Assembly: GCA_040285855.1 (NCBI GenBank)
Contig: JAUFOQ010000004.1
Span: 1,488,001 to 1,552,000, forward strand
From: Eukaryota sp. GEM-RC1
Lineage: Eukaryota
Reading direction: 5' to 3'
Length of the DNA: 64,000 nt
Positions 1 through 64,000 of this stretch are shown here, in pieces. Within the stretch, counting starts at the first letter, position 1, and every line of letters begins with the position of its first letter. The notes under the pieces were generated by a model. That model did no database searches. It worked only from the letters and a program-made list of their open reading frames with translations, and was not told the origin of the DNA. A program made the position numbers and the translations under genes.

Positions 1-210
1 TCAAGAGAGTCAATCATAGAGAGAGGTAGGTGGAACATTGATTGAGAGGATTGTTGGACAGGGTTGAGTTCATCGTTAGGGTATGCAACATGAAGGTAAT
101 GTAGATAAGATTGACGAAAGGCTTGTCTAACCTGTTCTGCTGGAGGAATAGTACAGTATGTAGATGAAAGACACAAACAGATAATAAAGATGAATATGAT
201 GTGTTTGTAA

Positions 211-241
211 GGGGCATTGACAACACCTTTGCCCAAAAGAC
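211..241. repeat. 31-bp hairpin-forming direct repeat, copy 1 (identical to 960-990)
   Basis: GGGGCATTGACAACACCTTTGCCCAAAAGAC occurs identically at 211-241 and 960-990, with an internal GGGCA/TGCCC stem. Confidence 0.9.
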
Positions 242-959
242 CAGTGTTTCAGAAATACGCATACTTCAGCCTAAATACGCCATATTTGAACTTCTAAGTT
301 AAGTACGTACTTCCCATACTTATCGTACTTCTCTAACCCACCTACATTCTTATGCTCATCATCTCTGTTTCTTCATAGAATCCTGTTGAGCAATACGTTT
401 CATCTGTTCTGAGTCGTTCATCCACCTCCATTTACACAAGTTCTCCCAATACTCTTCTTAGTTTGGTACCCAGGCGTTCTTTTCAACCGACTTAGCACAA
501 TGTTAGTCAAGTGGAGTTTATTTCTCACGGTACACACAAAACTTTTGTAAACATCTGCTTCTATAGCACCTCTTATTGAGGGAATTAGCTAACATTGGCA
601 TCAAACCTACTGATGCACCTCCTGACGTCTGAAAGAAGAGCTTGCTTAACCGTTGAAGAACCTTCTTAAGACAAGTACTGTTCCACATCTTGATTTCTGC
701 TGAAGACCTTGAACTGATGTGTTTTTTTCAAGATGGTGATAAAGATTTTTATGAGTTCAATAAATGTTCATACAATATTGGTGTTGTTATGACCCCCTAT
801 CTTGAGAACAAAAGGGGTACAAAAGGGGTCAATCAATGCAGATTAGACTCCAGAACAGGAAAATACGTGAAGTACGTACGAGTACGTATTTACACAGAAG
901 TACGTACTTAACAAATTTGTACGTACACGAACTCCAAAAACTGTTGATTACAAACTGTT

Positions 960-1132
960 GGGGCATTGACAACACCTTTGCCCAAAAGACTTTGCTGTGG
1001 TTCTCAACTCAAATGGATATTCCCAAAGTACACAACTTTGTTAATTTTCATTTTGATTAGAGTATCGAAACCACAGACACGCAGTGAGCTAAGCCCACTG
1101 CGCTGTGTACCGTTAAAAGTACACTAAAGTTA
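960..1132 (-). ncRNA. Candidate Fanzor omegaRNA scaffold and element 3' end
   Basis: Lies directly 3' of the Fanzor stop codon and has five stems: 995-1002/1069-1076, 1024-1029/1035-1040, 1080-1086/1096-1102, 1105-1110/1119-1124 and terminal 961-965/979-983. This is where omegaRNAs lie in TnpB/Fanzor loci. Confidence 0.6.
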
Positions 1133-4100
1133 TTAACGAGAGACCTTCTTCTTCTTGACTGACTTTACGCTTCTTCTTTTAGGCGAACTCATTTCTTTTG
1201 GTGGATTCTTGCATGACGTTTTGTTATGACCTTCTTGGCCACAATTTCCACATGTTGGTTTCTTACGAGTCTTTCCTGTTGAAGTTTTCAACTTTCTGGT
1301 CGCAGTCTTCTTCTTCTTCTGGTCTCTCGCCAAAGTATCCTTACCACTCTCGAGATCTGTTGTTTGAGTTTTAGATCTCTCGAGAGCGGATGGCCTACCT
1401 TGACCATTGATCGTTGCTTCAATGATGGAATAGATATTAATGGCAGAATTTAGGTCTCTATTCCAATAAGTACCACAATCAGCATCTGAGCACTTTACCA
1501 GTCCCCAGGGTGTGGATTTAGCTTCTTCTTCCAATGACTTCTGCTTCACCTCCCACTCTGCTTCCAAAATCCCGCTGGTTTAGAGGATCTTGTTTGTTTT
1601 TGAGCAAAATTTCTCTTCTTAACTTTCTCTTCTTCCTTCTTAGCTGTCTCTTACCTTTGGGACCAAGAACCTTTAGTTCTGAAACATTTTCACATTCTAC
1701 GAAAGTTGATTTTTCCTTAGCACATTTGGAACAACACTTGCTTGTTCTGTATTCATCAACAAGAAATATTTGGTATCCATATCTTCTTAACATTTTACGG
1801 ATTTCCGCTCCTCTAACAGTAGACGTTTTACCCTTTCTTGTTTTACCTTTTGAGCTCCAATCCCCATAGCCAATGACGACGTCTTCTGGAGGTCCATATA
1901 TTAAATTGAAGCGTTCTAGCATGTTTTTCTCCGAACGTTGGTTATTAGAATAAATTTGGAATTTCCTCTTTCTAAACCAGTCATCTTCGTAGAAAGAACT
2001 CAAATATACGTTATATCGTTCGGCTTCTTTAACACATGTTCCAAATGTGTCACTGAAACACGACTTTCTTTCCCCGTTTGATACAGCATTGGAGAATTGG
2101 TTAACGACATCTCTTCCTGTTACAAGAATTCTATCAGGGTGGAGAACCAAAAAATCTTTAAGTTGTCTTTCAGTGACAGTTTCGTCTGGTGATTCGATAG
2201 AAAATTCTTTCAGTTTTCTATTTTCAGATTTACGATATTTTTTAAATTTCGTATCATAAGCTCTTTCTCCCGCTGTGTAATTAAACTTCTTCCATTTGCG
2301 CTTAGCCTTTTTCTTTGATTTTACATCATTATTCGAATTTTTCCAATCTTGTAACTGTTTCTTTCTTTTCTTAATTCCTCCTCTTTTCTTACTTCTGATT
2401 TCTGAGGGTAATCGTTTTTTGAGTGGATTATTTTCAGAAATATCTTCTTCTTTAAGCTCATCGACTGTCTTTTCTGAAACACAATTCATTAAATCATATT
2501 CATTGGGATCGACACCGACAATTCTTTTTTTTTCAATTGTAATTCTTGAATATTCTCATTTGATAAAGAGTGAATGTATCTTTCCGAAGTTCCGAGAGAT
2601 TTAGCAGTAAAATCTTTGAAAGTATTTCCATCTTCATCAACTAAATCTTTCCTCATTAAAACCAAACAACAAGAAATTCCATCAGTCAGAATTGAAGAAT
2701 ATCTAAAGACAAATGATTTTGTTGGTGCCACAGCTTTGTCAGTAAGGACCTGATCAAAGACCTTTTTTCTTATTTCATCTGCATTTTTCCCACGTATATG
2801 AACAAATCTATCATTCATCCAACCTGTGTCCAAACGAATATGCTGAGGAATCAATGTCTTCGTCATTGGAAAAGGGTTGTTTACACTGATTGGTTTTCCA
2901 TCAACCAAACACAAAGATTGTATTGTTCGGTTTATGTACAGAGCATGAGAAATTAACTCTGTCGGCTTTGCTTTCTGTAAATAGTAAATGTTCTTTTTGA
3001 AAACATTGGAAACAAAGAAAATTTTAAATACGCAAAAAACCTCAACGTTAGTTCTTCACGTTGATTAGGGAAAATCTCGTGATCTTCAATTGGAATGTCA
3101 TCAAAATTTCCATTGATAATCGAATCTCTGACTGAATTCAATTTCGAAATCAATTTTTTCTTACTAACTTGATCATTGATTTGTTCAAGTCTGACCTTCT
3201 TTCTTGTTACCAGATTAAAGAATCTGAATACATAATCATGAAAATTTTTGACCATATTGTTTGCATAATTTGTAGAAATTTGTTTGGCAGTGTAGTGAAA
3301 TATGGAAGACATTGACGTTGAGTCAGGAAAAGATATTTGATTGGATCCAATTTCAGTAGATAACTGCTGTAGCAGTGGAGAAAAGTTGTTCAAGTAGTGA
3401 AATGCAATTTTTTCTTTTTCGTTCATTTCTAGTCTTGAAGATTTTTGGAAATCGTCAATCACTTTTTGAGCCTCTGCTCTTGACATTTCTAGTTCTGACT
3501 CTGTAATTGAAGAACCAGTTGATTTCTTCACATACATCCGTCTCAATACTTGTCTAATAGAATCGTGTTTAAGCAGTTTTTTCAAATCTGGTAAGACTAC
3601 GGAAAACTTAGTGTAGGGGAAAACAGATGCATCATCAGAATCAGGCGTTGTATCATGGCTCTTCATTAATTTACGTTCATTTAATGCCAACAAGTCAGAA
3701 AGTTCTGATGGATACGAATCAAAATCATGTTCATACATTAACTCCATTTCACGAAGTCGTTTCTCAAAAAAAATCATGTTCGTACATTAAATCTCGTTCT
3801 TTTGATTCCGAAACAGAAGATTCTAAGAGATATGGACGAAAGTAATGACGATTCATCAAATTTAATTCACATCCACGTGTTTCAAACTCACAAATAAGGA
3901 GATGTTTCAAAAAATTAGAACCCCTTACTGTTGCTCTTTGATTTCGGATAACACAGTCTTTAATTAAGACAATATTATTCTGATCTTTTATAACTTTCTC
4001 CAATCCCTTTTTCACCACTTTAATTGGATGGCGCTCTAGAACATGTTGAGTTTCTTCATCAAAGAAATATTCATGTAATTCAGTTAGACAGTTAATTCGT

Positions 4101-4822
4101 TGAAGTAAATCATCAACCAGAGTAATTACTTTTGCATTATCAGTCCACAATTTGAAGGTTTGCTTGTTGTGTGCGAGTAGGTTAAACTCTTTCTCTATTT
4201 CTTTGTTAACGGTTATGCCTGGTACTTTTCGAAATTCTGTGAAGTATGTAGTTAATTCTAATGACGACAAAATTAAATTCGGTACATGTTTCCGAAACAA
4301 TTTTGAACAAACATTTTCCAAACTTCTACCACCTTTGAAGACATAAGTAGACTTTGTAACATTTGCCAAGTCTAGAGAAACAAAAGGTCCAAAATTGCAA
4401 AGCTTACACCATCTATGAAACCAGTTGGGTACGTAGGGTCTGTATGGATTATCTAAATGAAAATTGGTCTGAATCTTGAACATTTCACACCGTTTAATCA
4501 AAAAGGAAACAACAGTTCATCAGTGTTATAACCAATCAACAATCTGGGTTTTGTTTGGCATAAAACTTGGATAAGTTCCCCAATCATGGCTTCTTCTGAA
4601 GCACAAACAATTATTTCGACATTTTCAAATGTATTGTTTATGTTCTTTTACTAAAAATAACAGTTGAAGTGAAATTAGCATAGATAAATTTGAGACTGAT
4701 AAAGATTATTTTGTCTTCTTTATCCAAAGGATTTGCAAACAGTTCTGCTCTCGATGCTTCAAAAAACTCCAAAAAACTCCAAACTTATCGGAAACACATT
4801 CCCTCTTTTCCTCTTTTAACAT
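1133..4822 (-). CDS. Fanzor1 RNA-guided endonuclease with N-terminal PolB-type exonuclease-like domain and C-terminal CCHC zinc knuckle (about 7 frameshifts, mostly in homopolymers; start uncertain, may extend to 5171)
   Basis: Joined ORFs 3764-4501, 2953-3777, 2489-2914, 1518-2489 and 1133-1567 give collinear Fanzor1 motifs: IKVVKKGLEKVIKD..LIKDCVIRNQRATVRGSNFLK, YTAKQISTNYANNMVKNFHDY, FPMTKTLIPQHIRLDT, ILTDGISCCL, RuvC-I IVGVDPN (D 2508-2510), IGYGDWS, RuvC-II LVDEYRTSKCCSKC (E 1752-1754), C-x4-C..WNRDLNSAINI (RuvC-III D 1454-1456), then CGNCGQEGHNKTSC. Confidence 0.88.
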
Positions 4823-5195
4823 TTTGTGTTGATTCTATTGGAAGACGGTGCTAGATGTATTAGTTAGTCGCTGAGTAATGTCGCTGAGTAATATCATACT
4901 GGTTTGAAAGTAAGATTTGATCTATAAACAAGAAGACATAGATGTTAAAACGAAGTTTACTATTACAAAAAGAAGTCAGAGATGATACATATAAACATAC
5001 AAACACACATCCTCCATCACTACTACTGGTGTGATATAGAAAATTCTTGCATATGAATCGTATGGAAGGACAAATGTTCACAGAATCAATATAAAAGGAC
5101 TTGAAGTCGCGAACTGCGGAAATGTGAGATTGCAATACCCCGACTGAAATACAGTCCCTGGATAAAGTCATGGTTTGAAGTGAAGGAGAAATTTA

Positions 5196-7892
5196 ATGAA
5201 GACCAAGTTTCCCTGCGCTCAAACAATCCATCAACTCAGTGCCACCAACCACTATACACAACATCAATCTCACAGATGACCAACGTGAGATCTTTAACGC
5301 AATCACTACCAGCAGACACAACTTCTTTGTCACTGGTGGTGCAGGATCAGGAAAATCTTATCTTTTACATGCTCTCAAATACTGGTGGAGTAACGTCGGA
5401 TCTCGTCTCATGCGTGCTAATGGTGAAATCTTCTTCACTGCAACAACTGGGGTTGCCTCACCTGTTTTTGGTGGACAGACCATACACTCACTGTTTGGTT
5501 ATAAGTTTATGAAAGAAGAAGAATCCATACATGATGTTATTAAATGTATGCCATCAAATGTCAAATCATTGTTAAAAAAAATTACTCCAAAAAATTCAAT
5601 GTTAATCATTGATGAAATTTCAATGTTGTCCTCCAATTTGTTTCAACGGGCGAGTGACATTTTGGGCGAACTTATGCACACGCAAAATGGTCACTCCCCG
5701 AAGAAACCATTTGGAGGAATTCAGATAATTTGTTTTGGGGACTTTCTTCAATTATCCCCTGTTGTGAAAAGTCTTGATGGAAAAGGAAATCGAAAAGTGG
5801 TAATTTCTGATTTCGCTTTTTCATCAAGAGCTTGGAACAATTTAAATTTTAAATATTGTGAACTGGCTGGTAGTATTCGACAGCAATCAGATTCCCAATT
5901 TTTTAATTTTCTAAATCAATTGAGATTGGGTCTTTTTGATAATTTTATGAGATCAATTCTGCGTAATCATTTCGAAACAGCAGAATCTGTTGAAAACCCA
6001 ACAATTTTATACGGAAAGAATACTGATGTTGCTAGAGAAAATTTAAAACAATTCAAAATTCTGGCAAAAATTCAGATTCAATTGAATTTGTAGCTGTTGA
6101 CAAATTCAATGAATCTGAATTAAAATCTCAAATTAGAAAAAGAAGTTCTAGATTTCCGGTCAATGAATCTAATTTGGAAAAATGTTATGACATTGAAACT
6201 TCTGTGCTGAAAAATTGTTTAGATGACTTTGCTGAAAAAAAACTAGACTGCGTTGTGGGTGGACAAGTGATGTACACTCAAAACAAGCCTGAACTTGGAT
6301 TAGTTAATGGTTCAAAAGGAGTTATTGTTAATGTTTCAGATACATATATTGATGTTCGGTTCAACGCTGAAGCAGAACCGAAAAGAATCAGTCAGTCAAG
6401 GTTTGCTATCGAACACTTGAACGAAATCGGAAGACCTGTTCAAGTGGCGAAAAGAATTCAGTTTCCGCTAAGACCTTGCTGGGCGATAACAGTGCATCGA
6501 TCCCAAGGTTTAACAATTGACGGTATTGAAGTTGCTATCCAGTTTTGGGAATATGCCCAACTTTATGTGACCTTAAGTAGGGTTAGGTCTTGGAGGAGTT
6601 TAAAGATTTTAAGCATTGGAAGAAGTTATCCGGTACCAAATTTGGAATTGTACCAATGGTATTATTCAACTTTTCATCCTGTTAAGCCATCCACTATTGA
6701 TTTGTATGTTTTGGGAAATCAACATTGTCTTCAACGAGATTTCAATCATTTTCATTTATTGATTGCGAACTTTTGTGCAGAATCGAGTGTATCAGTTATG
6801 GATGATGTTGTTGTTCCTGAAGATGTTCATTGTGTTGATGAAGTTGTTGATGAAGTTATTGTTGATAATGTTGATGAACAAATTATTGACTTGGACAAAA
6901 ATCATGTAGACAAATCGAATTTATTTGAAACAGAAGCACTACTATCAGGACCCGATTCTGGTGATGAATCTGACAGTGATACAATTTCAACAAGTTTAGA
7001 TGATTTTGTTGTAAATGATGAACTTGAAGAAGATGAAACTAATATTCCTCTCAAATTTATTAATTGTGACTCAATTTTTAACAAAAATTCCCCAGAGATT
7101 TATGTGAAAAAGTCTAAACTTCCTCAATTACCACGAGGCAACATCACTCTACCATCACTTCCACGTTTGAAGAAAACCTCTTTACCAACGAAGAATTTAT
7201 TATTACAAAAGAATATTAATGCTGGTGTAGAAAGAAAAAGTTCCCAAGTGTTTCCTCTTATTGATGATGAAAAACGATTTTGTCTCAAGGAAGTTCAGAC
7301 TGAAAGCTTTGAAAATGAAAAATGTGATTCCATAAGTGAATATCAACAAACTGACAATGTGAATTATGAAACAATATCATTGTCTCCTATTTTGGAGTAT
7401 AATCGTGTTGCTACTTCAAAACAATTGAGAGTGGACTTAACTATTGGAATTCAGTCAATTGTCGATAATGTACTAAATTGTATTGGATCTGAATCTGCAT
7501 CAAGTATGGAAGTGAAAACAATAAGAAACTGTTACATTACCGATGTGATTAATAGGGATAATGTTGATGAACGTTATTGTAGAGGTGTGCTTGTGGAATT
7601 GTTTCATGTTTTGAAAGAGTATTTGAAAAATGATGAAAAGACTGGTATGTGTGTTTTATTTGAATTATATTTAATTTTGAAAAGATTGGACAATATAGGT
7701 AATTTTGATAGTTTCATCTTGTATTACAAATGTTGTATTACACATCTTGTATTACAAATGTTGTATTACACATCTTGTATTACACATCTTGTAAAACACA
7801 TCTTGTATTACACATCTTGTATTACACATCTTGTAAAACACATCTTGTGTTACAAATGTTGTATTACAAATCTTGTAAAACACATCTTGTGA
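5196..7892 (+). CDS. PIF1-family (SF1B) 5'-3' DNA helicase with acidic C-terminal extension (frameshift near 6065; start uncertain, 5196-5239)
   Basis: VTGGAGSGKS (Walker A), TATTGVA, TIHSLFG, LIIDEISML, PFGGIQIICFGDFLQLSPV, IRQ, LVNGSKG, QFPLRPCWAITVHRSQGLTID and QLYVTLSRVRS across ORFs 5239-6093 and 6174-7892. Confidence 0.92.
7715..7890. repeat. 14-bp tandem minisatellite, about 12 copies (consensus CATCTTGTATTACA)
   Basis: Directly visible repeats of catcttgtattaca, aatgttgtattaca and catcttgtaaaaca, overlapping the 3' end of the PIF1 ORF. Confidence 0.9.
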
Positions 7893-7959
7893 CAACTAAA
7901 AGACAATAGATAGTGACAATAGACTGACATAAGTGGCTTAACTTTATGAGCAAAAGAAA

Positions 7960-8211
7960 AATATAATCAATCAAGAATTCAAGTCGACATATGCTTTCAG
8001 ACAGGTGACGGTCAGAATGAGAAGATGAAAGATTATCAGAAGAAGGAGTAAATGCACTTTTTATCCAGCGAGAGATCGTACTTTGCGAGACAAGGAAGAA
8101 AGAAAGATGGATCTTCCCCATCCAGAGATAGGACCAAACAGCCCTCACTCTGGTGTCTTCTGAAGCGTGGATAGACATGCTCGTTAAGTCGAGTCTTGAG
8201 TCCCAAAGCAT
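7960..8211 (-). pseudogene. Fragment of an IS630/Tc1-mariner-like transposase N-terminal helix-turn-helix
   Basis: HASEDTRVRAVWSYLW..FLVSQSTISRWIK is HTH-like; HASEDT(R/K)VR recurs at ~48120 joined to an IS630-like C-terminus. Confidence 0.5.
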
Positions 8212-9458
8212 TTCAAAAGTGTATCCTATAAGTAAAAAGAGTTTGTGGGAATTGGGTGTGTGGGGGAATTGGTAAAATGCTGTGAGTTGGTTTTTGGGTG
8301 CTTAACCCAAATTTCCACCCAACCACCCAATTCTCTCCAACCAACCATTTCCATTTTCTGGTCAATCCCATTTTCTTCGTGGTTTCTTGTCATGCACTGC
8401 CTTTCCACAACTACGAACAGCTTGTGATAGGCTGCTTTACGCTCTTCAAAATGAATGGCGATTTATACCTTGGGTCCTTTTGCACTCATAGCTAACTTCC
8501 CTAACTGTCTCTTGCGATGGACTAAGATCAAGTAAGCTGTAGTATCTCTTGGAATGCGTCTGTTTATTCAACTGTAGTGTCTCATAGAATGTTGATTCCT
8601 TATCGTTGTGAACAGACTGGTTTATGGATGTTGATGTGCCATTGTCGCTTTTCTATAGTATCATCGTTTATAGTCTTAGGTTGTTTGTACGTGAAACATA
8701 GGCCATTATTTAACAAGCAGGATAAGTTCCTTATCCACATCAACTATCCACTGTTCACAGTTAGTTGTATAGAGAAACAGAACAAGAATAAAAGCCCAGC
8801 CTGCATAGCGTTCCTCATATACCTTCTGTCTCGTTTCGTCACTATTTGCCATCGTGTTTCAGAAACAAGTCGTCTTCGTAGATGACATGCAGATAGGAAC
8901 ATGTATCAAGAATGTTTGGCATACGGAAACCAGTAAGTAACAAAAGGCCAAATAAGATCATGATGTTTATTGATACTGTTGATAGTGCTGAGCTTGTCAC
9001 ACAATGCAAGGTCGTTTTTTACGTGAAACTATAGAGACTATTTGATCGATCTACTTAACAGTGGTCCTTTTGGGACCAATGGAATGGAAGGATCTCTTTT
9101 GATCAGGGAGGTTGTGGAATACATCGCGCAAATGCATTCCATAAGATTTGGGTCCTTCTGGGGAGTCATCAATGTTGTTACCCTCTACTGTTTTGATATG
9201 AATCCCATCGATGGAATGATCAGTGTATCAGCAAGAGAAGTGTTTAGTGTTTGGAACTGAAGCACAGATTGCCTGCAGAGAGAAGACGTATGTTGTAGGA
9301 GACATCAAATGTTTGGTTGGTAAATAGGTGGAAAGTGGGAGTTAAGAATCTCCCATGAAATTCACAGTGGGGATACTACTGTAGTATTCACCCAAAATGA
9401 AAACTACTTTGGCAAAAGAGAGTTTCAAAATCTTCCTGAACAACTCATCATCTACTTA

Positions 9459-12400
9459 ATGCTCAATGTCCCCTTCCCAAAGACCTGGGCTCGTCCCACT
9501 ACATCTCCTTTAGACTCTAGCAATGACTTTACCTTTCAATTGACCTCAATGTCTTCTGACTCTGAATGGCCTGGTGAACCTACCTTTGTAGACAAACTAG
9601 ACTTACCAGAAGGCAGCAAATCCACCTACCTCACCTTATTCGGTCTAACACCTCAAGGAAACTCAGTTGCATGCCGAATCCATGGTTTCCGTCCTTACAT
9701 TTACATTGTTTCTCCTGATTCCTTCAACCAATCAGACATCCCCCAAGCCATCCAACAAATCAACCGCTCCATCATGAACTCCAACAAAAGCATCTACCAC
9801 CGTTGTGTCATTGACATTGAGATCGTCTCCCGTACTTCAATGTTAAACTACGACGAAGATGCTGCCTCTACCTTCCTCAAGCTCATCATTTCCACTTCCA
9901 AGGCTGTTTCTGCTGTAAGAAGAGTCTTTGAACAGGCTCAGGTAAGATCTGAGGGACCTCTACCAGTGGGAAAACAGTTTGCTACCTTTGACTCCAACAT
10001 TCCCTACTCAGTTCAACTCCGAATTCTCTTAAAGATGGCTGATTTTGAGTGGTTGAGATTGGAGAAAGGGAAGTGGGCGGTTACTAATCATAATGATAGG
10101 TGTCAGTATTCAATTGATTGTTCGTGGAGGGCAATCACTGTAATGTCGACACAGACGGAACTTCCTACTTTTGCTCCAATCAGAACTCTATCACTTGATA
10201 TTGAGGTTGCAGGTCGACCTGGAGTGTTTCCGACCCCTGATCAAGATCAAATCATTCAGATTGCGTGTGTTTGTCAGGATAGCGTCATTCCAAGTGAGTC
10301 AACATCTACAGTTAAAGTTATATTTGTTTTGAATACTTGTTTACCCATCGCTGGAGTTGCAGTTCGACAGTACGATCGAGAAGACAAATTATTGAAAGAT
10401 TTTGTTAAATTTATTAAATATTATGATCCTGATGTCGTGACGGGGTATAACTCTGAGGGATTTGATGTTCCCTATATTTTAGATCGTGGCAGAACTTTAA
10501 AAATTCCTGATTTCTTCGATATTTCAAGGTTAAGCCATGACATTCCAAACTACAAGAAAGTCACGTTCTCCTCCAATCAAGTTGGTACACGTGAGACCAA
10601 GCAAACTCACATCACTGGTAGAATCGTGATGGATGTCCTGCACTCTATTCAATCAGATCACAAGCTTCGGTCATATACTCTGAACAGTGTGGCTCTTCAT
10701 TTCCTAGGTGAACAAAAGGAAGATGTTCATCACACGGCCATTACTGGTCTTCATAATGGAACAGCAGATGATCGTAGAAGACTCGCTGTATACTGTGTTA
10801 AAGATGCGTACCTACCTCTTCGATTGATTGATCACTTAAAATTGATTGTTAATCTATCTGAAATGTGTAAAGTGACCTCAGTTGGAGTTGAGTCTTTACT
10901 TGGAAGAGGACAACAGATCAAGGTTTTGGCTCAGATCTACCTCTATGCGGGAAAGAGAGACTTTGTTGTACCTAACATTAAGAGAGAAGGTGGAGCTGAT
11001 GATACTTATGAAGGAGCTACTGTAATTGAACCTACTAAGGGATTTCATAGGAATGCGATATCAGTGTTGGATTTTTCATCACTATATCCATCAATTATGA
11101 TGGCTCATAATCTATGTTACTCAACAATTTTAAATACTTCGGAATTGAAAAAGTATTCGCCATCTGACTACACTCTAGTACCAACTGTCGATGGTTCGAC
11201 TCTCGCCTTCATCAAAAAAACACAAAAGAGTTGGAATTCTTCCTGACATTCTAGATCATCTACTTGGCGCTCGTAAAGCTGCTAAAAAAGGAATGAAAGA
11301 AACCTCAGATCCTTCTCTACAAGCTGTTTATAACGGTCGTCAATTGGCTTTAAAGATTACTGCTAATTCTGTCTATGGATTTACTGGAGCTACTATAGGA
11401 AAGATGCCGTGTCCTGAGATTGCAGCGTCTGTCACCGCTTTTGGAAGGCAGATGATTAATACAGCTCAGGAGTCGATTGAGAGTCATTATAAGGGGGCAA
11501 AGGTTATTTATGGTGATACTGATTCTGTGATGATTGATTTTGGTCTTGATTCGATTGAGGAATCAATTCAGCGTGGTCACGAAGCTGCTAAAATGGTGAC
11601 GTCGCATTTTGAGCGACCAATTTCTCTAGAATTTGAAAAAGTTTATTGTCCCTATCTTTTAATTTCTAAGAAACGTTACGCTGGACTTCTCTGGACTTCA
11701 AGTGACAAATGGTCTAAAATCGATGCTAAAGGAATTGAAACTGTTCGTCGTGATAATTGCCCCCTCGTGGCTAAAGTCGTCACCACTTGCCTAAACATGA
11801 TTTTGATTGACAAGAATCCGGAAGGTGCAATGAAATACGCTCAAACAATCATTTCTGAGCTTCTCCAAAACAAAATGGATCTATCTCTCCTCGTCATTAG
11901 CAAACAACTAACAAAAGATGAAGAAAACTACTCCAATGTCCAACCTCACACAGAATGTGCTAAGAAGATGGCTAAGAGAGATCCTGGATCAGCTCCTACC
12001 ATTGGATCACGTGTGGCTTACGTCATCGTTCAAGGAGCCAAAAATTCTAAAATTTATGAAAGAGCTGAAGATCCTATATTTGTACTGGAGAACAACTTAC
12101 CTTTAGATACTGACTATTACCTTACTAATCAATTATCCAAACCTCTTGTTCGTATATTTGAACCAATCAATCCCAAAGCTGAATCAGAGTTACTTCACGG
12201 TGCTCATACTAGGAAGATTACTAGAACATTTGGTGGTTCTGCTGGTCTAATGAAGTTCACAAAGCCTGTACCTACGTGTATGGGATGTAGAGCTAGGCTA
12301 ACAAGAGAAGATATCGAGAAGAACTCCGCAGTTTGTGTTCATTGTTTAGATCGGAAGGAAGAGCTGGTAGTGGAAGTATTGGATAATTATAGGAAGGCTG

Positions 12401-12573
12401 AGCATTCTTTTTCTAGGATTTGGACGGAGTGTCAGCGGTGTGCTGGTAATATGCATCAACGTGTTTTGTGCGAGTCAAGAGATTGTCCGATATTTTATTT
12501 AAGGAAAAAAGTGCAAAAAGATTTCGATAATGCAAAGAATAATTTGAAAAAGTTTGAGGAATTAGAATGGTGA
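9459..12573 (+). CDS. POLD1: DNA polymerase delta catalytic subunit (one frameshift in the A run at ~11214-11220)
   Basis: ExoI SLDIEV, ExoII GYNSEGFD, ExoIII YCVKD; polymerase motifs LDFSSLYPSIM, KITANSVYGF and YGDTDS; KKRYAG; C-terminal CysA/CysB (WTECQRC..CESRDCPIFY). Confidence 0.96.
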
Positions 12574-12619
12574 TATGTTTTAAATAGTTAGTTTTTTTTT
12601 AATTTAAATGTAGAAGTTC

Positions 12620-13117
12620 TCATGGGTTTTCAGCAATATATTGTAAAACTGAATTAATAGCAATATCAATATCTTCCAGAACTTCACATTTAAACTTCAT
12701 TACCTTGTCTGGGAACGTTTCATAAGCTTCATCCAATACCACCTCCATAATCTCAGCTTCAATGTTGTCTGATATCTTCCTTTCCGAATACCCTCTCTTT
12801 TCCAGGCGAGGGTATAATACATCGTTGATACATGTAAGAACTACAACAATGTCAAACCAGTCCTCGGGAAAGACTGAAGGAGAGTGGAACTCAACTACAT
12901 AGCCTGTTTCTTCAATTACACCTGACAATGTGTTTATTAGAGCGTCTTCATCGAGAATGTATGTTTGAAGTTCTTCGTCCCAGCCTTCGTGTAAACCTTG
13001 ATCTTTCACTAAGTCACCAATGTTAAGGTATGTAAGATTTGTTTTTTCAGCAAGAAGAGATGCAACAGTTGATTTACCGACACCAGGACATCCAGTTATA
13101 AGAATGTTAAGTCCCAT
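12620..13117 (-). CDS. AK6: Adenylate kinase 6 / Fap7 / hCINAP homolog
   Basis: NILITGCPGVGKST, VEFHSPSVFPEDWFDIVVVL, LYPRLEKRGYSERKISDNIEAEI. Confidence 0.92.
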   Translation of the reverse strand: MGLNILITGCPGVGKSTVASLLAEKTNLTYLNIGDLVKDQGLHEGWDEELQTYILDEDALINTLSGVIEETGYVVEFHSPSVFPEDWFDIVVVLTCINDVLYPRLEKRGYSERKISDNIEAEIMEVVLDEAYETFPDKVMKFKCEVLEDIDIAINSVLQYIAENP

Positions 13118-13194
13118 GTTAGTTAAAGTTTGGGGTTTGGGAGTGAAAGGAAATCAACTTTTTCGTTTCAACAACTTCTGATTCAGTCCTTCCA

Positions 13195-13983
13195 ATGTTT
13201 GTCGTTCATGGGGTTGGATTTGTTATAGCTGGAGTACTTTTGCTCATAATTGTTTATATTCTTTATCGTCTTTATCACTCAGATCTTCTTAATCCTAAAT
13301 CTGAGATTCTACAACAACAACTTGAAGAACTTGATATGCAACATGAACAACACGAGGCAGACTTCCTGCTGCGACGTATGATCTCAACTGTTTTGTTTTA
13401 CTGAACCCAGACCGCGTTGGAAAGAAAAAAGCAACAAAAGCTTGAAATGAAACATGAACGAAGGAAACAACTTTTGATTCAACAGAGTGAGCGTGATTAT
13501 CATCGACAATGCCGTGAAGAAGAAGAACTTCGTGAAAGAATACAACGAGAAAAAGAACTGGAGAAGGAGCGTAAAATCGAACAACAACAAGCTAGAATAG
13601 CTGCTGAGAAGGAACGTCAGCTAGACTCTATTTATAGACAATGGAGTAGTCATATATCAGTGGTGGCTGAAGGAGAGTATAATCCCCTGATTGATGGAAA
13701 AGACGAGGAGTTGCAGATGTCGATTTATGATCATATCAAGCAATTTAAGCGGTCATTGGTTTCTGATTTGGCTATTCGTTTTAAGTTATCAGAAAAGGAT
13801 GTTAAGCAAAGATTAGAACGGCTGGTGGCTGAGAAACATATTGTAGCATATTTGGAAAATGACATGTTTGTTTATCTTGATGATCAGGAAGTTTCGTCTA
13901 TAACGTCAGGAATTGAAGAGAAGAAAAAATTTAGCACTGAAGAGTTTCGTTCAATGTGTGATGATGTGATAAAGTCTACGTAA
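13195..13983 (+). CDS. DDRGK1: DDRGK1/UFBP1-like protein (N-terminal TM, coiled coil, C-terminal winged helix), with probable 35-nt intron
   Basis: N-terminal hydrophobic anchor, E/R/K-rich coil, YRQWSSHISVVAEG, HIKQFKRSLVSDLAIRFKL..RLERL; the DDRGK motif itself is degenerate (LENDMFVY). Confidence 0.75.
13376..13410 (+). other. Putative short spliceosomal intron
   Basis: GTATGA...TACTGAACCCAG removes an in-frame TGA. With one A-run correction at ~13425 it restores RVGKKKQQKLEMK, matching the DDRGK1 (K/R)IGxKKxxKLExK motif. Confidence 0.6.
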
Positions 13984-14339
13984 CCTTGTTTGATAAAAGC
14001 AAGAACAATAATGTTATTGATCAAGGGATATGAAACCTGCTACTGATATTACACACTTTTTACAACAATTAGTTGCAGTCAGAATCATTATGCTCATTTT
14101 TGGTGACGGCCAAACAATATTTTGTCTGATTCAGACTAATTTGAATCAAACTAAGTTGTGCGAATACAAATTAGTCTGAGTGAGAGTAATCGTGAATGTT
14201 CTTAATTAGTCTTCAGATTTGTCCGACAAACAAATACAAAATCGTATACTTTATAATTGTATATAATCTTCTGAAGAATAAAGACGTCCGCAAAAACTTG
14301 AATTTCCTGAATTAGTCCCTTACTTTTGGTTAATGTATG

Positions 14340-16300
14340 GTCAAAACTCTGATCTAATCTATAATTCTGATAATTTGGTTTCTTAGTGTGGGGTCAAACA
14401 AGGCGATCCCTTTGGCCCTTTTTGATTTTGTGTGGCTTTGCAGTCAAATTTTCGTCAGTTTCAAATGAAGTTTCCTTTTGCGAAGTTGTGTACTAATGCT
14501 GATGATGTTCCATTAGTTGGATCTAATGCTGTTTTATTATCAGCTTTTCCAGTTTTTATAGAGCTTTCTAATGAGATTGGTCTTCAGTTTAATTATAAAA
14601 AATGTTCTTTTTTTGGTTCATCGCCATTAAGAACATTTTTGAAGGACATTCTAGTCCATATTCCAATTATAGTGTCGATGCAATTAAGTTCACTTACATT
14701 GGGAATGACAATCAAATTCGTTTGAAATTGGATAAGTCATTCGAAAAAATTTCTGTATAGCTCAAAATTGGTAAGTATATTTCTTTTTCTCTTTTGAAGA
14801 CGTGCTTTGCGGCTAAAATCAACCACTTTTACGTTCAATCCATCCTGAACTTACAATTGATTCAGCCAGAAAATTCAATTCTTTGAGAACTAAGATCTTA
14901 ATGTTGAAGACAAGAAAGTTTATCCATGCATGGATTGTTTTGAACAGTTTAACTCCTAAAGACACAATGCTTTTGTTTTTCCACATTTTGGAATTTCTAT
15001 ATATGGACATTAGGTACTGCAGCCAATTACTTCTTATGTTCGTTTACAGATTTGTGTAATGATTTAATGAAAAAAGTTCAACAGTGGTTTTTGGAGAAAT
15101 CGTTTAGTATTTGATTTATTTGGTTCTATGAACAATTACTTTGACGATATCCTGAACAGTTTGTTTGTAGGTAAAGAAGGTTGTGTGATGGAGTAGGTTT
15201 ATCTGTCTATTTGATTTTATTTTGTGTAAGTTTATTGAATAAGGCACTTTTTTTAGATCTTCAGTGATTTTGTAGAGGTTAATGATTCGACATTGCCTGA
15301 ACACGCTTTTGCATCGGCTAATTTCGGTAGTGTGGGTTTTCAAGAGCTGCATACTTAACTAAAAGTGCGTTTATTGGCGGAATGAAGCATTTTCTATTTG
15401 AATTTAAATTCAGATACTATTTTTTGTTCAATAAAAATCTCATTCATTCTACTCCTAAGATTGTTAGTCTCAGTTATTGACAATTTGGATCTTGATATTT
15501 CCCATTCTTGATGCCTTCTTAAATGATATTAAGAATTCAACTGTGTTTGATCACTCGACAACCACTTTCTTGTGATTTGCAGTTGTCTGATGAGTCTAGG
15601 AAATTAAATATGCGATTACGTTTAGGTTTGTATTTATGTCACTGTTTTTATTCCATAAACATGATGGAGAAAAAAAGTTTAGGTTTGTTTCCTTCTGAAT
15701 TGCTCAATAATTCTGAATGTGTTTATGTTTATCGTCGCAATGCAACTTTTAGACATGTAATTAATTGCTCCAAATGTATTCAATTTCGTCCTGTTCTTCA
15801 TAATGCTGTCAGAGATGTTACATTTGAAATGTTTGAAGCTCATGGATTTCATACCAAAGTTGAATCATTGCTTAGTAAGTTGGGCCTTGATTTAATTAAT
15901 AATTCTCGTCGAGGTGACTAACATGGTCCTTTTATTGATTGTATTCAAATTATCCTTGATGTTACAACAGTAGATCCATGTGCTCAAACTTATGTTAACG
16001 GCATAACTTCAAAAGCTTTCAACGACCTAGCAACAACCGAAAAACGTGAGATTGATGTGTATTTCCAAGGATGTTGCTAAACTCAATCAAAGTTTGTAAG
16101 TGTTCCACTTGCTATTTCTATTTGGGCAGCACTTCTGAAATGGTTTCTCAGTTTTCAACTGATTTTGGATCTAACTGTTAATCTTAGAATCAGAGATTAA
16201 ACTTTTCAATTTGGCTTAACGGTTTAATTTTTTCTTTGTTCCATTCGATGCCTAAGTATTATAAATCAATTATCACAAAGTTGCATAAGAACTGTGGTAC
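14340..16300 (+). mobile_element. Degenerate non-LTR retrotransposon (RT + restriction-like endonuclease type)
   Basis: GVKQGDPFGP and (Y)ADD-like NADD RT motifs at ~14390-14510; MRLRLGL..C..HVINC zinc motif, HNAVRD, RRGD..ILDVTTVDP RLE motifs at 15600-15980; many in-frame stops. Confidence 0.82.
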
Positions 16301-17474
16301 AGTCAACCATGAATTTTCTGTGTCCAGTGCCATTGCTTTCATTATGTTATTTATTTTTGTGCGCTTCATTGATAAACGTTTTTTATTTGTAAATGTATTT
16401 TAATCAAAAACCTAAAATTTCAAACTGTCGAGGATGCACCATTCCAAAGAAATTTCGTCAGCAGTCACCTCAAATTCATTGATTGCCAGAATGAAACTGG
16501 GCTTTTCAGTGATACCTAAGTCAGGATTAGGATTTTGACTATTGGCGTCTAGGTCGGAACTAGGGCTTTGGTTTGTACTATCACTAGATGTAGTAGTGTG
16601 AAGTGCTCGATTGGGCAATTGCAAGCTGTGGTAATGTTATGTTTACAAAAGCTACAGTATGTATCGTTGGTATTGCAGTACATGTAAAGAGCAGAAGTGA
16701 TTTAATTATGCAAATAGGACTATGAACATGACTCAATGTAGTACAAAAGTACAAATCACATACCAATTGTATTAGTATTACCACACCAATAGTATAGTAC
16801 TCACCAAGCTTAAACCCACAATCCATTGATGAGTCACGAGTCCTGACACTAACAAAGTTAAGAATATGTTCTTGTAGAAGGGAGTGTAAGTGAATGAAGA
16901 GACTGAGATGAACAAACGAATCATAAAATAACTTTTTCGAAACAGAAACGTGTTTCCACGCAGCAACTATGTTTCATATTGAGCACTACACTACTGGAAA
17001 CATTTAGTCTCACAGAGAACAATTTTGTCTTATTCTTTTTGAAAAGTAATCTTGTGAGACTATATTTGTCCTGGAATTTCAAACTGCATCATATATTTTT
17101 GAAGTAAACATTACTTTTGTAAGTCTATCATGAATAATATTGACTGTAAGTTTAAATTCTATAAAACGAGATCAAATCCATGTTCAATTAGTAGAACATC
17201 AAGAAAAAACTATGTTATGATAGATTGGGGATCTCTAATTGATTGGAGCCTAGATGATGACGATCATTTATATGCTCGTGAGTAAATCTAAAGTATTGAA
17301 GTCTATCTTAACACTTCCACAATTGGGAAAAATTAGTCTTAGTACAGAATTAGTTACCCTGGAGTTTGGTGAGACTAGTATTGGGTTGGCTAAATATAAT
17401 TAGGAGTACAGAATTAGTCACAGTGAATTTCATACAGTTCAAATTTTTTCAGTGCAACTTGATTTTGATTTCTG

Positions 17475-20400
17475 ATGCTACTTTTCCCTATTCAATTCAT
17501 GATCATGATCATCGGACTTCTTCTACTGTGTGGTTGTGTTCTCGGCTCGGTCTTTAAATGGGATGTCCCAAATTCTGGACTTTGGTCTGAAGGAAGCAAT
17601 TGGGATCAGGGTGATACTCCTTCAATATCTTCTTCCGTTGTTATTCCCCCGTTTTCTACTACGATTACACTCACTGTTGACGTTTGTGTTACTGTATATT
17701 CTCTGAACCTGTCTGCCAATGCAGTTCTCTTCTTCAAAGACAACTCAACTCTGACTATAACTGATACTCTTCTCCTCAATGGAGGTACTTTTCACACTGA
17801 TCTGTCTTCTTCAACGTCCTTTACATCAGTAAACTCTCTTGTTTTGGACGCTGACCTTGTCTCTCTCTTTTCTCACAAGCTTATCGTCACTGGCCTCTTT
17901 GACTGGAAACGTGGTTCTATTGATCTGGATGGGTTCAGTGAGCTTGTTCTAGAGAATGTTACTTTTGTTTCTCTTAATGGTGATCAGTCTCCCTTGAATT
18001 TTGATGTTCTTCATGTTTGGGGAAGGAATGATTATGGTCAACTTGGAGGAGGACTATCAGAAAAACAAGAATTTCCTGAGTCAATCACTTTTCCTGGTGC
18101 TATCAGACAAGTTTTCTCTTGGGCGTCACCATTCCCTAGTTCTGTTGACAAATGGTGACGTCTACACTGCTGGACGAAACGAATGGGGACAACTAGGCTA
18201 CGCTGATGTTGACCGGAATATTCATGAGAAAATTGAAATTTCAAATGTTATCCAAATTGTTGCTTCTTATTACTCAAGTTACGCCTTGAATATTTCTGGT
18301 TCTGTGTACTCTTGGGGACGCAACAATCACGGTCAATTAGGTTTAGGAGATTCAATTGACAGATATACTCCTATTTCAATTCCAGATTTAAGTAATGTTA
18401 AACAAATTGCTGGTCGATATCAAACAACCTTTGCTTTAACTAGAGATGGTAAAGTGTATGGATGGGGATGGGGTGATTATAATGTTCTGTGTAAAGAAAG
18501 TACTGATAATGTTCTATCACCAATGTTAATTGAGTCCTTGCAAAATATTAAATTTATTTCTGCTAGCTTGACAGCATATTTCATTACTAATGATGGTTCT
18601 ACTCTTACTTGTGGTAGAGAACCGGCTGAGTCCGTAACTTACTCTACTCCAACTCCATTTGCTGAGGATATTGAGTTCACTTTTATTGAAATTAAAGGTA
18701 GTCATGCTCTAGGTATTGATGTTAACCAAACACTTTGGAGTTGGGGTTGGAATCATGTTGGTCAGTTAGGAACAGGTGACACCTCTGATTCTAGTAATCC
18801 ATTGGAAGTAGTCAACATTGGAAAAGTGATTACTGCATCTGGAGGATACTATAGTTCCATGGCCGTTGACGTAAACAATGACGTGTGGTTTTGGGGTGAC
18901 TATGATCGTGGCCATCCGGCTAGTACTAGTCCCCCAAATGATCAAAAATGGATACCAGAACGTATTAGCGAACTTACTGGTAAATGTATTACTGATTTTA
19001 TTTTACATGATGGTTCCAATTTTGCCTATATTTCTGTTCCTTTTTCAATCGACTTAATCACGTCATCTTCAAACCAAGGACTACTTACGGTGAATCATTA
19101 CAATGTAAATACAGCAAATTTATATGATGATGGTCTTCAACAATTAATTTTCATATATGTACCAGTTTTTCTTTCTGGGTCATTGAATTTGACCAGTGAT
19201 TCTCTCTTTTTCTTATCTGAATTCAATTTAAACGGTATTTTAGCTATCAATTCTCCAATGGAAACTTTTTTTGATTCTTTTATACTAGGAGCTTCTGAAT
19301 GTTCAACTCTTTCTTTAGAATCCAATGTTTTTGTTGAAACTTTATACTGGCATTGTGGAACAATTGAAGGTGTTGGAGAATTGAAAGTAAACACGTTGGT
19401 TCTTTGTTCTTCTAATCCTGAACCGGAGTTTTTCAGTAAAATTTCTATTGGTAAAATGATGACTTCTGAATTAAATGTTGAATTAAATCTTACTACTGAT
19501 GTAGTTCTTTCCATCAATGGAGTAATTGAAATACCACAGTTGTCTTTCCACTCCGCTTTCGGGGTTAGTGTTACTTTTGATGGATATTTTAAATTGGTCA
19601 ACACCTCCTTGAGTCTTCGTATTGATTCTAATTTGAGTTCAAATATTGCGATCGATCAATATTCCAAAATTGAAATTCTTTCATCCTCCTCTACCCTAAG
19701 TTCTAACCTTCAATTGTTTCTTTATTACGATTGGTCAAATAGTCCTTCTGGAAATGATCTTTCTGGTAATAATAATAATGTACCAGAATTTTCTGGTACT
19801 GAATGGAATCCTGATGGTTATTACCAATTTGAAAGTAATTCGGACACTCTCAATATTCCAAATATTCCAGGGAAATTTGGATGGCAATCAGCTACAATTT
19901 CATTGTTGATTTGGTTTGACTCCGACCGTGGAAATAGATTTGGTCTTGGTACATGTGGATGTGGAATATCACTCGGTGACTACTTTTATTATGGTTGTTC
20001 TGGATCATCAATTAATGTTCCGAGAAACCAATGGATTAACTTAGTTATGACTACTTTTAATAATCAAGCAATGTTTTATATCAATGGACAATTAGTTAGA
20101 ACAATCAATTCTCAGTACATTTGTGAAACTCAGTCAGACTTCTTTCCATTAGGAAATCGTTTCTTTCATTCTTCCTCAAATGGACAATGGGAACGCGGCA
20201 CTCATTCTAATGATGCCTTTAAAGGTAGAATTAAAAAGTGTATATCCTTACTCGAGGTCTTACTGAATCAGAAATCACCTCAGAGTTTGTCATTCCTCCT
20301 TCAATTACTGGACTTGGTTCTATTGAATTAAAGAACTCTGAACTTACTTTGTTAGAGTACACTTCAATCAGTTTCTCTAAGTTAATAATTGACTCTTCAG

Positions 20401-23400
20401 TTATGTACTTGCACAAACACGTATTTCTACAAAAACAGGGTATTTATGCCTTCAACGAATCCGAGATCATTATCAAAGATGTAGCTTCCACTTACTTTGA
20501 CCATTCTCATATCAACTTAACCAACTCCACTATCATTCACTCTGCTAATGAATTAAACTTGTACAATCTTACACTTACTAACACTGTCTTTAAGGTACCT
20601 TCAGTTACTGAGAAGTTGTCAATTCATGCTTTGTTTCTTGACTCTGACTCTCAGATTGATAGTTCAATTGTTTTAATTCTGAATCAACTTCATTGGATTC
20701 ATGGAGAGATGAGCTATTTGGATGTTCTAGAATTTAAAGGTTTGTTTCTTTATGGGGAGTCTAAATCTTGGCCTGAAAACTCTTTAACTATTCAAAATGA
20801 ATTGTACTTCAATAATTCTCTTGATTTTTCAATTTCTCATCTCAATTTAATTACTGTTTTTGTCACTTGTTTTCCTGGTTCAGAACTGCTTCTTGATACA
20901 CATTCTTTTAATGAAAGTTTACTTGAGGTTGAGAACGAGCTTCATTTAACTTCCAATTGTTCTCTTATTTCACTACTACCAGTCAAAAGTACCGGGTTTG
21001 TGTTTGTTGCAGGTGATTCATTATTGACACTTTTTAAAGATTTAGATACAACTGGTATGATTTTTATTGGTTGTTATGGTGAGTTAGAACTGATGAATAG
21101 TACTATTACTTTTGAAGGGTCTGGTCCTTACTTACATCCAGACCTATTTTTGTATTATAACTGGGTCAATTCATCCAATCCAATTGATCTATCAGGAAAT
21201 CATGATCCCAATGCAATCACAATTGATGGACCAGAGTGGAAAACTGACACTACGGGTGGTTATTTAGATATCGCTCCTGGCGACACTCTTCATATTCCAA
21301 ATATTCCCGGAGAATTTGGGTGGAAAGATGCTTCAATTTCTATGTGGGTGTACTGGGAAGAAGGAGGAATGGGTTTTGAATTTGGTTCGTCTTGTAGGCT
21401 TGAAATACGAGAATACGAGATTTTTTGGGGTACTATTCGCCAGTTACGTATTATATTTCCATCACAAAATGGTTCCACCTCGGCATTACTTTTCAACGAT
21501 CAGAAGTACGTATATATGCCGATGGAACTCCTATTGGCTCAATTATTGTTGAACAGCCTTCTTTCTGTTATGACTCGTCCATTCCTTTTAGTCTCTCTGG
21601 GCAAGGTGATCATTTATTCAAAGGAAGAGTTCGTGCAGTTCAGATCTTTACGAAGACTTTAACAATGTCCGAGATCAGTCTACTATCATTTGATCTTCAT
21701 GCTCGTATCTGGGGTCAAGGAAAACTGTCTCTAGTTGATTCTGAAATGAGGATCTCTCCTTCTATCTTTGGAATTGAACTGATTTCTCTAGTTTCATCAA
21801 TTGTTTATTTAGATCGATCTCCACCAAATAAGTTGAACTCAGTCGAAGTCTACTTCAGTGAGCTTTATTATGATGGAGCTGAAGCTGAACTTATTATAGA
21901 TTCTCTTTATCTAAGAAATACTTCTTCTATAGTCACCAATGCATCGCTTATTGTAAATAATTTCTATTGGTTTGTTGGTAAGTTGTTTTCTCCCAGTATT
22001 CAGTATTTAAATCGTCTTTTTCTATACGGAGAGTCTAAAATTTGGCCTCAGAACTCTCTTGTAATTAAACAAGAATTGTATTTCAATAATTCGCTTACTT
22101 TTTCAATTCATCATCTTAATTTAATTATTGTTTATGTTACTTGTAATCCTGGATCAGCACTTTTCCTCGATTCGCTGTCTTTTGAAAACTTTTCACTTGA
22201 AGTCAAAAACCAGCTCCATTTATCATCTAACTGTCGTCTTAATTCTTTTCTACCAATTGACAGTACTGGTTTTATTGCTGTCGGACGGGAATCAGTGATG
22301 ATTTTAAACAAGGAATTGAAAAGTTTTCATATCATAGTTGTTGCCTACAAAGGCCAAATTGTCTTGTACAACAGTGATCTTACTCTTAGTAATGCTCGCT
22401 CTTACAGTGACAATGATCTCTTTTTGTACTGCAATTGGCGACTGTCACGAAATCAAATTGACCTATCAGGAAATCATGATTCCAATGAAATGATAATTGA
22501 TGGACCAGAGTGGAAAACTGACGATATCGGTGGATATTTAGATTTAAAACCTGGCGATACTCTCTTCGTTCCAAATATTCCTGGAACTCAAGGTTGGAGA
22601 GATTCATCCATTTCTTTATGGGTGTACTTACAAGAAGGAGGAATGGGGTTTGGTTGGGGTACGTGGCATTGTATGTTTTGGATAGAACCTACTCGTCTTG
22701 TTTGGGCTCTTGGTGCCACAGACATGCCTTTTCCTGTTCGTAAATGGATTCATTTGGTTGTAACAACTACTCAGTTAGAAGCACGTGCTTATGTTAATGG
22801 TGATTACTTGGGTACACACACTCCCAGGGAGCCTTACTTTTGTTCTAATGGCCCACCTTCTTATTTCCATTTGTCTCAAGTCCATGAGCGAAATAGATTG
22901 CCGTTTCGAGGTAAAATTCGTGCGGTTAAGGTATTTAGAAGAACTTTAACCCCATCTGAAATTCGTGATTTAAATTTTAATTTATCAACTGCTAATAGTA
23001 TACATGGCAAGGGTGAACTTTCTCTTGTAAATTCTGAGGTACAACTTTCATCCTCGAAGGTTGACATCAGATCTATTGCTCTAATTTCATCAACTCTTCA
23101 TTCAAGTGACGTTATCTTGGACAATTTAAAAAATCTAGAACTCTCCAATTCATCAGTAATTTTAACTCATGACTCAAAAATTCTTTCTGATTACATAACT
23201 ATCACCTTAAATGCAAGTGAGCTTTGCTATGATAATTCAGTAGACATTTCAGCATCAAGTGTTAGTTTGATCTCTATCAACAGTCGTTTTCAGAATGATT
23301 TCGACTTCACAAATTTTCCTCGTTTAGATTTATCCTCTTCAATTTTTGAGTCAGCTTCTGATACTGAAATATCTGTTAGCTCCTTTTCTTGTTTTGATTG

Positions 23401-26400
23401 TCAAATATTGGGAAAATCACCACTGAAAATAGAATTTTATTCTGAAATCAACTCGGGTAATTTCTCATCTTCCTTAATTGTTCAGGAATCAGCGGATTAT
23501 TCATCAGTGTCTGGTCAAGTACAATCACCTAATTCTTTTGACTTCTTCAGTCACGTGATTCTTGATGACGTGTCAGTTTCAGAATTCCAGTCTTCTAGTG
23601 GTTCAATCACTTGTCATTCTGATGTTTTGATGAGAAATGATGTTACATTATCTTCAACTACATTCACTTCTGATGCTGATATCATTCTTTCAAATGCAAA
23701 CATCGTTTTAGGACAAAATTTGGAATTGCTAGAATTTCAAATTTTAAGAGGATCAGGAATTTTTTTTGACAACACTTCACATTCTGGTAAAATAATTCCT
23801 TTACCTTTAATTATTTTTGATGACAACCTTTCACTTTCTTCTTCTTCTACTATCTCTATTCAAATCAATAGTGATAATTCTTCTACTCAAGTAATTGTTG
23901 GTTCAACTGCTTTTCTAGATGGTACAATAGAAGTAGAATTTGATCCTTTTAAACATTGGGGTGGTAAACAATACGTACTTATTGATTCTTACCATCGTTT
24001 GGGTCAATTTACTTCCAGTCAAAAGCACGTGTTCTTCTATTTTTAATATTGAGTATACTTCTACTTCAGTAATTGGATATTTTGATGACTATATTGCTCA
24101 TTTAAACACCATTTCCTACATGTCTACCACTGGTGTTGATGATCCTTGTTGTGGAACTTTTGACAGTCCATGTGCTTCTTTTAAAGGAGTTTTAGAAAGA
24201 ATGGGAAGTAAAGGGAAGGTTTATTTCCACGAAGGAACCTACACTTTTGATCAAGGATTAGGTACAATAAATAATGTTGATTGGGAAGTGATTGGTCTTG
24301 GTGACGTGATCATTGAAGGAGGTGATGAGACGTTATCAGAAGTATTAGATTCCAAGTTTTCACTTTCAAACATTGTGGTTTATTGTAATTCTCCTAGTTG
24401 TTTTTCTTTTGTTGATTCCATTATCCAATTAATTAATTCAAATATCTTTCATGAAGCTGGTTCTACTACAATACTGACTGATACATCTACAGTTTTTCTA
24501 TCAAACTGTAGCTTCGAGTCGAATTCCTCCAGTTTATTAAGGTCTGGTAATTCCCAATTAGTTTTTCAAAATGTCACTGTTTCTGGATCTTTTAAGGATT
24601 CTTCTTTTATTCTTGACAACACATCATTCGATATTTTTTACAACACTTTTTTAAATATTGAGTCATCATCATTATTTCAGCTAACAAAGTCTGACATCAC
24701 TTTATCTCATTCAAGTTGTTCAAATTCTAACTTTTCTTCTGCTGTTTTTGATCTTACGGAGAGTGAAGTCAGTCATCTTGGACTTTCTTTTGAGTCTGTC
24801 AGCACTGTTATTATCTTTTCAATCAAATCTAGCGTATTTGTTATCGATCATTTTTCAATTACTTCCTCGATCAAATTCGATCAGTTACTATCAGCAGAAA
24901 GTGCTGAAATCAACCTCGATGATTGTATTCTCCTGAGTCTTGATTCATCAAATAATCTCATTTTTTGTCGTCATCAAGTATTCTTCTCAAAAACACTTCA
25001 TTCCAAGACATTAATTGCAAGTCACTAGTTGAATCTGTAAATAGTCTAGTTGAGTTAAACAATTTGAACTTTTATAACGTAACTTGTGACACGTGTTTTG
25101 ATGTATCTGGAAGGAGTCTAGTTGTTGAGTTATTGGAATTCTTTTACACATCTGGCACTGTTTTTGAATTATCACAAGTTGAATTAACCACTATACTATT
25201 TTTAAATATTTATGATAGTAATTTGGAATCAGTTGTTGTATGTTTCAACACAACTTCTGAAATCACCGATATTTTGGTTTCCAACTCTACATTGGAAAAT
25301 TTTCTAAAATCAGAAGATTCCTCTGGAGAAGTTTTCAGTTTTGTTTCGGATAACTCCACTTTCAATTATATGATTGCTTTAAGTGATGTTGATATCCTAT
25401 TCTCTGATTTCGTGTTTTCCAACACTTCTGCGACACATATCTATCACGTGTTCAACTCCAACATTGCAATCAACGACTTTTTGTTAAATGACGTGATGAT
25501 TTCAGACTCTTTCTTGTCGTCTTCTGACTCTAACATAGTCATCAATTCTTTTACTTATGTAAATGGTAACTGTCAGAACTCTTCTGGACTTTTTGATCTA
25601 AGAAATGGGTATCTGAATATAACAAATTTTAATATTTCCGAATTCATGGGATCTCTATTTGCTTTGAATGGTGTGGAGTACTCAGTGTTACAGCATGTTA
25701 GTTTGCATGAACTTCAATCGGACACCGTCTTTCTTTTTGTTAACATCAGTATTTCCATATCCGATGTTTCAATTTTGTACTCAAATGTTGACGTTGTTTT
25801 TGAATCGTACAATTCATTGATATTTCTTGATGAACTAAATTCCATTGGCTTAAACAGTTCAACAATTGTTAATGCATCGTCGTCTGTTTTAATCCTCAAT
25901 CACGTGAACTTCTCACAATTGTTGACTGTACGTGCTTTAAGACTTTTGGATGTGACTCTTGAACTCAATTACTTCAGTATTTCTCATTCTATTTTGACTT
26001 CAGGGTTTATTATGACCTGCTCTACTAACTCAACTCTTCTATCCGTAGATATTACGAACATCAATGAAAATTTTAATTCTTCTAGTGACTCTAGTGATAA
26101 TTATTTGTTCGTCATCAGAGGAGGATTTTTTTCTTCGCAAAATTCTCATTTCAGTCACGTCTATAGTAATTTTCTCATGCTCGAATCCTCTGTTGCGTCT
26201 TTTCACAGAGCTGAAATTTCAAATATAATTGGTTCTCCTCTATTCAACATTGTTGACTCTCATTTAAATCTTTCTTCAATTACACTAACTCAAACCAATG
26301 CTGACGTACTCTTAACATGTCTACATTGTACTGGATCGATGGACCACTTACTTATAGAAAACTCTTCTTTTACTTCACTTTTTCATTTAGACTATGGATA

Positions 26401-29400
26401 TATGAGTTTTAATACTACTTCCTTGACTAAGATTAATACTTCTTTAGTTTTTGAAACATTTAACTGTAATGTTACTATTAATCACTTGGATATTGGTTTT
26501 ATGAGAATTTATAAGTCATTCATCTACTCAGAATTTAGCATTATTGTAATGAGCTCAATCAATGCTGCTTATATACGTGATGCTTCTGATCCGTTGTTTA
26601 TGTTCAATCACTCAGAACTCACAGTTGTTGATATCTTTTGTCTGCAATTGAGTGTTCAATATTCTCTTTACGGATTCATCAGTAGTAATTTCCGCTCTTT
26701 CTTTGAAAAATTCCAATACGTCATCTGTCATATTTAGTTCTAATTCTAATTTGGAGATATCCAATAGTTCATTCTATTCTATTGAGGTTCACGTACTGGT
26801 CTCTGTAGATAATCTTTCTAATGTAACTATTGAAGGGTCAACGTTTTCTATGATTTATGGAAGTTCTTTCTTCAATTTCAATGATTCAACGTTTTCACTA
26901 ACTCTTTCCCATTTCAACATTCTCAATTTAAAACACTTCCTCTCTCTTACTTCTTCTTCAGCTTCTTTGTCAAATAGTTCTATTGTTGACGTGGAGTCTT
27001 CTCAATCACTTATCAATGCCGACGATTCAGTGGTCACAATCAATTTGCTTGAATTTAAAGATGTTGTGTTGGAGAGCTTTTTCGATCTAAATGATTCTAC
27101 ATTAAATCTGTTCTATGTTACTATGGACTCTAATCTCACTTTGATTAAATCATTTTTGATTGGGCATATCTCAAATCTAGTTTTCAGCAATATATTCTTC
27201 TTTGATCTTTCGACTCTTAGTGATTTTCCATTAATTAATTTAAGTAATTCCGATTTCAATAGTGACCTTCTTGCTTTTGAGTTACTTAATTGTACTCTTT
27301 TCGAATTCATTTCTAGTGAAGTTCAGCTTTCAAATACTTCATTCAAGAGTATTAATTCTTCTTCAATTGGTTTTATATCTGATTCTTCTTTAATCATTAG
27401 TTCTTCTGTTTTTCCAAGGTAAGTATTGGTGATTTTGATTTGATATCAATGGTTAATTCCTCAGCTAGCTTTGACAAGGTTGAGTTTGATAACGTTACAG
27501 CTTTTTCTTTATTTACAGCAAATAACTCTTCAGTTTTCACTAATTTGTTGACGTTTTCTTCCTTTAATTCGGTTCATCCTTTCAAATTCACCGCTTCTAG
27601 TTCTTTGACAATAGAAAACTCGCTATTCTTCAGTTCATTCACTAGTATTTTATTCTATTTCAAAAATTCCAACTTGAGTTTAATCAATACGGAACTGATC
27701 AATATGACAACTCAATCAGTTCTAATAACAGAAGCTGCAATTATTCACCTTTATAACATGAAAATTCAGGATACATTTGTTTTTGATGTTTTTTCGAAAT
27801 TACTGGATACGAATGTACAAGTTGAGAACCCAATTGTCCGAAATTCCCAATTTGTTGAGATGTTCCAAGTAATTCAATCACGTGTTGATCTCTATTCAAT
27901 TGACTTTGGTTCAACCAATTCTCTGACAAATTCTCTATTTAATGTGTCTCTCAGTACAGTAAATGTCCATGATATCAATGTCAGTGGTCCTTTCAACAGT
28001 AATCTACCTCTAATTCAAGTTCTTAATTCAAATTTCACTATCTCTCAGTTCAATGCTAGTCACTTAAATACTCCTCTTTTCAGTTGTTACTCTTCATTTA
28101 CTTTATGGAATGACGTCATTGTCTTAAATTCCACTGCTGATTTCCTAGTGTCTGTTGATTTTTCGAATAGCAGTTTTTCAAATGTTGAGATTTCAAATTC
28201 AGTCATTAATAATGATACTTTTTGGTAATATCATCAGCCATTGTCGTTAACCGGTTTTTTCTTGATCACATCACAAGTTCTAATGTATTTTTATTTTCAG
28301 ATTCTTTAGGATCATTGGCAAACTCTAAATTCCATCAAGTTAAATCTGAAACAAGTTTTCTACATCTAGACAGTTCTACATTCAAAATTGAAAACATGTC
28401 TTATTCAAATGTTGACGCCATTTATCTCATGAAATTAGACATGTCTGATATTGACTGTAATGGAATTCTATTGTTGACATCACATATTGATAATGTCATC
28501 TTTTCTCAGAACTCTAACGTTTCATTGTCTCAGTTCTCTATTGATTCTACTAATAGTAAGAAAGTCTTTACTGTTTTGAACAACTCCTTGATGAATTCTA
28601 CTGTTTTAAATATTGTCAATAGTTCCATAACTTTTCTTGTTATTTCTGGTGAAAGTACAATTGAATTTAATCAAATGCAATTGTTGCATCTTTCTTTGTT
28701 AATTCAGCTTTATCAACTCTTTTCTTCTTTTCCAAGTCTATGGGTTTGCTATCAAATATTCATGCTGACGTCATCAATGTTCCAATAGTAATCTCTTCAG
28801 ATAGTGTCATCTCTTGCCGACAAATTGAAATTTCGTCCACTGTTTCTTATATATCTTTTTCCTCGAAATATTCCAAGTTTTCCCTTGTTGATTCTCAATT
28901 TCATAACGTGTCTAGTAGTTTTATCTATGGATTTAACACCGCAATACTTCTTAACGATGTAACTATTTCTGGATTTACTAAATATTCCAGGCCGACATCC
29001 GACAACGAGTTTAATGATGAAAATTTTAATATGTTTGATCTTTTTCATCAAATTTTAGTACAACCGAACTTATCATTAATAATGCCACGTGTCAACATTT
29101 GATATATTCGTCCAATTCTACATTAACTCTTCAACACAACACCTTTTCAAATTCAGTTCTGAATTCTGCTGTGCACTTCAGCAGTACAATTTTACAGGCG
29201 GAAGATTTAATTTTCCAAAATTTGACAACATTGCACACATTTTGACACTTCTAAACTCCAGATGTTCTCTCAATTTATGGCTTATGCATGATATCAAGTC
29301 ATTAAAATTGGTTGAAGTATTGAACTCTTCATTGTCTGTTTCAAAGCTCACAATCACCAACTTTGATGCTCCTTCTATATTCAATATTGACCACTCTGTC

Positions 29401-32400
29401 GTTAAATTTCAAAATGTTTCTGTTTACGACTGTAATTCAGAGTCTTTAGAACCATATTGTGAACCATATGTTACCATAATTAACTCTCAAACTTCTTTGG
29501 ATAATTTTAAATTTTCAGGGTGTATGTCTCAATCAGTTTTTAAATCTGATTTTAATGTCACCAACTCTTCGCTGTCTTTAACTAATTCATCTGAATTTCT
29601 GTTGTTATCCTCTTTACATGTGCAAAATTCATCACTATTATTCTCCTCTGGATATCCGATTATTTCAAAATTTGTTTCCAATTAATCAAGAATCTGAAAT
29701 ACTTGGAACTGATTCAGTTCTGGATCTCTCTGAGCTATTTCTCAATATTTCAATTTCTCCTACACAACACTGTTGTAACACTTCTTTTGCAGTGTTTCAC
29801 TTAAATTTGATGACGTTCATTATCTTGAAGAATTGTTAGATTTATCAATCAATATTCAAAATAACTTTTATTATGACTTCAAATTGAATTCTCTTGATTT
29901 CCTTTTGAGTGATACTGTCTCTTTCAGTGTTTTAAACACTTCGATCTATTTTAATTTATCAATATCCGAAATGTTGTTTTCCCGCCAATTGTTTATTCCT
30001 ATTTGTCCTATTGAGTTTGTTAGTCTAGAACCTCCAACTAGAGGTGGATTTGTACCACTGTTTGCTTTTAATCTTGGGTTAGATCCTATTGTTATTCATC
30101 ATTCAACTGCTTGGGTAAATGAAAGTCTTGAGTATTCTGCAAATAATCATGAAAATTTGAACTTCTTCTTCTTCGAAGGTCATGGTTGTCATGAAATGTT
30201 GATATCTAGATCCACCGATTCTTCACAAATTTCCTTTACTTACTGCTTCAAAAAGCCTGTCATTTCTTCTGTTTCTCCTCATCCATTCTTTTTGAACGGA
30301 GAGCTTTCAATCATTGGTCAAGATCTTTCAACAAATTTCGACTATTCATCTTTAGTTTCTAAAATTGCTTCGACACGTGTGTCAAATCATTCTCATGAAG
30401 AAATTGTGCATTATATTCCTTACGTTTGTTCAGTTGAAAGTAACATTTTCAATGTTTATGTAATAATTGGAAATCAAACCAGTAATGTTTTTCAACTTCA
30501 TTTAGCTGCACCAAGACATAACTATTTTCCATTCATACTTTCTCCCGCTGGAAATCTTTTGAGATTATTTGGAACAAATTTTGGCAAAATGTTTGAATGT
30601 TTTGACAATTCTACTATTCAAATGTCTGGTTATGCATCTCAATTAGAGCAAGTAACGACTGACGAACTTATTATTTCTACTGGTGAAATAGCTGGTCTCA
30701 GTCAATTTATTACTGAAATCAAATTTATACCTGGTATCTCTCTTGTTTTATCTATTCCAATTACAACTTTAGAAGCTCACAATACGTCATTGGCTTGCTT
30801 TGTTAACCAACACTGTGAAATATTTGCTTATAGTCTAAATGGGGAGGTTTCAATGGATGAATTTCAAATTACTGCAAGTCTTCCAAATTCCATTCAAATT
30901 TTCAATTTTCAAACCACTCCTGATATTGCTCACATTGAGTTTATTTCTACTTTACCTGGATATCCTGATGATTTAGAATTATGTAGTGAAGTTGGTTGTT
31001 ATCCTATCTTTAACTTACCTTTTATTGTCTTACCCAATTCAATTTCTCCTCGATTTATTCAGTGGTTTGAATCTAGCTTTGTTCATGAAATTTCTCTAGA
31101 AGTTGAAGGAATTCATTTCTACCAGTACTCAGCTATAGAGAGTAGTTTTATATTTGGAGAATTAACATCTCAATTGGTTCAAGTTCAAGATAATATCGTT
31201 ATCTTTGATGTTTTAGTGATTTCTAACGGCTCCTTTGCAAGTGAAGGAATAGATACTCGTGATTCAACTTTCAACTTGGATTTAGTATTTATAGCGGATA
31301 ATTATCTATCAGTTCCCCCGATTCTTCATTTTGACTCCCGAATTGAATTTCTTCTTTTACAACCAATTTCAAATGTTTTCGTCTCTCATGGAAGACAATC
31401 GATGAAACTAGCAACAGGATCCAATGTTTTTCAACTATATGGCGATGATCCCCTTTTCATGTTACATCAATCAACTCAGTCAATGACTGTCAGTTGGATT
31501 ACTGATCTCATTGACGATCAGTTACCGATCTACTTTGAATTGAACTTTCCTGCATCTTATAACATTGATTTTCATCAAATTGATTATTCTATTGACGTAG
31601 AAAGTGTAACAAATTGTGAAATATTAGACCAAAACTCAGATCAAGGGTCATTAAGTTTCACTTTCTTCAGTTTAAATCAAGGTGAATCTTCTTTTTATTT
31701 TTAGTTCAATATTTGGAAACTGCCTTTTCATTTGAATTAGTTCGTCAAGTTGTTCTTCCCCCTTCAATTTCATTTACTTCTTCTGTGTCATTTTCAACCA
31801 TTGATGACGTGATTGTTACTGTTTCAGTTCTTTCACAATGTCCTTCATTTTCTCAATTTCAAGTCAACAATTCTATGGTCGTTCATGATCAAATGGCTTC
31901 AAATTTCAATGAATTTGCAGTATTGCCTTTTTCATATACATATTCATTTAACATTTCTACTTTTTGTTTTACTTTAGGTGAAAGTGATTTGCAATGGACT
32001 TGGGAACATATTGGATTCAAAAATCAAATTATCGGGAATGTTAAAATATTCAATACTCAATTTACAAGTTCAGATCACGTCAGTGTTTATGAACATCGTG
32101 ACATTCATGCTGACTTCAGTGGACTTCTTCACTCTCAATTTAAGTGTGTTGTAGGAGATATGTTATTTAGCGCAACAATTTCAAATTCTACTTTTATCTG
32201 TCAAGATATAATTATATCCACTTTTCAAGTTGTTGTTCCAGTAAATGTTTACTTTGAAGACTTGTTTATCAACTCTTTTCAGTCCATGGTGAAGCCTTTT
32301 TAGAGGAAATGTGTTTCTTACCCAACACGCATCATCCTCAAATTCAAAATTCACATTTTACTTCAAATATTTTAAATAATTTGGTTTTTGATGGATCTCG

Positions 32401-34716
32401 GTGTTGTAATGTTGATGTGTCATATTGCTCTGAATTTTGCAATTCTGGTCAAATAATTTCAGTTGGTTTCAATTCTTCTGTTGACATTTTTCACATTGTA
32501 ATCACGACAAACTCGAGTTGTGAAGATTTTGATTTCGATCTTCCTTTTGAACTGACTGTCAACAATCGTTCTCTTTCTCATTCGTCATCATGTCTACAAA
32601 TTCCCAGTGGTTTTTCCTTTGCTTCCAATGTGTGCAATAGATACTGTTCTTCAGGGAGTTGATGAAATTATTTTAATTCCTCAAAATGACGTGTTTCTTT
32701 TAGAGTTGGAGTTTTACGGTTATCAGTCATATACTTGTCTAACTCCTGTTGATATCAACAAAGGAATTACATCATTGGGAGAAGAAATCGAAGAAACTAT
32801 TCATTTAAGAATGGACAAGCAAACATTCTACAGTATGAAACAATTTAAATATTTCGTCTCTCAGTCGTTTCATCTTATTACTGCTTCTCATCTCTCTTAT
32901 TCGATGTATCTAATTTCACCTAATTGTTTCCATACTCAAGCTCCATTTACTATTACTTTTACTCCTACTAAAGCTGTGGAATTGGTATTTGTTCGGGATT
33001 TTATTGAAATTTTCTCTTATTCCTTGAATATTTCTCTGCCAGTATTTTGTGTCGACGTTATTGGATTTATTGTCGAATGTTCCAACAATTTGTCAATTTT
33101 GTCATCTTCATTTAATTACACTGGTTTTGAATTCATTTTTAATAGTTTGCAATTTAGCACTTCTTCCAATTTCAGTTTCGCAAATCATCATTTGGAACTG
33201 ATGTTTGCAAATCAGTATTATCAATCAAATTTCGAAATTATTCAATATTCTGCAGAAATTGTGGTGCTAGAATCTTATGACGTCAGCAATTGTTCCCATC
33301 AAAGGATGTTTGACAAATCTTGTACATTACTGAAACCTTCTGTTTCATTAATCACTCAACATCATTTTTTAATTCTTCTGAGACCCTTCCGATTACAAAT
33401 TTTATGATATCTTCAATTGATGATCAAATCATAATAGCTGTCAATGATGACGTTCTGGAGGTTATCAGTTTTCCTCTTCAATCAATGAAGATAACACTGT
33501 CATATTTGTCTCAGACAGTGATGCTCAATTTGATTGCAAACGATTGCCCCTTTCCCAAGTTGATCTTGGGGAGTGGATGTTTATGTCCAAAAGGAATGGA
33601 ATATAACGATCATGGTGAATGTGTCGAATGTTCTTTAAATTATTATTCAAATTCAGAATTCAATTCAGAATGTCGTTCTTGTCCGTATCCTAGAATCACT
33701 CTTCAAAAAGGTTCTAGTGATCTTGATCATTGTGTTTGTCCTTTAAACACTCTAGATTCTATAGATTCTTGTTTACATTGTCCTCATTTAGCTGAATGTG
33801 GATATGGAAATTTGACTGGAATTGAACCTGGTTTTAGATTAAATACTGATACTTGGGAACTAGATGAGTGTACTTTTGGTTCAATTGTCATGAGAATTCT
33901 TGCAGATCACGTCATGCTTACGGAGATTTGTGTCAATATTGTACTGAAGATGCTGTTTCAACTAGGATTTACTGTATTGGAAAGGAACATTTGTTAATCA
34001 AGTTAATACTACTACTGCTGTTATTTTTCATCATCATCCTCACAGACATTTCAATGGCTAAATTACTAAAATTAAAACAAAGTCACCACAATATTCTGTT
34101 AATGTCCACTTCAAAATTTTATAGATTTCACGTAATTAAGACACTATCCCATTTTATTAATTTTTTGTTTACAGTGTTGTTTTCAGTTTCTTTTGCCATG
34201 ACCAAATCAACAAGTTCTATCGTTGTATTTTTTGAATTTGTACTATCTATTTTTCAATCCGATCTATCTACTTACTTCCCTTCTATTCTGTTACTGATAT
34301 TACTAGCATTTATTTCAGCTCATGTTATATTCAGGAAATTGAAACAATTTAAATTTTACCATAGTGCATTCTTGACAACTTCTGCTCTAGTTTCAATCAA
34401 TTTCATCTTTGGAACTCTTCACCAACACTTTCTTGTTTCACCTCAATCGTCTAATGATTTTGTCACAGCAACGATTCACTCTTTATATGTTGTTCTCGTG
34501 TTAGTACTCCAACGAAACACTTGTCATTTTGTTCCCATGTTTTTTTATATTCTAATGATTACATCTTCTTTTCTCGCTTTGACATTACATTTAATTATTC
34601 AAACAATTTTAATATTACTTTTGAGTATCAATGCTGCTTTTATTGATCGTTATGTTTATGCATTGATGGTATTTATTCATGTTTTTATTGTGTTTAATGT
34701 AGCATTCTTGTCATAG
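17475..34716 (+). CDS. Giant (~5,700 aa) multidomain membrane/surface protein: signal peptide, RCC1 repeats, three LamG/ConA-like modules, beta-helix-like repeats, IPT-like segments, Cys-rich repeats, multi-TM C-terminus (many frameshifts)
   Basis: Continuous chain of overlapping same-strand ORFs: MIMIIGLLLLCGCVLG signal; WGRNDYGQLG/WGWNHVGQLG repeats; three LYYxW..DLSGN..WxHL..YxNG..FKGRI modules; S/N/F/L-rich repeats; CLCPKGME..CVECSLNYY..CRSCP; hydrophobic helices in 33990-34716. Confidence 0.8.
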
Positions 34717-34885
34717 ATATTGATTTAATAAACTTTTAGTGTCTGTCTTCATTTAGATCTAAATTAAACGTGTTTTATATATCGTTAAACATTAAGATTA
34801 ATATTTTTATAAACAGTATCATATTTAAATGTGTATGTCATACAGCAACGAATTAAAACTACGTGTACTAGTAATTAAAAGATAT

Positions 34886-35110
34886 TCAATGTTCTACAAG
34901 TACATCTACTCTTGCAATTTGACATGTATACAATTCATTTATTTTGGAAAACTTCTCTACGAAAACAAAAGTCTGCCAAAGAGTCTGATTAAAATTTTGC
35001 GTTTGATCATGACATAATTTTGAACAGGCTTCAAAGAAATTGTCAGCAGCGTTTCCAATATTTCCGAGAGTTGATGTAGCAAAAGAAATGAATTTAAGGG
35101 AAGAATACAA
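34886..35110 (-). mobile_element. 3' fragment of RLE-type non-LTR retrotransposon
   Basis: FISFATSTLGNIGNAADNFFEACSKLC is similar to IPFVISILGNIGSAAENFFDAFSNLC at 55700. Confidence 0.65.
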
Positions 35111-35399
35111 ATTGGAATTCAGGAGCTTCAGTGTCTGAGAATATGTATCAATTTTTCTTTTTCAGGTTTGGATAAATATTTTCGGTTTCACAGTACTAAC
35201 AAAACTGTCTGAGTTTCAAAATATTCTGTTCTACGTGTACTTCTTATGTGGCCACATTCAAAGTTCAAACAATGACTCAAAGAAAGCCTCTGAAGCACTT
35301 ACAATATTCCAAGAACTGTTATAGTAAACGAAATTAATTAAAATGAATTCTAAAAGGTGGAATTCAGTTACGTCATTGTCTTGGAATTAAAACAGCAGT

Positions 35400-36318
35400 A
35401 TTATTACACTTGCAGCCATGTGATCTTCGTGATCGTGAATTTGAATATTTGATCACATGACAAGCTGATCCATCAATCTGATCCGTTACCCACGACTAAT
35501 ATAACTCTCACAGAAGTCACTTTTAAAATAATTGATATCGGGGGAGATGTTCTTGCTAAAACGGTTAATTGTTGCACTGGTTTAAGAACACTGGTTTTAG
35601 AAAGTAAAGAAAGCTATCCTTCTTCATTCTTCTTACCATTATTTAAATCTTTGGATACTAATATTTCTTTACTGGAGTTACAAGTCACTATTAATAGGCA
35701 GTCTGAAAGTAATCCACTCAGCGATGAGAAAGTCCAGTCTTTAGGTAAAATGATTGCGAAAAATTCCACTCTTCTAGCTTTAAATCTTAACCTTTCTGTT
35801 ACTTCGTCACAATTTGTAAACACACAATTGGATTGAAAATGAATTCCACATTGTTAAATACAAAACTAAGTTTATACGCAGTGGATTTGAATCGTATAAT
35901 GTTGATTTTTGAAGAACTTGTTGTGAACAAATTGAATTTTTCCCCTAATTCATTTACTAATTTTATTGATGTGGATAACGGCCTCTTTTGTTTTTCACCA
36001 GTTTCTAGGTGTAATTACACAATTTCTTCTGAAGAACTTTCTTCTTTGCGGTGTTTTTTGGAGTGTTTTAGTATCAACGAGCTTACTCTTCAAGGATGTA
36101 GTTTTACTAAAGAATCCATCACTGCTTTGTGTGCTTTAATTAGGTCTAATAACTCATTGACTTCTGTTGATTTCGGTGACCTTGTATTCTCAGATCTTAC
36201 TCCAAGTTACCAGAGGACGGACAAATCTAAGTCTGATCAATATTATTCAAACTTAATCAATGCAATTCAGTGCGGTCCTCGCTTAACCAAAGTCACGCGA
36301 CAATGTACAATTTACTAG
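35400..36318 (+). pseudogene. Degenerate leucine-rich-repeat (RNI-like) protein fragment
   Basis: KNSTLLALNL, INELTLQGCSF and RSNNSLTSVDF LRR-like units in broken ORFs. Confidence 0.55.
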
Positions 36319-37225
36319 TGTTGCACCAAACGTATTTGACGTCTACAGCCGTCCTGGTATTAGATACAGATGCGTATTAATACGTGTCACTTATAGTGGA
36401 ACCCTGCATTACGTCAGTAATTGTGTCAAGATCCTCTGCAGCTACCAATATTTTATTTAACAACTTTAAGATCATTGTATGTTGTTACCACTCATTGATT
36501 CATATTTTATTAAGGTCTATAGTAGATATGTAACAATATTTTTACTGGAATTATTCCCACTGTCAATTTGAACTACCTTTATTTCAAATCATTAATCGAG
36601 AAACAGAATGAAACTGAACTACAAAAACACAGTGTTAATTTACAGAGCAAATTTTACCTACCAAACACTCATTCATTAACATAAAGACCATCCTAGTATA
36701 AAATAAGACAAAAATGACTTGATTGTCGGATTTTTTTGTAAACAGTCAACTGAAACAAATCCAGCAACAGAGTACTGTTACACTAGTAGTACTACTGTAC
36801 TACTAACTTGTTCAGTATTTAAAGATGTAATCGTGTGTTGAAAAACTAAGAAGTGCGATATCAAGATAGCAATGATGCAAACATCCGTCTGAAAGAATCA
36901 AACCAGTTTGAATGACAGAAACCGTTTCATCATATAGAAACCATTATGGGTTCTGAGATGTTTATCCATCTCATCTAGATTTATGTTGTCTTCTTGTCTA
37001 CTACAATCACATCGTAACATACTTCTTTGAAATCCATGATTTAGTGGAATGATCTTATTAAATCCGACCCAGACCCATTCTACTGTCTTCTATCTCTTTT
37101 AAGAACACCATCTGTGTTGTCAGTTTCATTTAGAACTTTTGCTCAACACACATGTTCCAACTACTCCAAACCCGGTTTTGAAACTGAGAAACCAACCCTT
37201 ACACGGTACTTCCTGGCGTCCTTGA

Positions 37226-38677
37226 ATGCCTTCTGAAAAGATCCGTGTAGCTGTAAGAATACGACCCTGTGAAGACCTAACTACTGCCCCTTCTGATCTT
37301 CTAAACTTCTCTCCCACTCTTAATGTTCTGGACTCCTCTTGGACCAACAATGATATCTATCAGCATATTGCTTCCCCCGAAGGTTGTTAATGGTACTATA
37401 TTTGCTTACGGAGAGACTTCTTCTGGCAAAACCCACTCTATGATCGGAAACCATCCGATCCAGGGATAATTCCATCGTCGCTCAGACATATCATCAATTC
37501 ATGTTCTTCTCATCAAGTTAGCATCTCCTTTCTTGAAATCTACAACAATGTCTTGTATGATCTTCTTGATAAATCTAATGAACCTTCTTTGGCCTTCAAT
37601 CCGAAGACCAAGTCAACTATCATTCTCAATGCTACGGAGGTTATGGTGAGTTCAGAAGAGGAAGCCATTGCTCTTTTAAATAGAGGTTGTCGAGGACGTA
37701 CAATTGGTTCTACTAAGATGAATTCAAGAGCTACCCGTGTACATACCATTTTTAAAACTTCTTTGAAATCAACAGACTCTGACAACCCAATGATCACGTC
37801 AAGTCTGTACTTGATTGATCTTGCTGGTTCTGAAAGAGCGTCCAATAACTGGAGCTGAAGGCAAAGTACTTGAAGAAGCTGATCATATTAACAAATCTTT
37901 AACAGTCTTGGGAAGGCTAATCTCCACAGTCAAGAAAGGTAAAGTTTTCGCTAGTTATCGAGAGAATTTATTGACTTATCTATTAAAAGATTCTATTGGT
38001 GGCAACTGTCTGACAGCTGCTCTTTGTTGTCTTAGGCCATCATTTGAGAACTTAGAGACTTCCAAAAGAACTTTAGAATTTGCGAAACGTCTTTGTTTCA
38101 TTACTAACCAAATCTCAATTAATTCTACTACTGATTCTCAATTAACTGGAACAGTTAATGCTAAAGTTAATGAAGTTTTGGATGATAGAGCTTTACTCAA
38201 TAAGTATGAAAAGGATATTAAACAGTTAAAGGAAAAGAATTTAGAGAAAGAAAATTTATTAGACGACTTGAAAGTACAATTGGATATTTTGAAGCAACAT
38301 GCTTCAGAAGGAGGCAAACATCTTCTTGACTGTCAATCTAAAGAACAAGAAATAGCTACAACTACTTCTAAGTTGTCAGCTGAAGTTCATTTTTAAACAA
38401 TTCTGTCACCGATGAGAATGTTGAACAAAGCTGTTCACAAGTTAATGAACGGAGATTTTTACCAACGACAATCTCGAATATCAAGCAAGCTACTGAGTTG
38501 ATGTATCATCAAATAGTTAAAGATGCCGCCAAACTAAAAAAAGATTTAGCTCAGTCTGTTGGACATTTCGAAGAGAATTTGACTGAAGAGGAGAAAAAAG
38601 CAGCTGATCAACTGCGAGTATCCATCTCTTGGGCTCAGACTAGAATGAAGTGTGAAGCATCTTCATTTGATCAATAA
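37226..38677 (+). CDS. Kinesin motor protein (kinesin-7/CENP-E-like P-loop), frameshifted and possibly a pseudogene
   Basis: MPSEKIRVAVRIRP, NGTIFAYGETSSGKTHSM, SFLEIYNN, LYLIDLAGSER, HINKSLTVLG, YRENLLTYLLKDSIGGN, then a coiled coil; switch I reads NSRATR. Confidence 0.82.
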
Positions 38678-38728
38678 AGAAAAAGCCGACAGAAAAAGTC
38701 AGAAGAACCGCCGAAAAAGATCCCAGCC

Positions 38729-39500
38729 TTGGTTGAAGATTATCCCGATCATGGACGAGTGGTGGAGTCCCACACTAAGGATTTTGGGTTTTACGAAGAT
38801 GATAACTCAGAATTTCTTTTTGCATTTGTGAAAAACTCGCAAATGCACTTAATGTATCAAACAGGTGAAATTTATTCATCTCCGTTTCCAGTTGATGATC
38901 ACCAATCAAGTTTTGTGTCAGGAGATTACTTCATTTTGAACACGTCAATGTACTCTTTTGAACCAGCGAAAGATCCTTCTGTTACAAAGGTTCAAGAAGA
39001 TGTTGTATTCATTGATTCTTTCTATGTATCAAATGATGGCAAGCTACGTGTTTTTGTACCATTTGAAAATTATCAAAATTCTGAATTCAAATCTCTTGCT
39101 TTTATGTATTCTACACTGGAGAAAGGGTATTTGTTACAAATTCAAAAATTAAACCGAATCAGAAAATGTTCAGCGAACTACGTTTTGACATATGAAGGTT
39201 CAATCGTAAACATTCATGGTGTTCCTGTATTTCCAGACTTCAATTTTAAAATAGTCGATTTTTATTTTTGTGTGTCAGTCTTTGTTTTTTTTAACTGTCG
39301 ATGGACGTGTGTTTACCCATGGTTCCTCGGAACATGGATTATTAGGTCTGGGACAAATTTCTTCGACTGAATCTCCAACAAGAGTTCCTTTACCTTTTGT
39401 ACAAAAAAATTCATTGTGATGGATGGGTTGTCCTTGCCCTAGGAGACCACCGTCTCTTTGGATGGGGATTTAATGAGAACGGCTGGGTCTTGATCATCCT
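38729..39500 (+). pseudogene. RCC1/BLIP-II-like family member (frameshifted), paralog of 45103-46453
   Basis: DFGFYEDDNSEFLFAFVK vs DFALYEDLHEEFLFTFVK; THGSSEHGLLGLG and IHCDGW..LFGWG in alternative frames. Confidence 0.6.
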
Positions 39501-39543
39501 GCTAGTTTTGAACAGTCCAAGCCGACAAGAGATTTGTGTTGGA

Positions 39544-40800
39544 AATACCTCATTTGTACAACATTAAAAATGTTCGGCCAAATTCTTTCTCAACTATGAA
39601 GGATCAGTATTATTATCTTTATGAACGTAATGTCTTTTAAAATTGTTACAATTGTAGACTTTTATCATTTCGTTTCAGTATTCATTATCTTAACTGTCCA
39701 TGGGCAAGTTTTTACCCATGGTAGTTCTGACCATGGAATGTTAGGTCTTGGAGAAATGACATCCGCTGAGACTTAATCCCCTTCCTGGAGAAGAACCACT
39801 GTGATGGTTGGGCAGTGGTTGCCCTGGGGGATGATTGTTTATTTGGTTGGGGTTGGAATGACCAAATGGGTCTTACGCATAGTTGTGAACATAAGAAACC
39901 ATTCTTTGTATGTCTTATTCTCTCTCTCTAAGATGGATTGGTGCCGAATTACAAACACGAGGTAGATAGTCTACATTTGTACCCATTTTTAGTTGGGAAG
40001 GGGGCGTCCATCCTTAAGTTAAGTTATGGAACTTTTTTATGGTTATTAAAAGAAATCAAGGGTGACTCTGTTGTCTACTAGTAAGTTACAAGACCAGTGT
40101 TTCTTCAATTTATCAGGACCTATTATGACGTATTTATTTAACCTCTTCAAAATTCTTCAAATACCACTTTTATCTCAGCTATCAAAAATTGTGGAATCAT
40201 CAGTAACAATCTTTTCAACTGCAAGAAAAATTCGTTCTGTGTTCTCAACGATTCAGAATTGTCAATGAAATTTGATCGTTTCAACTCAGAAAGAAGTTTT
40301 ACAATTTCATTGGGTGGTAAACTTTTGTCTGAAATTGTGTTGCCTTGGATAATTGGTTTGAGTTGACATTAGGAAGCTCAGGAGAAACAAAACCATAGAC
40401 AAACCAAAAGAATATACTTCTTGTTACAAAATATGTCGTGCTTCTTGAATTTTATATTATCAATTAATTATGATCGAGGATTTATTCTGATATTATTTCC
40501 AAATGCAATGCGGAACTTGGTTGAATTTTCACTGATTCGTTCCAAAATATAACGACTTTCAGTTATTTTGGAGTCTGTTGTTTTGAGTAATCACTCAATG
40601 TTTGGATTTGTTCTAGAAAAACTGAATATCAGTTCAAAAATTATAACAAAATTTGAAATTGTTGTGTTTGGTGTTTAATTTCTTTTATCATTCCGTACTA
40701 CAGTTTGATCTTTTGTTTCTTTAAACCAAATTAAGTTTGAACTATTTCAATTGATCTGGTCCAAAATATTGATCTTTCTGAACCTATTTTGATTGAAACA
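39544..40800 (+). repeat. ~1.3-kb segmental duplication copy A (RCC1-like fragment plus noncoding tail)
   Basis: Collinear and highly similar to 43195-44500 (e.g. GAGGTAGATAGTCTACATTTGTACCCATTTTTAGTTGGGAAGGGGGCGTCC in both). Confidence 0.88.
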
Positions 40801-41474
40801 GGGTCATTTTCCTCAGTGTTTTCTACAAAAAGTCAAAATTTATCAGATTCCTGCTTTTCTATAGGGTATGGTTCACTAGAGAAATCAAAGGATATTTGGT
40901 CTACATTTTTGTTGTACATTCTAGATAGTGTATTTCTAGACGGTATATATTTAAATTCATAGAAATACTCTCATACAAGTTCAAAAAGTCACAGTCATGT
41001 GCTCGATCTGATTCGCTTTAATCTCTTTTTAATTAGTCAATTTCATCATTCGCTCAACTGGATTTTGTGATCACTGTTTTCATATTTTTCCAGAATCTAT
41101 AAGTCCCCAAAAACAATTTTTTTGGGCACTATTTAATCGTTTTGGTTATTTTGTGTTCAAACAATTGAATGGGCATAATCAATTCAATTTATTGTTAAGT
41201 CATCGATTTTAGTTCGTCATTTTATGTATCACGCTGATCCTTAAATGAAAATTCTCGAATGATTCTATTTACTTCAATTTACTTCAAGGTAATACTAAAG
41301 TAATAGAGTGGATGGTATTATGGATAATACTAGTTACAGCTTTAACGATGTAAAGCTCGATAGTGATTATGTGATTCAAATTTAAAATTTTACAATTCAT
41401 TCTTTCGGTTAGAAGTTCTTTTGGTATTTCTTAAGAAAAACTGATTGATAGCGAATAATTTAAGTTTATTTAAA

Positions 41475-42521
41475 CTAACAACTAATCGATTCTAAAAATT
41501 CAAAAAATAATAATCGTTCTGCATGAGACCAACCACGAATGTCATATTGAGTTCTTCTTCCTAAATAAAAGTTCCAAAATTCAACAAAGTTGATTTGGAC
41601 TTGATCCTCACCACTTCTACTCAAGTTGCGGTCTTCAATACACGCCACATGTATCAAGAGCTGTAGATATGGTGGATCTTGAGCGCTTGCAATTATGGAT
41701 ACTAATCGATCCTTGACCAACAGGTCTGGGTCATCACCTGTTATCCCCAACCCACTTCCAATTATTCCTGGCACGTTTGTAATAGCATCTATTACGAACT
41801 CCTCCACTACAGCCATCCGATGTCTGTCAATGGCGTCACAAAATTCTGCCAGTTTGGCTAGCGGACGACCAAAGTGCCTCAGCATACATCCGGAGGTAAT
41901 AGCAGTTTGTTCCAGTATGTCAATACTTCTCATTGACATATTTGTCATTTCAGTCGTAGCTCTCCATCGAACAGCAATGCGGTCATAGAAAGGTATGTTC
42001 TTCTGTTCTGCGACCACTCTTCTGATGAAGTATTCGACAAAACATTGGTTGAGCTGTGGGAAAGCTTTATATTGAAGTATAAATACAGAAGGAATTGCTT
42101 CTTCCTCTAGAATTGAGGTGGTATAATGTTTAGTCCCAATTTTCTCCAGCAGCTTCTTCATGCTTCTGCCTCTTAAGCCTGTTCGGCTGGTAAGTAGAAA
42201 CAAATACCTATCGCAGTCGGCTGATTGCATTTGAGTCCATTGCGAAGGAATGGATTCCGGCTCAGAAGAAGAAGCTGAAAGAGGAGAAGTAGATCGACCG
42301 TTACGCTCTGGAGATGGAGATGGAGTGTGAAAAGGGGATTCTGAAGATGAAGATAGTATGGGAGATGTAGACTGGTCCTTTCGCTTCAGAGGAGGCTCAC
42401 AGTCATTGTGACAAAGGCGTGGAGCTCCTGGATAAGTATCGCGATGAGTGGAGAAGAATCGTGAGGATGTCTGACCCATAAGAAAGTGGAAACTTATGAT
42501 ACTTGAAAGATATGAGACCAT
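41475..42521 (-). CDS. Hypothetical protein with Ser/Pro-rich N-terminus
   Basis: Uninterrupted 348-aa ORF with normal composition; probable start MGQTSSRF; no family recognised. Confidence 0.7.
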   Translation of the reverse strand: MVSYLSSIISFHFLMGQTSSRFFSTHRDTYPGAPRLCHNDCEPPLKRKDQSTSPILSSSSESPFHTPSPSPERNGRSTSPLSASSSEPESIPSQWTQMQSADCDRYLFLLTSRTGLRGRSMKKLLEKIGTKHYTTSILEEEAIPSVFILQYKAFPQLNQCFVEYFIRRVVAEQKNIPFYDRIAVRWRATTEMTNMSMRSIDILEQTAITSGCMLRHFGRPLAKLAEFCDAIDRHRMAVVEEFVIDAITNVPGIIGSGLGITGDDPDLLVKDRLVSIIASAQDPPYLQLLIHVACIEDRNLSRSGEDQVQINFVEFWNFYLGRRTQYDIRGWSHAERLLFFEFLESISC

Positions 42522-42620
42522 GTTTGTTCAATTTTTTTCAATTGTGATTTAATCAGGCTGATGATTTCTCTACTTTAGAGCATTGGCAAATTCTGTCATA
42601 TCGATCTCTTTAATTAGTAC

Positions 42621-42942
42621 ATAATGAAATGACTTCAAATTTCAATGAATTTGCAGTATTCCTTTTCATATACAGTACCTATTCATTTAACATTTCTACT
42701 TTATGTTTTACGTTAGGTGAAAGTGATTTGCACTGGACTTGGGAACATATTGGATTCAAAAATCAAATTATCGGCAATGTTAAAATATTCAATACTCAAT
42801 TTACAAGCTCAGATCACGTCCTTGTTTATGAACATCGTGACATTCATGCTGACTTCACTGGACTTCTTCATTCTCAATTTAAGTGTGTTGTAGGAGACAT
42901 ATGTTATTTAGCGCAACAGTTTCAAATTCTACTGTCATCTGT
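42621..42942 (+). repeat. Duplicated internal fragment of the giant surface-protein gene (copy of ~31885-32200)
   Basis: Near-identical DNA encoding FTLGESDL(Q/H)WTWEHIGFKNQIIGNVKIFNTQFTSSDHV. Confidence 0.9.
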
Positions 42943-43194
42943 CACAACGCTATTTCAGAACATGACTATTGAAGAAACTTGTGAATTTCTGATTATCATT
43001 ATTGCAGGTTCAATATCCGAAATTCTAGTGACTTTTCTAGAATCAAATCTCGTTTTCGTAGGAAAGGGTTTTCAATGTCAAAGTCAATATTATTAAATTT
43101 ATTGAAAATTTTCCATATCTGATGTAGATTTTGTTAGTCAATTGTTAATTACTGATTATGTAAAGACAGAAACAGATGAGGGATTTGTTTTGGC

Positions 43195-44500
43195 AATACC
43201 TCGTTTGTATAACATTAAAAAAATGTTCGGCCAAATTCTTTCTCAACTATGAATGATCAATTTATGATCTTTATGGACGTAGCGTTTTTTCAAATTTTGT
43301 ATTTGATTGTGGACTTTTATCATTTCGATTCAGTATTCATTATCTTAACTGTACATGGGCAAGTTTTGACCCATAGAAGTTCTGACCATGGAATGTTAGG
43401 TCTTGGAGAAATAACTTCCACTGAGACTCTAACAAGAGTTGACTTGCCCTTCGTAGAGAAGATCCACTGTGATGGTTGGGCAGTGGTTGCCCTGGGGGAT
43501 GACTCTTAATTAGGTTGGGGATGGAACGAGTGTGGTCAGCTGGGTATTGAGATTCGTGATGTTGATACTGAAGAAGGTCTTGATCTTCCTACCAGTTGTA
43601 AACGTAAGCAACAATCTTTTGAGTGTCTTATTCTATCTCTAAGATAGATTGACGCCGAATTAAAATCACGAGGTAGATAGTCTACATTTGTACCCATTTT
43701 TAGTTGGGAAGGGGGCGTCCATCCTTAAATTAAGTTATGGAACTTTTTTATGGTTATTAAAAGAAATCAAGGGTGACTCTGCTATCTAAGTTACAAGACT
43801 AGTGTTTCTTTAATTTATCAGGACCTATTATGACGTATTTATTTAACCTCTTTAAAATTCTTCAAATAACACTTTTATCTCAGCTATCAAAAATTGTGGA
43901 ATCATCAGTAACAAGCTTTTCAACTGCAAGAAAAATTCGCTCTGTGTTCTCAACGATTCAGAATTGTCAATGAAATTTGATTGTCAAAACTCAGAAAGTA
44001 GTTTTACAATTTCATTGGGTGGTATACTTTTGTCTGAAATTGTGTTGCCTTTGCTTTATTGGTTTGAGTTGACATTAGGAAGCTCAGGATAAACAAAACC
44101 ATAGACAAACCAAAAGAATATACTACTTGTTACAAATTATGTCAGGCTTATTGAATTTTGTATTATCAATCAATTATGATCCAGAATTTATTCTGATATT
44201 ATTGTCAAATGCAAGACGTGACTTGGTTGAATTTTCACTGATTCATTTCCAAAAATTGACTTTCAGTTAATGGATATTATTGTTTTGTTTAATCACTCAA
44301 TGTATGAATTTATTCTAGAAAACCTGAAAGTTTCAAAATTATGACATAATAGGAAATTGTATTGTTTGATGTTTGATTTCTTTATATCATTCCATATTAC
44401 AGTTCAATCTTTTACGAAATCAGTTTTTACTTTAAATCAAATTAAGTTTGAACTTTTTTAATTGATCTGGTCGTCTTTCGGAACCTTGTTTGATTGAAAC
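43195..44500 (+). repeat. ~1.3-kb segmental duplication copy B
   Basis: Collinear match to 39544-40800. Confidence 0.88.
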
Positions 44501-45102
44501 AACACCATCTTCACCCAAATTCTACTCATTGATATTTGTTCAGATCTTCTATTTTTCAAAGTGTATGATTCACCAGAAACATCAAGCATTTATGTATATG
44601 CGTAATAGATTCTCTGTTTCATTTAATTCTTTGAACTCAGTTTAGTTACTACAAAATTGGGGAATTTATCTATTTGATTTCAGCTTATGTTCAGTTGATT
44701 AATGATTAGATTAATGATTATGTGTATCTATGTTTTTTTACAATTTCAAAAAGTCAGTTGATCAATTTTTAACTGATGAGAACGTCTGAATTCATATGTT
44801 ATTCTTGGAAATTTGTACAAGTTATTGAGGAATAAGTATGGAACCTTGATTTTATCGGCGTGAGTTTTAATTGTAAGACAAGTTATTACGTCGATACGTT
44901 TATCGTTGGTGTTATCTAGAATTCGTGATATCTTTAATTTTTCAATAATTAACCGGAATGCAATGTATTCATTAGTATTGCATCTATTAACCATTACTAT
45001 TCACCATTTAAATAACTTAGCACAAACTCAAATTTCCGAAGTTAAACTTAAAACATGCAATTAAGTCTTTGGTAAAGATGAAGATCCATATTCTATCTTT
45101 CT

Positions 45103-46453
45103 TTGAGCTTTCTTTCTATGTATTTGCTTAAATCTTTGAAGCGACTTTTCCGTAGTCCTGGAACTTCTCCGATCAAGAAACGAAGAACTTCTGATGATGA
45201 TCTTTTGTCTATTCCTCTTCCGCTCCTTCCCGTTGACAAGGCTGTAGTTAGGGACTTTGCTCTCTACGAAGACCTTCATGAGGAGTTTCTGTTTACCTTT
45301 GTCAAGGACGGACATGTCCACCAGCTTTACCAAGATGTTCGAATCTATTCTTCGTCCCTCCCCCTCTCACTTGCTTCCCTATCATTCTTGTTGTTCAATT
45401 GCTGGGGATTATGTCCTCCTGAACTCGTCTCTTTACTCGTTTGTTCCAGGGAACGAAGTAAATCTCGTTTTTAAGGACGTATCATTTCTGGATTCCTTTC
45501 TGATTTCAGAAAGTGGAAGTGTCCGTGTTTATGTCTCATACGAAGATTACAAAATTGAACAACTAGAGGTTTTGATTTTGGTCTTCACAAATGGCCTTCT
45601 TTCTGAAGTCGACTTATTCGATTTAGTGGATAGTAATCAACTTGTAGATTTTTTAAATCTTATTGACGATGACCTCTCAGTAAAAATTCCTTTTCTGAAC
45701 TCTTTTCACGACATTTTGTCTGACGGATTTTCAATGTCCAAGGAAAAATTATGTAGTATTCTAAAGTTTTTACCTTCAATTGCTGAACAAGAGTCATTCA
45801 CTCGCTTGGAAACAGAGGATCTTGATGATGGTTTTCTTGTGAGTTTACACAGTCTTCATCATATTAAAAAGTGTTCTGGCTGTTATTTTTTGACAGTAGA
45901 TGGAACCATAGTGGATGTACATGGTTCGGATTATTTTCCCAATTTTGATTTGAAAATTCAGGATTTTTACCTTTCCGAATCTGTTTTCATCCTTTTGACG
46001 GTGAGTGGTGTCGTATACACTCATGGCATTTCCCATCATGGAATGTTAGGCCTCGGGTCATGTACAAAGTCTTTGGCTCCAACTGCTGTTGACTTGCCCA
46101 TTACAGTGGAGAAAATCCACTGTGATGGATGGGCAGTACTGGCCCTAGGACAAGGTAGGTTATTTGGTTGGGGCTGGAACGCCTACGGCCAACTGGGGAT
46201 CGGTCATTATGATGAAATTGAGAATGTATCTTTATTGTGTTCCATTCGAACACCAAGAGAAGTCTTGGTTGAGATAACGAAACGAGGAAGAAAACCCTCA
46301 GTTGTTGATATTTTTTGTGGCAAGGAGGCCTCTGTCATCAAATTGAGTGATGGAAGTTTCCTTACCTCAGGAAACTTCACCAATAAGAAATCAAGAGTGT
46401 TTACTACCCTCATTATTAAAAGAACTGAAGAATTTATTAAGTTGTTCGAATAG
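45103..46453 (+). CDS. RCC1/BLIP-II-like repeat protein (one frameshift near 45340)
   Basis: VYTHGISHHGMLGLG..PTAVDLP..IHCDGWAVLAL..LFGWGWNAYGQLGIG..IFCGKEASVI; N-terminus from ORF 45103. Confidence 0.72.
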
Positions 46454-47919
46454 TGTTACTTTGTTTTGTTTATAATTTTCTTATAAAGTATATTAAAAAT
46501 GTCCATCAAGGAAAAGGACAAAAATGAATATAGAAATAGAAAATTGCTTCTTTGTCATTAGGAAATTCCTGATCAACACCAACAGGATCACAGTTCTTAT
46601 ACAATCAATTGGTGATCTACTTAATAAATTTGGACATGGAAACAAACAAAAACAAAGGGTTTTGCCAAATTTGTAAGCTGAATTTCTTGTTTTGAAACCT
46701 GCATTGAAGTGTTAATGGTTTAATTGTAACATTAATTCTGTTTCTTCCAAAGAATATGTGCAAATGAGTTGCAGGTTTGTTCTCATGTCATTTAGTGTCC
46801 AGACAGCCTTGTTTAAAAAAGAGTAGAGCTCCTTCTACAATGAACACTACCAAGGCAGATCAATTCTGGAGTCAGTGCTATTTATCTTATTTTCTTTCAA
46901 CATTCAATCTTCAAGGCCAGGAAATTCTTTTAAATGATTTCTCTTACATTTATAGCCGGTCAAATCCTACATGAGTAACACACTGTACTGTTGGTGATTC
47001 TGATTTGATCAATTTATTTACTATTGTCTTTGTAGACAATTTGCTTCCTACAAATGAAATACAAAAATACAATAAATTCATCTTTGTAACGAAGTGTATA
47101 GCATATTTGCAGAAACGTTATTAGAGATTAATAGCTCAAGACCGTTTATGTGTCCAGAAATTTTCAAATTTATACTTTTGTGTTAAACTAATCACACTCT
47201 TTACAAAGGATCGGTATATTCATATACTATAAATGTTCCGTTTAGGTTTTGTGATTATGAACAGAATGTTTTATACCTTCCAGATAATCACACAAAATAC
47301 TATTACTCATGTATGTGACATTTTCAATGTTGATATCATTGGGAATCAAACCAGTAATGTGTTGACACTTCGTTTTGCAGCTCCAAGACATGATTCATTT
47401 CCGCCCGAAATGAACGACTGCTCAGTCGTCAACAGATGTTCCTCTAGAATTGCTCAGAAGATTTGCTATCACTTGGCCAAGCTCGTCGAACCTTTTCTCA
47501 TCATGAACGTGGAATGAAAGTAACTCAGTTTGTTGCTATCAAAATCGATCAAGCACACAGACAAACAGTTCAGAAACTCGAGAAAAAGGATACTCCAAGA
47601 TGTGTATACTTATGTCTGCTACCTTGGCTCAAGAACATCTAGTGAGGCAGGACTTCCTGATATTTCTGACTATTTGCTTAACACTACTGATGATGCTTTC
47701 GACACTTCTCGTGGTGGCTTCCCACAGCAAAGAATTCAGTGTCAAATTGACTTGTCGTCAGATGATGAACCCAACGACGAAGCAAATGGTGAAGCCTGAG
47801 GGTTTCTGATTTTCAGTCTGTTATTAGTTTGAACATAAAACATTATCATTTGTATTATCCAAATAAGTTCTTTGAACAGAGCATTTTTGCTATCGTCCAA
47901 ATAGGGAGACTGGTAAGGC

Positions 47920-48247
47920 TCTAAACATTGTCATCCAGCATGGCCAAGAAATCCTTTGTAGTCCATCTTCATACTGGAAGAAAGAATACAATTAATAATT
48001 TTCACAAAATCACCATAAGAACCACAATGATGAGTGTAAAAGTCTCTCACTTGCTTTTTGAAATAACCAAAGAATTCTCTCTTCGTCTCTGGGCAATAAG
48101 TGCCCAGAGACGAACCTTAGTATCTTCTGACGCATGTCGCTTTAGAGACTTGAGTTGGGAGTCATGATCTGAACCAAGATCATTGAAATTATCTTTCAAA
48201 TAACGCACATCATCGAGTTCCATCAAAAAATCATAGTTGTGGGGCAA
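47920..48247 (-). mobile_element. Internally deleted IS630/Tc1-mariner-like transposase relic
   Basis: N-terminal HASEDTKVR joined, across a 14-bp perfect hairpin (48082-48114), to GYFKKQVRDFY..IINCIL..YKGFLGHAG, which resembles the IS630 DDE C-terminus. Confidence 0.5.
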
Positions 48248-48362
48248 AAGAATGGGAAGAGGTGAAAAAGTTCGTGGTGATAGGAAAGATGGTGGGGTTA
48301 GTTCAGAAAAAATTTAAGTATTCCAAACGAAATCCCCAGACTCTAACAACTGAGTCCCACCT

Positions 48363-48872
48363 ATGAAAACAACTCGCACCATGAAAAGTCGCTCTCGTGT
48401 ATGGGATTAGTTCGAAAGTGATAAAGAACGAAATGTTGTAGTTTGTACTTTATTCAATAATTGTGAATATTAATATTCAATTGTTCAATCACCACCATCA
48501 ACTGGGAACATGAGCAGACATCTCAGTAATAAGCATGGTTATTTTTGCAAATTGGAAATCACAACAATCAACTGACAATCGACTCGTTTCTGGCAATCGC
48601 ACCTAGTGTTCAAACACAAGAAGATCTTGAAGAGAGCTTATTGAAACTTGTTATCAAACGTCCCGTTTCAGATTCTTGAATCTACATGTACTCATTTGGA
48701 ACATTGTGTGCAGATAAGTCTTTCAATGAAGGAAAGACCTACTATTCCTTCAAGAAGATCATTTGGCCGATTCCTCAAAGCTAAATATTATGTAGAACGA
48801 GATTCAACTGCCACCAAAATGCAAAAATGCGATTCTCCTAACTACAGGAACACGGTTAAAAGAGGCACCTAG
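48363..48872 (+). mobile_element. hAT-like transposase 5' relic (BED zinc finger)
   Basis: SRVWD*F..VVCTL..C..STGNMSRHLSNKHG, followed by NVPFQILES..TIPSRRS, with stops. Confidence 0.7.
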
Positions 48873-50519
48873 TCATTTCCATTTCTACAAAAACCAAGTC
48901 AAAGTTATGATAGTTAAATGCTCAAATGAGCAGTGATGCCCAGAAAATGTTTTTGTCGATGACATGAGCATCCGCCGACCCAAACCAGATGGAATTGTTC
49001 CACATTCTAAAAATTTTGTTCCAACATCATTGCTCATCGCAGTACTATTATTGACAGTCCTTTATCAAGCTGATATCCGTCATGAATTACCAGTCTCCAT
49101 ACGTACATCGCACTATCTGTACTACATTGTTGCCGTCTTTTTGAAGGATAAATTTTGAATTTTGATTATTTTCTTTAGCAAAGATTTTGTCTTTCTCAAT
49201 TCATTGTCTAGCCTCCTCGCAATGAAACTGATCGTCATGTTGTTAGAGAATTTGTCTTTTACACTGATGTCATTCTATTAGAAATCGCCTCTATTCTGTT
49301 GCCTTATCTATTGCCATATTACATTGCTTTTTATCTGGATTATATGTTTCTGCCAAGGTTCGTATGTATATTGGATTGATTTTATTCTTAGAAGTAACAG
49401 CTACTAGTTTGCTTGGTTTGAACTACTTGAACAAACATCATTTTTGGTTTTGTTAATGATCCGTACTAAAAGTAGTACTGAAATCGACATTGACAACTAA
49501 CATTCACCACAAGTTGAGTGTAATGATCTTGGTACTAGATCTGTCATTCTTATGATTTTAAGTCTTGTTTCCCAGAGTATAGAACTCAAGGCTTACACTG
49601 AGAAGACGAGAACACATGTCAAAAGTTTCATAATATTCCCTTTAGATCTTTACATTACACTTGTCACAGGTGAATTCAGAAATTCTAAGTGGTTGAAATT
49701 ACTTCAGTCACCAATTGAAACTACTGAAAGAGTAAGAATCAAAGAACATGTGGAGTGCACGCAGTCGTTGTCATGTGAAACAATCAAACTTTTAAAAATG
49801 AAGTCTGCGCGCCAACTGATGATGATTATACCATATTTGTGAGTTCCTTCATTACTATTACACACGCATTGTTATTAAGTGTGTTCGTGTTTGTGTTGAA
49901 AAAGGAGAATAACAAACAAAGAGAAGTACTAGAGTTATAAGGATGTGGATTTCTTTGAGGAGAATGAGGAGTTGACACTTGTTCTGTTTATCTGTTCTCG
50001 AAGGGAGTAGAATTTAAAGAGGGAGATGACTTGGCGAGTAAGATCGATGATCTCTTTAAGGATGGAAAATCTGTTGTTTGTTGGTAGTAGCAAAGACTGT
50101 CGCATTGTCTCTCGTAAAGGGAATAACCTGACTTGAGAGAGATGTTCATTGAAGAAAGATTAGATAGGCTTATAGATTAAGAGTGAGTCTAGATTATTTC
50201 ATCTCTGACCCATTGCTTCTATGTAAACTTGGTTACACTGCCTGCTCTCACTGCACTTCTTCCTTAAATAACAACATTATCTGCTCAATAAATGTTCCTC
50301 GGAGAAGCATACACGCTCTGCTCTCAAAGATCATGTTGAAACTGCTCTTAAGGGGATTCTTTCTCCGGAATAAACGATCCCACCACGTCAAGTTGAACTC
50401 CCTGATGAGATCAGTTGAACGGGGTTGTGCAGTCGTTTATACTGTGAAGTGTTACACGCTTCCATTTGCTTTCAAATGGTCTCTCTTACTCACAAAGGAA
50501 CAAACTTAGGAAGGACACG

Positions 50520-51460
50520 AATCTTGTTTACCTTGTCATCATTTAGCTGAATGTGGATATGGAAATTTGACTGGAATTGAACCTGGTTTTAGATTAAATA
50601 CTGATACTTGGGAACTAGATGTGTGTCTATTTTTGTTCAATTGTCATGAGAATTCTTGCAGATCACGTCATGCTTATGGAGATTTGTGTCAATATTGTAC
50701 TGAAGAAGCTTTATCCAAAAGGCTTTTCTGTTTAGGTCAAGAATTTCTGTTTGTTAAACTGTTATTGTTAATTGTATTAATGTGTGGTATATACTTTACT
50801 GACTTATCGATGTCAAAATTTCTGGATTTTACACAGAAAAACCACAAAATTCTCCATGTTTCCGCTTCAAAAAAAATTAAGAGCTAAAATACTGAAATCA
50901 ATATCCAGATTTTCCAACGTGTTATTCATAACATTAATCTCTATTCCTATAATTTTGTCCAAATCGGCAAGTTCTGTACTAGTATTCTTTGAATTTATTC
51001 TATCAGCATTTGAATTTGACATTGATACTTACTTTTTGTCGCGTCATCTTTTGTATTATTCTCCTTTATTTCCGCTGGAATGTTATTTAAAAAATTTAAT
51101 CTAGTTAAATTTTACCACAGTGCATTCTTGACAACTTCTGCTCTAGTTTCAATTAATTTCATCTTTGGAACTCTTCTCCAACACTTTCTCGTTTCACCTC
51201 AATCGTTAATCAACTTTATTTTGTTATTCATTCATTGTATATCAGTTGTTTCTGTTTTATATCTTCATCGAAAGACTTATCATTTTGTTCCATTAATTGT
51301 TTATGATTTAATGATATCGTCGTCATTTTTAACCTGAACATCACATTTGATACTTCAATCAATTTTAGTGTTGTTCTTGGCTACCAATTCTGTTTATATT
51401 GATCGTTTTATTTTTGCATTTTTAGCTTTGCTTAGTTTGTTTAATCTTTTCAAGTTGTTC
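50520..51460 (+). pseudogene. Paralogous 3' fragment (Cys-rich + TM region) of the giant surface-protein gene
   Basis: TGIEPGFRLNTDTWELD..NCHENSCRSRHAYGDLCQYCTE and FYHSAFLTTSALVSINFIFGTL are shared with 33770-34450. Confidence 0.88.
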
Positions 51461-51680
51461 TGTTTTCATAGAGATAATCACTGATGTTGTCACTTTCCTT
51501 GGAGTTTAGTTTCATTTACACAGTTCATCATTACTCATGTACATTATTGTATTCTCAAAACAATTCAGAATCAAAAATATTAATTCGATAATGATCCAAC
51601 AGGTCTGACATCTTGTGGTAATTTTATAGTGTACACTTCTTCTAAGTACCAATGCGATTCAATTCAGACAGTATACGTTG

Positions 51681-52648
51681 TAGAGATGGGCAATCGACTC
51701 GACTAGTCGACTAGACTCAGACTCGACTCGACTAATTAGTTCAGTCGACTCCACTTTTAATAGTCAAGTCGAGTCTCATGGTCAGTGAACTCGAGTGTGG
51801 AGTCGAGTCAGCTCCAGCTTCCCCTAGTCTAGTCTTGTCTGTTCGAGTGCGCACTAATGTATTTTGTTGAAGTTGTTGTGAACGTCAGCTCTACGTACTC
51901 ATTCCTACTCGTGTTTACACAAATCCAATTCAAATAAATACACAACTACTAGTCTTGTACTTTTTATACAAGCAAAGTGCATATGAAATCACAAAACTTC
52001 TTAGTTCTTCATTGCCCCATGACCGCCCATCCCCTCAAAAAAGTGAACGATAGCACACGTGGTTGATTGTGTGTATGCTTTACTGTTTTTGCTGACAGGT
52101 CAATTTCTCACTTCTTCCTACTAGTATACTATTTTCAATTGTTGGCTCCAATTTGTCACATTCTTTACGTAGGCATCGTCTGTGACATTATTCGTTTCTT
52201 TTCTGTAGTTTTTGTATCATTGTTTCCAGAACACGAAAACATGACATCATCTTGTTGTAGTTACTACTTAAGTACATGAAGTGAAGACAAACACATCTTA
52301 CACTTATCATTCAAATCCTTTCAGTGGTCATGAGTCTTCCTTTATCAAGAATAAAGATCATTTCTACTGATTACAACACAATAGCTATGTTTGCAATTCC
52401 TAGGCGAACATATATTCACACACAAAGACACCTTTTGAGTAAAGGTATGAAATTATTAATTGATTTCATCGAATAAAATAGCCCAATGTTAGTCCGGACT
52501 AATGCCCACTCGACTCGACTAAGTCTGTTAGTTCAGTCGACTCCACTTTGGAAGTCGATTCGAGTCTAAGGGCCAGTGAACTTAGTGTGGAGTCAATTGT
52601 GACTAGACTAGACTGAATTCAGTCGAGTCGAGTCGTTGCCCATCTCTA
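51681..52648. mobile_element. Non-autonomous hAT-type element (MITE-like)
   Basis: TIR TAGAGATGGGCAA / TTGCCCATCTCTA; 8-bp flanks ATACGTTG / ATACGTGG (7 of 8 match); many subterminal CGACT/AGTCG motifs. Confidence 0.88.
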
Positions 52649-52830
52649 ATACGTGGACATGTAAACTTCTCTTTAACCGTTACTTCTACTGTAGAAGATT
52701 AGAATACATTTCCTGAAAATAGACTGGTCCTAATAATTAACGATTTATAATTGTCACTCCAAAAATACTCCCACATGACACTGTAAATAATTAAAATAAA
52801 AAACTAAACAATTCACAATTTTCAAAAATT

Positions 52831-55053
52831 TCACACAAGCATCTCATCAACAACAGTCAATGATTGAATTAAACTACAACGAGCAGAAACCTGTACAATT
52901 CCTGAAACCTTTTCTAAATCAAAGAATTGTTCAGATTCATCATCTCTTAAATAACTAGCTTGTTGCTGAGAAAGTTTGGTACTACACTCAACAATCAATC
53001 TAGCAAGCAATGATGGGAAAGCCATCGTCATCTTTTTACTCCTCTTATTGAATAAAAATGAAAAACTCTGTCGTCCCCAGCTATCAATACGTTCCATTAT
53101 TGAATTTAAATTTTGCTTAATATTTTGAACTTCAGAAAAACACCTCGACTCTTGAACTCCATGGAAAAGAGAATCATAAATCGACAGTAAATCCCGTACA
53201 GCCTCACCTCTTTCATACCACATTGACACGTCATCAGAATGGTCTGTTAAAAATGACAATGCTGAGAAAAGCAGAGGTAGCTGCTTGGCCGTAATTAACT
53301 CAGAACCCAGACTTGAAGTCAGTAGAGTGTGGACGAAGTCGTATTGTCCAGAGAGATATAGACAAGAAGCAAATGAAATGAAATGTCCCAGTGATAGAGA
53401 CGATAGGTATTTGGATTTGTACTTATCGGCAACACATGAATAAACAAAAGAAGTGTCAATGTGGAGCTCATCGGTCAAAAACAGCACGTCATCGTGATTG
53501 GTGAATGAACCGAAACCATTCAACTCCAAATCAGGCAAGTTTCTGCTAATGATTTCCCGTAGCAACGTTTCCCGAGCTCTTTCATCAGAGTTAAACAACG
53601 AAGCAAAGGCTGCCCATCGCCATTGAGACCCGCGCTCTAAATTATAAACAATCTCCACTGGAAAACAACCAGCAAGGAGCCCAAAACCAGATAAAACTGT
53701 ATATAGAACAAAAGGACCAAAATAACAACGTGATGGCTCATTATAAGAATACGGCACATTAAAGTTATCAGAAGTAATATCTCTATCAGCAAACAAAGTC
53801 AACAAAAGATACCGAACATCTAAGAACTTATGCTGAGTTACTGGTTCCTCCACTAGTGAGTGATTCAAAGCATCAGAGAAGTCGTCTAAAAGCATTGATA
53901 TACCTGATTTAGGATCAGAGTGATACCAAAGACAACAAGCCAAGGAGATTAACCAGCCATTGCCCATTGTGGTGGAGAAATCTCCTGCTAGTAGCTTGTA
54001 AATGATTGTTAGTTGAAAGTCTTGGTTACTGGGCCAGTTTTCAACCCATTGTTGGAGTATTTCTGATGATTCACGTGATCGTGATGACGTGATGATTGGA
54101 GCCATATCAGGAAAGTGTCTGAGTGACGTTTCCATAGCCTCAGCAATCAGCCCACGTGATAGTTTACTAAAAATAGACAATAAATAAGGATCATTTAGCT
54201 GCACGTCATCACAATGAGGGGCAATCGGTGTCCCTTTGATTGTCGACTTAAGCCAAGCTGAAAAGTGTCTCATTCTTGAATAGAACAACGGACGAGAAGA
54301 CGAGGTATACATAGTTTCTGAGCTAACTACCGGTTGTTCCTCTGAATCGATCCCCCATAGAACATTGACAAGAGAGACAGAAGAGGAGAGGAGAGAAGAT
54401 GATTGTTCTTGGTTTAGTATTGAGGAGAGCTCCCTGCAGAAGGAGGAAGCGTGGAAAGGGGTTGTGAGATGGGCTTGAGGGATTGGATCGTGGGAGAAGG
54501 AGGAGTTGTTGAGGAGGGAGGAGAGGACTGAGTTGATGAGTGTGGGGGAGAAAGGGAAGGCTGTGGGTTCTTTTGGGATTTCTACTTGTTGAGAAGGTTC
54601 AGGGAGTTCAGGTGACATTGGAGAGGATGGGATCGGAAGGGATTCAGACGGCGGTATTGGAACGGAGGGAGACGAGGGGAATGAGCGAAATGGTGGCATT
54701 TCAGTAGGAGGAGAAGTGACTGGGGAGGTCACTGGAGAAGAGAACATGTCTTGGACTGGTTCTTCTGGTTCCTCAGATTCTGATTCAGAATCATCACTGA
54801 AAGAAAAAGCGAAACGACTTGAGTGAGGTGCTTCAAGACGATGATGATGGGAAGATGCATGAGGTGAATGGATAGCCGATTTAGACATCATGGAAGATTG
54901 ACCAAATACAGATGGAGACTGTGCCATGGAGTAAGACATAAAAGGAGGATGTTCTAAAGATAAGACTTCTCCTGAGACTTCTTCAGGGGCTTGAGGGACA
55001 ACTTCTTCATCAGATTCATCAGATTCATCTAGATCAACCTTGAAAGGAGCCAT
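52831..55053 (-). CDS. NUP96: Nucleoporin Nup96-like protein (stand-alone)
   Basis: WLISLACCLWY, DVRYLLLTLF and LERGSQWRWAAFASLF..RETLLREIISRN resemble conserved Nup96 blocks; acidic/Pro-rich N-terminus. Confidence 0.68.
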   Translation of the reverse strand: MAPFKVDLDESDESDEEVVPQAPEEVSGEVLSLEHPPFMSYSMAQSPSVFGQSSMMSKSAIHSPHASSHHHRLEAPHSSRFAFSFSDDSESESEEPEEPVQDMFSSPVTSPVTSPPTEMPPFRSFPSSPSVPIPPSESLPIPSSPMSPELPEPSQQVEIPKEPTAFPFSPTLINSVLSSLLNNSSFSHDPIPQAHLTTPFHASSFCRELSSILNQEQSSSLLSSSVSLVNVLWGIDSEEQPVVSSETMYTSSSRPLFYSRMRHFSAWLKSTIKGTPIAPHCDDVQLNDPYLLSIFSKLSRGLIAEAMETSLRHFPDMAPIITSSRSRESSEILQQWVENWPSNQDFQLTIIYKLLAGDFSTTMGNGWLISLACCLWYHSDPKSGISMLLDDFSDALNHSLVEEPVTQHKFLDVRYLLLTLFADRDITSDNFNVPYSYNEPSRCYFGPFVLYTVLSGFGLLAGCFPVEIVYNLERGSQWRWAAFASLFNSDERARETLLREIISRNLPDLELNGFGSFTNHDDVLFLTDELHIDTSFVYSCVADKYKSKYLSSLSLGHFISFASCLYLSGQYDFVHTLLTSSLGSELITAKQLPLLFSALSFLTDHSDDVSMWYERGEAVRDLLSIYDSLFHGVQESRCFSEVQNIKQNLNSIMERIDSWGRQSFSFLFNKRSKKMTMAFPSLLARLIVECSTKLSQQQASYLRDDESEQFFDLEKVSGIVQVSARCSLIQSLTVVDEMLV

Positions 55054-55494
55054 TTAAGAGCAATTGGTTAGAGTGGTTGAAAGTTCGAAAAACAAAAAAT
55101 TTGTCTCGAGATAATGTGTTTTTTGAAGACATAACCTGACGTGTGATTGGAATCTGTGTTCCGTAATGTTCATGCTGTCAGCGTACTCTTCAGAAATTTT
55201 AATTCTATTTTTACATCAAATGTATTCCAAAGGACACACAGTAATATTCATTAAATCGGATTCTTTTCCATTTTCGATGAATGACAACAATGTCCATTAT
55301 TTCAGTCACTGATCACTAACCGGGTCATGTATTGGGAGTAAACCGAGATTAATTGACAAAATCTGATTTCAAAGGTTCTTGCAAAAACGAGTATCGGTAG
55401 CACATCTAGATGAGTTTTCAAGTGTCTTTTCGTACAATGTAATTGTATTAGAAGGAACCAGTTAGAAAATAATTGTTAGTTAATTACAATATTG

Positions 55495-55900
55495 CCAATT
55501 AGGTGAGCTCATTGCTGCAGATCTCCATTCTTGTCAAGTGGTGATAGATGTTACTTCTGTTGATCCTCGTGCAAAAGTGTATTTGAATTCAGTTTCGAGT
55601 GACACCGAAATTCATTTATCCGAAGCTGAAAAAAGAAAAGATTGACGCGTATCCTAAAACAATGAACAAATTGAATTCCAATTTGTATTCTTCTTTACGT
55701 TGATTCCTTTTGTCATTTCAATTCTTGGTAATATTGGAAGTGCTGCTGAAAATTTCTTTGATGCCTTTTCAAATTTATGCCGTGATCAAAAAAAATTTAA
55801 TCAGACTGTCTATTTATGTTATGTGGTTCTTTTGAAAATTGTGTTCATCTATTCATTTAGCAACTTTAAAGCCGCTAATCCAGAAGAATTTAAATCTTAG
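55495..55900 (+). mobile_element. RLE endonuclease 3' fragment of non-LTR retrotransposon
   Basis: VVIDVTSVDP..AEKRK..Y..IPFVISILGNIG, homologous to 15940-16130. Confidence 0.7.
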
Positions 55901-56369
55901 ATCTTGAATATAGGAAGTAGACTGCCTCTAATGTAAAATGTAAGGAAATGACATCCAATTTGATGTTGTATCGGTGTTCTTCTATTACTAGCAGTTGCCC
56001 TGGGAAATTTCAATTGTACTGACATTACATTAATCTAGAGGGCCCCTTTTAGGCTAGAGGACAATCTGGACTTTCCAGAATCATCCAAATGATGCATGTA
56101 ATGTGAAAAAAGGGGCTGATTGTATTGTAGTTACGCATTTTTAAGGATTTGTCAATTACTAGTACATGTAGGAAACTCTATTTCCACCGTAGCATGAACT
56201 GTTTGGAATGTTCAATAAACCTCGTCGAACCAACAAGAAACGAACACTTACTTGGAAAAACGATAGAAATGCGATGCAAATAACATAAACATAATACATT
56301 TTATAATTTAAAAATCGAAGCAATCCAGAAATTGTTCCAAACAACTCTGAAGCTTAGTTCGAAATTATA

Positions 56370-57388
56370 CTACATTTGGTTCAATCGTTCTTGAACTCTA
56401 AGGGCGATTCCATTATAAGAAGATGAGCTATACTTATTAAAAATAGCCTTCTTTGTTCTAGAATACTTATCAAGACCTTTCGCCTGATTCAAAACCTTCT
56501 TGTAAAAACAAACAGCAGAAGTCAAATCTTCCACTCTGTACTTACTGTATGATTCCAAACCAGCAGACCAAGGGCTTCTTCCATACAACTGAAGACACAC
56601 GGACAACGCAGCAGCAGCTTGGAGCGAGGGGTAGTACTTAATGTACTCAGCGTCCATCAAAGCAAGTTCAATAAGGTAATGTGCGGAATACTTGATCAAA
56701 ACATCGGCTTCTGCAATCTTGGTGAAACGGCGGAGGAATGTGAAAGCGGAGGGAGCGGCGAGATCGAATTGTAGTGTAGCTACCATGAGGCGTTCAGCAC
56801 GGAGTAGATCGGGCTTGAGGATAGAGGGATGAACGAGTTTAATCCAATGCTTGAGACGAGGGGTGTACACGTCTTCGAATTTGCAGGCGAGGAAAAGGGC
56901 AGTGTAAGCGACGAGTTGAAGTTTAGTCCGAACAACCGTTTTGAATGAGAGAAATCTGTCAAGGTAGTTCACAGCAGTGAAAAGAGATTCGGGGACAGAT
57001 CGGAATCGGACATGAACATCGACAAGCCAATCCACAACAACAGCTCTGTTTTCAGGTGTGATGTCGTGTTGTTTATCAAGAAACGTACAAAGAGGATGCG
57101 TCCGTTGTTCAAAATCACGAAGATAGTTGTAGATATCGTGAACATAGGCCGCAAGAGGGTCTCCAGCAGGTGGTAAATCGATATCATAGCGTTCCTTAAC
57201 AGGTTCAGTAGGTTTATACGTAGGGATCGGCTGCTTAAAGTTTTGTGTCAAAGAAGGAACGATGGGTTGTGCGGCCAACGATTTGGGATACGATTAACTT
57301 AGAAAAAGAACAAACCTTAAGACGGAGTCTGCCCAGTACATTAGCAGTATTGGAGACATCTCGTAGACCAGCAGTTTTTGCGAACATG
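56370..57388 (-). CDS. A/B-type cyclin (5' end broken by a frameshift or intron)
   Basis: YVHDIYNYLR, NRAVVVDWLVDVH, LFTAVNYLDRFL, KLQLVAYTALFLACKFED; upstream MFAKTAGLRDVSN resembles a destruction box. Confidence 0.92.
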
Positions 57389-57443
57389 ACGGCGCTATTT
57401 TTGTGTAATTTGCGCCCTATTTTCACACACCTCCATCCATTCT

Positions 57444-58733
57444 ATGCTAGACCCCATTCATGATTTTGAAACGATCCATGGGTTAGGTGATGGCTATTCT
57501 GTTGATAGATCCTACTTTCCACCTTATTCATCAGGCCCACATCCAAACGCATCAAGCACTAAATCCAAAAACTCTAATCCTGCACCCACTTCATATTACA
57601 AACCGCCAGTTTCACCTTTTGTAAAACATCGCAAAAGTACCTTTGATTCCCAACAACCAACATGTGACATGTGTTTCTCACCTTCCAATAATGCTCAAGA
57701 ACCCATCACTCTTTCAACTAACGATTCCCTTAACGAAGTCTTCTCCAGTTCCTTACTAAACAGCCGAAAGAAGTACATTGACACCATTTCTTCTTCTCAC
57801 AATCTCAACTTCTCCTCTTACTCAGATGATCCTTCCCCCAGAGCCCTATCTCCTGAACTCTCTCCATCCCCTGTTTTCTCTTCAGATTCCCTCCCTCCTC
57901 CTCGTTTCCCTACTTCCAAGTCTACTTCCTCCCCAACTGAAGCTCCCACTGTTACTAAGCTACCAACAGTCTCCAAATGTAAGAAGATCCATTCTAAGAT
58001 CATTTCTGTTCTCTCTTCTGATGCGGATTACCTCAAGTCATCAAAACTTTTGTTCCATAACCGTCCTGACTCACGAAACCTACGAGTTTACTTTGGAGAC
58101 TTACCTCCCACGTTATCCGATCTAAAAGTAGCTCAAAAGAAACGTGTTTGTGTCTCTCAGAGTAGTCACTTTCAACCAGTAAGAAGAGCTTCGAGATCGG
58201 AGAATATTTCTGATCACATACCTCCACCAAAGTTATCAACAACATATGTTAAAACGAAAAGGAAAAAGAGAGAAATTTCAAATCTTGAAGATATTTTCAA
58301 ATGTTATAATCGTACGGAAACTTGCCCAGTTCATCACGATCAATCACTTCTGATTGCACCCTACACTAAGTCCAAGTTATTTACTGATTATGAGCCCACC
58401 GCTCCTAGAAAGACTTGGGTTAAAGAGAGTCAGAAGAAGGGAATAGAGTTTGAACTGAGATGTAAGAAAGAAGAACACATGAGGAGGTTCATGGAAGAAC
58501 GACAGCGAGAGAGAAATTTTGAGAATAGACGTCATGCTCAACGTGAATTCATAAGAAGTCAAGCGGCCAAAGTGTTTAGGAATTCGTTAATCATTGGTGA
58601 GCCTTTTTCTTTGGGTCAATTTGATAAAGAATATCAAAATACTCATATGGAAAAGCAAATTGTTGTTGATTCTGATGAAGAACGTGAGGTTGCTGAGTGT
58701 ATAGATGATTTTGAAAGAAGTCTTGGGATTTAG
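57444..58733 (+). CDS. Hypothetical Ser/Pro-rich protein with C-terminal charged coiled coil
   Basis: Uninterrupted 429-aa ORF divergent from the cyclin; no family recognised. Confidence 0.7.
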   Translation: MLDPIHDFETIHGLGDGYSVDRSYFPPYSSGPHPNASSTKSKNSNPAPTSYYKPPVSPFVKHRKSTFDSQQPTCDMCFSPSNNAQEPITLSTNDSLNEVFSSSLLNSRKKYIDTISSSHNLNFSSYSDDPSPRALSPELSPSPVFSSDSLPPPRFPTSKSTSSPTEAPTVTKLPTVSKCKKIHSKIISVLSSDADYLKSSKLLFHNRPDSRNLRVYFGDLPPTLSDLKVAQKKRVCVSQSSHFQPVRRASRSENISDHIPPPKLSTTYVKTKRKKREISNLEDIFKCYNRTETCPVHHDQSLLIAPYTKSKLFTDYEPTAPRKTWVKESQKKGIEFELRCKKEEHMRRFMEERQRERNFENRRHAQREFIRSQAAKVFRNSLIIGEPFSLGQFDKEYQNTHMEKQIVVDSDEEREVAECIDDFERSLGI

Positions 58734-58846
58734 TTTGTAGTGTTTTAATTGATCAATTTATTTGTAATATATCGGTGTACTTTAGTTGTGCTTTTTGTTG
58801 AATTAATTTAAGTTTTAGAGAACGCAGGGGTTTTAGTTAACACATA

Positions 58847-59757
58847 TCGTCGAGGTCCTAATACAAGCATAGTAGAGGGTATGCTTGCATTGTTTCCCCT
58901 TAATAAACTCTAATGTTTCTTCAAAAAGCTCAGAACATTGATATACTACGTCAGTGGGCTACATTGGAATTTTTATTGATTTCACCTACCGCTACAAGGA
59001 CCGGTGCTACATTCAACTCTTATAATTTCACACAATTAGTTCGCGTCAATTATATATTGCAGATAACTTGTATTGCATTGTACATGTATCTATTAACACG
59101 TGACCAAAGTAATGAAACATATTCGTCTATAAAACTATTGTTGAACAAACTTTGTTACTCTCTGTTGTTTTCTGCTCTTGACTCAATTTGTGACACTAGT
59201 GTATCTCGTATTTTGTCGAATACAGTCGTTGTAGAAAAAATAATGACTTGACAAACAAATCGTATACAGGAAATCCTCGGAAATCAAATCTCTTTGATGG
59301 TTTCAAGAGTCTGTGTTTCGCACTTTATTAACTAGACTCATGCGTAGTATTAGAGAGTTGACGATGGGGAATAATTGCAAAAGTAAGAAGAATTCCCGAG
59401 GGACCAGTTTGTTGCTGAAGATTTATTAGAGTTCAAAGAAATGATGAAAATAATCTCAATTGGCAACACAATAACAGATGCTTTTTATATAGACATTTGA
59501 ATGATCAAGAAATTGATGAAATTGATGAAGGAGTCATACATTTGTTCATCTTTTGTTTTGAATTAGACGATCAAGAGGGACTAGGATATTGAATGACAGA
59601 AAGTGGTTTCGAATACAATGACTCCACTTGTTGTGATCAACAGTTGTTCAGTAAAAGTGAGTTTTAAGGGACCCTAATACAAGCAGGTTCCAATACAAGC
59701 ATAGTAAGGGGTATGCTTGTATAGTATTTAAGGTTGCTTGTATTGGGCCCTCGACGA
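58847..59757. mobile_element. Non-autonomous Tc1/mariner(pogo)-type element
   Basis: TIR TCGTCGAGGTCCTAATACAAGCA vs the reverse complement of TGCTTGTATTGGGCCCTCGACGA (2 mismatches); TA on both sides; internal AATACAAGCAT..ATGCTTG palindromes. Confidence 0.82.
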
Positions 59758-59872
59758 TATATAGTTAAAAGTTCGCGATGCGATTTGTTCAATTGTTTTC
59801 ATAGTTGTGGATACCTTAATTTCAAAAATTAGAATACCTAATTCCTACCAAAATGCCAAAATACCGAATATC

Positions 59873-60558
59873 CAGGGATGCCGAATATTGGATTGCCAAT
59901 ACAATATTGCCAATCAATACCAATATATATTGATTGGTCGACTGTTTTCCAATACCAATATATTGCCAATATTGCCAATACATTACAATGCTAATAAAGA
60001 ATCAAAATACTGACTTTATCTTTTCATCATGCCAGATAACAAGGTCTGTTTGACGCACTACAATCGACAGTTGACAACACAGAGACTTGGAAATGTGTTT
60101 GTGGAGACATTTGTAGATGTAAAACAGGTTCTGGTTGGTCTAACCTACTAGTAATTGGGCATGTTAATAAGCAGAATAATTGCAAAATAGACTTATGTGG
60201 ATTTAATATTTATTCCAACAACTTCGAAGTTGAAAGATTGTTTTCTCCTGTGAAACTTTGTATGGGACACAATCGTTTCTGCCATTCTTCTGTAAGACTT
60301 GAACGTCAGCTTTAGCTCCACTTCAACAGCCTTCTCATGGTCTTTGGAACGTAAGCACAATCAGAACCGCATGTGTATCACATTGGAGTGTAGAAGATGA
60401 GAAAGATTAAATGTATGATGTTTTTAGTTAGTTTTTACTTGATGAGTTTTATAAACTGATATTGCAATATTGACCAATATACTGGATCCAATACAGTATT
60501 GATTGGCAAGTCATTTTCCAATACCAATATATTGCCAAGGCAATATTCGGCATCCCTG
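59873..60558 (+). mobile_element. Non-autonomous hAT element with transposase remnants
   Basis: Perfect 18-bp TIR CAGGGATGCCGAATATTG; perfect 8-bp TSD CGAATATC; subterminal CCAATA repeats; internal WKCVCG..GWSNL and SNNFEVERLFS remnants. Confidence 0.92.
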
Positions 60559-61107
60559 CGAATATCTTAGCCTGATACTTGAAAACCTAGAAAAATGACT
60601 GAACATATTGCAGAAACTAATCTATATAACTTTTTGAACAAAGAGCTCAACAAAATTGCAGTGATGCATACTATGTTAGTACAGTGTAGTCATTTCTTCT
60701 TGTCTTTGGTCTTTGGAAGAATCCATCCCTATGGTTGACAACACCCTCAAGATGTTCATCAAATTCCTTAAGACAATGTTCTGCCTCAGTGTCAGTATCT
60801 TCAGTATCTACAGATACTGTGACAGCCACAGCATTAGATACTACTTCAGCAATTGACTCAATGCTTATATCAAGTTCAATATCGTCCTTCTTAACCATCA
60901 CTGCTACTGAAACTAATGATTAGACAAATTAGTGCCATAGACCACTAACCACCTTGACCACGAGGCCATAATCAGAAAATGCCTCAGTGTCATGGACGCA
61001 TGGACCATAAAACAATTATGGAACATATGTTCATATTGCTAAATTTAGAAACTTTTTCTGCATCTACGTTAACCCTATTCACCGATACAGCTCAATAAAT
61101 TTAAACC

Positions 61108-64000
61108 ATGGATGAGAAATTTTCCACACACAGTGCAATAGCTCCATCTTCTGAACAAGATGACGCCATCAAGTCTGGTGCCTCCATTGATGAAAATCAA
61201 ACTCATCCTTTCCTCAACGACTTCCTCCTCAACACCCCGTCTTCATCCCAACATTCTACTCGAGTAGCTGTTTACTGTCGTCTTGCTCCTTCTTCCTCTC
61301 CCACTCCATTGATCGATCGACCTTCCATCAACTCAGTCTCTATACAATTACCTAAAGATACCTCAGATACAACTATCAACATCAGTAAGGAAAGATGGAC
61401 CTTTCCCTTCACCTCTGTATTAACGGAGGATAACCTTGCTGTCTTCAATGAAACTGTCTTACCTGCTGTCAATAGTCTTTTCCGAAACATCTCTTCCACT
61501 TTCTTCCTCTATGGTGGTCGTAGTAGTGGCAAAACTTACACTCTTTTTGGACCTTCCGATCGTACTTCTCCTGATTCTCTAGGAGTTGCTCCGCTGACAT
61601 TTCAATCAATATTTGATCGTGTTGAAAATCATCATCAAGTTTACATTTCGTTTTTAGAAATCAAAAATGATGAAGTTTATGATCTCTTACAAACGTCATC
61701 TGATGCCGATGGTAATACTGACCCTTGTCAGTTAGATACCACAATCATTCGTAATGTAAGTGACACAGCCACAGTCTCCTCAGTTCCTGGATTGTCCATA
61801 AAATATGTTCCGAATCTCCGCTTAGCACTTCAAACACTTTCCGAAGCTGTTTCTCTCAGACGAAATGTCACTTCCCAAGATCATCCTCTTGCTGACCGAT
61901 CACACGTCATTGTGGATATCCATCTTGTTTCGCAAAAGCACCAAACCCGTAGTAAATTGTGCTGTGTTGACCTGGCCGCCGCTGTTAAAACTGCAGAGCT
62001 TCCTCTAAAGGGGCTGATACGTAATGAAGGTCTGCAAATCAATAAGTCGTTGTTCTTCTTGGAATCAGTATTGACAGCAATTGTCTCTCGTAAACCACAT
62101 GTTCCATACCGTAATTGCGCCCTCACTTCGCTTCTACGTTTTAATTTATCCCATGCACCTAAACTGGTGATAATGGCGTGTTTGTCTTTAAGTTCAGAAC
62201 TAGTGTCTGAGTCTCTTGCCACGTGTCTGTTTTTCCGTAGAATCGGTCTTATCAAGGGAGTCAGAGATACTGCGTCTAAACCAAATATGAAACAAATTTT
62301 GAAAGATCATTTCCATGCACTCGAAGGGTCAAATATACCTTCAATTAGTGATTTACTTCATGATTTAATGGACGAATCTAACAAAAATCCACCACGCGTC
62401 GGTTATAATAGCGGAATCGATTGGGAAGATCCATCTCCTGTTTCATTAAGAACTGTACAACGTCCTTCGTCGCTGCTTTCACGCGAATTGTCAACAATTT
62501 CAAAAGATGGTACTATTCTCGATTCTGTCGTGAAAAAATCAAGTCTATTGAGTGAGCAACGTTCGAATACTGCTAAAGCCAGTGTACTTGATAATCTTTC
62601 TCCTACAGAAGAGGGAAGTTAGTGTTGAAATCAGAAGTGGATTTCAACAAAGTTCTTCAGCAGAAAGCTCTGATGACAGCGAAAACGCCGAACGTGTAAC
62701 TTCTGACAAGAATCTACTTATCGAGTCTGAGTCTAGTGATTATACCAGAACTTTCAATTTTAAAAAATTTGGAGCATTTCTTTTCTACTTATCAATAGTT
62801 TGTATATTCATTTATGTATTTTCCACATTTTCATTTGCTGCCGTCTATGCTTACTTCCATGTTCTCTTATGTCCGTCCAGTCTAGTGTTTGATGCTGGAA
62901 CTTATGCTTTTGGTCCTGATGATACTACTTGGACGCTACACCAAGGAGCAACTGGAGTTTGGTTTGATTGTCACGTATACTTCAACTTCGATTTTGACTC
63001 CAGTCCACAAGTTTTCCTGTCTATTGAGTCTATTGAATCCTCTGAAATTCTTAATGTTGACCTCCGCCTACGTAGTGTTTTCAGTGATCATTTTGCAGTA
63101 AGAATATCAACTAGACGACCCTCATTCATCAACAAACTCGCTATAACTTGGATTGCTGTTGATCAGTCGTGTCTAAAAGAAACGAAGTCGTATTTGTATG
63201 GTGGATTTGTAGACTTTGATCCAACTCTTTATGGTATAATGACTAATGTTTCACATTGGTCGACCAGCCAAATGACCCCTTTGCGCCTTCAAATGATTGG
63301 AATTCAACAACGTCGGTATTTTATTCCATTCATTCATTATTCTTTGAACAAGATTCCCACGACAATAATTTAAATATTCACTTTCCTAAATTATTGAAAT
63401 ATGAAGGTAATACGAACTCACTACTCAATATTTCTCATGGATTCTACAGTGACGGTTTCTTAGATCTCGCACGTTTCAATTTACTAGTTCTCGACAGCTC
63501 CCTCTTAATCTACACAGATCTAGTTTATGACGTGATCGAAATGAGCTCAGAAGTCTTTAACGATTACAATCTTGATGATAAGGGATCAACATCCTTTGTT
63601 GTTGACGTGTCATTTCCGAAGGTTTTCATGCAAATACCTAAAGTTTACATTTTTCTATTTGAGTATAATTCTGCTAATACGGTCTTGTCATATACTACGT
63701 CCATTGAAGCTGTTGATTTTAATCAATTTCGACTGCGAGTCACTACCTTAGAAAACTGCAGGCTATCAAATATTTCATTTTATTACATTGCTTCTACTGA
63801 TTCTGTCGCTGTTTTTGATGTTATAGATTATCTGATATTATTTTTCACTGTTCTTCTTGTTCTTCTGGCTTTGTTACTGGAGCGGTTTCCTCCCTCTTTC
63901 GAAAGAAATACATCCTATGAAACCTATCACGAATTCTCAGATGATTGGTTTGCTGATGAAATGTCCCAATATGAGTCCTCTGAGTACAACAGTGCTTTGC
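61108..64000 (+). CDS. Divergent kinesin motor (KIF6/9-like), probably continuing through frameshifts into TM + H-type-lectin-like domains + TM; runs off the window end
   Basis: FLYGGRSSGKTYTLFG, SFLEIKNDEVYDLL, VDLAAA, INKSLFFLESVL, HVPYRN. ORF 62552 has no Met before its TM. FDSSPQVFLSI..FAVRIST..ITWIAV and FMQIPKVYIFL..FRLRVTT..FYYIAS are lectin-like; a second TM lies at ~63830-63880. Confidence 0.65.

Follow-up and report, generated by a model that had tools for sequence, protein, structure and literature searches.

A Fanzor1 nuclease joined to a family-B polymerase proofreading exonuclease domain in Eukaryota sp. GEM-RC1

Fanzor1 proteins, represented by SpuFz1 (PDB 8gkh), PpFz1 (9cf0), GtFz1 (9cer) and giant-virus members, share a WED/REC/RuvC/zinc-ribbon order, a TDG motif (PMC10711439), a RuvC D-E-D triad with a Fanzor-type Glu, and a structured segment past the stop codon. 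The extra domains described in Fanzors, the FRI domain of PpFz1 (PMC11423790) and an HTH in Fanzor2 (PMC10530073), are small and non-enzymatic. An RNA-guided nuclease has been joined to a 3′-5′ exonuclease in engineered Cas9-TREX2 fusions (PMC13370227), which are man-made and use a DEDDh TREX fold. We analyzed a 64-kb window (the whole stretch of DNA studied here, to which all positions refer) of contig JAUFOQ010000004.1 from Eukaryota sp. GEM-RC1. A minus-strand gene at 1133..4822 has all of the Fanzor1 features listed above and differs by a larger core, DPN for DPG, a CCHC tail and an N-terminal PolB exonuclease domain; in contrast to FRI and HTH, this is a second nuclease fold, natural and derived from a replicative polymerase. 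Our searches of papers and of searchable supplementary text yielded no description of an exonuclease-Fanzor fusion, in keeping with the initial annotation of this DNA, which knew of none.

Layout of the locus and its Fanzor1 core

Read through from 4781 to 1136 on the minus strand, the gene spans 1,210 positions, close to the ∼1,200 aa first estimated, and all peptides quoted in the initial annotation are present in the translation where it had placed them. The unbroken ORF 3764-4516 opens with the last part of the ExoII helix and also contains the start of Fanzor at 4030, bearing out the proposal of one uninterrupted frame. The Fanzor1 N-terminus (3764..4030), comprising the first WED strand and a REC helix, matches positions 14–114 of a profile built from 53 viral Fanzor1 sequences (E=3.3e-6). 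It is followed by a REC region in which 16 aa are repeated in tandem and ∼130 aa are inserted (2953..3786), by a WED region with the Fanzor1 TDG motif (2489..3055), and by RuvC-I, a lysine-rich insertion, RuvC-II and the start of the zinc ribbon (1518..2555). This last segment matches the structures of SpuFz1 (E=1.3e-8) and PpFz1 (E=1.2e-7); PF07282 scored below its cut-off (E=5e-4). The remainder (1133..1579) encodes the end of the zinc ribbon, RuvC-III, a basic tail and the stop codon. Fanzor1 identity was confirmed by these PDB matches and by full-length homology, TDG motif included, to a 53-sequence profile (E=5e-82).

The RuvC triad is intact as annotated (codons 2510, 1754 and 1456), with a Glu of Fanzor type, and RuvC-I reads DPN instead of DPG, likewise in the predicted relative P0010 (P numbers denote relatives). 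All residues of the published Fanzor1 C-terminal motif, D-X(125,275)-[TS]-[TS]-X-X-C4 zinc finger-X(5,50)-RD, are present in order. The distance from D to TS, ∼250 codons, is within the published range; insertions push the motif spacing beyond published ranges, and the zinc ribbon is split by ∼55 aa. The Fanzor core is ∼960 aa with several insertions, versus 585–737 aa in 40 non-redundant relatives, its identity to any Fanzor compared outside the family is at most 28%, and in a Fanzor tree, with placement from an unfinished search, the window copy lies on a long branch. The annotated CCHC knuckle fits the CX2CX4HX4C pattern exactly at 1252-1211 (Pfam zf-CCHC E=0.17, 12.5 bits, below the cut-off of 20.8), but it is not a family trait, being absent from the three relatives that reach the C-terminus. 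Directly 3′ of the stop codon, segment 985..1135 (boundaries set after a first fold) folds at −51.7 kcal/mol (z=−6.2, 0/200 shuffles). It is a candidate omegaRNA scaffold and right end of the element; Rfam gave no match near it and three chance-level matches overall.

The exonuclease domain of the window copy

Upstream of Fanzor lie exonuclease block A (4641..4784), with the 'P..D.II' strand that follows ExoI; block B (4498..4641), with the ExoII motif; and the second half of the domain (4031..4516), which shares its ORF with Fanzor. Block A is 52% identical to P0003 and matches the family profile with E=0.003. Block B matches PF03104 (E=1.8e-5, 24.7 bits, cut-off 23) and a PHROG DNA polymerase (E=2e-4), and its best PDB match is an archaeal PolB (E=0.1). 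The second half matches a profile of five relatives with E=3.5e-33 and comprises 162 stop-free codons (chance ∼2e-6). There is no Met between 4483 and 3856, leaving the Fanzor N-terminus without a start codon. The Pfam match above cut-off and the family-profile matches uphold the annotated PolB-type exonuclease domain in frame with Fanzor.

The domain had been recognized through alignment with the Pol delta gene in the window. Directly, that similarity is weak (blastp E=0.03; Smith-Waterman score 52, equalled by 3 of 2000 shuffles, from an imperfect join retaining stop symbols); in profile tests it is clear. With X at the breaks, the read-through scored 26.8–30.7 bits against home-built PolB profiles, the best of 1000 shuffles reaching 7.2, and HHalign gave 92–95% across 182–209 columns. 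With PolB profiles by themselves, the exonuclease part of ORF 3764-4516 did not reach significance (HHalign score 18.8, against 20.9 for the best of 100 shuffles); it raised the score in two of four profiles (5/500 shuffles each) and in neither of the other two. In NCBIfam the sole match was a weak one to Pol II (E=0.22), and a single-sequence fold of ORF 3767-4516 was not confident (mean pLDDT 33.7). No palm, fingers or thumb domain matched positions 1-9000 or the relatives. We rejected an insertion of the locus into a polymerase gene, since the PolB N-terminal and polymerase domains expected to flank it were not found.

The layout is the ExoI-II-III order of family-B proofreading domains (Pol delta; PF03104, DEDDy), and, unlike these, the window copy lacks the catalytic residues. 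Of the DEDDy set (ExoI D and E, ExoII D, ExoIII Y and D), the ExoII Asp is replaced by Leu, the ExoIII Tyr and Asp are replaced at ∼4111-4097 (register from the family alignment), and the ExoI Glu is absent under our preferred ExoI assignment; in window-type copies, three or more of the four carboxylates are gone. The loss of catalytic residues noted initially therefore holds. The placement of ExoI at the FFEAS block probably does not: ExoI more likely lies ∼50 codons upstream of the start first proposed, at ∼4922 and outside 1133-4822. A PolB profile does align the P0003 block matching the FFEAS block to ExoI, as does alignment A5; an intact D-x-E-T in P0009 and P0010, however, lies ∼45 aa farther upstream, aligned with degenerate versions in the others. 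The candidate strand is in the 3′ part of a minus-strand ORF of 110 aa (4860..5192, sole ATG at 5171), where the Asp codon is at 4922 and the Glu position is not kept. Adding this ORF, with segments picked by eye, raised the family-profile score (equalled by 1 of 500 shuffles); it is weakly the best frame by codon model and gave no independent profile match. Between it and block A lies a disrupted linker (4761..4881) that contains tandem duplications of 13 nt and 10 nt and is the counterpart of the relatives' acidic insertion after ExoI.

A family of exonuclease-Fanzor1 proteins

The exonuclease-Fanzor1 fusion is a family, not a single case. The paralog search proposed in the initial annotation, run over 1.84 billion proteins, found 8 matches, which with their cluster mates are labelled as coming from two unclassified eukaryotes. 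The complete layout is found in P0010, one predicted protein of 1,473 aa in which the ExoI/II/III motifs and the RuvC motifs are all undamaged; within its exonuclease region, at about residues 265–600, the ExoI D/E are at 281/283, the ExoII Asp is D409 and the ExoIII pair is Y546/D550. In both P0010 and P0021 a single prediction combines PF03104 (E=5e-13) with a complete Fanzor1. PF03104 scores among the relatives range from 25 to 58 bits. Among solved structures, P0010 best matches SpuFz1 and Pol delta, and P0009 best matches Pol delta, from yeast and human. In contrast to polymerases, the relatives have no polymerase domain, carry an acidic insertion of ∼45 aa after ExoI and form their own clade. 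ExoI, II and III are kept in P0010, P0021 and P0023, and ExoI and II in P0009, whose partner Fanzor is presumed; the module is thus not non-catalytic as such, contrary to what had been assumed. A complete exonuclease with a complete RuvC in one protein occurs only in the P0010 cluster, among gene predictions.

The gene in the window aligns collinearly with P0010 and P0021 over six segments at 30–31% identity (E=3e-97 and 4e-23). For each of the six breaks between 4645 and 1550, one or more relatives continue across it in a single frame, and P0002 and P0015 read across the break at 3770. In a quick tree, the six Fanzor-linked exonuclease domains tested formed one clade (SH-aLRT 100), within which the four degenerate domains grouped together (SH-aLRT 90). 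These domains are only 36–57% identical to that of the window, and yet the fold is present, indicating that it persisted long after catalysis was lost. Catalytic residues are lost in four of six sub-families; trimming therefore cannot be essential. Outside the family, none of 149 other Fanzor loci has a PolB exonuclease domain. Word-indexed protein searches gave no match even though relatives exist, and thus have low sensitivity; ESM Atlas look-ups gave no usable match, and viral contigs scanned with single window proteins gave none. We regard the fusion of a PolB-type exonuclease domain with Fanzor1 as real with near certainty.

Proposed role and alternative explanations

PMC10432273 places the SpuFz1 cuts 16–17 nt (non-target strand) and 20–21 nt (target strand) from the TAM, and PMC13565253 describes TnpB-type nucleases cutting empty sites, with the element restored via recombination. 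Fanzor1 cleavage would then leave a 16–17-nt 3′ tail on the TAM side, mismatched at the junction to the element-bearing donor. The tail would have to be removed before repair could copy or seal the element, and a tethered 3′-5′ exonuclease would do so. Removal of 3′ tails by PolB proofreading has precedents in yeast Pol delta and in T4 gp43 during intron homing. In our main reading, at a probability of roughly 0.55, the locus represents one copy of a Fanzor1 element that exists in several families. The N-terminal PolB proofreading domain of its protein would act on the 3′ end left by the nuclease, trimming it where the catalytic motifs are intact and holding it where they have degenerated, as in this copy. 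Trimming or holding the non-homologous tail after an empty-site cut would aid homing, and in the window lineage the fold may have been retained as an end-binding or end-protecting module after catalysis was lost. We lean slightly toward a DNA-end role of the exonuclease domain; the fork-binding module suggested initially found no support in our analysis.

More tentatively, the family could represent a natural two-nuclease RNA-guided enzyme, in which a Pol delta-type exonuclease captured by Fanzor resects the enzyme's own cut ends: a self-contained cut-and-trim homing enzyme of a new eukaryotic mobile-element type that also makes use of 2A recoding and has a SUMO protease in some families. The exonuclease would later have become a pure end-binding cap in several lineages. 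For the role of Fanzors in eukaryotic genomes and the repair of their cuts, the fusion points to end processing as the limiting step. P0010, unbroken and with both sets of active-site motifs, and the natural dead variants of the window lineage make end processing testable, and the fusion parallels, in a natural protein, the nuclease-exonuclease editors that have been engineered.

A serious contender, at a little under even odds, is that the fusion is real in the family and this particular copy defunct: the neighbouring Pif1 element would have damaged or removed its 5′ end, and some of its breaks would be true mutations; this is compatible with our main reading at the family level. The gene has seven frame breaks in 3.7 kb, mostly at homopolymers as first described, but the tandem duplications at 4789-4761 (10-nt) and ∼4881-4856 (13-nt) are not homopolymer slips. 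Counted per base, breaks exceed those of neighbouring genes (7 vs 2.2 expected, P=0.008); relative to the number of homopolymer runs they do not (P=0.06 to 0.85). P0002 has the same out-of-frame end past the break at 3020; against this, four named Pif1 copies share such out-of-frame ends, as expected from systematic sequencing error, and the essential host Pol delta in the window is likewise broken by a homopolymer frameshift. The Pif1 next to the gene belongs to a multicopy element; it carries GTG at the position of the ATG found in 13 of 13 named copies, and it leaves little room for a promoter. The window copy is nevertheless 97–98% identical to other copies, and its RuvC triad and structured 3′ segment are intact. 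This copy may be 5′-damaged; whether it is functional we judge evenly balanced.

We consider it unlikely that the domain belongs to an N-terminal polyprotein of host-transposon accessory enzymes (2A-like, Ulp1, exonuclease) and acts in transposition or against host defence without depending on Fanzor cutting. Six relatives do carry a 2A-like motif (one substituted), reading GD(V/I)ExNPGP near the N-terminus in P0008, P0010, P0018, P0019 and P0021 and not found in the window; by its sequence it would correspond to the 2A-like motifs of non-LTR retrotransposons (PMC3708506), where the motif alone is not sufficient, although here without a reverse transcriptase. Ulp1 protease (PF02902) occurs in P0008 and P0017-P0019, and PMC3627910 notes DEDDh nucleases that accompany P and piggyBac elements as accessory proteins. 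However, with the 2A-like motif located upstream of the exonuclease, a break there would leave exonuclease and Fanzor joined; the two meet without a long linker and at a similar spacing across sub-families, and no transposase was found.

Decidedly unlikely, in our view, is action on RNA, with the domain trimming or binding the 3′ end of an omegaRNA whose guide runs from the element end into the flank and needs shortening to its final length. DEDD-fold nucleases include RNA trimmers, and a structured segment does follow the stop codon, but the domain most closely matches the proofreading domains of DNA polymerases, and Fanzors in the published record produce their guides with no domain of this kind, as the 149 loci illustrate. 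That the domain is a captured polymerase fragment, passive and functionless, is very improbable: it would fit the four catalytically degenerate sub-families and the domain's absence from all other Fanzor loci examined, but not an open frame and common motifs kept across such divergent sub-families, nor catalytic motifs intact in one lineage. Separate genes for the two parts, or a junction that is in frame by chance, as suggested by the lack of a PolB match for the second half on its own, are scarcely credible given one unbroken ORF in the window and a junction read through in 10 of 18 predicted proteins bearing the domain's conserved motif, from two organisms.

At the locus itself, we identified neither a transposase nor the ends of the element, and a bacterial promoter/terminator scan was uninformative. 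None of the 13 named Pif1 copies lies within 25 locus tags of 17 exonuclease-Fanzor tags (both lists incomplete), and none of seven viral Pif1 loci has a PolB exonuclease or Fanzor. Since named Pif1 copies are not beside exonuclease-Fanzor copies, we rejected for now Pif1 as part of the element and also a Helitron or Helitron2 carrying Fanzor, the adjacent Pif1 having no Rep domain. The 5′ part of ORF 4860-5192 may belong to the adjacent Pif1 element.

Fusion of the exonuclease domain to Fanzor1

Five ORFs on the minus strand, spanning 4030 to 1133, were read as one Fanzor1, whose core starts with the peptide beginning at 4030 (positions 14–114 of a profile built from 53 viral Fanzor1 proteins, all full-length, E=3.3e-6). 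The read-through, in which the translation is joined across frame breaks with X at each break, matched the viral profile with E=5e-82, and its RuvC-II segment matched the solved structures of SpuFz1 (E=1.3e-8) and PpFz1 (E=1.2e-7), upholding the Fanzor1 identity given in the initial annotation. Catalytic D, E and D were all found, so the RuvC triad is intact as annotated, and the core has several insertions. Within REC, an in-frame 16-aa tandem repeat (3721–3793, minus strand) is present in two copies versus three in the relatives P0002, P0006 and P0015. The proposed CCHC knuckle corresponds to an exact CX2CX4HX4C pattern in the C-terminal tail; it scores below the Pfam cut-off and is absent from the three family relatives that extend to the C-terminus and from all 92 full-length Fanzor ORFs examined.

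Upstream of the Fanzor, the block 4498–4641 matched PF03104, the Pfam family-B polymerase (PolB) exonuclease domain, above the cut-off, as had been predicted. The second half of the domain lies in the same ORF (3767–4516, minus strand) as the Fanzor start and scored poorly with polymerase profiles; before relatives were considered, the link therefore rested on three ORF features, namely the ExoII helix at the ORF start, 162 stop-free codons and the absence of a Met where the Fanzor begins.

A phmmer search with ORF 3767–4516 against 1.84 billion representative proteins gave eight matches, seven of which match PF03104 above the cut-off. Together with their cluster mates they make up a set of 22 named proteins, of which 17 bear the source label Eukaryota sp. 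GEM-RC1 and five the label Eukaryota sp. TZLM3-RCL; PF03104 was found in 10 of the 13 cluster mates scanned at E up to 0.05, and above the cut-off in eight. Two of the predicted proteins, P0010 (1,473 aa) and P0021 (1,479 aa), carry the exonuclease and a complete Fanzor1 in a single chain collinear with the window. Among 18 proteins with the exonuclease domain's conserved GGR motif, 10 continue into the Fanzor start and the other eight stop earlier. At all six frame breaks of the locus from 4645 to 1550, one or more relatives read across in a single frame; no relative does so at the break near 4780. The window's own sub-family includes P0002, P0006 and P0015, copies with almost the same sequence (97–98% for P0002 and P0015). 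When window-type rows were left out and a profile was made from five relatives, it matched ORF 3767–4516 with E=3.5e-33 and also, with 1.9e-13, the Pol delta encoded in the window. At the level of predicted proteins, these relatives settle the in-frame exonuclease–Fanzor fusion and answer the proposed search for further proteins with this fusion. The fusion noted at 1133–4822 is confirmed, and its earlier interpretation is partly supported and extended.

No PolB-exonuclease profile match was found among ORFs of 149 Fanzor loci (70 viral and 79 metagenome; best E=0.09), an overlapping set from exact-motif scans in which eukaryotic genomes are under-sampled. There were 103 ORFs including the Fanzor start; upstream sequence of 800 nt or more was present for 80 of them, and none had an open stretch longer than 103 codons ahead of the core. 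A 929-aa Fanzor ORF with large insertions on an activated-sludge contig (L196:657–3443) gave no exonuclease match in a profile search. Taken together, published sources (PMC10530073, PMC10711439, PMC11423790, PMC10432273, PMC10691335, PMC13565253, PMC12338488, PMC3627910, PMC3708506) describe Fanzor1 proteins of mostly 600–700 aa, with a maximum of ∼800, and HTH, FRI and REC insertions. The word "exonuclease" is absent from the main text of PMC10711439, PMC11423790, PMC10432273 and PMC10691335, and no term or motif for such a domain occurs in the supplement text searched; figure S1B of PMC10530073, on domains, may be relevant here. In agreement with the initial annotation, the literature searched, with subscription papers and Repbase outside it, gives no description of the fusion.

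Active and degenerate forms of the domain

The domain had been considered non-catalytic, with the ExoI and ExoII aspartates apparently lost. However, ExoI D/E, ExoII D and ExoIII Y/D are all kept in P0010, P0021 and P0023, and in P0009, which stops short of ExoIII, both ExoI and ExoII are intact. The ExoII D is lost in P0003, the P0004-type, the P0005/P0008-type and the window, and the ExoIII D is also lost where that region is present. In intact forms ExoI is followed by ∼45 acidic residues and then by the strand originally called ExoI. The window equivalent of ExoI is probably at 4940–4917, where an Asp remains but no Glu; this placement, with segments chosen by eye, had a score reached by 1 of 500 shuffles. 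The original strand as true ExoI is a possible alternative, and under either assignment the window domain lacks at least three of the four carboxylates.

The six Fanzor-linked domains formed one clade (100) in a quickly built tree with 29 rows, and the four degenerate ones among them formed a sub-clade (90). The best solved-structure matches were Pol delta; the tree does not settle the donor. From this unrooted tree, the simplest reading would be one capture of an active domain, then loss of catalysis.

SpuFz1 cuts after 16–17 nt on the non-target strand and 20–21 nt on the target strand (PMC10432273). By cutting the empty site, TnpB-type nucleases promote recombination that restores the element (PMC13565253). 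After such a cut, the TAM-side end would carry a short 3′ tail mismatching the donor junction, which a tethered 3′–5′ exonuclease would remove; degenerate domains would retain end binding. In yeast repair, and also during intron homing in T4, PolB proofreading domains clip off short tails that lack homology. Alternatively, the domain may trim RNA, may be an accessory enzyme acting independently of Fanzor, or may be passive cargo.

A 2A-like motif lies near the N-terminus of six relatives, one with a substitution; it was not found in the window. P0008 and P0017–P0019 have a Ulp1 protease domain, with catalytic-type motifs in P0008 and P0019, and no Ulp1 Pfam match was found upstream of the window exo-Fanzor. 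As a group these four combine the 2A-like motif, the Ulp1 (SUMO-type) protease and a degenerate exonuclease, with a Fanzor start in P0019, a predicted Fanzor architecture that is more complex still. RuvC-II in P0010, P0021 and P0022 is NE versus DE in most Fanzor1; according to PMC11423790, replacement of D by N close to the active site, perhaps at this position, raises activity.

Genomic setting and the segment after the stop codon

The window consists of AT-rich eukaryotic DNA whose ORFs are long and seem to contain few introns; among them are Pol delta, kinesins and a cyclin-like gene. Frame breaks are common: an A run near 11210 interrupts even Pol delta, and one 17-kb gene can be read only with 17 or more frame switches. 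Relative to neighbouring genes, which were picked among long ORFs so that their break rate is biased down, the exo-Fanzor locus has an excess of breaks per base and no excess per homopolymer run. Two tandem duplications lie at its 5′ end, which adjoins a multicopy Pif1 element. The chances that this exo-Fanzor copy is alive are about even.

The 150 nt 3′ of the Fanzor stop codon, with boundaries picked after an initial fold, had a folding z of −6.2, better than 200 of 200 shuffles, and ranked strongest of 35 sliding windows over 151–5400 (best z −2.5); the segment fits a candidate omegaRNA scaffold. A 31-bp exact direct repeat lies at 211–241 and 960–990. Because one copy starts directly after the omegaRNA-like fold, it could be a guide, and the second, 749 bp off, its perfect target. 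Alternatively, the two copies could mark the termini of a small insertion in which GTAC repeats abound (298–313, 861–918).

The Pif1 helicase (5200–7892, plus strand; cluster of 14 at 90%) has a long acidic C-terminal extension, without a Rep domain, and extends into a 14-bp tandem array at ∼7715–7896; the window copy has GTG versus ATG in the 13 named copies. A very long frame-broken gene (17469–34716, plus strand; ∼5,700 codons) appears to have a C-terminal membrane part and repeats of RCC1-like and LamG-like type, and fragments of it recur at 42617, 50519, 51065 and 55599. A dispersed duplication of ∼0.9 kb with 88% identity, in an RCC1-like gene family, links 39528–40761 and 43179–44472.
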